Positions 1-64,000 of a stretch of DNA of 64,000 nt are shown in pieces (positions within the stretch are counted from its first letter, which is position 1; each line of letters opens with the position of its first letter). A program made the translations under genes and the position numbers. The notes below the pieces were generated by a model, which made no database searches, was not told where the DNA came from, and was given only the letters and a program-made list of their open reading frames with translations. This DNA is from Podarcis gaigeae (taxonomy: Eukaryota). The DNA lies in the NCBI GenBank assembly GCA_964106915.2, contig OZ066916.1; one strand, given 5' to 3'.

Positions 1-137
1 AGGTTGGTACTTGATGGCTGATCAGGTGATCAATCTTTTAGCTCATGAACAGACATAACAGACAAGAAAAAGGCAAAAAAAGTTCCACAAAATTTCTGTA
101 CTAGTTTAAAGAGTGCCTTCAGAGATTGTGCACATAC

Positions 138-226
138 TTGCAATGAATCTGTTTTGAGCTTCTCTTTGTGCTCTTCAGAGGAACGCAGCACTTCTCGATA
201 CATATCTGCTGCCAATGCATATTCAC
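138..226 (-). CDS. SHPRH: SHPRH coding exon 14 ([14 protein letters not shown]...TDSLQ)
   Basis: cag| acceptor; CAA|GTATGT donor; 89 nt. Confidence 0.93.
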
Positions 227-3200
227 CTGAAAAATTAGCATATTTCAGACTGGAGTATTGGGATTTCTGTCTTTCAAATGTCTAATTACCTACAACTGTA
301 CACGCAGTGCCATCAGGATTTCTTAGTAAGCACTTTAATTAGAGACATCTATGCTGAATAAACAAATTATAACTGAAAAGGAGTTGGAAAATAAATTTCC
401 AACTGTGAAAACAAAGCTAAAACACAGAATTCTACTACTACCACCGTGATTTTTCATTCCAGGAAAGTAGAAGCAATGAGAACCCTCTACCCACCCTGGA
501 AATGGAAGATACAGACACTTTCTATGTCTGTTCCCAAACAGAAATAATTCCCTATTTCCAACACTTAGAAACATCACTGTAAAGTATTATATTAAATTGT
601 TTGGCTATTTACATATGGAAGCTTGACAGAGACAGAACGGCAAACATATTGTAGCATTAAGATCAAAACAGTAAAATTGTGTATGCAGCCACTGATAAAG
701 TTAGCATATTTTTAAAATGTTGTAAAAAATATTTTTTGAGATAAGAAATATAAAATAAAACTGTATATAGTCACTATTCACTGTTAGATTCAAGTACTTC
801 TTATGCTGATCCAGAGTTGTGTGCTGGGTCACCAGACTTTTGAGTGGGCCTGTAAAACTGCCCTCCTCTTTGCTGACTGCTTTAAAAAGGCATGCAAGTA
901 TTTCCTCAAGTGCTATCTTAATTTCTGATTAAATTTCTCTTCCTGCATCTTGGTGTACCAAGTCTACCTTGAAGTAATATTTCAGCGACTTACACCTCCT
1001 AACCTTCCACAGACTTACAATTCTGCAGCTTTGCTTGCAGCTATAGTACAAATGTCATTTCTTGAGTATCCTGAACATACACATTTTCCTTTAGGATTTA
1101 CCAGTAACTCTACTAAAAAAATGCCTAAACACCTGGGCTGGTACTTAACTATTTAAGAAACAACAAACAGATTCCACAGCTAGCCCAATTTAGTTTGGTG
1201 CTCAGAGCCAAGGGATATTCATAGTTAGTAAGTGGCTAGATTACAGAGGCTTATATTTTGATTAGAGGAAACTGAGGCAAAACAAATCAGCCCTTTGGAT
1301 TTAGTCTGAATTAACCAAATAGTAAAGATCTCTCTCTCTCTCTCTCTCTCTCAATAAAAATAAAATATATGAGTGCTACTGCACTCATAAGAACTACACC
1401 AAACTATTATGAGCCAATTTTACCTTTAATAATATGAATACCAGCTAATCCATTCAAAGCACACACCAGTTGCCTATGGACTTCCTCACATTCTGTTCGA
1501 CATTTTTTCTGCAGTGATGTTAGAAGCTCCTCCATTGTCATTGTGCTGGAACAGAGACCCAAAGCAGGCATTCAATATGCATCAGAGGTTATAAGCCCAC
1601 CTTTTCAAGAATGTACTTTTTATAACAATAATAAACCGAAAGGGCTAGCAACTGGTATAATTCAAAAATGATGCTGTTCTACTGCTATTATTTAATATTT
1701 TTACTAAATATATTCCATTTAATATACAGAACAAAATAAGGATACAATCCTTGCCTAGATGCCTTGTAATCCACACTATATGCAAAAGTGTGGTGAGAGA
1801 CTATAATGACTGACTTGACATGACCAAGCAACATGACCTTAGTGACACAACAAATAGTGGAATGGCACTGCTAGCCTACAGGAGAGGGGGACAAGTAACT
1901 GCAGTTGGGATTGTTACCCTGAAGAAGGGTCTCCTCCTTTTCCCCCAGTCCATGCTGCTCAAGGTCTCATGATGCCATTGGCGAAGCCAAATAATCTTCA
2001 TTATTTGACACACAGCCCCAAACTCTCCACTGGACCTGCTATGCCGGCCCATGGAGAAGGGAGAAACACTTAAAAAACATTCCAGTCTGGGCTTGTTGAT
2101 GGTGACAACGTTCAACTCAGCTCCTTGCTTTTTTTAAAAAAATTAAATGGTGTGGACAGTACACTGCTATCTCATAATCTGATGAAAAGTGGAATGAGAA
2201 GGAACAGAAACCTGCAGAAGGCTTCCAGGTAGAAGCACCCTAACAGAGAAGCAGACTGTTCTAAGAATATAAGAGGAGCCCATCTGGACCAGAGCAAAGG
2301 CTATCTAGTCTCGCATTCTGTTCTCACCGAGCCAGCCAGATTATCTATGAAGTCCACAAGCAGGATATGAGAGCAACAGTACTCTCATGTTCACATTCCC
2401 CAGGCACAATACAGGGCCAGAGTGGGAGAAACAGAGAAAGTAGTCATTGTTCACTGTCAGGTTCAAATTGTAAAAATAAAAATAAAAATGCTGATTTCTA
2501 AAAGATATGCTGTGAGGAAAAGGATATATATTGAACAACAAGCAAAGAAACCTGATGTCATTCTATATCTAAACCAAGAGACTGGTCCAGGCTATTATGT
2601 GGATAAAAGACAACCTGGGGACCCCAGCTTCACAGAGGGCAGGATAGAAAAGCAACAGTGAACTAGCTTGCTAACCTGATAGAGACGATGGGTTCATTGT
2701 TTCTATTATTCAGAAGCTCTAGCACTGTGACATGGACACAGAATAGGATAGCCACATGTAATTTCAACCATTTGTTGTAAAAATGGACTATTGCTCTCAG
2801 ACAAAAAGAGCTTAGAAACAGATCCTTTTTCTGCAGTCCTTTTTATGGGAACTACTTGTTTTGTTACTGTACTCCTCCTTTACTGAAGTGGCTATGTTGC
2901 TGCTACGCATGAACATTCCACTGAATATAGGTTGCTGGGACAGATAAAACCCTTCAGTTAAAATTAAAGCTGCTTTATTTCACCGACACATTTCCTGAAC
3001 TTGCTGGATCAACTTAAACACCAAAGAGTTAGTGGCAATATTCTGCTCCCAATACAAGCTAGTATTATATTTCTAGGCTGTGGTAGTATGAATATGAATA
3101 GTCAACATCAGTTGCCATACTGTTATGCTATTTCTTCTCACAGCAGAGTATAGAAACATATAATCTGTAGAGTTGAAAAGGATTAATCAATCAGTACTAT

Positions 3201-6200
3201 TACTTGTTGGTTGCAGATCAAAATGTGAATTTCAATTGGTGGTGTGTGCAGTAAAAGATTCTTCAGCACTGTTCGATTTATGGTAAACAAACAGTCTTGA
3301 GTCAAGAGCAAAGACCAAACAGGTCAATGGATCCCAACTACAGTTAGGCTAAACCTATCTGCATGGTTTAGATCTATTTATTTCTTTGCTCAGTTAGTTG
3401 TCTCAGAATACTATAAGTTAAAGATAATTAAAATTAAAAGATTTGATATCTTTTCATTCATAGCCTTGGATCAAAAGCTGCTCTTTTGCAAGCAAAGGGC
3501 ACCTCTTCTTCCTTCCTCACTTTCCACTAATTTTCCCTTCCTACTACAACCTCACTTGCACTTTGTTGATCCAAGTCACAATGATTAAAAACATGGAGTG
3601 GGATCTTAGTTTTGCATGTTATCTGACATTTGAACCTCAACAACTATCTTTAATGTTCCATCAGGTGAGGTAACAAGACCACAGCAGGTTGCACAGATGT
3701 ATGTATGTCTTGCTTTGTATGCAGAATATACAGGGTATTTTCAAACGCTGTCTTGTAAGTATAAATTCAACTTCACAAGTACTCTGCTATTTCTAGAGTC
3801 ACTGCCTGGAATATGAAGTCCAAATGAATAACAAATAGCTTTCTCTTTCATATACCAAACTGGTGAATTTCACTCACCAACTGACTTTAGAGTAACTACA
3901 GAAAAAGCCCAACCTTTACATTTCAAAATTGTAAATCTACCCAGAAGTAAGCCCCGCTGACCCAGGTACATCAGTATGAGAGGTCGAGTCACTTTAAGAA
4001 TAAATGTAATTAACCTTTTCTGCAGTGGGAGGAATTCTCCACGTACAGCTTGCGGGTGACAGCAGGCCTGCCTCAAGCGCAACAAAGGGTACAGAATGGA
4101 AGCAACAGTCCTCCGATCCAAGCTGCTAAGCTTGAGGGACCAATCAGAAATCTTCCTGAGTTTTGCCAGAGCATCCTGGCAGCAGACCTCATGTTGGCGA
4201 TGATAAAAGTGTCTCTCCACAGGAGAAAAATAGAGCCAGTGTGTATCTTCTGTCTGAGCAGGGATCTGAATCTAATAATAAAATGAAACGACAAATGAGT
4301 AACTCAAGTATTGGGTGAAAAATGTCGTCTATGAACATATTCTTAGAACTTGTGTGTTTACTTGGTCAATCACGTCCTTCTTTGCTGACCTCCACATTAT
4401 CTTGGCTATGAAGTTGTAAAGAGGCTGTGTGTTTTTCCTGCAGTATGGTCGATACAGAAGCTGATCCCACCAATATTTGACCCAGTAAGGATCAGCTCCA
4501 AGGAACAGTACTAATCCATATAAATCTATGACAAAGGAACAGCACATTTTACTGCATGCAAGAAATACTTTTTTTAAAAAAAAAAAGCTTATACACAATT
4601 CAACTTAGCTAAGCCTGACAAGTTAAATTGCTTCACGCTTTCTTTCTTTGGGGAGGAGAGATGGAACTTGGGTGCTGCATATACAACCAAATCTTTGTGA
4701 AAGCGTAAAATAAGCAGCACATCCCCTTATAAGTATCACACAGAGTCCATCAGCAATTTCAAAGCACTGACATTTTTCAAAATCTGGGCTTCAATCACAA
4801 ATGTACGGTAAATTTTATATGGAAGTTCATGGAAGGATAGTTTCCAGTTTCGTCCTAATTCTTAGGAGGCTTTCCTGAACAAGGATTACTACATGGTGGC
4901 AATGATAGAGGGTAGAAAATTTTCCAGTGCTTAAAAAAATATTTTTGTTGTTGCCATTTCTTAAGTTTACTTCTAAAAACGAATAGATGCCAATTGTAAA
5001 TGCAATTATTAGGTGCTCATAATCCAGTGTTGGCCAAACTTGGGTCTCCAGCTGTTTTTGGACTACAACTCCCATCATCCCTAGCTAACAGGACCAGTGG
5101 TCAGGGATAATGGGAACTGTAGTCCCCAAACAGCTGGAGACCCAAGTTTGGCCAACACGGTCATAATCTATAATACTGTAGATCAAAAAGTTGGAGTTCA
5201 TCCTGTTTTAGAGAAGGTCCCACTTCCCTTGATTAATGAAGTTCACACTTTGGGAGTAATCCTGGAAACTGGATACACAGGGAACAGGTTGTTGCTGGAA
5301 CTATATTTCCATAGCTTTGGCTAGTATGTCAACTACATCCTTTACTTGAGATACGGATTTGGCCAAGGCAACACATGCCCTAGTTAGTAGAACCTGGTGC
5401 CATGCAATGAAGCTGAATGTCAGAAGATTCATGAGAAACAAAAGGTAGCATTTCTTCATACCGCACCCAACTTAACTCTGGAATTTACTACCACAAGATG
5501 GAGTCTTAAAAACAGGGTTATACCCATGAAATATAAGGTTATAAATGACTACCTGCCATGTACCTCTAGTACTGGAGGCAACATGCCTCTGAATAACAGT
5601 TTCTAGGGAACACAAGTGGAGAAACTGCTGATGTGCTCATGTCCTGTTTGTGGGCATCCCATAGGCATCTGGTTGGCTACTGTGAAAATAGGATGCTGGG
5701 CTCTACGTACATTTGGACTACTGCAGTTGGTCCAAAATGCTGCAGCCAGACTGCTAACTGGAGTAGCTGATAAAGAGTGTGTGACTCTGATCACAACAAA
5801 TGAATTGATTTCAAAATAGTTTCCAAGCACAAATCAAAGTAGGGCTGCTTTTGACCATTAAAGTCCTAAATGTCTTGTCATCAGTGCACCTGAAGGACTG
5901 CCTGCTCCAATACAAACTTGCCTGGGCATTAAGATCTGCAAATGAGGTCACTGTCCGTATCTCACCAATGTCATAGGTACATTTGGTGGGAACATAAGAG
6001 AAGACCTACTTGTAGGTACAATTAGTACTGTTTTTGTTTTTTTGTGCTGCTTTTTTCTTTGGTATGTGATTTTTAAGGTGTATTTTAAATATGCTTTAGT
6101 TTGCACTTGATGGATTCTCTTTTATTATTAGCTGTCTTAACAATATGCTGTTGGATAGCCAGGACACAAATATTCTGGATTTTAAAAAAAGAATTGCTTT

Positions 6201-9200
6201 CTAGAAGGGAGTTTGGACCAAAATACCCTTGCCATTACTGCATGCTTGTTGATACAGAAAGAAGATTAGCTAAACTATTCACCTTCCAATCCTCGTTGCA
6301 CTGGTGTGCCACTGACACACCAGCGATTGATTCCACTCAAACGGAGAGCCATTTCTGCAGCCTAATAAAATATTATAGAAAATATAATTAAAGCCCATGA
6401 CTACTAGGAACAACCTCATGCTTAGCCCAAAAATAATAAGCAATACTAAGGGTCCACCTGCCACCACGCTTTCTAAATGTACTTCCTACATGACTTGAAG
6501 GGCAAGGATGAATACCAGAATGGTAAGTGAAGACTAACTGCTTTAGGAAATTGACGAGATGGTAGTTTCCCACCTTTCTATTTCATCCCCCTATAGAGAC
6601 CAACCAGTAGAAAGAGTCCTAGTGAAAAATGCTCAGCTGGAATATCCCAACAATCTGCACAGTCCACACTACTATAGCTCAGTTTTGTGAACAGGGAAGG
6701 GGTGAAATAGGCTGAACATTTGAGCAATGTAAACAGAAGTATTGAGACAGCATTCCATTTCTATTTTCCTACTCAGGTGAGTTCCTGGCCTGCCATCATT
6801 ACTGCATCTTGCCATCAGAACAAAGCCCCTTATATTCACAGACACGGTGTGAATACTTTTCCATAGCTTCTCGTTTCTTCAAACCGTAACACTTTTACAC
6901 AAATATGCAATGTCATCCACCAAGAAATTCCTTTACTGGAGGTGAGCAGGTACTCACAGCAGTACCGCTTTGCAAATAGCTGAAATGGTCCTGCTTAATA
7001 TTTCTTAATGTCAATAAAGACCGTTTTACAGCTTCTAGACCCAAGGGCAGACCCTCTGCCTGTTTAGATAGGCACTGAAACAGACTAACATCTTGCTTTC
7101 AACTATCAAGCAGTGTAATATACATGATGACCTAGTTCTTTAAACTGTCAGAATACATTGTGTTAAGAGATTAAATAATAAAAAAGTACTAAGCTTCATA
7201 GCAAGTCAAACCTCTGGCAGATAAAACATTTAGTAACACCTCCAAGGGAAACTATATTAGTCACTTCAGAAGAATAAATGTCAAGGTCAAATTTATATGC
7301 CCGCGTGTTAAAAGGGTATACAAGTAGGCTTTTTCATTTGCTTTTATGTTGTACATGTTCAAGAGGGTCATACCCAAGCAATGTTCATTCTCACCTTTGC
7401 AGTGGTGCATTCAACCATCTGTGCTTCATCCAGGCAAATTCTCCACCACTCCACAGCTACCAAGGGACTTGGGATAGCCATATAACGCTTCTGGTTCCTG
7501 AAACGGCGTCCATCTTCACTATTACTATGAGGAATGTCCACATAGTTCAGTTCACTACGAAGGACATCATATGTGGTGATCACTACTTCCTGCTCTGCCA
7601 AGATGTGAGGCTGCAAGAAACCATGCTTCTTCACTCCTTGATAAACCTGCATAAATTTGGGCACAATGTACATGAGAGAAAGCATTGACAATTAAATTGA
7701 GGGAGGGGGAGAGACACACAACACTGAGAAGCTGAAAATTTCCTGCCTTGCAAGAGGATTTTAACACTATGATGACAGCTTTATTCACAGTTAAGCATGC
7801 TGTAGTTAAAAAAATGTAGGTTCTCTATAACTTGGCTCTCAAGTTTCATGACAGAAATGACTGCTAAATCAAGAACTGACTACTTTAGAAACAAAGATTT
7901 ACAAGAAATAATCTGTTTCAGAAGGTAAGAGGAAGTTCTGTGACAAAAGGAGCATTTGCATGAACAATTTTGTTGGATACAGCCCTTGATTTACATTGCC
8001 ATTTTTTTCCTTGTTGATTTTAAATCACTGATTTAAATTGTCTTAATATAAATCAATCTATCCTGCAAAAAAATATCTTAAGGATTACTACCAATATAAA
8101 AATGTACTGAAATGCTGGACATTTATTTTAACAACTACCCAGGAGTGATTTTTTTTTCATTCTACTCACTTAATAACTGCATTTGCTACACTCTACCTCA
8201 ACATAGTATACTTCCCCTATTGGTTGCTGTGAAACAACACCTTTTCTTACCAACACTCGAAGAGAAGATGATCTCACGTGCCTGTTAATCTCATCAACCC
8301 ACTGGTGGCAGATAGAACTTGGAGAGATTATCAGAGTAGCTCCTGTTGGAACTGGTTTCATTGCTACAAGGCAATGGGGACAGTAAAAGGGCTTGATCTT
8401 TAGATTTTCTTCTTTGTAGTTCACACACTCAGCATGCTGCCACAGGTGGCAGTTCAGGCACTGCACACGGGCCTTATAGTCAACCAAGCCAAGCTCACCA
8501 CATATGCATTCAAAGCGATAATCAGAGGTATTGAATGGAAAAATAGAACCAGGATGTGGTACAAAAATGCTAGTGTGTTCTTGAGAGGCTGGAGGCTGCC
8601 CTTCTGAGTTGTCTTGCTGCTCTTCCGCTTCATCATCTTTTTTAGAAATGTCAGTAGAATACGTTTTGTTTTTTGAAATAGGCCTATTTTCTTGCAAGTC
8701 AGAAGTTCTATGCAGAGAATCTTCTTGCATTATCCAGCCCTTAGGATCCATTTCTGATTTTGTATTATCTTTGCTTCTTGTACAGTAATCATGCTCTTCT
8801 GCTGTGATGTCTACTGCCTGAGATAGTTTAAGACCATTTGGATAGCACGTGCCCTCATCTCCCAATTCTTTGGTTTCATTCTTATTTTCTGGTAAGTTTT
8901 TCTTCTGAACCCTAGCTGAAGTTTTTATTTTCTAAAACAAACAAACAAATAAAATAAAATAAACTTATTTTGCTTCATAAAAACACTCTGGATTAAATCA
9001 AACACTTGATTAGGAGGCACAAGGGAAGGGGAGCTGGAAAAGTCCCAATGTGCATGCTACATTCTGTGCATGTTTGGAACAAAATACACTTTCAGGATAC
9101 TGAGTAGACTTTTACAAGACTTTTTAAAGGGAGTTCCAAACAAAGGAACACACACACACACACACTTACTAGGGGTTGCCACCCCTGCTCTGTTCACCAA

Positions 9201-12200
9201 CCCCTTTGCCCTTCCCACACACCTAACCAACCCCACCGCCCTTTTATATCTCAACCCTTACCTGCCCAACTACTGTGTGAAGGGCTTTCCCCATTAAACT
9301 CTGCTACAGCAACCCACCCCTTCCAATAAACAGCTCACTGATAGGTTGCCGATCAGTGGCCATGCAAATTGCAGAGTGTTGACACCTTACATTTTAATGC
9401 ATATAGGAATATATATATAAATATGTGTGCGTTATACATTTTCAGTTCTTTTTGTCCTCTAATTCAGCACTGCAGTTTAACACTGAGAAACTACACCCCA
9501 AACTACAATGCAACACATCTGTAATTCATTAAACAGTGTAATAGCATTACACCCAAGAGATCTACTGCACATTATAAGTACATTCATCCTCATTATCAGC
9601 CATTGGGGTTCATACCCAGTTCTCCCTGGCCTAAATTACATGCAATTATTTCAACCCATTAAAATGTTCAGGGATTGATATGAAGATATCTCACAACAAC
9701 TTTTGAGACTACTGTCATTAAAGCAGATGGCGGAAAATATCCAATGGCAAATCCAGATAAGATTTCCTACACAACGATTACCCCCTGAATTCTATCAACT
9801 CTTGTTCAAACTGACTTAGCTGATCTGTTCTCATTTGCTCCCTTTCCCAAAACTACTATAATGGACTTATCAAAAGAGAAAATCAAAACACTTAAACAGA
9901 AATTATTCCCTCCATGGATTAAAAAAAACCTCCCAGGTTACCTCTTTTTTGAATTTATTACAAAATTTCTGTTCCTTGTAGTTTCTGCCCAGCTTGAAAG
10001 AACCAGCAAGACCATGACCTTTGACCTGTTCCACTACCTTCTCTGCAATTAATTTTTCCAGAGTCCTTTTAAGAATGCGACGGTTTCTGTGTGTGTCGTA
10101 CTTGTATATGGCATGGACATACTTAAAAATTGCCACAATAGATGCTCCCTTCTTCACATTCATTTCTTTTATAGCTGTTAAGAGCATCACTCGCAAACCT
10201 ATTGTGAAGGCATAAATATCTACGATAAGGAGTTGTGCAAAAAGAGGTCACAAAATAATGTTAAGAGTTTAACAGTATTTATGTATTTATTTAGGAATCA
10301 CTTTCTATAAAAATATCTCAAAGTGATGGACAATTTCAAATCCAATACAATACTAATGCAGCACTGACTATTCTTTTTTATTGATGTAACATTAATTTTC
10401 ACCTATAATCAATTCTGCAAAACTAGTTATTAGGAAAAGTTAACAAAATCAAAGGAACCTATTGCAGTATTTAAAATATTTTTTGGGGGGAAATCAATTT
10501 AGGACCTGATGTGAAAAGCATCATTATCATATACTAAAAACTCAATAAATAAAGATAAATCTGGGGGGCTTGGTAGTAAATGCTTTATTCATTACATATA
10601 TGCTACAAATGATTTTCATGTTAAAAGATTTTTTTTTTTTTTAAAGACCACAACCCATTTTTCCTTCGATCTCATGCAAGCCTCAACAACTACTCAACAG
10701 TGTTCCCTAATGTATGCTTGAGACATCTGAATGAGTCCCCCTACTGATATGGGAACCATGTCTGCATCTGTGTATCAAAGTAAAAGGTAACACGTGCAAT
10801 GCTAATACATGGACTTTGGCTCTTCTGTAATATACAGAAATCTGAAATATGTCCTGCAGTACTGATCTGTCAGTTATTTTATATTATATTATCAATCTCT
10901 GCAATCATTTTTATGCAGCAATAAATGTAGCTGCAACATATTTGCACCAAATTGGTACAAAGAATAGTAGGAAACAAAGGCAGAATGTATATACACATAG
11001 TGTATAATGGCAAATAAATATTGGCCTGGCTGTGCTGTAAGGCTTTTAAATATTTTGTTTTCAACAAAGTTCTACCACTCTTTGCCCACAAATTCAAAGT
11101 AGTCTAGTTAGATGTTTCTGCAGGAAGGAGCCTTTAGACCCAGTACCAACTCTACTGTGAATGGTACATATTTCTTATTATTGCTTCTGGCAAATTAAAC
11201 CTACTGAAGAACACTTACTAGGATAGTGCACTTTTTCCTTCAATTTAAGTTCCATTTTCTTTATGCTTTTCTTTTTGCTTCCTTCACTAGGTTGAGGCGG
11301 AACAAAGAAGTTTACCAAAAAACCCTAAGAGATAATTTTAACAATATCAGATTTATGTTCAGCTACCATGCTGACCTGCTTCACAAAATTAACATTTGCA
11401 TCACTGAGTCTGACGAACAATTAATGTATCTTAAACAAACATGCCAAGAATATTTGAATATTAACTACTGACTCTCCGGTTTTGAAAACACATAGAAAAA
11501 CTAAGGCTGGGGATGTAATGCTTGCTGTGACAATGCAATGGCAAACAGTAACAATTCACTAAAAATATGGTTAAGATTGGTGATATCATCAGATATCCCA
11601 GCTGAAGTGAAAAACTAATATTTAAAGGTATTTAAAACTTTGGTGGTGTGCAGGAGGAGAGAAGAGGGAAAATTCCACCAGATAAGCAGAAGTCTTTGTA
11701 CAAAAGGAACGACATCATGGGACAAAATGAGAGTTTGATAATGACCAACATAAAATAGTAAAAGAAAAAGTTAATAATAAATTGACTGGGCACAGAGAAA
11801 ATATTAATTTGCTATTACCAGATTGGCCCTAGTATATAGAATATGAGCTACAGCAATGCACAGGTATGAGGCAAGGTCTTCAAAACATAGAAAAAAACAC
11901 ATAAGGTTGTACATTGACCTGGAATTTGTTGTTCTAGTAATTTACAAATAAAGATCATCTCTCAATAAGCTTAGCCTAGTGAATGCTGTATATTTTGCTT
12001 GGCCCTGGGAGAAGTGCATAAATTTTGTCAACAAAAACAATTTCCCTGACTTTCATGAACCCTCTTCTGTGAAACTTGGTGCTTCTAAAATTGTCTAATA
12101 CTAAATTTATTATGATCAACCAGATTATGTAGGTTGTATATCAATTTGTTCAATTCAGGAGCTTCAATTCTGGACCAATTTGTCATTTGGTGCTAGATGG

Positions 12201-15200
12201 TAACCTGTAATCTATTGTATAATAGTAAGAACTTCAGTTGAAAAAAATCAGGCATGTCGAAAGAGAAGCATACAACATAAATCCGAGACTGAGTGGTAAA
12301 TTCTTGCTCAATTTATGCAAAGATTTTAAAGTTGTATTTATTAATGCTGAAGATACACTGTTAAGCAACCAGTCCCATGTTTGTTTTTGTATAGATATGC
12401 TTAAACTCCCCCCCCCCCCCATTTTTAATAAAATGGGATTTGATTATGGATGGACATGAAACTAAAGACTTGCGGAAATGAAAAAAATGAATAATTTATT
12501 ACGAACATAAACATAAAAGAGCAGTTCTAATAAACCCCTAGTTCAATGTTCTGCTACCAAGAATGGTCTCTTCTCCCTTCACCACCTACCCCGACAAGGA
12601 CCAAATCACTTCTCGAGTATTGGAACCATTTGCTTCATTCCCACACCTACTACAAATTTCTCACCTCAGGTAACATCAGAGCATCCTGTTTAACATCCTT
12701 TCGAGTGTGTGTCAGGATAAGGGACAATACTTCTACTGTTTTTCCAAGGCCCATCTCATCTGCCAATATTCCTCCAGGCCACTGAGGCCCAGCAACTGGG
12801 CGTTCACGAATAATGCTGAAGACCAAAGATTCATCCTAGTTAAGAACATGTTATGTGTATGTATAATTTCTGATCACAAATTTAACAGAAGTAAATGACT
12901 ACATTGGCATTTTCTGAAGTAGGTAACATTCTAGAAGTACGTGCATTTGGAGAAGGATCGTGGACAACCCAATCTCTAATATTTAAGATATACACATAAC
13001 AAAATCCATCATAAGAGTTGCTTTAATCCTACACATTTTTTTAAGAACAGAAAGGAAACGATATATATTTCATTATCAATCAAGCACAGAATTAAATAAA
13101 AATGCTCATTTGCAAAACGAAGCAGGATCCAATATGCTTTCAAATTGGATGGGGAATCATGTGTTGAGATTTCTGTGTTGCAGGGGGTTGGTCTACATGA
13201 CCCTCAGGGTCCCTTTCAAGTTACAATTCTATGGGTTATGAAATCACACTAACAGTTTTAATTCCTTTCCCTATCTTTGTCATATTTTCCTTTCTCATCT
13301 TCAGAAGTATTCAAAAGATATTTATATAATTTCTTATTGTTTAAATCTAGGAAATAGTCACATTAAGGCATTTTCATAAAACAAGAGCTGGAGTGATATT
13401 TATAGCATTAAACACAATTACTTAAATTGTATGCACTTTGGCTGTAATAATAAGACCAATAATCCTTACCAGCCAGTAAAAGGATTATAGTACAGTTTTA
13501 GTCCATCTAAAGTAATAAACTCTCTCCATAAGAAGTGGAGTGCATTTTCTACTGAGAGAAAGAAGAAAACAATGAGATTCATACAAATGCTACTCATATG
13601 ATTTAAATTTATTTTGACTGCTTCTTCGCTTATCTTCAAAGTTGAAAGTACAGAAACTGAAGCTCCGAGGAATCTTATTTGATCATTCCACAATCCCTCG
13701 AGCCCTATGTTCGGTTACAGACCAATGCCCCTTCAGCTTCTATAAGATTAAATGAACCCAGTACAAATAAGTTACAAGACCCTTAAATGACCAGATTGCA
13801 AATCTGGATAACACCACCTCTTAGTACTTTATAGTGTTTTATGTACACAAATCCTTAATGTAATCCCATAAAGTAAACCAGCATTATTAAGCCCAGTTTT
13901 ACAGATCAAGAAGCTTGAAAGACAACTTGTCCAAGTACATGCCTAAGACCAACTAGTGGGTTTATGATCATGATTAGATATGAACCAGAGACTTTCTGAC
14001 CCACAGCTTACTCTCTTAGCTAGTGTGCTATGGTAGGTCTATTTTATTCCTTCTCAAGATAATCGTGTAAATTAAATAGGAACTATGAATCAAAGGTAAT
14101 CTACAGAAACTAATTCTCAGAGCTCATAAGGTTTCCAGCGTTTAAGCCATCCCCAGATCCCAGTTGCCCTAAATGGAAATTTACATGGAGTACCTACTAT
14201 ATTCCAGAAAGAATAATCTAAGATTCAGGTTACATACATTTCCTGCCTACAGCATCAAGGAAATAAGCAATAACTAGGAAGGAAATTTCCAAAAATATAA
14301 ATATGGAAGAGGGGGAATGAAATTTCCCTAAAGAGGGTTCTATTCATAATTAGCCACTTCTGAACCAAGTGATGCATATTAATGCCACACCTGCTATGTT
14401 AGAAACACAAACAACCCTTATGTTGTATATAAACTAAGTGCTGATATATGCAATATGAACATGTCTCAGATCAGCAATTCAGGATGCACAATGGGTTGTA
14501 TTCATTGGCAACTTTGCCTTAGCAGAAAGCAGTTCTATTCACACAAGCAGGGCATCAAATTTTTGCTAGAGGTGGGGGAATTATGTGCGACTTTCTTATA
14601 AGTAATATATCATCATGAATTTCTATCAGTATCAACGTAATCAAGATATATATTTATGTTGCCTTTTTCTAGATACTTGCCATTGGTTGGTACATTTTTG
14701 AAGTTCTCACGTTGCAGCATCCAGTTTACAGCCTCAGTTTGGTATGGCCTCAATACAGGAATCAGTGCAGTGTGCTGTACGTTCTCCTTCAAAAACTGAA
14801 TTTCTTTTTGGTGTGTATGCCTCACATAGTCATAAAGCTCTTCAATATTTTGCCGCTCTATATCTCTATCGGATTCCTCCTCATCTTCCTCCAGAATATC
14901 TAAAAGAACCGTATGGCACTGATTCACAGTCAGTAATGTTTGCAATACCTTAAACGTACTGCAATGAAGTAACAAAACAAATGGGTAAAAATTGTATCCC
15001 TGTACTAAGAAATATTAATCCAGTACCATGTTGTTGCCAATCTTAGGTACAATACCAAATAGTTCTTGGAGGGGAAGAAGAGAACTTGGGTCTCTTTTAA
15101 GATCAAAAACATGACCAATAAATAATACTAGGAACTGGCTAGAATACAATTTTTAAAGTACTGAGTTTGTTTTAAGAAATTATGATTTATTTCCATTATT

Positions 15201-18200
15201 TAAAAAGCTTACAGTACCAACATCAGTTCGCAATTTTTAAAAACAAAATCTTGATTTCATTCACAACACTTTCCTTGTACTTGGTGAACAGTGAAGGTGA
15301 TAATATTATAATTAATGTGTTGATTAAATTTGCTACTGATGAACAAATCCTCTTGCAGCAGCTGTGATGCAGAAAACCAGATGCTATCCTTTAATAGCCA
15401 ACCACTTCCCACCCTCACCATATGAAGTAAGAAAAATAAGTGGAGTGACTATGAACAGGGATAGGGTTGAGCAGAAGGAAGAGGAACATGTAAGGGCTTG
15501 AGCAAATGATGAAGGGAGAGAATGAAGAATCAAAAGACATTTAAAAATGCAAGGCCAAGTTATTTTTCTTCCACTCTCCTCTGCCATTTTGTGTGGGTCT
15601 CCACTGGTAATAATGTGCAACTTATGCATTGATTCACTATACTCAATCATCATTTTTTTTTCAACTTTACAAGCGAATTGTGACTATTTTACACATTATG
15701 AGCCAAGAATACATATATTTAACTAAAGATAGACATCTAAAAATGCACAAAACAGAGTTGTCGGTTTCATTTACTCAGCACAATTTCACCAATTTCAAAA
15801 GAAATCATGCCAATTTACATGACACATCTCTAGCAATATTGTGCAACCATTGACCATTTGGGTACAGTAGTTCGGACTGATGTTCTCTTCAGAGTCTGGA
15901 GGTCAAAACATTATCTTTATAATAAAGTTATTGCTTATTTTCATATGAATAAATATTATTAGCATAGATTTGACCAACATAGCACAGGTATTGCCTAGAG
16001 TCCAGGACCAACAATTGAATGATAGTGCAGGACATATAGGGATATATTTCTACATGATTCTGAATCATACATATTCTGCTCTTTATATAAAGGCACACCC
16101 AACTCTAGGCCATGTTTCCATATACCTTTATGTCATTTGGCAGGCATTTCATTTCTTTATTATCTCCAGAAACCTCACCCGAGCTGAATGAAGTATGCCC
16201 TGTTACTTTGCTGTACCAGAGAATGTTCTGTGTATGTATGCAGTTTACGCAAGTTAAAAGTATCAAAAGTCACCGACAAATGTGACAGATTTAAATAATT
16301 TATGGTCTGCTTCCCACACATTAAGAGAAGCTGAAACCTTCTTTACTCCAGAAACAGTATTTAGAAGATAAATTAAGGTCACCTAAATGTAACACCAAGA
16401 TAAGAACATTTCCTCCAAAACTCATATATATGTTTTAATGGTATAACTAATATGTGTCAATATTATCAAATGAGATTACCTGGAATTATGAAGTGGTAGA
16501 ATTTTTCCATCAGTTTTTGAATAAGTTGATTAGCTTTTTTTATTCTGCCACCACCATCACTAAGGAATTCTAGCTTGCTTAAGCCAACTTCAAGAAGATA
16601 CATTCCAACCTGTGAATGTAATTTTTAGATGAATTTTGGAACGTGCAAGAAAAGGAGAAAAAATGTGAGAAAAAGATCATAAGCTTATTGGTGACTAAAC
16701 TGGAATTCTAAACTTGCTTACCCATGAGCAAACCCCCCCCCCCACTGAATTTAATAGGACTTACTTCCACGTAAACAGGGCTAGAATTGCAGAGTTCATA
16801 GGTGACCACTTTGGCAACTTGTGGCTGAAGGACCAAATGATATGTTTGTGGGAGATCCATTATTAGATTTTCCATTATAATTATTTTCCCATAAGCACAG
16901 CCATGGATCAAAGCAACAATACGCAAGGAAAACAGTCTACCCAATGCCTAGATGCCTTATTTTATTTTTTGCTTGCTTGCTTTTATGTCCCACCTTTCCT
17001 CCAAGAAGCTCAGTGGTTCTCCATCTCTCCATTTTATCCTTATAACAACCTTGTGAAGTAGGCTAGGCTAAGAGACATTGACTGGCCCAAGGTCCCCTAG
17101 TGAGCTTCATGGCTAGAACCCTGGTCTCTCAGCTCTTAGTCAAAAACTGTAACCAATAAATCCTTCAGCCAACTGCTGTTTGAATTATGCCCAAAATCTA
17201 GATAGCAGACAGTGCAAATAAGTGACATTTACAACTCTGAAAATAATCCTACTTCCCTAATAACATAAACCTTCAGGTGTGAAATGTCAATGCTCTCTGT
17301 GGGAGCCCAAAGTCCATCAGATGTAAGCCTTAGTCAAGCATAAATTGGGGATTCTACATGTAATCCTGATTATAATGTAAACTACAGCTTCCTGGATACT
17401 AGGATATGCTAAACTAAATCTTACCAAAAAAACTACCTATAATGTTCATGTTGTAGGCAAGCATTTGGCTTACTTTTAATATTCATTGGACCAATCTTAC
17501 ATTGCAATCCTACACATATTTAGGATTATGTGCATAATGAACTCAATGGAATTTAATTCTGAATAAATATGCATGACAATATTGTTAATGCAAATAGAGA
17601 CAATTCTCTGAAAATCAAACAGAAAGGGTACTGTTTGAATCATATTATGGTGCTGCCAGATGTTCACGTAATATGTTAATTCCAAGTACGAAATAAATGG
17701 CTTATTCTTAGCAGTTAGGAAGTCTTATTAATTACGTAAATCAAGTACCTTTAAGCACTGGCCATCTCCGGATCTTTGACAAAGTACAATTACTCTCTTC
17801 TTTTGCAGCCACATCAAGTCTTCTAACATTTCATTATTTAAAGATGATTCAACTAACACGTCTTCTTGGTAAGTGTTCTGTAATGACTCTTCCCTCTCAT
17901 CGTTCTTTGCATGAATACAGATTCGCAAATGATCACTAGGTTCTGCTCTCATCAATGTAAAACTCTTTTTATGGACATTCTCACTTAGTTGTTGACCAGG
18001 AAGAGGTTGCAGAATGAACTCTCCAAGTAAGGTTTTCCAGTTAGAATCAGAAATATAAGGAAATATCACAATATTTAGCTGTATGGATATAGAAGTCAAG
18101 AGATGGCAGGAATCTTCTGCTTCATCCAAAATGGTTGAAATGCTCAACGATTTTAGGTTGTTTACTTTGAGCGTCGAAACTTCATCAGTGCTATCATCAT

Positions 18201-18375
18201 TTATAACAACATGTGTTGTAAAAGATGAGCTTGTACCTGCAAGAGGTTGGTCTTCATCCACTGCATCCAAATCTATCACTTCATTTTTACAGTCATCATG
18301 CATATTCCAGCAGAGCTGCTTCTTTTTCTCATCATTCATCCTCGATGGAGGAGCACGCTTTCGACGGCCACTCAT
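138..18375 (-). CDS. SHPRH: SHPRH E3 ubiquitin ligase / SNF2-family helicase, 5' part (14 coding exons; 3' part lies beyond the window start)
   Basis: Manually spliced exons 18375-17749, 16609-16480, 14899-14681, 13548-13470, 12815-12665, 11324-11219, 10198-9942, 8931-8251, 7646-7395, 6361-6283, 4525-4362, 4271-4015, 1545-1424, 226-138. Phases are consistent (3213 nt). Contains SNF2 motif [14 protein letters not shown], linker-histone H15 domain, PHD finger, motif II LDEAQ, motif III SGTP and [10 protein letters not shown]. Confidence 0.97.
1329..1352 (+). repeat. (TC)12 microsatellite
   Basis: Read directly from the sequence. Confidence 0.9.
1424..1545 (-). CDS. SHPRH: SHPRH coding exon 13 (STMTMEELL...GLAGIHIIK)
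   Basis: cag| acceptor; G|GTAAAA donor; 122 nt. Confidence 0.93.
4015..4271 (-). CDS. SHPRH: SHPRH coding exon 12 (IQIPAQTED...[11 protein letters not shown]...LQK)
   Basis: tag| acceptor; AG|GTTAAT donor; 257 nt. Confidence 0.95.
4362..4525 (-). CDS. SHPRH: SHPRH coding exon 11 ([10 protein letters not shown]...KDVIDQ)
   Basis: tag| acceptor; CAA|GTAAAC donor; 164 nt; followed by a 90-nt intron. Confidence 0.95.
5025..5160. mobile_element. hAT-type MITE (palindromic)
   Basis: Near-perfect inverted arms CAGTGTTGGCCAAACTTGGGTCTCCAGCTGTTT...; 8-bp TSD TCATAATC (5017-5024 / 5161-5168). Degenerate relatives near 22555, 23540, 30730, 31430 and 63590. Confidence 0.88.
5700..6010 (+). mobile_element. 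L2/CR1-clade LINE fragment
   Basis: Translates [14 protein letters not shown], a typical L2-like ORF2 C-terminal motif; degenerate. Boundaries approximate. Confidence 0.65.
6283..6361 (-). CDS. SHPRH: SHPRH coding exon 10 ([26 protein letters not shown])
   Basis: tag| acceptor; G|GTGAAT donor; 79 nt; motif III SGTP. Confidence 0.95.
7395..7646 (-). CDS. SHPRH: SHPRH coding exon 9 (VYQG...[11 protein letters not shown]...TAK)
   Basis: cag| acceptor; AAG|GTGAGA donor; 252 nt; Walker B DEAQ. Confidence 0.96.
8251..8931 (-). CDS. SHPRH: SHPRH coding exon 8 (PHD finger and motif Ia)
   Basis: tag| acceptor; TTG|GTAAGA donor; 681 nt; CICG...[15 protein letters not shown]...[18 protein letters not shown]. 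Confidence 0.95.
9942..10198 (-). CDS. SHPRH: SHPRH coding exon 7 (linker histone H15 domain)
   Basis: tag| acceptor; GAG|GTAACC donor; [12 protein letters not shown]...[13 protein letters not shown] is an H1/H5 globular-domain pattern. Confidence 0.94.
11219..11324 (-). CDS. SHPRH: SHPRH coding exon 6 ([10 protein letters not shown]...KVHYP)
   Basis: tag| acceptor; A|GTAAGT donor; 106 nt; bridges phase 0 to phase 1. Confidence 0.88.
12665..12815 (-). CDS. SHPRH: SHPRH coding exon 5 (helicase Walker A: [13 protein letters not shown])
   Basis: cag| acceptor; GAG|GTGAGA donor; 151 nt; translates [35 protein letters not shown]... Confidence 0.96.
13167..13241 (+). mobile_element. CR1-type 3' end fragment
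   Basis: GCAGGGGGTTGG...GACCCTCAGGGTCCC...ATTCTATG, matching the end of the 19 kb CR1. Confidence 0.65.
13470..13548 (-). CDS. SHPRH: SHPRH coding exon 4 ([11 protein letters not shown]...YYNPFTG)
   Basis: cagtag| tandem acceptor; TG|GTAAGG donor; 79 nt. Confidence 0.92.
14681..14899 (-). CDS. SHPRH: SHPRH coding exon 3 (DILEEDEEE...[13 protein letters not shown]...PTN), GC donor
   Basis: tag| acceptor; Q-motif LRPYQ; ends AATG|GCAAGT, the only nearby donor that keeps frame; 219 nt. Confidence 0.9.
16480..16609 (-). CDS. SHPRH: SHPRH coding exon 2 ([18 protein letters not shown]...FIIP)
   Basis: cag| acceptor and CAG|GTAATC donor; 130 nt; open in the expected frame; not in the ORF track. 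Confidence 0.92.
17749..18375 (-). CDS. SHPRH: SHPRH first coding exon ([10 protein letters not shown]...QCLK)
   Basis: ATG at 18375; donor AAG|GTACTT after 17749; 627 nt, phase 0; likely acceptor ttacag| just upstream of 18404. Confidence 0.93.
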
Positions 18376-19006
18376 TTTTATGTTTCACTAGCAGTATTTG
18401 ATCTCTGTAATACAGATTGACATCCATTTACATTTCTGCATGGATTAGTATGCTTTGGTTTATTAACAATAAAGGCCTGATCCAAATGTATAGGTAAGAA
18501 TCCATAGTTTATTGAACAGAGAATGAGTGCTGTGTCCCATCTCCTCTCTCTCTCTCTCACCCACCCACGAAAAAATATTCTGGGGTTTGATCAGAAACTG
18601 TGGTTTAATCTCTAACTGCAAATGGTTTTAAGGCAAGAATGATAAATAGTAGCATGTGAAGGAGCCACAACACTTGTCAAAATTATATCTAAAATGTAAG
18701 TCCTGAGTAAAAAGTAAATATATCTTAATCAGTTTATGCTTACAACAACAATATTTTCACAAGTTAAATATTCTTCCCTCCAAATTTGTTTTCTAATTCT
18801 AAATATAATTCAAAACATTACCATCTCTAAAGGGTGAATTCACCAGTGGATCTGTACCCTTCATCTCGAAATATAAGACTAGTTAATTATGAAATGGTGT
18901 TATTTAAAAATAGGCATGTGATTACAAATGGATGGAGACCATGCACCCAAGATATAGTCTAAATCCCAAGATTTATGGTTCCTCGTCATCCTGGAAAAAA
19001 GTGACA

Positions 19007-19706
19007 AGTGGTTCTGTTCTGGGCCCATTGTTGTTCAACATCTTTATAGGATGAAGGAATTGAGGGGATGCTCATCAAATTTGCAGATGACATCAAACTG
19101 GGAGGGGTAGCTAATGCCGCAGAATCAAAATTCAAAATGACTTTAACAGATTGGAGAACTGGGCACAAGCTAACAAAATGAATTTCAATAGGACGGGGGG
19201 CACCTGGCTTACTAGCAGTGCATGAGAAAAGGATCTTACTCAGACCATACTTGACATACTGTGTCCAATTCTGGGCACTACAATTTAAGATGGATGTTGA
19301 CAAGCTGGAACATGTGCAGAGTGTGCAGAGGGGGTCACCCAAGATGATCAAGGGTCTGGAAACTAAACCTTATGAGGAGCACTTGAAGGACCTAGGTATA
19401 TTTAGCCTGTAAAAAAGGGGTATCACATGGTGGAGGAAGCATGCTTGTTTTCTCCTGCTCTGGAGGGTAGGACTTGAACCAATGGCTTCAGGTTACAAGA
19501 AAGGAGATTCCAAATAAACATTCGGAAAAGCTTTCTGACAGTAAGAGCTGTTCAGCAGTAGAGAGATGGTGGACTCTCCTTCCTTGGAGGTTTTTAAACA
19601 GAGGTTGGACGGCCATCTGTCATGGATGCTTTAGCTGAGATTCCTGCACTGCAAGGGGTTGGACTAGATGACCCTTGGGATCCCTTCCAACTCTAAGATT
19701 CTATGA
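19007..19706 (+). mobile_element. CR1 LINE 3' fragment with internal deletions
   Basis: RT motif KFADD (AAATTTGCAGATGAC, ~19077), [11 protein letters not shown], and terminal CCTTCCAAC...ATTCTATGA. Confidence 0.88.
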
Positions 19707-20789
19707 ACATGAGAGACTTGCTTTAATCACCAAGTTAATATGACAACAAGGACACATGAATACCTGCTGATTAACAACTTAAAAAACCACAACCCTGTTC
19801 CTCAGAAAGCTTATATCTGGGCATTCATTCAGAATTTGCCTTATGCCACCTTATACGACAACACACCCTCATTGCCTTAAAGCTAAAATATTTGGACAGA
19901 TGAGGGATGGAGGCAGAGATGAGGGATGCAGGCAGTATTTTTATCTCTTCGTGAAAGGACTATTAATGTTGGTAGCACTACATGACATTTTGTCTCAAGG
20001 AGGAAATCAGCCACACAATCAAACTTATTCCAAAGGGGTAGTTGTGTTACTCTCTTGGAGCAAAACACACCAAAAGCCTTATGCATCTTAAAAGATTAAC
20101 AAATTAATTACAGCATAAACATTTATAGACCACCATAATAAATTTGACGGTCTTTAAGGTGCCACAAGACTCTTTGTTGCATATACTATCAACCATATTT
20201 GCACTTAACAAATGAAAGCCATGATTAATACATGTACATCAAACAAAGAAGTTATGCCACAGATACAAACTAAACTTGATACATATTTATTTGCATTAAG
20301 AACTCTGGGACCCATCTGTTACTCAGGTCATTTAATCTACATCAGCTGACAGGAAGTGAGGTGGGCAAAGAATTCTTATGTGCACATTCAAAACCATGTA
20401 ATCTGGATTCCTTACTAAACTACAGTTTAGTAACTACTGCTACCATATTTCAAAGTGGAGTAGACACTGGGCAAAGACAGTGGGGTATTCCCCTCCTTCC
20501 ACCTCACTGTATGCTTATAAACAAAGAAGTTACAAATATTCTACGATTGTTTCCAACTACATTATCAGATAAATCACGAATATAATAAGCTCTGGCTGTA
20601 CATGCACATGACATACCAGAAAAGGATTTTTTGTTTCTTGAAGGAGAGAGAAGATTAGCGTGCTCCTCCCAACAACTTATAAGAGGGGCTGTTGGGGGTT
20701 GGGGAGAGTGAGATACAAAACCGCAAGAGAATTATTCATTATATTTTGCATATTATAAGAATATGCAGATAATAGGGATACCAACAAGG

Positions 20790-21400
20790 CCAAGGCGCCG
20801 GTAACAACGCCCCCCAAATTAAGGCCTATTGCACGTCATAGACCAACGAAGAAGCTGTCTCTCCCTCTATATATAAAACTATAAACACACACGTGTGTGT
20901 AAGCGACAGGTGGGGGCGAAGCCACTAACTGCAACCTCCCACCCGCTGCTTCTTCTCAGCCTGACGCACCTGAGAGGGTTGGAATCAGCTCCTTGGGGCT
21001 CCTCCCCGGCTTCCCCTTCTGGGCCCGGCGGCGGCGAGGCTGGCAGAAGAAACGAGCTCCTGAGCAGCTCCAAGGAGCGCAGCGACCATCCTTGAACCAG
21101 GAAGAGGAAGACGAAGCGAAGGGAGGGTTGGGGGAGGGGAAAGCCAAACAACAAGAAGAAGATTCTCCCCTCAAAGTTCACCCGCCGGACGGAGGAAGGA
21201 GGCGGAAGCCGAGAGTGACGCGAAGGCCCCGCCCACTGCCCCTCTCGCGCTAGCACGCGCCTGCCCCCCCCCCCCACAACGGCAGGGAAGCGCTGGCGAA
21301 TGTGCGCGTGCGCTGTGCATTCTTTTCTCTAAGCCGTGTTTCTGCGGGGAGGACAAACGGAGACGGTTGCGGAACAGCTGCTGTAAGACCCGGTCCACAC
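20790..21400 (-). promoter_or_regulatory. SHPRH: CpG island / SHPRH promoter with probable non-coding exon 1 (about 21200 to 20970)
   Basis: Sharp rise in CpG and GC content. GC box GCCCCGCCC (~21226), ETS-like CGGAAG (~21203 and ~21369 variant), NRF1-like TGCGCGTGCGC (~21303). Minus-strand donor CAG|GTGCGT after 20970. Confidence 0.8.
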
Positions 21401-21554
21401 AGATTAGGTTGCAGTGATGGGTTTAACCAAGATTATTTGGGTTGGTCTTGAGGTTCTGCGAAGGTCTTGAGCCTTATTTTAAAATTATTATTTTTACAAA
21501 AACCCAACCCCTGCCTTTTCGACTTAAGTTAGATGCAACTTTTTAAAGATCTTG

Positions 21555-21670
21555 TAGTGCGGCGAGCACTTTGGAACTCCTTGCCTATTGAAACCAGGCA
21601 GGTGCCTTCACTGTACTCTTTTCGGCACCTGCTGCTAAAGACATTTTTGTTTAGGCGAGCCTACCCATGC
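21555..21670 (+). mobile_element. L2-type 3' fragment
   Basis: LWNSLP...LLKTFLF motif typical of the L2 ORF2 end. Confidence 0.6.
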
Positions 21671-23857
21671 ATTGTGTGCTTTTATATTATTAGTGCTTTT
21701 AATTGTCTTAATTGTTCTTACCAATAATGTGGTGTGTTTTTATTTGTTTTGGGAAATGTTTAGGATTTTTTTTAAAACAACAACAGCAGCAGCAGCAGCA
21801 ATGAATCTATATAGAAATTTTATGAAACATATAAATAAATAAATAAAATTGGGGTTCCACAGCAAAATGGATCCAACAAGCCAGAAGTTTGCCCACCTTG
21901 GTTCATAAGAGGAAGAGAAAGCAGGTCAGCTGGCAGAAATAGCTCTTCCTTTTGCCTGTTTCTGGCTCCCTGCTGCTGAGCCAAATCCCTGCTGCTGCAC
22001 CACCCAAAGAGAAAGGCCAAGCAAACAAAGGGAAGCAGCAGAAACCATCCCTGGCTGAGCGATCCTAAGGAGGCAATGGCTGCTGCTGCCCTGAACCTAG
22101 AAAGGAGGTGGGTAGAAGACTGAGGACGGCAGGGAAGCATGCAGGCAGGCTCCTGCCTCTTCTCTCTTGCCCACCCTTGCTGGTGCCCACCTGTCAGTCA
22201 TGCGGTATCATCACAACAAGCTGAATAATATTTTTGCAGAACTGAAACTGCAGTGGAATGGAAGCAGTGCTGCATGCACTGGATACAGAGCAAAATGGAA
22301 GATGATGGATTATCACAAGTAGACGCACATCCAGCAACAGATCTAGGAGAAGTTCCAATAGTAAAGTGTCCGTGCAAATGCGACCTTGGTAGAACATCAA
22401 GGGAACATTGCAGGAATATTACGGTGGGGTTGCAGGTGGACATGATGTCACAAGTACTATGACCACCTTGCTGCATTCAGTAAGTTTCACTAGTTAGGAG
22501 CATAGCCTTATACTGAGTCAAACCATTGGTCCATCTCGCTCAGTATTGTCTGCCTCGTCCCTGGCCATTGGCCATGCTGGCTGGGGCTGATGGAGTCCAA
22601 CAATATCCGAAGGGCCAGATGTTAACCCCCTGTGATCTGCACTTACTGGCAGTAACTGTTCAAAGGTTCAGACAGGGAATATTCCCAGTTTTACTTGGAA
22701 ATGGTAGGGAATCTTGGGTTTCTGGCATACAAACCAGAAGCTCTGTTGCTAAGCTACAACCCTTTCTGCAGTTACTGAATAGGAACCATTAATTTTACAA
22801 GTTGAATTCAACTTTTAATAATTTCTTTTTTTAAAACAACAACACCTTAATGAAAGATTAGAAGACAAATACAGCTAGTTAATGTTGACACTACATAACT
22901 GCAGTGAGCCAACACACTCGGTTCTCCCCCAAAGAAGGCGTTTAATAACATCTACCTGTCTGCTTCAGTAGAACAGCTTTGACACCTTTCAAGGCTCACA
23001 GGGATATGGCGATAATTATTTAATTAAAGTGTGCAAAAGCTTGTGAAGATTTGCCGACAAGAACATAGCCCAGCATAAATCAGATGTTTTACTACAGCAG
23101 ACTATAAAACTATTCAAGCATAAAGTTGCTGTACTTAAGTTTCAGATCAGTGAAGAGATCAACTTTATATAACCCAGTGGGGAAATTACCTCCAGAGGAT
23201 TTTACACCTTCATTTCCTTCCTCCAGTTTAATTGTTTATGTTGTATACTAACACGCCAGACATCACAGAGGATTTCCGGCAATGTTCATAATGTTCTTTT
23301 ACACTAAGTAATGATCCTGTATGGCTGGTCTGAGAGTGAAAGATCCAGATTATTTGGGGCAATGTTACTTAGTGGGACACTTAAGGCTTTTCAAGATGAC
23401 CCTAAAGGTGGGTGTATTGCTGTGATAACACAGAGTAATATACACTGATGGAGCTTAACTTGGTAGGGTGGTAGGGCATGTCTGCTTTGTGGCTTTTCAG
23501 TACCCATCTCATTATATATAAATATTTCAAAGTATATAGGGGTGAGGAACCTGTCACCATCCAGATGTTATTGGACTCCAACTCCCATCAGCCCCAGACA
23601 ATATGGCCAGTGGTCAAGGATGATGTGAATTGTAGTACAACAACATCTAGAAGACCATAAATTTCCTATCCCTCGTATAGAGGATTTCACTGGTAGTTGA
23701 CTCTGTGATGAACAGAGGCCAAAATTCTTTCAGATACACAGACAATCAACACATGTGCCCACACTGAATTTCTATCCCTTATTTGAAATGTCTTTGCATA
23801 TTGTTATTAATACAGAATTTCCCTGTGGTAGCTTCTGGCAGGCAATAGCTCTGTCTT

Positions 23858-23943
23858 AAAGGTAAAGGGACCCCTGACCATTAGGTCCAGTCGTGACCGA
23901 CTCTGGGGTTGCAGCACTCATCTCGCTTTATTGGCCGTGTCCC
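23858..23943 (-). mobile_element. Internally deleted Sauria SINE
   Basis: First ~80 nt match 58447-58528 and are joined directly to the opposite terminus CGTGTCCC. Confidence 0.8.
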
Positions 23944-26900
23944 TAGCTACTAATTTGTCTTTTAATGCTGGTGAAATGCCATATGCTATGACAATAGGGG
24001 AGTTCAGATAAACATTAAAAGAACATGTGAGGACCTTGTTGACAAGATAGGCCTGATGTCAACACACCCAGTGGCTCCATCCTCACCACCCGCATGTCCT
24101 ACATGTGTGAGAAGAAGCTCTCTGTGTAACCAGTATATGCATGCAGAGAGGCTACACACATGGCGATCCAAATGGGCCCAGGATTTTACTCCCAGATTAT
24201 CCTTAATTAACTGCATGCCTGACATCCGCAATCATGGGATCCGCTGTTCACCATGGCGGCAGCACCGGAAGTGATTCCTATGAATATTTGAACCCCATAA
24301 TGGTGCTATTACGATTAGGATAAAAATTCCATCCTTCAGTCTGAAAGTTTTGGTTTAAAAATTAATTCACTTTGAGCTAAGTGAAAAAGAAAGAGTACTT
24401 TAAAGGAAGGCCTTATATCTAATTAAGTGGTCCTATTTCATTTCTGAAATAGCAATCATGATTTCATTAGGTGAAGAGTTAACTATCTCTTAAGCAGTGT
24501 GTGTGTTTTATGCTCAAGAGCATTTTGGCTTTAGATAACTGAAATACTAAGCCAGTCCATAAAGTGCCACTGGAAAGCATTTTATACCCCTGAAAATGGC
24601 TGCAAAGCCAATTTAAATTCTCTGGAGTCTGTGGCTGCTCAGTATACATGTCACTGTTGTGAAAGGAGCAATATATTATTCCAGTAGCTGCCAATTTGGA
24701 ACACCCTAAGGAGGGTGTAGTATATTACTCTGCTAGCTGTCAGTTGGGAATACCCCAGAGACAGAGAGGGTCTGCTTCAGATTGTGAAGGAAGATACCAT
24801 TTTTAAATGTTCCTTTATATTTTTAAAAAAATGATACCTTCACCTGCATTTTGAAGTGGTACAGTCCATTCTATTACCCCAGAGTTTTACCACTGAATTC
24901 TGCTGCATAAACCAGGCTAGATAATTGTCCCTTAATGGTGGTTTCTCTGGACAATGATCAATTTCCTCCTCACCTCCACCTATCCCTGAACACTAAAACA
25001 AAATTCTTCAACTTCCTAAACTTACTCGCTAAATGTGTCAAAAATGTTATGGTGTCATGTGACTCAGGGTTTCTCAGGGACTGAGACTGGATGCAAAGGA
25101 TACCTTCGACTGTGAGGAGGATTCTCCCTCAGAACCAGTCTTGGTTGTTCCTGTCTCCTCAGGTGTTACATCACCAGAGGAGCAGGTGATGCCTGCACTT
25201 CTGCAGTCCCAAGAGGTCGCACTGCCTTTCTCAGACTCTGAGGGTGACAGCTCAGAGATCATGGAAGAATCATGGGCTGCTCTGAGCTGCCAGAGTCAAT
25301 GGCTCCCAAACAAGATTCCAACCACCAGGGGCGGGGCTGGCTACTCAGTGGAAGCTGCAGTCCAGTTAAGGCTAAATCTGACTTTGCTGGTTGTTGGAGC
25401 AGCATTCAAGACCGTCTTGTCAAACTTCCAGTCTAGGTGATGTGGAGCTGTCCAAGGTGCTAACTGCCTTTGCCTTGACCCCTTATCTGCTTTTGCCTGA
25501 TATTGCTTATCTGTACTTAACTGCCTCTGCTTTGTCTGACTTTGAATTGGCAGATTTCTGCTTGACCTCAGTGAAGGACCCTCAGTGAGAAACAGTGTGA
25601 ACATCTCCCAGGGTGAGAAACTGGGAGAGAAAAGGAAAGCTCCCAGGCGAAAGCTCAGAGTGTCTGTTGTTTTCTGTGTGGGGCTGGGATTAAGAGCGAC
25701 TTTGGACAGAGAGACAATTGTGAATTTGTGCACTATTTTTGTATTTTAGATACCTGGCTGATGATGTTCTCCTTCCTTTTCGTTTGTGCTGTTGCTGTTA
25801 TGAGTATCTGTATTTTATCTTTTTTTAAAAAAGCTATATTCCATTACGTATTTTTTACGACAATTGTAACCATTTTGATTTTTATATTGTACAGATATTA
25901 TGTTATGTATTGACATTTGTGTTCTGTGTTTTAAACTACCTTGTGCTCTTTCATCAAAGGGTGGTATATAAAATACACATAATAAGGGCGATGTGTGTGT
26001 GTGTGTGTGTATAACAATACTAATAATATCAACATCAATAGCAAAATAACAACAATATAGTATATATTTGAACCGGCTTCTCCCATCCTAGCATGACACC
26101 ACACCACACTGATGCTATGTATGGGTTGTGCCCATAATTAATCTTAAATGCATAAAAACATTGTGTGAGTTAGCTAAGCTCATATTATTCCATCTCCACT
26201 GTGGTACTAAATCCATTTTCTCTCAAAAAAATTCTCTTCGGCTCTGTACAGGCACCACACAGGTGTCTTAACATATTTTTCATGTACAATAAAAATGTGA
26301 ACAGACTGAGTTTCTCTTCTGCTGTCAACACAGCACTGTGCATTCTGTGTTAATGTCCAAAACACTTCCTCCGCAGCAGCACCCCGTGATTCTCTTTCAG
26401 GAACATGACATGAAAACATCATGTCTGCATGACATGAAAACATCACAAGTCTGTACATACTCCCTGGATGGGATTGAAAGGATTTATTTAGGTATGTTTT
26501 AAAGCTTCCGTTTGGTGCTTCAGACAATTGTAGATGGAAGATTATATTCAGTGTAAGAGGCACCAAAGGCCACTGGGAGGCTCCTAGGAAGAACCTTGTG
26601 GCAAGGGGGTAGCCAGCCTGGCCCCATCCGCTGGCCACAGAAGGAGCTTGCTTTCTCCTCCATGCCAGAAAGAACACTCCGCTCCAACTTCCAGTCTGCT
26701 TTAGTATTGCAGAAGCAAAATGAGAGGACGTTCTGGCCCCATCCATTGAGAGCCATCAACTGCTATTCAAGCAAGAACACTGGCCAGCGTAGATCAACTA
26801 TAAATTGATGACTATAAACAGGTGACTATAAATGCCTGGTTATGGCCTACTGCTTCAGTCTGGCCTTAAGGAGTTGATGTTCCATTTCTCTGCTTTTCCA

Positions 26901-29900
26901 TCCACTTCTTTTCCCTTGTGGGTCTTTGTCTGCCTGATGGCAGTGCTCCTCTACTCTTTTAAATTGATGCAAGCTGCTTTGGGAGAGAATAATTGCCTGA
27001 AAAAGAGGTGGGTAAAAATATGGTTAAATAAATAAGCAAACTGTTTTGAATGCCACTGAATCAGCGAGTCTATGAGTGAACGTCAAACAATAGAGATTAA
27101 ATGTGATATGAGAGGATACTATTTTGTTGAATTGCTGCTGGGAAGAAAACGACCTAAACTGCTATAGTTAATGCAAGAAATGTATGGTCTAATGAAGCCC
27201 CAGTATAAAGAATACATTAATATTCCTTTTAGGTAGTCAAGTGTCATGAGGGCCAATGTCAGTGAGTAAAACAGGCTACTGCCTATAGCAGATCAGCCGC
27301 AAGGGAAAAAAGTGGGGGGTGATCATAAAACTATACATGAATTTTTCATGTACAGTTAGATAGTTTGTTATTTTAAGTTCTTCTAGCTTTCTTTGTATTC
27401 CCATAATATCTGATTTAATCTTAACAGGTAAATTTTAAAAGCTAGTGTTCAATTTCTCAAATAGTCATGAAGAGAGGTAACAGCCCTGCAAAATTCCAAG
27501 AGAAAGATGAAGTTACTAAAAACAAAACCCCACTATTTCTTTAAATATTGGCTTAAAAAAAATAAAACCTCTCCAAAAATACTGGAGAATTCTCAAAAAC
27601 AAACAAACATAGGTACAGTACATTTTCCTCAGTGCATGGAAATGAGACACAGTTCTCTCCAATAATAAGTGCTTTGCAATTTGAAAAGTGTAGCTATTTC
27701 AGTTGTATTCATGAGGCAATTACCGTATTAATGACCACTAAACAAAATGAACCAAGGAAGCACAGGGTTCTCTCCCGCTTTTTCATACTGTGAACTTTCT
27801 GAAGGCTCATATTTTAAATGCATATCTAAAACACATTGATTTAATGAAAACTTTAATTTATTTTCCAAACTGGGCTACCAGGTTACAAATAGAGCAGCTC
27901 TGCTTTATTTGTTATGCTGCTCAAGATTGAATGAGGCGCCTTAGACTTTCGCAACCTCATTTTTCAAAAATAATGGGAGTACTGGATGGTCTGCACTTGA
28001 ATGTCTGATATAATTTACTGTCACGGCCTTGGAAAGGGGATCTTAACAGAGCAGCCCCTGGGTGGCAACATGTGGACAGATGTGTCACCCACCAACACAA
28101 ACCCACGAGCCTGTCTTGACTGTGATGACTGCAGATTACCAAGAATTTATTTAGCAAGATTAGTTAAAGAAAGGAATATGACTTTGATTTCTCAGCAGAT
28201 GGGATATATCATTTAGGAAATGCTGGATCCTTGCTTTCTTTAGTGGACTTGCTTTGTGCTGTGTGATAGGCTACAGGGAGGACAGAAGTATCTCTGCACT
28301 AGTAGTGGCAGGCCATTAGTGGCCTGTTTTGGCTTTGACTTGGGGAGACTGATCTCCTCCTTTGCTGAGTTGGTCAGGTTAAGAGTATAAAAAGAGTCCT
28401 GCTGGATCAGACCAGTGTCTCATTTAGTTTGGCCAACCAGATGCCTATGGGAATCCCACAATCAAGACCTGGTTAAGTTCTTAAGGGAGGAGTTGGACAG
28501 ATCTAGAGAGACAACTTCTCCAGACCTAGAGAGACTTGGCATCTCCAAGTAGGGTTGAGACATTCTCCTGCCTGGTACCTGGCCTGGAGAGCCACTGCCA
28601 GTCAGAGTAGACAATACTGAAGTAAGGAGACCAACAGTATGACTTGATAAAAGGTTTTAGCAGACCCAACCATTGTTTTCATGCCCTGCTTGCCTTGCTA
28701 CTGCTAAGCTAGAATAAAGCAAGTTGTGACTGACTTCTCCCCTTCTGCCATCAAGGATGTCCTGTGTAATTTCTTTCCTCCATCTAGCTACTCTCCTCTT
28801 TGCCATTGTACAAATAACAATATGGGTGAATCGAGGGGATATTTGAGCCAGTTCAAATATTCGTTTGTTTTCCCCATTTTCCAGCCTACAGGCATCTATT
28901 TATGTATTAAACATGTTACCAAGGGGATGCAGTACAAACCTTACATACCCCCTGAAAATGCAAGGGAGGGGGGTTGCTTGGTTGAATGCATTTCCACACT
29001 CAAGCTTCCCATTATATGTAAGACTAATATATATCAGGCAGAAGGCTTCCAGTCTAGCTTTCCCTCTAATGCCTTAGCTTTACAAATAAGGGACATTTTT
29101 GCATGGGCACATTAATTCAAGTATGTGGTTCTCTTCTACCTCATAAAAAACTAGTGTTATCTTGTGCACCTTCAAGATTGCTGTGATCTAAGCTCTACCA
29201 GTGTGAGCCAACCAGCCTTATCTATCCAAGCTTCTCTCTGTTGGATATTGTAAGAACACTATGACCCTAAGATTTAAGTGTGCATTGAAAAACCCTCCCT
29301 TTAGCTACCAAACTTGGATCTTAACTAGTCCTCTGCTAATGAAAGGGCTGCTTACATTCATGGAGGGAGCTGGTATCTAGCAGAGTATGGGGTGGTATGA
29401 CATTTTCTTTGCTCATCTCTCCTTTCCCCAGCAGCTGGCAATGCTGCTGTGGAGCACCATTCATAACTCTCTGCGGCAGATTGGCAAGGGGAAAAGGGAG
29501 GTTACTGAAAGTCACTTCTCCACTTCCATTAGTGAGAGAGTCTCGTGATCAGAATTCCACTCACATGTCATTCCCACCTGCAGAAGCTTGCTTAGGCTGC
29601 ACTCCAAATCCCACTTACCTGCAAATAAGCCCCTTTAATTTAAAGAGCACTTCTTTCTGAGTAGACATCATTAGGGTTGCAACCTTAGGATCTAAGTCAA
29701 TGATTTGTGAGCAGAGCAAGGTGCTTCAGGAGGTGGCGCATGATTGCATGGTCCATGATTAGCTAGAACTCCCAAGGTAGCTGGTGTTCAGTTCACATAT
29801 GACCCAAGACAGACCTATCTGAGACTTTTCCATATTAAGCTCAGAGTGGAGTTATGTTAGAGGGTCGAGGTACATTCCACAAGTGAAAATGAAGGACTTT

Positions 29901-31299
29901 TAATGGGGTTATGCTGTTCATATCAGTCACAATTCCAACATGTCAACGTGCTTTTTTCTCATAACCCTTTCTAAATTCCCAATATTTTATTTTGTTTGTT
30001 TTGCCTTTTAAATCAGCACTTAAACAACAACAACACAAGCCTTTTTAAATTGTAGGAGACAATAGGGGAATGGAGGGAATGTAGGGAAATTGGATGACCC
30101 TTTCTGACTTTTGTGATTCTGCTAAGATACGTTTGTGCAATATATAGAAATGAAAAACTAGATATGGCAGGATACTGAGGGGTGCAAAGAGCAGCTGCTA
30201 AATATTTGATGCAGGCATACTCTTCTGTGCTAAAGTTACTCATTGGTTGGGGATAGGAGGGGGAATAAGTCCTAACTTTTGCAGCAAATGGGGTTTTGTT
30301 GTTCGATGTCAACAATATAGAACGAGGGACTTTGATAACTAGTCCCAGATATATTTCATGGCAGGTTGCCAGAAGAGAGAGTGGCTGGCCTCATCTCTGT
30401 TGCCGCTTGAGTGTCATCATTGCTAATGGCCAGAAGGCAGTTCTGTAGATATTTAGTCAGCAGAGGTAAGGTGACATAAGGGGCCAATGTTGATTCCAAA
30501 TGGCACTTTAAAAAGCCTCTGATTCCGCTTTGACAACCCATCCTTTGGGTAAAAATCAAGCTTTCTTCAGACTCTCCCTACAGGCTTTGCTGGCTTTCAG
30601 CTCCCAATCCACCCACCTGTCAGCCCAGCTATGCACTAATTCGCTTGGCTGCCAGCTTTATCCATGAGCTTTATTGCACCTTCTCCAGACTGCCTGCGCC
30701 AATATTTGTAAAAAAAAGATAGCAAGCTGTGTGGAGTGCACCACCCGTGATCCTTCAGCTGCTGCTGAACTACAACTTATATCAGCCCTAGTCAGCATGG
30801 CCAATGGTCAGAGATGATGGGAGTTGTACTTCAGCAACAGCTAGAGGGCTGTGGCTTAGCCACCCCTCTTATTGTCATTAATGCAAATATATTAAATGAA
30901 ACCTGTGGCAAACTTACACACCTCCTTACACATGGAAAATTTAATCAATTTCAATGGCATTATTAGAACTGCAGCCTTATTTTAAAATGCTCGCATGGCT
31001 TCCAATAACTCATCGAGTTCTGTGTTCATTTCAGAGCATCGTATCTTCATGGTTTGTTGGGCTACCTTTGCACTTAGCAGTAAAGCTTAGTAGCATACAG
31101 CATATATTAGTTGTGATTCTCAAATTGGCAGCCCTTTGGATAGTCTCATATGCCCAGGGCAGAATATCATCCACACCAGGCTCTTGGTTTAAAGTGAAAT
31201 TACCCTTAATGATGAAAGTAACTTGGGTTTTGAAAGAAGCTCAGGATTCTGTCACTTTCATTAAATGAACCACAGGAGACACATTTCAGAATGGGCAAA

Positions 31300-31980
31300 T
31301 TGGAATCAAACCTGTCAGCAACCTGGCTGCAGCATTTTGTCCCAAATGCAGTTTCTGAACACTTTTCAAGGGTAGTCCCACACAGTAATCCAGTGTAGAG
31401 GATGAGAGTACATCAGTAACAATATAGTGCCCTCTGGATGTCATTGGACTCCAACTCCCATGATCCCACCCCTGCTGCCAGGGGCTGATGGGAGTTGGAG
31501 TCCAACAACAGAACATAATAATCTGCCTCAAACCAAGTCAGATTAACAGTCAAACTGGCCCAGTATTTTTCTTTACACTAACTAGTGGCAGCTCTCCGGG
31601 GTTTCAGGGTGAGGTCTTTCCAGGCCTACCTTAACATTCTGGAAAGTCAAGGTGGGAACTGTGTGCCAAGCAGATGCTCTACTACAGAGCTATGACCCTT
31701 CTGCATACACCTAGAAGGTACCACATTGGCTTCCCTTTCACTAGTGCATGAATGACTGTGGCAAGGAAAGTTCTTAGTTGGCAAACTAGCCAAAGATGGG
31801 ACAAGGCACTCTTCACAACCAATGCTACCTGCCTATCCAACAGCAATGCATCAAGGAATACTCCCAAGCTAAGTACCTGATCTTTCACAGGAATCTCAAC
31901 TCTATCCAAGACAGACTGCAAACTCAAACATGAATCATCAACAATTTCCGTTTAATCTGGATTGAACCTCTACCACATCT
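31300..31980 (-). mobile_element. L2-type fragments interrupted by a MITE (~31420-31530) and a tRNA-SINE (~31550-31700)
   Basis: [28 protein letters not shown] and QVLSLGVFLD peptides. Boundaries approximate. Confidence 0.6.
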
Positions 31981-34900
31981 AGTCCTTCACACTCGGGGGC
32001 TGGCATATAGATACAGGTATGGATAAAATACTGTGACAAATGCAGGCAATTCCCGAGGTAGTACATCTGGATGAACATAAACTATGCATTGCTTGAGAGA
32101 GACTAAAGCCCCTGAAGAGCATTGAAAACACACAATGTGTCTCAAGGTGCCGGATTATGCATTAAGAGATATTTCACATTTGAAGATGCTTGAAACCACC
32201 ATGAGATGAAAACTCCCTATTGGCCGAATCTCTGGGGAAGTCTGTGTGATTTGCTTACTTTAAAAAGGGTATATGGAATTCATCATGCTAATAAAATAAC
32301 ATCAGGGAATTTATATTTTTCAATAGAAGATAATATGTGAGGTCATTCAGCCTTCCTGTATTGCTGCGGAGAAGTGTTTTAAAATTTCTATTTATCAATA
32401 ATCTTTCTGGAGGAAGCTACAATAACTCTTACTTGTTTTGCCTTAAGGATATTCCTATCTCTCCAAACCATGCTAGAGGTTCCCATATTAATCTTAAAGC
32501 TGCTGCTCATCCTCATGAGTTTTGCTGGACTTCCAGGAGTCTACATGCTCTATGCATACTGCAGTTTATTATAATACTTTTATATGTTCACAGATATATC
32601 TGATGCATTCCTTTGGAATTGAGTTAGTAATGCAGATTGGCCATATCCCAGAAACACCAGATTGTTTCTAAGTAATAGTTGATCTGGCAGTTCTGCCTCT
32701 CAATCTCAGCAAAATGGTTCAGTCTATTGTGAAGATGGGAAACAACTATCCATATTTGGCTCTGTAAAAACTACATCGTGGTCTTGGAGTGTTATCAAGC
32801 TGTGTGTGAGGGAGGTGATCCCACTTTTAGCAGGGAGTGGAGGGATGAGACAGGACTCAGAATTGAAGCTGTGTAGATCAAATGGGTATCCTGTCCAAGT
32901 TGGTGAAATGGGGGATGTCAGCAGCATCCTATGGCTCCTGAGCCATCCTCCTAAGGAGCAGAAGCTTATCCCCTCAGGTATTAAAGGTGCTTTTGTTGTT
33001 CTGCAAATCATGGATGTTCTAGAAAGCATCCTTCACTGGGTATTAAAATTGGGTTGTTGCATGCCTGTCAGTTTAGAAGTCAAATAAGGCCACTCAGAAG
33101 TATGTTGCTATGGTATGACTTTTACCTACTCAGGTGACTCCATATGTCTATAGATGTGTAGGTGTGAGCTTCTATGAGCTGAGAACTTCCAGAACCTATG
33201 GAATGCTGAGGTCAAAAGCATAAGATGTATGTGTGTAATTGACCTACCTGCAATATATGTATTTTAAAACAACACAGGTACTGTATGACAACAACAACAA
33301 CAAATTTCAAAAAGAGATTAAAAATACTAGATTATTTCCACCTCATTGGCTAGAGATGTTTGACTTCATAGTCAAAAACAGAAATTCTCACCTTTGCTGC
33401 TAACATTTGTTTGAGATAGCTGTCCAATCACATGCGTACTAAAATCCTGGATTTCTTCATTACTTTTATTAAGCAACTCTCACTTTTTCCTCAGGGGAGA
33501 ATTTCCCTCTCTTAAAATAAGTTTCCAAAGATAAAGCACAAACCAATCTGAAACTCTAGCCAGATACATCTTAATCCCATTATGTGGGAAACAATTAACT
33601 CATAAGCCACCATTCATGTGTTGGTTCTGCAAAAGATTGATTCACTGTCCCCTGTTGTAGCTTCATGGTCTCTCTTGATTTCATCAATGAATTTGATCTT
33701 ACCTCTGGGAATGTCTTCTCACATACGAACCCTGTTCTTTGAAATAAGCTGGTGAGACCTTACACTAGGCTTCCTTCCTGAAATGACACTGTGGGGCTTG
33801 AGGCAAGAAGGCTCCCACAGGTGGCATTACAGCTTTGGAGTCTGATTCTCAGTAAGAGATGTCAGGCCACATCAGTGATGAGATTTAGACTTAGAATGGA
33901 TTTTAAAAACACATTTCCTTGCATTGCAAATGGTTATGCAGCTATTTTAGCCATGATCTTTCATCAGTTACTTTAAATCCCATTGTTTTAATTGTTGAGT
34001 TGGTTTCTATGGGATGCACATTACCTTGGGTGTCCTTCAGGCAGAAGGAAGATTATCCTTTTTTACCGAAAACATATCATAAAGCTCACATGTCCACAGG
34101 TTTTGTTTTTTAAAAAATAATACTGGAACTAATGTAAACACAATGTAACACATAAATGAACTGTGTAAAGGTAACAGAGATCATACATGTAGAAAACCAT
34201 GGCAAATAAGCCCACAAAAAATGGTCCTTGGATTCTTGCCGTCGTCTCTTTGCACAAGGTGTCTTTGCCTTTTCAGAAGTAGGGCAACTATCAGCCCTGA
34301 AAGCGTCTAGCATTCCCAGTGGGGTCTTATTCTAACTTTAACTTTCATATAATAAACTAAAACACTAGAGTCCTTTAATTCAGTCTGTGTAGCAAGCGGG
34401 TCAATTGCCTTTTTCAGCCTGGTATTATTTTAATCTTACATGCCTCTTAGCATGCAAGCTTTAGATTCAGCTGGAAAAAAATTCCATTCTAGACAATTCA
34501 TGGGATTTTGCTTTGTTCTGGCAGGGTTTTAACGCAATAGTAATTGGAAAATTAAATCTTCAAATGCAGTGTTAGAAATCTTCACAGCAGGATGCAAATG
34601 TGCATGTCTGTCTATACCTCTGAAACCAGTCTCTCTCCTGTTTCTTATACTTGCTTGTGTGACTGGGAAGTAAGGAATTTAAGGCATTGAAATACAGTCC
34701 AAACCAACATATATATGCATATATATGGAGGGGGGGGGGGCTGAGAGCTGGTTGAAGAAGGGGAAAGAATGACTGATCTTTATGCATGAGATAATAGATG
34801 AGCCTGGAATGACCTGTTTCCACACACCCCTCCCCTTTCCCTCCTTCATGCGGTAAAACAGCGTTGAAGAAAGAGGGCAGTCGCGTACAGCCCATCTCCT

Positions 34901-35582
34901 TCGATTCGCCTGTACCAGACTGTGGCAAAGGGAAATGTGAACAGGAGAACTGGCAATGAACGCCTCGGACACGGAAAGGAACGACCAGCCTCACCGATTC
35001 GGATTCAGGTAGGTCTTGAGTTTAATCCTCCAAAAGGGACCGGCGCGAACCATAACATTGCAGGCAAGAAAGCCAGACAAAAAGACCTTCCTTATCCATT
35101 AGATTTCAACCGGATTCGGCTTCCTGTGATCAGTTTCACTGGATTCCGTAGATGTGTGTGTTTTTGTGCGTGCGCAGGGAGCATCGGCACTTGCTACACA
35201 CAGTACCGTCCTTCTGCCCGCTTTCATCTCTCGCCTTTCTCCCCTCTCCTGTCCTTCAGAGATATGGGGAGAGAGACCGAAGGAAGGTGGGTGGGGGGAG
35301 GTGGCAACTAGAAATCTGGCTTGCTTCATAGAAACCCACCAGCAGCGCTTCATTCCATTAAAAGCCTTTCAGAGAGAGGGTGGGGAGAAGAGGCTGCTGC
35401 AACTGGAATTCTCTGTATGTATTTCTACTATGTCTTTTCGGGGACTGGATAATAGTCGGTGGGTGGGTGGGTGCAAAAGACCAAAGCAACGGGTGCAAGA
35501 AGTTATTGGGGCAAAGAGCGCAGCATGGCTGCAGATTCTGTTGCACCGAACGGAGGAAATCGCTAGGGATCGGGTTGCCGTG

Positions 35583-35603
35583 GACGTTGTCCAGGGTGCT
35601 GAA
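35583..35603 (-). promoter_or_regulatory. RE1/NRSE (REST binding site)
   Basis: Minus strand TTCAGCACCCTGGACAACGTC versus consensus TTCAGCACCACGGACAGCGCC; left half-site perfect, GGACA core intact, canonical 2-nt spacer. Confidence 0.88.
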
Positions 35604-35825
35604 ATCCATAGCAATCCCTGCCCGTGCAACAGGGAGCCAAGGCAGCCGAGCGAAGCGAAGCATACCCGACTTTCCAATCAGCAATTATCTCCAACGAGCG
35701 GCCGATCGCCTTTTAAATCGCATTAAACTACTTAAACTCTAGCCGCCTGGCTTGTCACCTCTCCTGCCCAAAGTCTGCATGAAAAGCAAGCGGTGCCAGA
35801 AAAGCACATCAGGACTTTGCCTGCG

Positions 35826-35839
35826 GTTGCCTTAGTAAC
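35826..35839 (+). promoter_or_regulatory. RFX X-box
   Basis: GTTGCCTTAGTAAC fits GTNRCC-N(0-3)-RGYAAC. Confidence 0.75.
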
Positions 35840-36679
35840 TAATATGTATTTCCCACAGCTTGCATAGTTGTCTCTTTTGTCGAACTACAGCTTTCCTCCT
35901 TTCAAAACCCAAAGATTAATCTAGCTGGGAAAGGCTGTATCTTGTAAGGGTTTTTAAGAATTCTGTCTTGACCTTTAAATGACATTTTCTTTTCTGAAGA
36001 TTCTACACAGAAGCGCACATCTTTCTCAAGATGTTGAAACTAGCATAGTTTTCTTGTTCTTGACTTAATAATGAAGGGTTTTTTTAAAAAAAATCTAATT
36101 AAAGACATAAGGAAGTTCTCAAACTTGTAAAGGCTTTTCTTTGCTTTAAGTGTCAGAATGCAGGTAACAGCATTTTGCCTTAGTAGATAAGGGATACCAA
36201 TTTCAGCACATGGAGGTGGTTAGGTATAAACGAATATATGAAGTCACACACTGCACTCTGTTTATATACGCAAGATTCTTCATATATTACATATGCATGC
36301 ATGCAACAAGGCATCACTACTTTATTGTGTGTGTATGCAGACACCCACACTCACACCTACGCAGTGTTGGTCTCAGTAGTATAACTGTGCCTTGTTACTC
36401 TCTCCCTGCTTTCTCTCCTTGAGATCTGAAATCGAAAGGCACCTGCTATTTGGATCCATTTGATCTGGTGTCTGCTAATATTCCAGGCAGGTGGGGAGAG
36501 ATGTTCATGAAGAAAATGACCTTTACTGAGCTCTGCTTTGACATATTTTCAGCTGATCAATGTGTTCTGTTCTTTCTTCCTATGTCAACAGGCTACAATT
36601 CACTCCTATGATGACTTCTGTTGCCCCTCCAGGCGATTTGCTTTAAGGGCACACTGTAATGGGTTTTGGAGGCACTTGA

Positions 36680-37519
<840 letters not shown>

Positions 37520-37940
37520 TAATTGCTCCTGTAGGGCATTTCAGGTATAAATCACTTTGTTGTTTCAATCCAACTTTAACCCTAAAGGATTGGCAACATT
37601 CTTCCAATTCTGAGAAACTGCTGCTATGAAGGAGTGACTTCATATCAGAAGAGAAGAGGGTCTTGATCCAACTTCAAGGTTCAAGTCGAAACCATTTAAC
37701 TCGGCTAGATGTGTACATTACTTATGATCTCTTCCTTTTGCTTTGAACTAGTCTTTCTCTTACAACCATAGACAGCTCCCCACAGAACTTTCCTGTAGTA
37801 TAATGAGCTTTGCTAAATAAGCATATATAATAGATATATTTTGGCTCTCATCTCATTAATTTTAGCTCTCAGACCATTAATTATCAATGATTTTAGAAAA
37901 GATAAGAGAGCTGTACTGTACCTATACATTGCTTAGGGTG

Positions 37941-37998
37941 TATTATTATTATTATTTTTAGTAGTAGTAGTAGTAGTAGTACAGTAGTAGTAGTAGTA
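37941..37998 (+). repeat. Compound (TAT)n/(TAG)n microsatellite
   Basis: Read directly from the sequence. Confidence 0.9.
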
Positions 37999-40900
37999 AA
38001 GCTTTTTGGGGAATATTCATCTTCCCATCAGTGGGACAAGCCTCTATTGGTCTTTTATTAGCAATCAACTTTTCTCCTGATTAATGGACAGCTAACTCCC
38101 CAAAGACTAAATATTTAAGCATGACAGAGTGAAACTGTTAGCTAACAGCTTTTTTGATTCCATGCTCTTGAGATAGAAGTTGAACAACTAGAAGAGGAAA
38201 CATGCACACCCACACTCACACATCCCTGATATGTGTAGTGTTACTTTGTACTTAAACCAACCTTTTTACCTCTTCCTCACAGAGACTGAATACTGTAATT
38301 CCAATTTCAAGCAGTCTTTCATATCTAATTAAGTAGGTAGCAGATGTGGAATTCTACAGGCAAAGTTAATAATGGCATGTACAAATCATTCTCAAAGAAA
38401 AAGTGCCAGCTCAGTAATGAAGTTTATAGATTTTCGATGAGGCAAGTTCTGCAGGCTTGCCTTGAAGAGAGGGAGAGAAAAAAAGATGTCTTTCATGTCA
38501 ATTGTATTTTTGCTCTAGTGAGCACCAAGGTTGTTTTTAAAAATAAAATATGGGCATTTGACCCCTAGGAAATCTGTTATCTCTAGACACTAGACGGGCA
38601 GCAAGGATGAGAGCCAAAAATATTGTTGTTACATATTTCATAAAATGAACTGATGTGGGCAAAGATCTCTTAGAGTGAAAGTATCCAAAAGAATTAATAG
38701 TCATAATGTGTTGATGCTTTGTGAATTGCCAGATAATATTATCTTTTAGTGACTACAAGGAAGAAGTTTACTATACTTTAAAACTATAGTGAAGGAATTG
38801 GGGAGAAATGTTATTAGAAAATATAAGCAATAATTTATAGCTAGATCATGACAAATAGATAAAAAATAATTAAAGTTGTCCACTAGGGGAAATGTTCTAC
38901 TTTGATATGATCTGTTTAAATAATAACTGACTTTTTACATGCAAAATTTTGACTTCTTAAGCATTGCCTTTTGAATTTCCTGTTATACTGAGGTTTTCAA
39001 TGTCTTTTTGTCATAACAAATAGGATTTTTCATGAACTTTTTGTGATCAAATAATAGCTGAAAGAAACAAATTACAAGTATAGACTTGACTCATGAAATA
39101 AGGCAGCCTTCAGTTAGTCGTAGGTGATTTGACTTAGAGTGGTGTTAGCCATTAAAAATGTGGAATCAGCCTGTTTTTTTGAAATGTGTTAAGCAAAGGG
39201 AATAAGTATTCATGGAGTTCATTCTGTGGCAGCCTAGGAATAAAATAACTGTAACTCATCCCAGTTGTTGCATACACCTGGCACTCAATTACAACACTGT
39301 TTGTGGATATAGCTGGATCTTGTGGCAGGTGAAGGAGAAGACTATTCTTTATTTATCACATATGCTATTTCCTCCTCAAAAGTAAATGGGGTCAATAAAT
39401 CATTCTAATAAATGTGTTTTAAAATCAGTGCATGCTGTAAAGCCTAGGCGAAGGGTATGATACTTTCACAAGTAATTGCATATACTGCTTGAAAAATCTT
39501 TCAATAAGCTGCCCTCTTAAAGTGAAAATATTCCTTAGCAGGAAGTAATTCAAAAGTAACCTCCCCTTCTGCTATGATATTTTTGGGATTTGGGGCTCAA
39601 GTCTGCTTTGCAACATGCTGACTTCTGACTGTGCGCCATCATAAATGTTTCACAGATACAATTGCTGTGGGCATTTTTGTTTACACCCAACATATTTGCA
39701 ATGTAAGATGTGTATCCTGATCCCATGCATATTCACTTGAAAGTTTGGTGGGACTTACATAGTTCCATCTAGGATCCCAATGAAACCTAATTAAGGAAGA
39801 AATAATACTGAATTTGCAATATTCTTGGGGTTTTCTACTCTCCAAAATTCCAACAAGATTATGACGCTTCTTTCTGTAAACTACATAAGGTGTTGAGATC
39901 ATCATCATAATCACTATCCTGTTTTGAAACAAGGAAAGCAAATACCCCAAAGATAGTGAGAATGGCTGCACCTCTCTTCAGTTTGCCGTCTTGGGGGTTC
40001 TCTTGTTTATATGTTATATAAGCATCAGTAAAAGAGCTATTAGAATTTAAATGCCTCTCCATTTTGTACAATTCACAATAAAGATATACTGTACTTAATT
40101 GTTTTATGGTGTTGCCCATTGGACAGGAGATAATGAAAGACTATTGATTTGACCCTCACTGCTGATTTAAGAACAACTTTGTGTTGGACTAGATATGACA
40201 TTCACAACTGGATCACAATTAGATCACCCGAAAGAAGTTAAAAGAAGTTGCAGTGGGTGAAAATTGGGTCAGTGCAACAGTACTAGCAGAGGCAAGTTAT
40301 TCCAATCCCTCATGCTATTTTCCCCAAACACCAAATGTGGCTTATCCTGTAGGGGAAAACATACAAGAACAAAACTGGTATCTGATGTTTCCCCAGGGGT
40401 CAAATAATAGTTCGGAGAGATTATTCAGATTGAAAAAGGGATCAGCTACCCACTTCCACAATGCCACAGCTCTGATGTGATGTGATGGCACCACGGGTGG
40501 TTTTAAATTTAAACAGAGTGGGAGATTTTGATCACAGATCTCTCACACCTCATCTAGTGGCACTCTGAACTGTATAACTGTTGATAAGAGAGTGTACCAT
40601 TATTCTGTACTGTGATTCTTTAGAGAAAAATATTCAGTTTAAACTTGATGTCGCCCATATCTGGTGCTGATGTGAGTTTCCTTTTGTTAAACTGCACTAG
40701 TGTTTTGTACATAGGAATGGCGTTTTCACACATGAGGTGTCTTAAGTAGTTCTTGTTTCAGTGCTTTGCAGTGTGGATGCAAAGCCTACATTGGCCAGAA
40801 TGCTTCCTCGCAAGTCAAGTGCCTCTCAATCTCAATGATCAGACTTGACATAAACAGCGTGAGAGATGCTTCAGTGGTGATTTAAGTCTCATGTCTGAAA

Positions 40901-42038
40901 GCATTCCATGATTAGTCATCTCCAGAAAGACAGTTAAGCAACCAAATATCCTTGGACTTTTGGAGGAGATTAGTGCTTATACTGGGGGCAGAGAATGCTT
41001 CCTTTTTAAACTACTTGTTTCCAAGAGATGAGACATGTTAAAGTCTGAGCATTATTCCTGTTTCAGATCAGGAAAAACCCCGCCAGATTTTATTTTTTTA
41101 ATAGTTTAGTAGTAATACCCTTAATGTAGCAATATAAGGTGTGTGAGTGTGTGAGTGTGTGGCTTGACTCATAGTCTGATACTAAACTCGCTTTGAGCTC
41201 ACCTTCCCACTTCACATATGTTTCAGCTGGTGATCAGTTGCTGTTGCTCAGTTCCAAACAGGGATACATTAATGAATCTTCTAAATAGGTTAGTTATTTG
41301 GTTTCCTGGTTTCATCAGATCCTTTCCCCTACAGTATTCCACACAGGCCTTCTCCCCTCCTGGGGCAAATTTTGAGGGTTTTGGAAATATTAGAAAATTT
41401 CCATTGGAAATATTAGATTGGGGTGCAGCATTCATATGGATATCTCAGGAAAAATCCAGTAAGTTTTTCTTGAGATTTCAAATGGAATCTGTGTTTTTGA
41501 GTAGTCTGAGGGCACATTGTGTAGCTCAGGAGATCTGGATCTGGTTAGTGCTGGGATGCAAAACCACCTAAGGACACTAGGGATTCTAAGGGACCTGCCT
41601 TGAATTCCCAAAAAAGATGGAAAGGGATGTGAAATAAACAAATAATGTTTTCACCATGGATGCATTATAGGATAATGCTATATTGCAACTAATTTTTGAT
41701 TATGTGTTGTATCCAACTAGGTTCTACTCAGAGTAGACCAGGTGAAATCAACAGACAAGTTAGTCATGTAAATTAATTTTAGTGAGTCTACTCTGAGTAG
41801 GCATAGCTCTGGCTATAGTCCTATGGCCACAGGTAGAAACACTCTGTAGCAAAAGAGATGTTTTAAAGACACCACTGTATCTTTTACCTTGGTAAATATG
41901 CAGCTTTTTCTGGGTCTTGGGAGTGGGTAGGGATTATACATTAATGTTTCAGTCAGTTTATTTTAGCTTGTGCAAGTATGCAGTAGCCATTTAGGTGATA
42001 ACAGTGATCCAGTTTGGGTAAGGTACCACAAACACAGT

Positions 42039-42397
42039 GGAACGCAGGTGGCACTGTGGTTTAAACCACTGAGCCTAGGGCTTGCCTATCAGAAGGTTGG
42101 TGGTTCAAATCCCCGCAATGGAGTGAGCTCCCATTGCTTGGTCCCTGCTCCTGCCAACCTAGCAGTTTGAAAGCACGAAGTGCAAGTAGATAAATAGGTA
42201 CCACTCTGGTGGGAAGGTAAATGGCATTTCCGTGTACTGCTTTGGTTTGCCAGTAGCAGCTTAGTCATGCTGGCCACATGACCCGGAAGCTGTCTGCGGA
42301 CAAACGCCAGCTCCCTCGGCCAGTAAAGCGAGATGAGCGCCGCAAGCCCAGAGTCGTCCGTGACTGGGCCTAGCAGTCAGGTGCCCCTTTACCTTTT
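42039..42397 (+). mobile_element. Full-length Sauria SINE
   Basis: tRNA-like head with GGTTCAAATCCC B box; ACCTTT-type tail; TSD CACAAACACA (42027-42036 / 42400-42409); reverse-complement homology to 58447-58777. Confidence 0.88.
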
Positions 42398-43348
42398 ATC
42401 ACAAACACATTTCTAAAAATCTTTTTAGTATTTTAGATCAAGGCAAGTTTGATGTCATTTGATAGTTATGGACATTGTTGCTTCACATTCATAGGGTCTA
42501 GAGAAGAATCAGAGAACACATGCCTGACTATATTTTACCCATCAACATTATATGTGTGCGTGTGTGTATGAGAGAAAGAAAGAAAAAAGAGAGAGAGAGA
42601 GAATTAATGTCAGCCTGCGCTGAAGAAGACAAATAAAGCCATACAGTCAAGAGAAATCACAAACAGCTAATCTTGCCAGGTTATCATGCAGCTTTGTCCT
42701 GCAGCTGCACATCAGGGAGTGCATTATTTCGAAAGGAAGCAACAGTCAAGTTACAAAGTGAGAGGATCTCTGCACCTGTCTTTGCAAATGCCTGTCACCG
42801 GGCATCCTTGCTTCAAGGCATTTAATGAAATCTGTTGCTGCATTTAAAAGAAGACACCCTGCTGCTGCATGTGCCTCCTCTGAACCCTCTGGCTGGATTC
42901 AGGAACTGCCTGCATTTGGTGCTCAAGAAAATATGCTTAATGAATGAAAAGGCATTTAAACCTTTTCTTGCCTCTTGTAGCAAGGAAGGCATTCACAGTG
43001 GTGGGTTCCTCTTTTGCTGTTGGCTGAAACTTGGCAAATGACATGGATAGTCTGTCTCAGAGGGGCGTGTGAGGGGGAGTACTGGAGCCGTAATCTGTAG
43101 CAAGCAGAAAAGAGAATGGCTGACACCAAGAGGGGATGTGTGTTGTGAATAAATGCAAAAGGAGCAAGATGGATGGATGAAGCAAGAAGGAGAATGTGCC
43201 AAGGAGCTTAGTTCTAGACTATGGATCAAATTGCTATGGCAGAACGAGCCCACACATTCTGAGCCAACTGGTTTCTGGGGAGCCCTACTATATAGAATAT
43301 GAAAAAATTCAGAAGGCACTTGCAAATGTCCTGTTTTGTATGGGGCAC

Positions 43349-43555
43349 AGGAACATAGAAAGCTGCCTTCTTAGAATTTATATACCGCCCTATACCCTGG
43401 GGTCTCAGACCATAGGCCCATTTAGCTCAGGAATGGCTGTGGTTCTCCTGGATTCCAGGCAGGAAATCTTTCCCAGCCCTACCAGGAGAGGCCTGGGATA
43501 GAACTTGGGACCTTCTGCATGCAAATCAGATGCTCTGCCACTAAATTATGGGCCT
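43349..43555 (-). mobile_element. tRNA-derived SINE (squamate family; other copies near 22495, 28540, 31550, 46585, 56195 and 60820)
   Basis: Minus-strand head ...TAGTGGCAGAGCATCTGATTTGCATGCAGAAGGTCCCAAGTTC; multiple diverged copies in the window. Confidence 0.7.
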
Positions 43556-46500
43556 TCCAATAATGGGGCTACCCTAAGAATGAATGAACAGAGTGTCAGT
43601 TCCCATTTGTGTTGGCTTGTATAGCACTGTAAATTAGACCTATTATCAAGATCACTGAACTATAGAATTAAGAAGGAAATAGTTAAATAAAAATCCCTCA
43701 GTTTCATCCATCATTATTCCCATCGCTCTACTGAAGAGCAATTGAGTGGCTGTAATATCTGCAGCCCTTGTTATACACTAGTTATAGGACCAGTTCCCTG
43801 AACAACTGCCTGCTTTGGGGTGTTCATGTTGAGGTAAAGCCACCACATCTGATTGTCATTTTACCAGATGCTACCAGCTATTTGAACATGATGCAGCCAT
43901 ATTCTTCTGTAGCATCTCACTGCCAGCAGGGCTTTCCTTCTCTGGTCAATAGGCACTAAAGGCTAAAAATGAGACCTGGAGAGATCTTCAAAAACTTAAT
44001 AGCTTTTCCTTCTGCAAGGGGTGTACACTGAGCACAAGGTTTGGTTTCAGCCCTGATTTAGCACATCAGTGAGCAGCCCAATTTAGTCCAAAATGCTTCA
44101 GAAGTTGTCTGATTCAGTTAAGGTTTAGATTTGAATTCTAATTTGGGCAAGCATGACTCCAGCCTTCTCTACTGGGGGTTATGTGCAGTTCACATTTGAA
44201 TTTTATTCAACCCCTCCACCCTGCACTGTCTATAACTTAAAAAGAAATATTTCTGCAGAACTGGATGAAATTTCAGACTTATTAGCACCTTTGGGGTGTT
44301 CTTGAGAATCCTGCCAAATTCTAAAAGGAAAGCTGTAGTGGTTTTCCTGCACGGGTGTCCTTTACTGTTTTCAGGTGGTTAAAAAGGATCTACTTACTCT
44401 CCTCTATTGTTTTTTGGGCAATTTTATATGAAAATAGCTTGCGTGAGAGAAGTGCTCCTAGATAAGAAACTTCCACTTTATGGACAAATCAGTCTAGGAA
44501 GATTTTGTGCTAGTGCCTTTAAAGTTGATTTTGTAGGGCAGAGGAAGAGCTAAATGGGAATTATTTCCCTCCCTTCAATTTTGTGGGCATCAATTTTCTA
44601 GAGGCTCCCCTAGGAAAGTAATCTGCAAAAATTCAGAATGTTAGGTGTAAGGTACTGAGTTTTGTTTAAGGGAGGGGACTCACAGCCTCAGGCTTCTGTT
44701 CTGCTCAGCTAGCAGCAAGACTTAAAGAAACGAAGTGAAAAAGCTGATTTCACAGGAATGGGTACATGGGTGTGTGGCACAGGAGCAGAAGAACTTGAAT
44801 GTCCAGCATTTCCATGCAAGCATTAGTAGCAGAACCAGCAAAGATGCAGAACTACAAGCTGATGTCCCTTCTCCAAGCTCTGGGATTGGAAAGTCCTGCT
44901 GAAATAATTTTCTGTTAGTCAGAAAAGAGGCCTCCCTCCTTGGTGTGTGTTTTCAATGGTTAGCATAGAGAGAAATGTTGCTTTTAACAGATCCGCTATG
45001 TAGTTTTTTTTTCCATTAAAAATATCAGAATCTCTGAGCCACTTCAGAGATCCCTGTTTCAGTTTAGGGCGCCTTCGAGAAATCCCACATGAACTCAGGG
45101 CTTATCCCCACTCACCTTTTGCTCCACTCTTTCTAGCAGAGGCCTGTGCTTTAACACTCCATGTTGTAGCCCTGAGATTTCTCCCTCAAAAATTCACTCT
45201 TTAAAGTGCAATCGGAGCAAACGTCAATTCAGGTTTTCCATAGATTGATGTTTGGCTCCATTGAGCTTTAAAAATGGGTTTTTGCAGGGAAAACTCTGGA
45301 CCACAGACATAGAGCTTTAAATCGTGGATCGTCCTGGAAAGAGCAGAGGAAAGGTAAGTGTGGATAAGCTCTCCAAAGTGGCTCACTTTGATTCTTGATT
45401 GCCCAGATCTGATGTCGACCCCTTACTTCTTGCTGGCCATTATTGATTTATTCTAGCTGCAAGATGCAGAGTGTGTGTGAAAAGTAGTCTTAGGATGGTT
45501 CTCATTAATATGGGAAAGGAAATTGAGTTTCATTTTATTCTAGATAGCAGATTCCATTAATCTTAAAATATCAATGCACACTTCCCTTTAGCCCGTCAGG
45601 CATTTATTTGTGTATGCAGATTGGTGCCGGAGCACAAAGGAGTCCTCTAATCAAGCACTTCTATTGCTGTGCATATGACAATTTGCATGTGACAGATTGT
45701 GGAAGTGTTACAGGCTGTGCTGAATCTATACATACGCAGTTTAATGGAGGGGGGGAGGATTAAATTATTACCTTTGCTTGTTGATGGATTTTGTAGCACT
45801 TCATTATTTGCCCTAATCTCTGTTTTCCTCCCCAGTTTTTTACGTGATGCATTTTGGTTTTCAAGAAATGTAAGTCTCTGAAGCAGTTCTGGCATAATAC
45901 CTGGCATCATTTTTAATTTAAACATTGAGACCAAAGAACCTTTCTGTGTTGCTGTGCGATAGTTGTTCATGGCTGGCTATCAGTCTACAAGGTGATTCTG
46001 AAGAAAATAATATCTATGCACAAATTAATGCAATAAGGAGAAAAATACGGAATATGGCTAAATGTATGCATGATCTCATTTCCAAGGGAAATATATCCTT
46101 TTGGCACTGCCAAGTGAGCTTGACATTTTTGAGTGCTGAGAAATGTGTTTTTTAATTATATTGCCCTGCTTTGTGCAGTGGGACAGAAATGCTCTTTAAA
46201 TCAGGCTTGCACACTGGTGGCTGACCAAGCCAAACGTAGCTTACCAGTCGTGTGCTGTGGCCTGCCAGATGCTTGACAAATCCCAGTTCCAGGCAGGCAG
46301 TAAAAGCCAAAGGTGGAAGATCCTCTAGTGGGCTAACATACATAACTGGTGGCTGCATTGGTAGGTCAGACGTTGGGCAGACCTCCTCTTAATCATTACG
46401 TGACATAAAAAAAAGATCATGCCTGCCTTAAGGAACAAAAGGCAGAATTATATTCTACTGGAATTGCAGTTTAGTTATAAAACACTTTTTCCATAGGAGC

Positions 46501-46651
46501 AGTAGAACAATCTCATTCCCTGCTTAAGGGACAGGAATGGTCCTCTTAAGTCCCATGCATTTTGGTGGCATCATTGGAGAAGAGCTGGGTACAGTACTTG
46601 CTTTGCATGCAGAAAGTCCCAGGTCCATTCCCCCACATCTCCAGGTAGGAA

Positions 46652-46807
46652 TGCATGGATAGCTCAGTTGGTTAGAGTGTGAGCTGATAATGCCAAGGTT
46701 GCAGGTTCAGTTCCCCTATGGGACAGCTGCATATTCCTGCATTATGAGGGATTGGATTAGATGATCCTCAGGATCCCTTCCAACTCTACAGTTCTATGAT
46801 TCTATGA
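46652..46807 (+). mobile_element. tRNA-head / CR1-tail SINE (Squam3-like), nested in an older tRNA-SINE
   Basis: A box TAGCTCAGTTGG (46660-46671), B box-like GGTTCAGTTCC (46704-46714), CR1-type tail ending TTCTATGATTCTATGA. Confidence 0.78.
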
Positions 46808-49177
46808 CTGGGAATGTCTCCAGTCTGCAACTCTGGAGAGCTGTTGCCAAACATTGTAGACCATCCTGGGATGAATGGACCATTTGTTCTTGTGCTATGT
46901 CTGCAGGACCTTTATGCATGACCAACATAGGAGGGTAAAAAGTGGGCAGACTGTGGTTGTGATAAGGGAAATATCAGGAGGAACCTTATGCTCACTCAAG
47001 ACTCATTCATTCCCCATGATGTCTATGAAAGAGTTGATGAAATTTAAAACACTGTGATTGTAATGAACAGTCCCAGCTGACTATTCTCCACCTGTTCCCT
47101 CCCTGTCCTCCCTGCTGCAATGGAGGCTGGAATTCACAACACACCTCCAGGGGCATTTAAGACTGAGCCAGGAAACTATAATTTCACATGGGCATGTGGC
47201 ACCATGTCTTCTTGTCCCTAGCATGCAGATTGCACAAGTGGGAACATGGTGTGTGGTGCACCTGTCAAAGGCTACAAACAGCAGCATCTGACAGCAAAGT
47301 AGCTCATGTGATGAGCTATCAGAACTGCAGCTTGGCCATGGAGTAGTCTCAGCCTCTGGCCTGCCAGCTCCTCCCTGAGGCCTGCCATCTTGGCTGCGAG
47401 TCCTGGGAGACCTGCTCCCTGCCTTTTCCACCTGACCTGGGAGGGTGGGGCACTGAAGGACTCCAGCTACAAAAGCTGAGACTGATGAACAGACTCTTAG
47501 ACTGCATTGGGGCATTGTTTAGGGGGTTTTGTTGGGGGGGAGGGTTTGTTGCTGTTATTGATACTAATTTGCTGCATCTTTATTTCAGTACTTACTATGA
47601 GTTGTGTGGAGTTGTTTAATTTGGTTGTGTACTTTTTGATGTTTATCTATTGTTTATAACTACTTTTGTTATGTTCATAATTATGGATTTTTTTATATTG
47701 TAAAGCCTCCTTGAGCATGGCTTGAACTATAGGAAGGTGGCGTGCAAATAAAATGATGTATGTATGTATGCTCCTGGAAAGTGATGGCTATAAAAGGCTT
47801 CCTGACTGGACTGGGCAATGAAGTCCATTTACCTGAGCAACAAGGTCTGGTTCTAATGCATTCCTGTTCTGACTGCCAGTTCAGTACACTACAAAGACTT
47901 GCATCATGAGCCTGCCTTTTGGCTTTCTTAGAAGGTTGCTCTAGAGAATGGGAGGTTGGGGGTTCTGCCTCTTTCTGGTCTGTGTCACTTTTGTCATAAG
48001 TCCATTCTCTCTCATTTGTGCACTGATCCACAATTATTGTTTTTTAAAAAAAGTAAAATCAGCAAAAAAGGGCATTTCAATATGTAGCCTTGAATGTATT
48101 TTCTCACAAAATAGACAGTGCTAAATGCACAGTATCTCAAACTGCTCTGATGTGCCTTTTGAATTAGGAGCCGCACACAAGAGAAATGTGAAATCCAAAG
48201 AACAGAGATGTTCTGTTGAGCAGATTAGCCTGGAAGGTTAGTGTGGATCAGGTCAAGTTGTATCTGAATTCACAAAGAAGTAATTCCTCAATTTCTCCTA
48301 ATAGCAGCAGTTGCTTTCTCTTCCCCACTGTGCCATGGTGGTCATCATGGGCTTGTGTGGTCATTCCTTCTTCCTAATTGCCTAGCTCTGGTTTGGTTTG
48401 TGTCTGTAACAGAGAAGGGAGGGTGTGCTGTGTAGGGTAGCAGCACTAGATATCCATTGATATGAGGTGACATTGTTGGCAAGTGAGGTCATGATTGATG
48501 CATGCCGATGATGTTTCCAGGGATGCTGTGCTAGTGGCTGTCAGTATTGCTCTAATTTCATTGCTGTGCTTCCTGCTGGTTGAGCACAGGATTGCATTAT
48601 ACTACAATTAGGATCTGGCATAGCACAACCTACTTTAACTAGACCATGGGATTGCCCTGGTCCATGGTATTTAGTAGCTGATGTGTGCCAGACACTGTAT
48701 GGAGCACAGAAGTGACAGGCCTTCTCCAGATGATGAAAGATTCACATGAGGCAGAGAAAACAGGGAAGCGGGAAGAGGTCGGGTTTCAGGTCAGAAGTCA
48801 GTTATGAGGGAAAAGGCTAAATTGTACAGAAATGGGAGCTGGAAGGAACAAAGGGAGTTGACATAAAGTGAGCATGTGCAATAGTAGGACTAAGGGAAAA
48901 AATCACTGAAATGGAAATTTACATCCAAGAAGCTTGCATTTGGTTTCACTGCCTTCCACTTATAAAGAATTAATCAGTCCGAACTCCTCCAAAATGGGTC
49001 AACTGTGCTTCTGGTGCTCTGGTCTACACTTAAGAAGGCAGATCTTAATATTTTTTGGTTTAAATTGTGAAATCACCGGATGATGGATTTCTGTTGCCAG
49101 AAGGAGAACATTTATAAATAAAACAAAAAAATATATGCTTCCAGTAGCACCTTAAAGACCAACTAAGTTAGTTCTTG

Positions 49178-49215
49178 GTATGAGCTTTCGTGTGCATGCA
49201 CACTTCTTCAGATAC
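49178..49215 (-). ncRNA. Minimal type I hammerhead ribozyme motif
   Basis: Identical 38-mer to 62666-62703. Confidence 0.85.
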
Positions 49216-49363
49216 ACTGGTTAATGGACTTCCATTTCATGCGGCTCAATGTGGTGCCTTCCATAGTTCCAGTTACAGATAGGTAGCCGTGTTGGTCTGC
49301 CATAGTCAAAACAAAAAAAATTGCTTCCAGTAGCACCTTAAAGACCAACTAAGTTAGTTCTTG

Positions 49364-49401
49364 GTATGAGCTTTCGTGTGCATGCACACTTCTTCAGATA
49401 C
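49364..49401 (-). ncRNA. Minimal type I hammerhead ribozyme motif
   Basis: Identical 38-mer; 186 nt from the 49178 copy. Confidence 0.85.
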
Positions 49402-51081
49402 ACTGGTGGCAGACCAACACGGCTACCTATCTGTAACTGGATTTATAAATAATGTAGCCTTCATGGCTCTCAAAGTCACCATTCCAGGATTTTTGAGACT
49501 CTGGAAAGTGTGATCCTAAGCAGGTCTACTCAGAAGTAAGCCCCACTACATTCCATGTGGCTTACTCCCAGCTAACTGCAAGCTAAGTGAATGAATATTG
49601 TTGCTAACCAACTGCTGCCTGGCAGGCCATGTGGAAAGAGCTAGAGCTCTGTGTGAGTTTTTAAGGCAGCTGGCATTCACATCTTGGAATCCACTGTCAT
49701 AGATGGCATTAATTAAAACCACTACTGTGAGGCTCCGCAGAAAGGCTCCCTGACTGACTGCCCATGGAGACTGAAAGGGGGAACTGCCTTACCCCTGCAG
49801 GTGACAGAACTGGTATGCACACCAGGAGGAAATCAGTGATCTCCCCCCCTTAAATGTGAAGAAAACTTTTCCTAAGCTGATGGAAAAAACAAACATTTTA
49901 TGGCAAGGCGGCTTACTTTCCCTCTCTCTCTCAGATCAATTCAGAACAATTAAAATAACATAAACATAGATTGAGGTTGAAATCCTAACTCCATTTCCCT
50001 AGGATTTACCCCTGTAAATTCAATAGCATTCTGAGCAGACTTGTTTAGGATTGCAGTGTAATGTGTTAAAAGTTGTTTAATTGTACACCATCTATAAATA
50101 AGTGTTGATGATAAAAAACTGTATTTTTTCTACCCAATTTTTCTTAAAAATGCTCATGGTGGCTGTCTGCTGTGTTTGGATCTTTCCTTCCCATTAAAGT
50201 GGCCATGTACTCTACAGAGGACAGCCTGATTTTAAAGGTGATCTTTATTTAAAGGATTGTACATGCTTAGTTTAAAGATCAAGAACGATGATAAAGCAGA
50301 GCAGGACTCTTCTCCTGGATAGCAGACTGAGCACCCCACACACAGACCCCAGACCCATCACATGCCATGCTGAGTTACCCTTCCTGAATAGAATAGCCCA
50401 CATCAGGGACTCTTCTCTCTTTTCATAAAGATATTCACATATCAAAAAAAGATAGCCTGTATTTCTCGTGGTTGCATAAAGGTCTGCAATCTATTAGTAG
50501 ACAGATGCACAGACCATTTTTTTGCAATTAAAAAAGTTCCCTAATGAAAGCCACACCTTACACATGCCCTGAAGTGTTTTTTCCTAAATTTTATTGCATA
50601 TTTGAACATTTTCACGCTTCTCGCACAGTGCTAATTAACACATTGATTGAGTCCCACGTATAGTGTTTTCTAACTAGAATATGCATATGACTTCTCTTTT
50701 AGCAGAAACATGTCTTTTGGTGTTCAGCTATCACAATGGAGCACAAGGTAACGTCAGACACACTTTGGGGAGGGTCATGGCTCATTGGTAGAGCCCATGC
50801 TTGGCAGTTTTGTCAGTACTGAGAGCTTAAAGCAGCTCTCTATGATCTTTCTCAAAGCACCTTTGGAGAACAGTGAAAGCTATGCTGTTGAAATGGCGAG
50901 TACCACTTGTCTTGAAAATAACAGGTTATTTCCTATCATTCAGAAAGCTTCAATCCACATTCAGGTCTGATAGTTTCCTCCATTCTTGTGTTCAGCACAT
51001 TCACCATGGGCCATTTTCCAGCCTTTCTATACTTGAGTGAGGTTTCCTTCTCATTAAGAAGCAACAGTTCATACATTTGCC

Positions 51082-51141
51082 AGAAGAAGAAGAAGAAGAA
51101 GAAGAAGAAGAAGAAGAAGAAGAAGAAGAAGAAGAAGAAGA
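51082..51141 (+). repeat. (GAA)n microsatellite, 20 perfect AGA units
   Basis: Read directly from the sequence. Confidence 0.97.
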
Positions 51142-52732
51142 GACAATAAACATGCATGTCTGTAATTGTTCTGGCAGGCAATACTTGGTACCTTGTCTCA
51201 TCAAACCTAATGTGAACCACTGAGAACTGAGTGCTCTTCTTCCTGCATGGTTTGACCTTCAGTTACATTGCTAAAGTGTCATAGTAGAGTGTGGCAATTT
51301 ACAGCATTTGGTTTTGCTATGGCCACTAGGTAACACAATTAATAAACTGAATCAGATTGTGACAATGTGAACCCAAGGAAATGGAAAAATGTCAATTGAT
51401 GCAAGTGGAGTGCATTGGATTTGGAGAAACCCTGGGTTTTGAAATGAAGTGAGTTGCTATGGAGGAGCTAAAAAGCTGTTCTGAAGCACTTGACAAGTTT
51501 ACTGTTACACACCTCACCTGCATTTCAGAGCCTAAGAACCACCAGCATAATATTATCCTTTCACTTTTAGTGTTTCATTAATGTTACTCTGTGGTTTGAG
51601 GGAGATTAATTCTTATAGAACCGAGAAACTGACATATTTGTTCTGGAATATTTGTTCTTCCTATTTGGGAAATGAAAGAGCAGAGGGAAGATTTTTTGCT
51701 TGTTCAGCTGACCTGTGCCCTAGTTTCTTTTTCTTTTTAATGAAACATAGAGAACATCTTGATTTCCTAGGAGGGCTGGCTCTATTACGCCTATGATTGT
51801 TTCACTTAGCTTGAAGTATTGATATATAGCAATGCACAGCACAACTAGTGTTTCTATAGCCAGAGTCGGACTAAGGCCATGTACGTATGGAGCCACATTA
51901 TGGATCCCCAGGCTTCACTGGCTTAAATGCTACAGTCCCTCCACACCTGCACTAAAATGGGCATAAGAGGACCCAAGCTTGTACTAACAGACACTATTTC
52001 TTTGCCTTCTGAATTCCAAACCAATATAGACCATCTATACTATTTTCCTTCCACAGCTTTCATTCCCCTGCATATTTGTCATCAGTCTGAAGCATCCTGC
52101 ACCTTTAAATTAATTAATACTTAAAAGCAAAATACATCTTTTAAAAAGCATTTAAATCTCAATAAAGCCAGCTCTGAGTGTGGACAAAATAGCTGTTTCA
52201 CACCAGACAACCATTCTTCAAATATTGCATCATAAATATGCCATTGTTCAACAAAAATTTTTAAAAAAACACAAAGTAAGGCAAAGTATAGAGAAGAAGA
52301 AAAATATTTGATTGTATGTCTAAGACAATTTTTAAAAAAGAAATAATTTCTTTTCAAAAAGAAATTGATATGCACACACATTCAAGCCATCCTCATAAAC
52401 AATTTCTCTCAATATGTTTTTTTTTTAAAAAAGTTTTAATTTCTTATCAGAACTAATCAAAGTGGACAATTATCAGTTTCGTTTGGATATTCCCTTTCTT
52501 CTGGGTGGATTAAGCTGCTCTCAACCCTGTAAGGCATGTTAGGCTGAGAGACAGTCATTTGACTAAGGTCACTCAGAGTTTTATAAGTAGATCATGATTT
52601 AAACCTTGGTTTCTTGCAATGAAACACAACCCCTCAGCCACTCCACTCCTCTGCTTTTAACTGCACCTGTCTCTATAAATATCACTCACACACTTGTTAC
52701 TAGCTAAATCTATTGCAAGGAAACTTAAATAA

Positions 52733-52937
52733 GAAGAAGAAGAAAAGTTTGGATTTGATATCCTGCCTTTCACTCCCCTTCAGAAGTCTCAAAGCAGCTA
52801 ACATTCTCCTTTCCCTTCCTCCCCCACAACAAACACTCTGTGAGGTGAGTGGGGCTGAGAGACTTCAGAGAAGTGTGACTGGCCCAAGGTCACCCAGCAG
52901 CTGCATGTGGAGGAGCGGAGACGCGAACCCAGTTCCC
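52733..52937 (-). mobile_element. MIR/CORE-like SINE fragment
   Basis: GTGACTGGCCCAAGGTCACCCAGC core and (AAG)n tail; older relatives near 13880, 16980 and 52520. Confidence 0.65.
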
Positions 52938-52967
52938 TGGGGTAGGCTAGTCAGAGGCAGTAATGCT

Positions 52968-53013
52968 CAGTGCTTTTTTCAGGGGGCACTCAAGGGTATG
53001 CAGTACCGGCACT

Positions 53014-53048
<35 letters not shown>

Positions 53049-53107
53049 AAAAACCTAACTTACTGTGACAACTTCATGGTGAGTACTTTTTCTAGAAAGA
53101 AGCACTG
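52968..53107. mobile_element. hAT-type MITE containing a (GTT)n tract
   Basis: TIRs CAGTGCTTTTTTC / GAAAGAAGCACTG; 8-bp TSD GTAATGCT (52960-52967 / 53108-53115). Confidence 0.85.
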
Positions 53108-56100
53108 GTAATGCTTCTGAATACCATTTTCTGGAAACCATGGTTGGGGCAAAAAGTGTGCCTGTGCTCAGATCCTGCTTGCTGGTTTTCTACAGGCATT
53201 TGGTTAGCCACTGTGAGAACAGGATGGTGGACTAGATAGGCAATTTGGCCTGCCCAACTCTTCTTACATTCTTAGTCTTACAGCAAAATCAGGAAAGAGT
53301 ATTGGGACTCCTTAATGATTTTCTTAGTGTATGGTTCTGAGTTCCAGAGCACACCGCATCAAATGAATGAAGTGTTGACCTTGGCAGAAGTATATATAAG
53401 TACAAAGGAACAAATTGTGAACTGTGAGGCCACGCTCTGTGACATACCTACACAATGCCTTTACGAAACATGAAAAACAGACATTTCTGCCCCACCTGTT
53501 GTAGATGTTTGATAGGAAGCAGGCATCAAACTGGCAGAGAGTAGTAGAAGATGGCATAAATCAGGGGCTGAGCAGAGCTTGAAAGGAAACTGAAATGTCA
53601 CGGCAAACTTATTATTTGCAAAACTAAAGCACGACATTTCCAACTAATTCATTTTGACAGATGATCTGCCAACACCTATAACAAAATGTGATTAAGTGGA
53701 TGTGCTTTGGGAAATGAATATTAAGAGATTTCCTCCACCATCTCCACATTACGATGACAATGAAGCAGGTAATTCATTAAGAAGAAAGCTTGTCGTTTTC
53801 TACTGACAGATTGCTTTTATCCTACAAGCAAAAAAGAAGAAATGGACAAAAAGCACAGGTCATCTACTTACTCTTTCAGGCTAACATGGAAAATAGAACT
53901 TCCCTGCGCTGATTTCTCTATTCTCCAGAGGCCATTCTCCTGTGGTTGCAATGTTTTTGCTACTCCTTCTGAATCTATCACTTAATTCTTGGGAATTTGG
54001 CAGGTGTGCTTCTTTGTTCTTTAGAATTCAGCTCTGTTCTGAACTGGCTATGGCGGCTTATTTTTTCCTGTTTCTCAGGGAGCTTCTGGAGATAGGCATA
54101 TCACCTGTAGTAGAGAAATTTGCTGAGATGACATCAACCCCTTTAAAGATCTGATACGGTTTCTCAGAACACATAGCCACTAATATTAGGCATGGGCTGC
54201 ACATTCCATCCTGTGAAGGAATTGAACTGCAGTTGTGTGCCGCTGGTCAATACGTCTCGCTGCATCTGGCAAGGGGATGTAAATGCTTCTGCTTTGTCCA
54301 TGTGGGGATTATGGGGTTAACTAGCTATGCCCTGAGGCAGCAAAACCCCATTGCATATGTGCAGAATGGCACACCTGTCTCTCATGACAGGAAATTTTAA
54401 AGTTCTAAACTTACTTGAGCTGGTATCCAAAGGGGAAGAACACAAGATTGATGAGGAAAGTCTTTTAAAACAGATAGACAACCACGAGGTGGGCAGATGT
54501 AGGAGATCCCAAGTGATATTAATAAGTTTTGGGAAGCCTGGGAGCAAGACTCCAATGATCAAAAGGCTTGCTTACAAGCATGAAAAACCCTGCTAAGAGC
54601 CTGGCGAGTTAGGGAATATTCTGGACTAGGGATAGGGGATTGAATATTTCCAATTTTGATTTGCTTTTGCTTCAATGAAATATGTTGGGTTTCAGGAATG
54701 TGAGGGCATCAGATTTCTTTCTCTGTAACATTCACTTGTCATATATTATTTTTCCTTTGTAAACTCATTTCTTTTTCATAAGCCCTGTGTGGCCTCAGCT
54801 CAAGGCCTATATAACTTTAGCCTTATGCTATCCAAGGAGGTTTCAGAGGGAAACCCTAGGGAAGTTAAATAAGAGGCAGGCTGGTAAATAATTGATCTCT
54901 TATCTGGTCTCTGCAAGTGCATTTAATGGGAAGGATACAAAAGAGGGGCACCCATTGTTGTGGCCAATCCTCCTTTCCCCAGGTGGCACAGGACCCAGGG
55001 AGCTGGGATATGGCCATTATACATTCACTGCGGGAATCAGCATACCTGTGCAAAGTCTCCCACACCATGCTGTAAGTTTTTCCATATCTGCTCTGTGCTG
55101 CTGCTGACATAACCAAGAAAATCACTCAGTGATGACCATGAACTACAGAGTGAGTGAAGGAAAATTCCCATTTGCCATGAGGATGCTGATCCCTGTGGCA
55201 GATGTTATATATAGCTCAAGTCTGACGTGTATGCATGCCTAATTATGACTAAGCCCTTGTCAAATGTGCGCTGGTCTATGTGGTCAAAAGTCCCAGAATG
55301 CCAGAAGCTACTGCTGGAGTATTTGGGGCCAGATTCAACTAAATTGTACTGCTAGAGGAGGCCTTCCTCTCGCTCTTGCCCCACACACTCCCTTCACCCT
55401 CTCCAAATCTAGAGGGTCAAGAGAAGCCCCCAAACAGTGTGTAAAGAGAGGAAAATGGAGATTGTTATATCTGGCAAGCAGAAATGCTTGCACTGATTGA
55501 ATTATCACCTTTGTGTGATGCTGAATTCCACCCTTCATTGTGAATCTGAGTTTTGGGGACTGTCTCCCATCTAGAACTCATTGTTACAGTAACTTAGGAC
55601 ACTGAAACAGTGTCCCCCAATTAAAGACAATTAAGTCTCACAAACTGGGATGATGGCTAAATTACTGAGATTATTGGTGGTGATGAGAATTCCAGGAAGA
55701 AGATGAATGGGTTTCAGATGGTTATTTTATTATTTTTAGTTTTAAAATATACTATGCTTTCTATAACAAAATGGTGTTTATGCCCAAGTGAGTGTGTTTA
55801 GAATCAGGGCAGCAGAAGCAGACTCCATTTTGTTCCAGTAACCATAATGGTGCAATGAATTATGTGAGTTCAAAATATGAAACTGCAAATCCCTGTGGGA
55901 TTTTTGGTTGTGGTGGGGAAAATGTTGGTAAACTGTTCATCTTTTGCTCTTAACGTATCAGGATTATAGAAGCAACTGTAGAGCATGGAAGGTGGTAATG
56001 GGAAATTAGAAATTAACTATGTTTCTACCTGGAAGATCATTAAGTCTAAAATTATCTTAGCTGTGCCACTCCCTGTATTATTTTTGTCAGCCAGAATAGC

Positions 56101-57983
56101 CTTTGCAACCACAGACATTTGGACGTCATTGTCATCCTAGCATGTGCACCAGATCCAATAGACTGTAGCACATGCTTGTCCCTTTTAAGATCATAGGAAT
56201 CTGCCTAATACTGAGTCAGACTGGCATCTCTCCTAGCCCTACCTGCAGTTACCTGGGATTGAACCTGGGACCTTGACATCCAAAGCAGATGCTCTACCAA
56301 TGGGCCCTGGCTCTTCAACAAGCACCTGGCCACCTATTCTTTTCTTTTCTATTCTTAATTGCATTTAGTGTACAAGCCTGGTCTTTCCCTAACTAATACC
56401 TCATTGCAGCCCACTCCATTATTCCCCAAGAAGTGTGACAAGATCTGCCAAGTTTTATGCTAGAGCAGAAGATGCCTGGATTGCTTATACTCCTTTTCCT
56501 GCTTTTTTCGCACTGCACAAACCAGTCTTGATTTATCCTCCTCTGCCTTTAAAGAGCTTTCCCTCTCTCTTCTTTCATTTTGAAGCTACAGTATATTGGT
56601 TTTATATTCCCACATGGCTTACCAGATTAAGCAGCAGAAGGTGTAAAATGAGGCAACCTAGATTTGTTTTATCTTGTGAGATTTCTCAAAGACATTGTTT
56701 AAAGCCAAGCAGTATATACACTGCAGTTCAATGATAAAAGTTCTTCTGGAGCTCTGGTTTTTTCAGGAGAAGCCATGAAAATCATTCCAGCAAGAAAATA
56801 AAAAATTCAAGTGCATCCAAAGAGGAAGAAATAAAATCAATCTGCAAAAGGCAGAACACCCATCACCAAAATATACTAAGCACCATTCAGTATTTTTCCC
56901 TTGATTTCCCAGAAATCATATTCAACCTTATTTAAAGGTTGGTGGGAAATACTTGTGGCTTCTCCATTAATTTCAAACTATAAAAGCAAAAAGGCTTCCC
57001 CTGCTACTTTCCAGATGACTCTGGGGCTATGTCTCAAATATAAACAGATAGTTGTTAATCTATCCAAAATATTTTAAGTGAACTTTTAAGAAACTCTTCA
57101 CCCTTTCTTCTGTAACTAAACTGAGATAACTACATAGTTTTATCAAACCTTGTACAGTATTGTATTAATTTATTTTTAAAACTATGGATAGTGTGTTCAC
57201 TATAGGGTGTTGTGCTGTGCTAAATTTCATTCATACCACTGACCATGATGACACAACAGCAGATCATCAGACATGTAACCACACCACCCTTTATGTATTT
57301 CTGTGCCTTTGTTCCTCTATAAATCACCCATGAAAACGGAGGGAAAGAATAATAAGCCACAATACCACCCCAGGGCATTAGCCCAAATCAGACATATACA
57401 TCTGGTGCAAACAAAAAAGCATGATAAACTGTGTGCTGAAAGGAAGGAAGGGTGGGACGTAATTTGAAAAAAGAAATGCATAAATAAATCATAGAACTTT
57501 TTGAATCTATATGAATACCTGGAAGTAGTCATGTTTTGTCTGTTCCAAGCAATGGCCACTGCCATATTGAGGTTTTGGCCCAAGCTTGAAGCTAAGGCAA
57601 AAATTTTAGTTTCAGTAGAGCAGACCACAGTGAGGCAAAATAGGATGAGGTCCATGTGAAGCAAGAATTTGGGATTCAGACAGCACCATGGACAGCTCCA
57701 CATTGCACTCAGGCTGCAGACGAAGATCAAGATTGAAAGGTGGCTTCAGCAATTGGCAATCCCAGACTGAAACTCAAATGGATGGACATTTCCATGTGGG
57801 TGGCTGTCTCTGCCTTCAGTGGGAGAAATCTCTTCAATTATAGGGGCCTAGGCTGCTTTATCAGCTGTTAAATCCAGTAGTACTGGGGAGATTGTAGTTC
57901 TTCTGGAGCTTCTAGGCTGAAGTCCTTGGAGTCAGAGCAAGGGAAATGCAACTTCCTCAAACTGGAGTGGTGCTGGCACAGTA

Positions 57984-58209
57984 CAGTGGTACCTCCGGCT
58001 AAGAACTTAATTCATGCCGGAGGTCTGTTCTTAACCTGAAACTGTTATTAACCTGAGGTACCATTTTAGGTAATGGGGCCTCCCACTGCTGCTGCGCCAT
58101 CGTCGTGCGATTTCTGTTCTCATCCTGAAGCAAAGTTCTTAACCCAAGGTACTATTTCTGGGTTAGTGGAGTCTGTAACCTGAAGCGTCTATAACCCGAG
58201 GTACCATTG
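57984..58209. mobile_element. Tc1/mariner (Tigger-like) MITE
   Basis: TIRs CAGTGGTACCTC / GAGGTACCATTG; TA TSD on both sides; second copy at 60610. Confidence 0.87.
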
Positions 58210-58446
58210 TAGTCTCTTCTTGTGGTAGTGCTTCTGAGGTTGGAGGGGCATACTGGGCTACCTCTGAGGGCAATTTCCTCTCCTATTCTGATATCTCAGC
58301 CTCAGCCCCTGAAGATGGAGGGTTGGACCCTGAGGGGTCATGACAAAGACTCACAGAGTTGTAGGGTTGTAAGGGATCCTAAGGGTCATCTAGTCCAAAC
58401 CACTGCAATGCAGAAATAACAGTTAAGGTGCACTAATACGAATAGT

Positions 58447-58777
58447 AAAGGTAAAGGGACCCCTGACCCCCATTAGGTCCAGTCGTGACCGACTCTTTGG
58501 CTGCGGTGCTCATCTCGCTTTATTGGCCGAGGGAGCCGGCGTACAGCTTCCGGGTCATGTGGCCAGCATAACTAAGCCGCTTCTGGCAAACCAGAGCAGT
58601 GCACGGAAATGCTGTTTATCTTCCCACCAGAGCGGGAACTCTGACGTGCTTTCGAACTGCTAGGTTGGCAGGAGCAGGGACTGAGCAACGGGAGCTCACC
58701 CCATTGCGGGGATTCGAACCGCCAACCTTCTGATCAGCAAGTCCTAGGCTCTTAACCCACAGCACCACCCGTGTCCC
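58447..58777 (-). mobile_element. Sauria SINE
   Basis: AAAGGTAAAGGGACCCCTG...GGGATTCGAACC...GTGTCCC; imperfect TSD containing CGAATAGTA. Confidence 0.88.
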
Positions 58778-60609
58778 TCAATTCGAATAGTACTTACTTC
58801 CAAGTCAATGTGTTTAGAATCACAGCCCTAATTACTGGTACTTTCATGCCGCAGAACTTAACCAGACAATTTATTGGCTCTTCCAGAGATAATGTTTTGC
58901 CAACAAATGTTATACATCTTGAGAGCTGATTCAGTCAGCTTCTCTCTGACAGGCATTGTCAAAGAAGTTCTTGTGTAATCAACGGGGGGGGGGGGGAGCC
59001 TCCTCTCCATTGGCCTGTTTACTTTCTAAAACAAAATTCAAATCTCTGAGGTAATAGCACACTTGAAAAATGAAACATATCTGATATCCCAGGGCTGCTT
59101 TAATAACTATAACCTTGGATGCACTTTTCCTCACGTTGCATTGAGTGTGCGAAGGAATGGGATTGTGTGTGCTATCTGCAGCTCAGTATGGGAGGTTCTT
59201 TCCATGTGATGAAGGACCCTGGAAAATCAGGGTTGTATGTACATGAAACAAAGAGTACACTGAACACTGAAAAATATAGGGCTGGATTCAGTTACCTGGC
59301 CTGCTTGTAGAAGCGAGTGCAAGGACTCCCTCTAGTGTAGTGGAGCTTTCCCCACCCTCTCCTCCTTCCATGACCCTCTGCACCCCGCCCAGATCTGCTC
59401 TGGAGGGTCAGGAGAATTCTTAGCACAGGGCACAAGGGGAGGAGAGAGGATTATGTTTCATCTGGCAAGCAGAAATGCTTGTACTGATGGAACGATTTCC
59501 TTAGCTCTACTTGTAGATTTATCTGTTTCATTCCATTTATGAATCTCTTCCTACAAAACACCTGAAAACAGTTTAACAATAAAAACGCCAACAATACAAA
59601 CATATATGAAACAATTTCATAGGTAAAGCAATTTCAAACCCAGTGCAGTTGCAGACTGGGATACAAATCTCCACTTAAAAGACTTATTGGAAAAGGTATG
59701 CCTTCAATATTTATAAAACACTTTTCACCACTGATGATTACAAAGCTATTTACAAAACACACAATACAACATCAGTCAAGTATTATGATGTTTAAGATAA
59801 TAAAAAACACAGGTAAAAACATAAAATTGCCATCATAAGCACTGGGATAAAATAGAGACTGTGTCTGTTTGCTACGTAACAAAAGCAAGTTCCAAGGGAT
59901 AGTTGCCAACCACATTAAGTGCTCGATTGCTGCATTGTAGAGAACAAACTTCCTGATGAGATGTTATCTTCAGGAGGGGGTCTCATGCCAAGTATGGTGA
60001 TTTGTAGGGTATATTAGATATCATGGTCCAAAGCTGTATAGGGTCTTGCATACCATGTCTGTGTTCATGTCATGTTTACCCCCAGTCTGCAAACCAGGCT
60101 AAAAATTTTAAAAACGTCTTTAATTTTTCTTTTTACCCCAGTGGAATGAGGCATGGAAACCACTCTCTGCCCTCCTGCAGTAATTGTTTCTTTCCTAAGC
60201 CAGGGTGAGAAGCTTCAGTCTACCCCTAATAAGGAGCCAAGCCTCATTCTTGTGCTAAACATAAAGGTTTATCTTTGCCAAAGAGAAAAAAAGACACCCC
60301 AAATGTGGTTCCACTAATATTTTCATTGCAGTTTGATCCTTTTTTACGAACACAGTGAGGAAAAGATCTGCTTTTGAGAGAGATCCTTCTAGAAAAGTTT
60401 TTAAAAACCCCCACAAAAAAACCCTAACTAACCAGTGAACAAAATATCAGATCCCACTATTGGCTTCTCAGCTAAGTTCCTATTTTAAGACAGAGAGAGA
60501 CAGAGAGACTTTTTAATAATAAAAAAACCACTCTGAGGAAAACAAAAATCAACTTAGATTGCCACTGATGAAATATTTTATCACAATGTAGGTAGCTAGT
60601 TACCTTATA

Positions 60610-60818
60610 CAGTGGTACCTTGGGTTAAGTACTTAATTCGTTCTGGAGGTCCGTTCTTAACCTGAAACTGTTCTTAACCTGAAGCACCACTTTAGCTAAT
60701 AGAGCTTCTGCTGCTGCCATGCCACAGCTGCATGATTTCTGTTCTCATCCTGAAGCAAAGTTCTTAACCCGAGGTACTATTTCTGGGTTAATGGAGTCTG
60801 TAACCCAAGGTACCACTG
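60610..60818. mobile_element. Tc1/mariner (Tigger-like) MITE nested in a tRNA-SINE
   Basis: TIRs CAGTGGTACCTTGGGTTA / TAACCCAAGGTACCACTG; TA TSD. Confidence 0.88.
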
Positions 60819-62665
60819 TATTCAGTCAGGCTAATTGTTGGTCTAGCTCAGTACTGCCCTACCTGACTGGGTGCAGCTCTCCATGATTTCAGACAGGGGA
60901 TTTTCCCAGCCCTTCCTGGAGATGCAAAGAGTTGACCTGGGATGTTTTGTGTGCAAAACAAACACTCTACAACTGAGCCGCAATCCTTCCCCTGTTAGCA
61001 CCCCTCTCCATGGTGCTACAACAACTCTCCATTGTGGCTATGCAGATGAACCGTCTCCCAAGCACCTGGGTGCAAACACATGTGACTTCCTCTTACCCAC
61101 CCAGCTTGAGAGTATCCTTGATATATTAATAAAGCCACTGCACTGTGACAAGAAAAGCGAGTCGTCTCAAGACTCGCACACTTTACATTACAAAGGCGCC
61201 TCCAAATTTGTCCATTTAAAAATAAATAAAATTGGTTTAGAAAAATGTTAAACCATTTAGTCAAAGCACCTCTAAGCATGGTACACAATATAATATAAAA
61301 TAGTACTACACATGAAAATCAGAAAAAGTTTTCAACAAGTATTTGAAAATAGTGAACATTTTTACCGACTGCTCCGATAGGTACCCTACTGTGATGCTAT
61401 TTTTTTGTTTTCCCAATAATAATTTATAATAATAATTTATTATTTATACCCCACCCATGTGGCTGGGTTCCCCCAGCCACTCCCAAAGCTACCCCCCCCC
61501 AAAAAAAATTGGCCCTTGCAATCTGGCTATCCCTACTTTTTTATACTTTGGTGACACCCACTTTCTTACTTTGGTCATGCCTACTTTTACACTTCAGACA
61601 CATCCACAATTATACATCATCTCTGGAGGGATAATCATGAGTCAACGTGGCCCTCAACCCCAAAAATGTTAGCTACCCCTGCTTTACAAGCTTGTTTCAG
61701 TTTGAGCTTGAGGTGGAATTTCATTTAATGCAAGCCATTTTGTTCCTTTCTAGCCTTTATGTTAATATTGGTAAGGTTGGGTTCTTTGCTTCTAATATAT
61801 CAGACATAATACATTCCCTGGTGGTGCATTTTTTTCACATTTACCATGCAATCCTATGCATGTCTACTCAGAAGTCTTCCCACTGAATTCAACAGGACGT
61901 ACTCCCAAGTAAATATACAGAAGTTTGCAGCCCTTTAAAGATTAATAGGCTACTGTTATCAGCTGTTTGAGGCTATTTTTCAAAGAACCAATCCAGCTTC
62001 TACATAGACCCTGAATTTCAAAGACATTTAATTTTATCTGAAGAGTGTGCCTGATTCTATCCCATCTGTACAGCAGACTGGGAACTCAGCCAAGAAGCAT
62101 GAGCTATCCTGCACTTTCTGAACTGTATGTTATGAATGCAAGAGAGCTTGCAGAGAAACCCATAAACAGAGTTGTTCCAGCATTTATTAGTATATGCAGA
62201 ACATTTTCCTGTCCAGGAGAAACAAATGTTGTTCAGAATGGAAAATCAGACTAAACATAGACATGACAGCATGCCAGATCAGCCAGTTTACTGAGCAATC
62301 AGGTAAGGTGTGAGTAATTCTGGAAATGCGTTATATATTGCATGGAGATGTCCTTCTGTCATTCTTTCTAATGTAGCACTTGGTAGTCATGTGCCTGTTA
62401 AATGGACAGTGAAACAGAGCCACTCCAAGACAAGGCGGTGGTTTCCAAATACTTAGAAAAGTATGCCAAAAAAAATAGTTCTTTTAAGTTCTTTAAGGTA
62501 AGGGGAGGAACCAAATCAGTCAATGAGGGCTGAGTATGCTCACTATGCTTCAGGGAACACATTATGACGAGCAGTTACAGATAGGTAGCCGTGTTGGTCT
62601 GCCATAGTCAAAACAAAAAAAATTCCTTCCAGTAGCACCTTAAAGACCAACTAAGTTAGTTCTTG

Positions 62666-62703
62666 GTATGAGCTTTCGTGTGCATGCACACTTCTTCAGA
62701 TAC
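62666..62703 (-). ncRNA. Minimal type I hammerhead ribozyme motif
   Basis: Exact reverse complement of 63256-63293. Confidence 0.85.
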
Positions 62704-62883
62704 ACTGAAACAGAAGTTACCAGACCCTTCTATATAGTGAGAAGGTGGGGAGGGGTATTACTCAGAAGGGTGGTGGGAATGGGTGATTGGCAGATAGCTG
62801 TGATGAGCCTGTTGACGACTCTTAACGACTGCAATAGGTCTTACAGGAAAAAGCAAGGGGTGAGAAGGTGAAAAATGGCTTTG

Positions 62884-63018
62884 TCATGTATAATGAGATA
62901 AGAATCCAATGTCTTTGTTCAGACCAGGTCTCTCCATGGTTTTAAGTTTGGTAATAAGTTGCAATTCAGCAGCTTCTCTTTCCAGTCTATTTCTGAAATT
63001 CCTTTGTAGTAAAACAGC
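62884..63018 (-). pseudogene. C-terminal 44 aa of a PLE GIY-YIG endonuclease (AVLLQRNFRNRLEREAAELQLITKLKTMERPGLNKDIGFLSHYT*)
   Basis: Manual translation; R-x3-E...I...GLN pattern typical of the C-terminal part of Penelope GIY-YIG domains; stop codon at 62884-62886. Confidence 0.8.
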
Positions 63019-63168
63019 TACATGGAGAGACCTGGTCTGAACAAAGACATTGGATTCTTATCTCATTATACATGACAAAGCCATTTTTCACCTTCTCACC
63101 CCTTGCTTTTTCCTGTAAGACCTATTGCAGTCGTTAAGAGTCGTCAACAGGCTCATCACAGCTATCTG

Positions 63169-63255
63169 CCAATCACCCATTCCCACCACCCTTCTGAGTA
63201 ATACCCCTCCCCACCTTCTCACTATATAGAAGGGTCTGGTAACTTCTGTTTCAGT
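63169..63255 (+). promoter_or_regulatory. PLE pLTR Pol II promoter (CCAAT, TATA-like box, Inr); mirror copy on the minus strand at 62704-62790
   Basis: CCAAT 63169-63173; TATATAGA 63223-63230; Inr-like TCAGT 63251-63255 with its A exactly 30 nt after the TATA start. Confidence 0.65.
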
Positions 63256-63293
63256 GTATCTGAAGAAGTGTGCATGCACACGAAAGCTCATAC
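63256..63293 (+). ncRNA. Minimal type I hammerhead ribozyme motif (sense to GRM1)
   Basis: GUAU-CUGAAGA-A-GUGUG(CAUG)CACAC-GAAA-GC-UC/AUAC: stem I GUAU/AUAC, core CUGANGA and GAAA, palindromic AGCU in place of stem III, predicted cleavage after C63289. Confidence 0.85.
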
Positions 63294-63429
63294 CAAGAAC
63301 TAACTTAGTTGGTCTTTAAGGTGCTACTGGAAGGAATTTTTTTTTGTTTTGATTATGATGAGCCTTAGCCAGTATGATGAAAGGGAGGAAGAAAAAGAGG
63401 GTATGGAAATTTGACTTTGATTGAACCAG

Positions 63430-63580
63430 GAATTGGAAATCCACTCCAGTATTTTGCCAAGAAAACTCCATGGACACAAAAAAGGAGAAGCTTTGAGAAA
63501 AAAGTGTGAGTTTCCAAGGCATGCTCTGGTCCATGGCGTCACGGAGAGTCGAACACAACTAAGATGACTAAACAGCAACA
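63430..63580 (+). mobile_element. RTE/BovB-type 3' fragment
   Basis: CCACTCCAGTATTTTGCCAAGAAAACTCCATGGAC...GTCCATGGCGTCACGGAGAGTCG resembles the BovB/Bov-A 3' end. Confidence 0.6.
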
Positions 63581-64000
63581 CCACCACCTTGGTGCCCTCC
63601 AGATGTGTTGGACTACAATTCCCATCAACCCCAGCTAGCATGACCAACAGCCAGGGGTGATGGGAGCTGTAATCCAAATCAGCAGCAGGGCACCAGCTTG
63701 CGGAAATCTGACATTTGGTATCATGTGGGCCAGGGGATGAGGGTCAGGGAATGTGAGAGTCAGGAACTGTTGCCAAGGAAGTCTTAAACTCCTCTTAGAA
63801 CTCTCTGCTTCATGTTTCTTGATTTCACCTGGCAGAAGGATGCCAGTTCACCTCTCCACCCCTCACAATTAATCAGAAGCAAGACATGATGTGCTTGCTC
63901 TTGACTGACTGTCGGCCCTAGTGGATTGGTGTCCCAATGCATAACTAATAAATTACCATTGGGCTTGCTTGTTTGGCTTTAAAAACAGATGCAGTCAAAT

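What the first reader, a model, noticed from the sequence alone, without database searches (positions are those of the whole stretch)
49110..49452. TSD-flanked, non-coding tandem-hammerhead element: a candidate lizard retrozyme
Seen: a 319-bp insertion between perfect 12-bp TSDs (ATTTATAAATAA) carries two identical minus-strand motifs GUAU-CUGAAGA-AGUGUGCAUGCACAC-GAAA-GCUC-AUAC, 186 nt apart, and no ORF. Established: minimal type I hammerheads of Penelope-like elements lack a stable stem III and are proposed to cleave as dimers through a palindrome; non-LTR retrozymes are tandem hammerhead repeats that give small circular RNAs. Inference: the two AGCU palindromes can pair within one transcript to form a double hammerhead, cutting at 49368/49367 and 49182/49181 and releasing a 186-nt monomer that could circularise. 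The element would be mobilised in trans by the PLE family seen at 62.6 kb.
Basis: partly seen in the sequence, partly recalled or inferred. Interest (0 to 1): 0.9.

Follow-up and report, generated by a model that had tools for sequence, protein, structure and literature searches.

The report
Mini Penelope retroelement with two hammerheads
This is a real and very recent 319-bp insertion of a cut-down, non-coding Penelope-like retroelement that carries two copies of a minimal self-cutting RNA motif; the kind is already described, and nothing here shows that it cuts itself or forms an RNA circle.

Summary
A 319-bp insert (49122-49440) lies between perfect 12-bp repeats. It carries two identical minus-strand minimal type-I hammerhead motifs 186 nt apart and has no ORF longer than 34 codons.

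A related organism has a contig that joins 49109 directly to 49441 with one copy of the 12-mer. That is the empty site, so this is a true, young insertion (flanks differ by less than 1%).

The layout is the standard Penelope-like element (PLE) insertion in miniature: an inverted 34-nt "tail", a partial tandem, and a 3' end at an internal reverse-transcription start site. The 186-nt unit looks like an internally deleted PLE: hammerhead, 84 nt, 37-nt tail and 48 nt of the probable ORF start. Its deletion joint recurs in other contigs. This scan had already noted two similar tandem elements elsewhere in this genome (s1-656169, s1-686384).

It fits the broad 2026 view of animal retrozymes as non-autonomous PLE derivatives. 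It does not fit the 2020 definition, which needs canonical hammerheads and shown circRNAs.

Predicted folds bury the CUGA box. Published PLE hammerheads cleave poorly or need protein. No circle evidence could be obtained.

It is a new member of a known kind, of modest interest.

The parts
49110..49121 (.). Left target-site duplication, ATTTATAAATAA
   Evidence: Exact 12-mer. Organism D's empty site holds a single copy.
49122..49220 (-). Unit 2. It starts at CCAGTG, carries hammerhead 2 and the downstream module, and ends in ...TTTTTTTGTT. That end lies at or near the first internal RT start site (site 1). The last 2 nt are ambiguous with the TSD.
   Evidence: The 63.3-kb copy ends 2-4 nt further on, at GTTTTG(A).
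49178..49215 (-). Hammerhead 2: helix I GUAU/AUAC, CUGAAGA box, bulged A, helix II GUGUG-CAUG-CACAC, then GAA-AGCU-C17. The predicted cut is at 49182/49181.
   Evidence: The features match the min-HHR description in PMC4209133.
49221..49268 (-). 48-nt spacer. It is probably the start of the PLE ORF, in frame with an ATG at the start of the tail. It is joined to unit 2 by an internal-deletion joint, AAC(C)|AGTG.
   Evidence: Frame 2. A loose end at 49219 in X6 shows other copies continuing in an open frame. Summed contig depth here is 40-550 times lower than over the hammerhead, but still 160-990 times the flanks.
49269..49305 (-). 37-nt PLE 'tail', the stretch between the two RT start sites
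   Evidence: It is present in the 62.6-kb minus copy and absent from the 63.3-kb and unit 2 ends. Many family copies end at 49271 or 49263 next to AT-rich unrelated DNA. An optional 30-40 bp tail is described in PMC11167929 and PMC8557442.
49306..49406 (-). Unit 1: CCAGTG, hammerhead 1, then 84 nt down to GTTTTGA
49364..49401 (-). Hammerhead 1, identical to hammerhead 2. The predicted cut is at 49368/49367.
49407..49440 (-). 34-nt inverted copy of the tail at the 5' end of the insert. With 49269-49302 it forms a 34-bp perfect stem (about -69 kcal/mol) that encloses hammerhead 1.
49441..49452 (.). Right target-site duplication
62572..63357 (.). Context: a second insertion of the same PLE family. 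It is a fold-back of two 5'-truncated 3' ends (arms of 329 nt, 99% complementary), each with the same hammerhead. One outer end carries the tail and the other stops at site 1. There is no RT, and the flanks read ATTATGA(C/T)GAG.

Best explanation
The element is a young insertion of a non-autonomous, internally deleted Penelope-like element (a 'mini-PLE'). It was made by the PLE reverse transcriptase/GIY-YIG endonuclease acting in trans.

The 186-nt unit consists of the complete minimal hammerhead, 84 nt down to the first RT start site, the 37-nt tail down to the second start site, and 48 nt of the probable ORF start. Everything between the ORF start and the hammerhead has been deleted.

The insertion most likely arose by target-primed reverse transcription at an AT-only site. 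One DNA end primed at site 1 of a more-than-unit-length RNA and copied about 285 nt: unit 2, spacer, tail and unit 1. The other DNA end primed at site 2 and copied only the 34-nt tail, which therefore sits inverted at the 5' end. A 12-bp duplication results.

Shown here: the insertion, the TSD, the empty site, the anatomy, family membership and family abundance. Inferred: dual-end priming, the spacer being the ORF start, and the unit being the minimal RNA that the RT needs.

The hammerheads are inherited PLE parts. Whether they cut in this RNA is unknown, and cutting is probably inefficient without protein.
For: There is a precise empty site in organism D, and the site appears filled in A and B (contigs run 23-43 nt into the insert from each flank); the flanks differ by less than 1%.

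All four hammerhead modules in the window are identical over 82 nt.

Two alternative 3' ends lie 35-37 nt apart. They are seen in this window and as recurrent ends across the family (loose ends at 49263 and 49271). This matches the two RT start sites that flank the optional 30-40 bp tail in PAc (PMC11167929).

Both insertions in the window have one end at site 1 and the other end with an inverted tail-bearing copy. PAc cleaves and extends both DNA strands.

Both targets are AT-rich and begin with ATT, the preferred PAc cleavage motif.

Partial tandems, an inverted 5' piece and a tail are the textbook PLE insertion layout (PMC8557442).

The distance from the start of stem II to the end of the spacer is 169 nt. 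The PAc minimal template needs the first 172 nt counted from the same landmark.

Short contigs that differ from this locus, or come from organisms without it, cross the spacer/unit-2 joint: X1 record 5, X6 record 28 and X17 record 12.

No variant reaching 10% was listed inside the hammerhead apart from C17 to U, which is still a cleavable H17. The next 15 nt have three such sites.
Against: No RT or endonuclease ORF of this family is in the window, and Pfam finds nothing in the 46-aa ORF remnant at 62.9 kb. PLE identity therefore rests on the hammerhead type, the architecture and the literature.

The bridging contigs have only 24-30 nt on the hammerhead side of the joint, just under the tool's 31-nt rule.

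Reading the spacer as the ORF start rests on an in-frame ATG and on one 30-nt loose-end consensus built from 3 contigs.

The match to the PAc minimal template is an analogy between different PLE families.

A more-than-unit template is needed, and its source is unknown. It could be a tandem array or an RNA circle.
Confidence: 0.72

Rival explanations
1. It is a genuine retrozyme. Minus-strand transcripts fold into a double hammerhead through the two AGCU palindromes and release a 186-nt monomer. The monomer is ligated into a circle, and the circle serves as a rolling-circle template for the PLE RT. That would explain more-than-unit-length insertions.
For: Two complete cores lie in tandem, each with a palindromic 15.1-16.1 AGCU. 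The 186-nt period recurs. An internally initiating RT loses the 3' module at each round, so dimers need longer-than-dimer templates, which a circle would supply. Unit 1 is preceded by a C that matches the mini-element joint rather than the full-length PLE, which has T there. The circle model was proposed for PLEs in PMC4209133. The 2026 preprint finds retrozyme-like tandems in 4 of 5 reptiles, with a mean consensus of 176 bp.
Against: The hammerheads are minimal, without helix III or loop-loop contacts. Such motifs cleave poorly in vitro even as dimers. The PAc hammerhead cleaves only with protein, no RNA-seq reads end at its cleavage site, and ribozyme mutants still insert in vitro. The predicted ensemble pairs the CUGA box, helix I probability is about 0, the active fold costs +6.7 kcal per unit and the AGCU duplex gives back only -2.5 to -3.9. 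A -69 kcal/mol stem encloses hammerhead 1. The circle fold has z = +0.2. The fixed 5' start at CCAGTG here, apparently shared by the 284-bp copy noted earlier, suggests a linear RNA with a defined end. The ribozyme strand is antisense to GRM1. An earlier follow-up on a sister copy reported no sign of a circle (unchecked).
Confidence: 0.13
2. It is a one-off rearrangement. A full-length PLE RNA was copied, and the RT switched template twice during this single insertion event. That created the spacer/hammerhead joint and the tandem by accident, so there is no heritable 186-nt family.
For: PLE insertions are notoriously rearranged, with tandem and inverted pieces. The joint has only 1 nt of microhomology. 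Tandem Repeats Finder does not see a tandem array.
Against: Contigs from organism D, which lacks this insertion, from organism G, and a non-identical contig from organism A all cross the same joint. Two other loci in this genome were noted with 186- and 181-nt spacing. Both units start at the same CCAGTG.
Confidence: 0.1
3. It is an assembly artefact or a chance resemblance.
For: Repeats of this family are hard to assemble. Rfam reports no hammerhead here.
Against: Independent runs of two organisms have contigs that enter the insert from both flanks, and a third shows the exact empty site. Four identical 30-mers are found where 0 are expected. The Rfam models require helix III, which this class lacks by definition.
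Confidence: 0.02

Closest known systems
Minimal type-I hammerheads (min-HHR) in the pseudo-LTRs of metazoan Penelope-like elements (Cervera & de la Pena 2014, PMC4209133)
   Same: CUGANGA and GAAA boxes, one extra nucleotide between A9 and G10.1, a G10.1-C11.1 pair, a 4-bp helix I, a helix II longer than the canonical 4 bp, and a palindromic AGCU in place of helix III/loop 3. The motif occurs in tandem and in back-to-back pairs, and the family is very abundant. The same paper reports such motifs in turtle and snakes.
   Different: This particular sequence family was not found in the papers I could read. Here the motif sits in a 186-nt non-coding unit and not next to a full ORF.
PLE insertion architecture and internal RT initiation (Craig et al. 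2021, PMC8557442; Frangieh et al. 2024, PMC11167929, Poseidon_Ac of Anolis carolinensis)
   Same: A partial tandem forms a pseudo-LTR. There is an inverted 5' piece and an optional 30-40 bp tail bounded by two RT start sites. The target is AT-rich with ATT. The hammerhead lies just upstream of the start sites. The distance from stem II to the end of the retained RNA is 169 nt here against 172 nt for the PAc minimal template.
   Different: It is a different PLE family: the hammerhead and tail sequences are unrelated to Poseidon_Ac. The ORF seems to start in the tail, not in stem II. The whole structure is scaled down to 319 bp and has no coding capacity.
Non-LTR retrozymes of animals (Cervera & de la Pena 2020, PMC7229834; Li, Clavereau & Pollet 2026 preprint, doi 10.64898/2026.07.22.740005)
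   Same: Small, non-coding hammerhead-bearing repeat units of 170-400 bp, with GC below 50% (42% here), TSDs longer than 4 bp, co-occurrence with PLEs, and a proposed origin as non-autonomous PLE derivatives. Reptile families average 176 bp.
   Different: The 2020 definition rests on canonical type I hammerheads with tertiary contacts, multimeric arrays and demonstrated circRNAs, and none of these is shown here. There are only 1.54 units. An inverted tail is present. The insert lies in an intron, where the preprint finds such elements depleted.

Membership tests
PLE-type minimal hammerhead (min-HHR) | Conserved core: C3-U4-G5-A6-N7-G8-A9, G12-A13-A14, A15.1/U16.1 and H17 | tested here: met
   The sequence reads CUGAAGA ... 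GAA-AGCU-C in both copies.
PLE-type minimal hammerhead (min-HHR) | [quoted passage not shown] | tested here: met
   A bulged A precedes GUGUG...CACAC. Helix II pair probability is about 0.9. The criteria come from PMC4209133.
PLE-type minimal hammerhead (min-HHR) | No stable helix III; palindromic positions 15.2-16.2 that allow a dimeric helix III | tested here: met
   AGCU has no loop. The duplex gives only -2.5 to -3.9 kcal/mol. Rfam hammerhead models give no hit.
PLE-type minimal hammerhead (min-HHR) | Self-cleavage activity | not testable with these tools
   This needs in-vitro transcription. Thermodynamic prediction disfavours the active fold.
Penelope-like element insertion (non-autonomous derivative) | Partial tandem (pseudo-LTR), optional inverted 5' piece, and a 30-40 bp tail at one end | tested here: met
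   compared with the description in PMC8557442.
Penelope-like element insertion (non-autonomous derivative) | Variable-length TSD at an AT-rich target, and a true insertion | tested here: met
   12-bp TSD made only of A and T, with an empty site in organism D.
Penelope-like element insertion (non-autonomous derivative) | Sequence continuity with an autonomous PLE encoding RT and GIY-YIG endonuclease | tested here: inconclusive
   The module is identical to the 62.6-kb copy, which follows an ORF remnant, but that remnant gives no Pfam hit. There is no RT or endonuclease in the window.
Non-LTR retrozyme (2020 definition) | Canonical type I hammerhead with helix III and loop 1-loop 2 tertiary contacts | tested here: not met
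   Minimal motif, 4-bp helix I, no helix III. The distinction is drawn in PMC7229834.
Non-LTR retrozyme (2020 definition) | Head-to-tail tandem repeats of a 170-400 bp monomer | tested here: inconclusive
   186-nt period but only 1.54 units, and Tandem Repeats Finder makes no call. Arrays elsewhere in the genome could not be searched.
Non-LTR retrozyme (2020 definition) | Accumulation of monomer-length circular RNA | not testable with these tools
   All runs laid were contigs, and no RNA run of the source organism was listed.
Non-LTR retrozyme (2026 operational definition) | A tandem repeat called by TRF with at least 2 consecutive units, each holding a complete canonical or minimal hammerhead | tested here: inconclusive
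   Two complete minimal hammerheads are present. The tool's TRF run (scores 2/5/7) gives no 186-nt array. The authors' own parameters were not run.

The most novel reading that the evidence does not exclude
The 186-nt unit is a true minimal-hammerhead retrozyme of an amniote. PLE protein helps the two weak hammerheads dimerise and cut, the monomer is circularised, and the circle is the rolling-circle template that yields more-than-unit-length insertions such as this one. That would link the internal initiation of PLE reverse transcriptase to a need for circular or multimeric templates.
Probability: 0.1. Interest if true: 0.7.

Novelty: new member of a known kind. Interest (0 to 1): 0.3.

Why it matters
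This locus is a clean natural example of a PLE-derived mini-element, with an exact empty site in a close relative. That makes it a well-dated in-vivo product of the PLE integration machinery.

Together with the fold-back insertion at 62.6 kb, it shows the signatures that Frangieh et al. 2024 saw in vitro. There are two internal RT start sites 35-37 nt apart. Each insertion has one end at site 1 and an inverted, tail-bearing copy at the other. The targets are AT-rich and begin with ATT.

The unit keeps almost exactly the RNA stretch that is the minimal template in the Anolis Poseidon system (169 nt here, 172 nt there). This suggests that natural selection on a parasite of PLEs has mapped the cis-acting module.

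The locus does not open a new category. Minimal hammerheads in PLEs, their tandem and inverted layouts, and the idea that animal retrozymes are non-autonomous PLE derivatives are all published.

Tried and rejected
- **Rfam.** The gathering search on the whole window and the E-value search on 48900-49700 gave no hammerhead. The only hit was a sub-threshold MIR1919 match (27.8 bits against 85), caused by the long inverted repeat. I reject it as spurious.
- **Tandem Repeats Finder.** It finds no 186-nt array.
- **Double-hammerhead folding.** The structure is a pseudoknot in a single strand, so the "constrained" energies from that call are invalid and I discard them. I replaced them with per-unit constrained folding and ensemble probabilities. 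The cofold in the same call pairs the two 14-nt helix II palindromes between molecules and does not pair AGCU with AGCU.
- **Collection scans.** Exact scans of metagenome and viral contigs for the 30-nt core found 0 hits.
- **Pfam.** Nothing for the 46-aa ORF remnant at 62884-63024.
- **Earlier findings.** Look-ups by place (near) and by sequence were blank.
- **Literature.** Lunse, Weinberg & Breaker 2017 is not held, so I cite it only through the review PMC6765202. I compared the Poseidon_Ac consensus by eye only. Its hammerhead and tail are a different sequence family, so PAc results apply by analogy.
- **Not attempted.** I could not verify the organism because run names are coded.
- **Coordinates.** The ruler (minus strand) reads one lower than the true coordinate. 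The coordinates in this report follow.
Full report
**Observation.** The + strand has ATTTATAAATAA at 49110-49121 and 49441-49452 and nowhere else in the window. The 319 bp between them (49122-49440) contain a 100-nt direct repeat with 186-nt spacing (49122-49221 / 49308-49407). They also contain a 40-nt, 95% inverted repeat (49263-49302 / 49407-49446). The 30-nt hammerhead core occurs without mismatch on the minus strand at 49182-49211 and 49368-49397. It occurs again at 62670-62699 (-) and 63260-63289 (+). Shuffled sequence gives 0 matches. No frame has an ORF above 34 codons.

**Is it a real insertion?** I laid contigs of four public runs on 48900-49700.
- In X6 (organism D) a single 3149-nt contig matches 48900-49109 and continues at its very next base with 49441-49700. 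That is the empty site with one copy of the 12-mer.
- In X1 (organism A, probably the source species) and X4 (organism B), contigs run from both flanks into the insert: 43 and 30 nt on the left, 23 nt on the right. No empty-site contig was listed for them.
- The flanks of A, B and D differ at only 3-4 positions in about 470-480 nt.

The insertion is therefore very recent. It may be a few million years old or less (this assumes a substitution rate), or it may still be polymorphic.

**Anatomy on the minus (RNA-sense) strand**:
- 49440-49407: a 34-nt inverted copy of the tail.
- 49406-49306: unit 1, which is CCAGTG, hammerhead 1 and 84 nt ending in GTTTTGA.
- 49305-49269: the 37-nt tail.
- 49268-49221: a 48-nt spacer.
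- 49220-49122: unit 2, which is CCAGTG and hammerhead 2, ending in ...TTTTTTTGTT against the TSD.

All four hammerhead modules in the window are identical over 82 nt, from CAGTG to GGAAG.

**The hammerhead.** The motif has every feature that Cervera and de la Pena (2014, PMC4209133) list for metazoan PLE min-HHRs:
- the two conserved boxes;
- an extra nucleotide between A9 and G10.1;
- a G10.1-C11.1 pair;
- a 4-bp helix I and a 5-bp helix II;
- a palindromic AGCU with no loop 3, so helix III can form only between two copies.

Rfam has no hit. That is expected for a class without helix III.

Across the family, no variant reaching 10% was listed inside the hammerhead except C17 to U, which is still a permitted H17. 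The following 15 nt have three such sites. This is mild evidence that the motif is conserved among subfamilies.

**What the pieces are.** The element at 62572-63357 is a fold-back of two 5'-truncated copies (arms of 329 nt, 99% complementary). It comprises an ORF remnant, about 190 nt of untranslated sequence, the hammerhead and the 84-nt module.
- Its right copy stops at GTTTTG(A).
- Its left, inverted copy runs 35 nt further, through the tail.
- The flanks read ATTATGA(C/T)GAG on both sides.

The family therefore has two alternative 3' ends, 35-37 nt apart. Across the family, many contigs break into unrelated AT-rich DNA at 49271 and 49263, which is the end of the tail.

This is the signature that Frangieh et al. 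(2024, PMC11167929) explained for Poseidon_Ac of Anolis carolinensis:
- reverse transcription starts at two internal sites that flank an optional 30-40 bp tail;
- both DNA strands are cleaved and extended;
- the endonuclease prefers AT-rich DNA with ATT.

Craig et al. (2021, PMC8557442) describe partial tandems, an inverted 5'-truncated copy and a tail at either end as the normal PLE insertion layout. The 319-bp element is that layout in miniature.

**The spacer.** It is in frame with an ATG at the start of the tail (frame 2).
- In organism D, three contigs that match the spacer continue past 49219 into a different sequence that keeps this frame open (loose end).
- Most family copies have other sequence upstream of CAGTG, the same sequence as at 62.6 kb (loose ends at 49219 and 49405).

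I therefore read the spacer as the first codons of the PLE ORF. I read the AAC(C)|AGTG joint as an internal deletion that removed nearly the whole ORF and 3' UTR. This is an inference from thin data.

Summed contig depth over the spacer is 40-550 times lower than over the hammerhead, but still 160-990 times the unique flanks. The tool warns that this measure is not a copy number.

**One-off or family?** Short contigs cross the spacer/unit-2 joint:
- in organism A, with 2 substitutions and 5 gaps, so it is not this locus;
- in organism D, which lacks this insertion;
- in organism G, from a run guessed to be RNA.

They carry 24-30 nt on the hammerhead side, just under the tool's 31-nt rule. Earlier notes of this scan report tandem minimal hammerheads 186 nt apart in a 284-bp insert (which equals this element without its inverted tail) and 181 nt apart at two other places on the same sequence. 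These notes are leads, not tests, but they agree. I take the 186-nt unit to be heritable.

**Why these boundaries?** The distances from the first base of stem II are 84 nt to site 1, 121 nt to the end of the tail, and 169 nt to the end of the spacer. In PAc the RT start sites lie up to 111-118 nt from the same landmark, and the minimal RNA template needs the first 172 nt. By analogy, the mini-element keeps just the module the RT must bind. The RT starts upstream of part of that module, so each copy loses its 3' end. Only a more-than-unit RNA can therefore give a dimer such as this one.

**Will it cut and circularise?** None of my tests supports this.
- In the nearest-neighbour ensemble of one 105-nt unit, the CUGA box is paired with a downstream stretch (P unpaired at most 0.14 for the first six bases).
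- Helix I has probability about 0.
- The hammerhead-competent fold costs +6.7 kcal/mol per unit, and the AGCU duplex returns only -2.5 to -3.9.
- In this copy the inverted tail and the tail form a 34-bp stem of about -69 kcal/mol around hammerhead 1.
- The 186-nt circle is no more structured than shuffles (z = +0.2).

Such models ignore tertiary contacts and proteins, so these results are weak evidence. The literature points the same way:
- Min-HHRs cleave poorly even as dimers.
- The PAc hammerhead cleaves only with protein.
- Ribozyme mutants insert normally in vitro, and no RNA-seq reads end at the cleavage site.
- In the 2026 preprint, 8 of 9 Xenopus dimers did not cleave.

I could not test RNA ends or circles. 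All runs were contigs, and none from organism A is on record as RNA.

**Context.** The first coding exon of GRM1 lies at 36728-37522 (+) (E = 1.7e-124 to mGluR1 structures). A SHPRH exon lies at 8170-8865 (-). No ORF of 130 aa or more downstream of 37522 matched a Pfam family. The element therefore sits in the following GRM1 intron, and its ribozyme strand is antisense to the gene. Host transcription would produce the non-ribozyme strand.

**Comparison and verdict.** The element works like, and is best filed as, a non-autonomous derivative of a Penelope-like element carrying PLE-type minimal hammerheads. It meets the broad idea of Li, Clavereau and Pollet (2026 preprint) that animal retrozymes are non-autonomous PLE sequences. 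They report such elements in 4 of 5 reptiles, with a mean consensus of 176 bp. It fails the hammerhead criterion of the 2020 definition (PMC7229834), and the circRNA criterion is untested. It is a new member of a known kind and of modest interest. Its value lies in the clean empty site and in the in-vivo footprints of dual-end, internally initiated reverse transcription.

Noticed in passing
window 62572-63357: A fold-back insertion of the same PLE family. Its arms (62610-62938 / 63021-63349) are 329 nt and 99% complementary, with 82 nt between them. It holds two hammerheads on opposite strands and is flanked by ATTATGA(C/T)GAG. One outer end carries the 35-nt tail and the other stops at GTTTTG(A). 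It has no RT.
   Followed up: partly
window 49401 and 49215 (minus strand, 4 nt 5' of CUGA): A family-wide hot spot for 5' ends. In all four runs many contigs leave the element exactly here, either into unrelated AT-rich DNA or into a head-to-head inverted hammerhead ('opposite strands' joints 49214<->49401). This is not the ribozyme cleavage site, and its cause is unexplained. It could be a transcription start, an RT stop at the folded hammerhead, or a preferred joining point.
   Followed up: no
window 36728-37522 (+) and 8170-8865 (-): The first coding exon of metabotropic glutamate receptor 1 (GRM1) and a PHD/SNF2 exon of SHPRH lie in divergent orientation. The hammerhead element lies in the GRM1 intron, antisense to the gene.
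   Followed up: partly
window 49494-49574: Another interspersed repeat lies just beside the insertion. Its summed contig depth is 8-330 times the flanks in the three DNA runs, and it is also covered in the run guessed to be RNA. I did not identify it.
   Followed up: no
window 49269-49302 with 49407-49440: If the minus strand (or the plus strand) is transcribed, the inverted tail and the tail form a perfect 34-bp RNA hairpin. This produced a spurious sub-threshold Rfam MIR1919 match. Such fold-backs could be a source of small RNAs against the PLE family. This is speculation.
   Followed up: no
output: The position ruler of get_sequence on the minus strand read one lower than the true coordinate in this call (compare). 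All coordinates in the report follow the + strand tools.
   Followed up: yes

What the first reader, a model, noticed from the sequence alone, without database searches (positions are those of the whole stretch)
62561..63363. Young Penelope-like insertion forming a 331-bp near-perfect hairpin in the GRM1 intron
Seen: 62608-62938 and 63021-63352 are reverse complements (the only difference I found is A8 versus T9) around an 82-nt loop, with 12-bp TSDs differing by one CpG-type transition. The loop plus left arm encode the last 44 aa of a GIY-YIG-like domain. Established: PLE insertions often show inverted pLTRs and a short tail extension. Inference: the insertion is recent and the family may still be active. 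The GRM1 pre-mRNA would fold a long dsRNA (ADAR/Dicer substrate) and the DNA could extrude a cruciform.
Basis: partly seen in the sequence, partly recalled or inferred. Interest (0 to 1): 0.75.

Follow-up and report, generated by a model that had tools for sequence, protein, structure and literature searches.

The report
Head-to-head Penelope-like insertion in lizard GRM1
A near-perfect 331-base DNA hairpin in an intron of a lizard glutamate-receptor gene is two truncated, head-to-head copies of a very common Penelope-like jumping gene, a layout already described for this class; one end of it is also found in a related species, so it is likely not brand new.

Summary
The hairpin is real: arms 62608-62938 and 63021-63352 have no substitution and one homopolymer indel, around an 82-nt loop, inside a 12-bp target duplication with one mismatch. 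The loop peptide matches, 44 of 44, the C-terminus of an RT + GIY-YIG protein with the Neptune-type zinc-finger linker, from a lacertid-wide family with near-intact ORFs. Inverted copy + tail + TSD is the published Penelope-like layout, and massive A-to-I editing of Penelope in lizard brain is published. 'Recent' is weakened: the left junction is in contigs of another individual and of a second species label; a third label likely has the empty site. No listed contig spanned the inversion junction. Cruciform extrusion across 82 nt is unlikely. Most likely origin: priming from both cut target ends at two start sites, with fold-back self-priming a close rival. Residual leads: both start sites abut a repeated ACUAUGG, and most copies stop about 30 nt below a TATA box. 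The scan noted the same pattern earlier in two shark-type genomes. Ordinary.

The parts
62561..62572 (+). Left target-site duplication (12 bp); last base shared with the tail
   Evidence: X3 and X4 show no C>T here, so C is likely the state of this copy in all carriers
62572..62607 (-). Tail extension, 36 nt; starts a reading frame that continues into the ORF start in the sister insertion
   Evidence: 135 of 136 identical to 49270-49405 with the adjoining arm end
62608..62938 (-). Left arm: 3' end of the element (ORF end, 3' UTR, TATA-like box, hammerhead, U-tract), sense on the minus strand
62666..62703 (-). Minimal type I hammerhead motif, left arm
   Evidence: descriptor scan, 4 hits in the window, all in this family; 0.02 per shuffle
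62884..63021 (-). Last 45 codons and stop of the RT + GIY-YIG ORF (first codon borrows one base of the right arm)
62939..63020 (-). 82-nt loop: extra ORF sequence of the longer copy; its two ends carry a 6-bp complement (62939-62944 with 63010-63015) offset by a 5-nt bulge
63021..63352 (+). Right arm: shorter 5'-truncated copy, no tail, sense on the plus strand (same strand as GRM1); holds the last 17 codons at 63022-63072
63223..63255 (+). TATA-like box (63223-63229) and initiator-like TCAGT 30 nt downstream; predicted promoter, mirrored at 62704-62736
   Evidence: sequence; offsets; function inferred
63256..63293 (+). Minimal type I hammerhead motif, right arm; predicted cut after 63289
   Evidence: features as in PMC4209133
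63352..63363 (+). Right target-site duplication (12 bp), T for C at the CpG; first base shared with the arm
49110..49452 (-). Sister insertion of the same family: perfect 12-bp TSD (49110-49121, 49441-49452); two short hammerhead units in tandem (49122-49219, 49270-49405) joined by 50 nt of ORF start (49220-49269); inverted tail-only copy (49407-49440)
36680..37490 (+). GRM1 coding exon upstream (reading frame from the preceding stop; true start not fixed), donor GT at 37491

Best explanation
This is a dead, head-to-head pair of 5'-truncated copies of a Neptune-type Penelope-like retrotransposon, with tail, hammerheads and a 12-bp target duplication, likely made when both ends of a staggered cut primed reverse transcription at the element's two start sites and the two short cDNAs were joined. 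Shown: identity, anatomy, sister insertion, sharing of the left junction. Inferred: the endonuclease left 12-nt 3' overhangs; the top-strand end primed at the tail end (449-nt copy), the bottom-strand end 36 nt further in (332-nt copy); the two cDNA ends met through a 6-bp complement at the loop. In GRM1 pre-mRNA the arms would pair into 330 bp of dsRNA, likely edited by ADAR and likely masking the one sense hammerhead; no effect on the gene is expected. Confidence that it is an ordinary Penelope-like insertion is about 0.97; the figure given is for identity plus two-ended priming.
For: Peptide identity and domain order; CX4CX2C linker at 445-453 of P0002 and in 92 of 92 fetched proteins that carry the YIG-type motif. 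Both insertions in the window have a 12-bp TSD, one end at the tail end and the other at the pLTR end, the two tail ends within 1-2 nt and the two pLTR ends within about 3 nt of each other. In the sister insertion the short inverted copy stops at the tail end although its would-be DNA template runs on for about 150 nt, which fold-back alone does not explain. The Anolis Poseidon protein cuts and extends both strands, uses the same two internal start sites on both, the tail being the sequence between them, and is predicted to be a dimer (PMC11167929). Layout published (PMC3846280; PMC8557442; opposite-strand hammerhead pairs 100-700 bp apart, PMC4209133).
Against: Only two insertions could be examined; no genome is held. 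The arms agree at every family-variable site listed (e.g. 62643, 62658, 62718), which a copy of one cDNA explains more simply than two RNAs. The retained 5-nt bulge beside the 6-bp complement (chance about 0.45%, 108 of 24,000 windows, a test chosen after seeing it) fits a single folded strand well. The in vitro work is on a Poseidon element, another clade, and found no homology between target and RNA, whereas three of the four ends here show partial homology. The loose-end peak at 62572-62573 is not independent, because the reference's element sequence ends there.
Confidence: 0.57

Rival explanations
1. Same element, but made by fold-back: one cDNA primed at the tail end stalled after 449 nt, snapped back through the 6-bp complement, copied itself, and was resolved at the pLTR end by target homology or by the endonuclease.
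For: 6-bp complement plus terminal C-G pair with a retained bulge; arms identical at all listed variable sites; target matches the element in 5 of the last 8 bases at this end (6 of 8 with the C-bearing TSD). Self-priming was proposed for head-to-head copies (PMC3846280) and endonuclease resolution for the tail (PMC8557442).
Against: The same complement would also anneal two independent cDNA ends. In the sister insertion the short arm ends at the tail end with 1 nt of homology and its junction has no comparable stem. Both-strand extension is shown in vitro.
Confidence: 0.33
2. Assembly artefact: a fold-back chimera or polishing made the inversion or the perfect arm identity.
For: No listed contig spans 63020/63021; the best-matching run X1 has a flank contig that stops at 62504, short of the junction. 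Zero arm differences where 3-4 are expected from flank change (conditional P 0.06-0.09).
Against: TSD on both sides; left junction in X3 and X4; X7 contig leaves the reference exactly at the end of the TSD; published layout; a second insertion with the same end rules. Contigs of a family with over 11,000 pieces per run cannot be expected to span the junction.
Confidence: 0.04
3. The hairpin is kept by selection as a regulator of GRM1 (editing-inducer, small-RNA source or ribozyme switch), with arm identity maintained by conversion.
For: Shared by two species labels; arms more alike than the flank clock predicts, though not significantly; template switching can homogenise inverted arms (abstract of PMC8604942).
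Against: About 25 kb from the upstream exon, no next coding exon found in the window; likely absent in X7; one of a very large family; minimal hammerheads are inactive as monomers in vitro (PMC4209133). Conversion needs no selection.
Confidence: 0.04

Closest known systems
Canonical EN+ Penelope-like insertion unit (Arkhipova et al. 2013, PMC3846280; Craig et al. 2021, PMC8557442)
   Same: 5'-truncated copies, adjacent inverted copy in head-to-head order, 30-40-bp tail at one end only, TSD of similar length (8-10 bp there, 12 here), pLTR + tail covering the first codons.
   Different: No full ORF between the arms: both copies are so short that the insertion is a hairpin with an 82-nt loop.
Neptune clade of PLEs (as defined in PMC8557442)
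   Same: RT followed by CX2-5CxxC linker and C-terminal GIY-YIG with CCHH pattern in the family protein P0002; 68-70% to turtle proteins.
   Different: Nematis shares the linker; no tree with named Neptune/Nematis references was built; Repbase and Dfam were not available, so the family name is not known.
Poseidon of Anolis carolinensis, PAc (Frangieh et al. 2024, PMC11167929)
   Same: Two end positions bounding a tail, hammerhead in the pLTR, AT-rich target starting ATT in both insertions, AC-rich loop predicted in the tail.
   Different: Other clade; ORF start lies below the hammerhead, at or after the tail, not in stem II; partial target-RNA homology at 3 of 4 ends here, none reported there.
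Minimal type I hammerheads of metazoan PLEs (Cervera and de la Pena 2014, PMC4209133)
   Same: Conserved core, 4-bp helix I, extra base between A9 and G10.1, G10.1-C11.1 pair, palindromic 15.2/16.2, no loop 3; opposite-strand pairs known.
   Different: Here helix II is 5 bp with a 4-nt loop (a 14-nt palindrome), shorter than the 7-8 bp in Schistosoma; cleavage untested.
Non-LTR retrozymes (bioRxiv 10.64898/2026.07.22.740005)
   Same: PLE-derived, hammerhead-bearing, non-coding; the sister insertion has two hammerhead units in tandem.
   Different: The main insertion is inverted, not a tandem array, and carries ORF sequence and TSDs.

Membership tests
EN+ Penelope-like element | Family encodes a telomerase-like RT with C-terminal GIY-YIG endonuclease in one ORF | tested here: met
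   Insert peptide 44/44 to P0002, which has RVT_1 (E 4e-12) and GIY-YIG (E 3e-5, 24.7 bits over cut-off 22.6); the insert itself holds only the C-terminal codons
EN+ Penelope-like element | Direct or inverted pLTR-type repeats from 5'-truncated copies | tested here: met
   Inverted pair at 62608-63352; tandem pair in the sister insertion
EN+ Penelope-like element | 30-40-bp tail at one end, running into the ORF start | tested here: met
   36 nt at 62572-62607; in the sister copy it continues in frame into a peptide matching residues 1-15 of a 757-aa relative and two turtle proteins
EN+ Penelope-like element | Target-site duplication | tested here: met
   12 bp, 1 mismatch; 12 bp perfect in the sister; X7 contig departs at the TSD end
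EN+ Penelope-like element | Hammerhead motif in the pLTR | tested here: met
   4 hits in the window, all in this family, 0.02 per shuffle; Rfam gave no hammerhead hit at E up to 10
EN+ Penelope-like element | Retained spliceosomal intron | not tested
   No RNA holder listed
Neptune clade | CX2-5CxxC zinc-finger-like linker upstream of GIY-YIG | tested here: met
   Residues 445-453 of P0002; 92 of 92 fetched proteins with the YIG-type motif; shared with Nematis
Neptune clade | RT phylogeny groups with named Neptune elements | not tested
   No named reference sequences were held
Minimal type I hammerhead ribozyme | Core, helix I, G10.1-C11.1, extra base after A9, palindromic helix III stub | tested here: met
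   against features
Minimal type I hammerhead ribozyme | Self-cleavage (as dimer or protein-assisted) | not testable with these tools
   Unconstrained folding of the monomer does not give the active fold
Non-LTR retrozyme | Tandem array with a hammerhead in at least two consecutive units | tested here: not met
   Main insertion has two hammerheads on opposite strands; the sister has two unequal units separated by ORF sequence
MITE / fold-back DNA transposon | Terminal inverted repeats reaching both ends, no RT-derived sequence | tested here: not met
   36-nt tail outside one arm; arms and loop are RT-EN ORF and UTR sequence
microRNA precursor | Match to a curated family at its gathering score | tested here: not met
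   Best 61 bits against 184; all 9 hits below gathering, driven by the stem

The most novel reading that the evidence does not exclude
Lacertid Neptune elements integrate by two-ended priming at two start sites marked by a repeated ACUAUGG heptamer 39 nt apart (each holding an in-frame AUG), with the target end pairing partly with that heptamer; transcripts starting about 30 nt below the pLTR TATA box then yield mostly 95-135-nt promoter-to-tail mini-copies, and self-contained hairpins like this one are why Penelope is the main hyper-edited LINE-class repeat of lizard brain.
Probability: 0.25. Interest if true: 0.5.

Novelty: new member of a known kind. Interest (0 to 1): 0.2.

Why it matters
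As a single locus it matters little: one of many dead copies, deep in an intron. It is a usable presence/absence marker among related lizards. The class-level leads matter more: how Penelope-like elements make head-to-head copies is unresolved in the papers read (self-priming, endonuclease resolution), and a lacertid genome with thousands of young copies would let two-ended priming and fold-back be told apart by counting. It would also tie the reported mass editing of lizard Penelope to a structure.

Tried and rejected
No whole genome is held, so no family-wide count of hairpins or ends. Metagenome scans gave nothing: tail pattern 0 matches; P0002 60 pattern hits, 0 confirmed. No RNA holder listed: editing, expression and splicing untested. 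Rfam: 9 sub-threshold hits, miRNA/snoRNA models fitting the stem, rejected; no hammerhead family hit. Bacterial promoter scan not applicable. Summed contig depth is no copy number; used only as a rough shape. X1's flank contig stops at 62504 at about half the depth of its neighbour; cause not determined, not used as evidence. Loose-end peak at 62572-62573 rejected as independent support. Target-RNA homology: 16 of 32 matches over four ends, reached by 382 of 100,000 random intron targets, but terminal matches are built in by how TSDs are drawn and AT-rich targets inflate it; my hand recount without terminal matches is 11 of 24, weak. Arm conversion: P 0.06-0.09, not significant. Supplements of PMC11167929: 0 hits for six terms in 7,325 readable characters; its figures S1-S2 and GenBank file could not be seen and may bear on end positions. 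Earlier notes by sequence and by place: none.

Full report
Observation. The arms 62608-62938 and 63021-63352 are reverse complements with no substitution and one gap in a homopolymer (A8 against T9), around an 82-nt loop. A 12-bp direct repeat with one C/T difference at a CpG flanks the whole unit, 62561-62572 and 63352-63363; such a match arose in 20 of 200,000 random position pairs. Between the left duplication and the left arm lie 36 nt with no partner on the right: the tail. The host gene is GRM1: the ORF at 36680-37522 matches mGluR1 structures best, its donor is at 37491, and a search with short recalled motifs found no next coding exon in the window. The insertion lies about 25 kb into that intron.

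Identity. The minus-strand peptide of loop and left arm is 44 of 44 identical to the end of P0002, 585 aa (2 hits among 19 candidates), which has RT and GIY-YIG domains. The peptide alone has no Pfam hit; it lies after the catalytic motif. P0002's 90% cluster has 7 members, 4 named: Podarcis raffonei, Zootoca vivipara and two Podarcis muralis entries, one 99.3% identical over 583 aa. So the host is very likely a lacertid lizard and near-intact ORFs exist. The next relatives are turtle proteins at 68-70%. P0002 has a CX4CX2C linker before the endonuclease, as do 92 of 92 fetched proteins with the YIG-type motif; Craig et al. give this as the mark of Neptune and Nematis (PMC8557442, 12 of 19 passages seen). 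I call it Neptune-type; no tree was built.

Each arm holds a minimal type I hammerhead (63256-63293 plus, 62666-62703 minus). My descriptor found 4 hits in the window, all in this family, against 0.02 per shuffle. They show the features listed by Cervera and de la Pena (PMC4209133, parts 1-2 of 4 read), who also report opposite-strand pairs 100-700 bp apart and no cleavage by monomers. A second insertion lies at 49110-49452 with a perfect 12-bp TSD. On the minus strand it reads: inverted tail-only copy, hammerhead-to-tail unit, 50 nt, hammerhead-to-U-tract unit. The 50 nt continue the tail's reading frame into a peptide matching residues 1-15 of a 757-aa relative (E 0.003) and two turtle proteins (E 2e-7; E-values for the small set of fetched proteins): it is the ORF start, so this copy is an internally deleted partial tandem.

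Age and sharing. I laid 4 of the 24 listed runs, all contigs, on 61500-63050. X3 (same species label as the best holder, another sample) has a 718-nt contig fitting 61879-62596 end to end, and X4 (another label, same study as X3) a 751-nt contig fitting 61847-62597. Both run 24-25 nt into the tail, which matches the empty-site continuation in only 9 of 25 bases, and stop where a contig entering a high-copy repeat should. X7 (a third label) fits 61879-62572, the last base of the TSD, then goes on for 100 letters unlike the reference: likely the empty site, though those letters were not shown, and contigs show presence, not absence. Flank differences from the window are 11 of 1,087 (X3), 15 of 1,118 (X4) and 16 of 1,067 plus 2 gaps (X7). 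Substitutions at 62520 (window lineage), 62475 (window and X3) and 62447 (X4) lie within 125 nt of the junction. So the insertion is older than about 0.5% change per lineage, or was passed by introgression long enough ago to gather these changes. Against this, the arms show 0 differences where 3-4 are expected; conditional P is 0.06-0.09, a mild tension that chance, arm homogenisation (abstract of PMC8604942) or polishing could explain. X1's flank contig ends at 62504, so the best holder gave no view of the junction, and no listed piece spans the inversion (32 of 59,217 pieces shown).

Family. Between 11,462 and 20,698 contigs were laid per run, 4,634 to 8,280 of them at least 99% alike; a small part belongs to another repeat at 61812-61915. 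At no listed site (40 of 48 shown) does the window's arm differ from nearly all copies. Summed depth, which the tool says is no copy number, is several-fold higher over tail and hammerhead than over the ORF end, and loose ends peak behind 62702-62705 in all four runs (24 of 1,443 rows shown). Both units of the sister insertion stop at the equivalent of 62707. These positions are 29-33 nt below a TATATAG box. I infer a transcription start there, with most copies being start-to-tail mini-copies; RT stalling at the hammerhead is the alternative. Rotifer PLEs have a putative TATA and initiator in the pLTR (PMC3846280, 11 of 11 passages); the Drosophila Penelope promoter is TATA-less (PMC2377424, 7 of 7 passages).

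Mechanism. Frangieh et al. (PMC11167929, parts 1-2 of 4 read) show that an Anolis Poseidon protein cuts and extends both target strands, starts at two internal sites with the tail between them, and is predicted to be a dimer; the text read does not discuss inverted copies. Both insertions here have one end at each site. That is what two-ended priming predicts, and the sister's short arm stops at the tail end where a fold-back copy has no reason to stop. Fold-back has real support: identical arms, and a 6-bp complement at the loop ends with a retained 5-nt bulge (about 0.45% by chance, post hoc); Arkhipova et al. favour self-priming. The same complement would join two cDNAs, so it does not decide. 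I put two-ended priming at 0.57 and fold-back at 0.33. Both sites abut a repeated ACUAUGG, 39 nt apart (49261, 49300), and three of four target ends partly match it; with two insertions and built-in biases this is a lead only.

Consequences. The pre-mRNA would fold a 330-bp stem. Porath et al. (PMC5625713, 10 of 10 passages) report over 40,000 hyper-edited sites in lizard-brain Penelope, so editing is expected and known for the class; their one mention gives no structural reason. Nothing was tested at this locus. The sense hammerhead would be buried in the stem. Cruciform extrusion is unlikely: yeast Alu inverted repeats lose most breakage and fork blocking above an 8-bp spacer (PMC8053094, 12 of 15 passages); hairpins in single-stranded DNA remain possible.

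Comparison and novelty. Inverted truncated copy, tail and TSD are the described PLE layout. It is not a retrozyme by the tandem criterion (bioRxiv 10.64898/2026.07.22.740005, part 1 of 5), nor a MITE or miRNA. Searches listed no paper on this lacertid family's hairpins, and none of the PLE papers among the 7 listed holds the phrase 'twin priming'; the library lacks most subscription papers, and Repbase and Dfam were not available. Two earlier notes of this scan describe the same pattern in shark-type genomes and call it ordinary; I did not check their DNA. Verdict: real, a new member of a known kind, interest 0.2.

Noticed in passing
window 49110-49452: Second insertion of the same family: perfect 12-bp TSD, two tandem hammerhead units joined by the ORF start, and an inverted tail-only copy; both units end at the same base and are followed by G.
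   Followed up: yes
window 49261-49267 and 49300-49306 (and 62602-62608): A heptamer (ACTATGG on the minus strand) is repeated 39 nt apart; each holds an in-frame ATG and each abuts one of the two insertion ends.
   Followed up: partly
window 62702-62707 / 63252-63257: Family 5' ends peak 29-33 nt below a TATA-like box, at the start of hammerhead helix I, in all four runs laid.
   Followed up: partly
window 3870-18384, minus strand: Several ORFs that look like exons of SHPRH (helicase, PHD, linker-histone-like parts), divergent from GRM1; the name is recalled, from no call.
   Followed up: no
window 5027-5158: Small element with 56-nt inverted arms 20 nt apart (91%); degenerate relatives at 23560, 30754, 31430 and 63597: a MITE-like fold-back family, several inside the GRM1 intron or upstream.
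   Followed up: no
window 57973-58180 and 60607-60829: Two related copies (84-87%) of another short element with inverted ends.
   Followed up: no
window 42071-42396 and 58351-58751: Inverted pair of a SINE/LINE-like repeat, 83-91% alike, 16 kb apart in the same intron; another possible dsRNA source.
   Followed up: no
window 61812-61915: A multi-copy repeat (high summed depth); 7 of the 15 listed joints link it to ends of the Penelope-like family at other loci, spacing not known; a similar motif lies 70 nt from the sister insertion.
   Followed up: no
window 61847-62504: In run X1 the flank contig has about half the depth of its neighbour (64 against 116), differs from the window at 62305 like all other runs, and stops at 62504; unexplained.
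   Followed up: no
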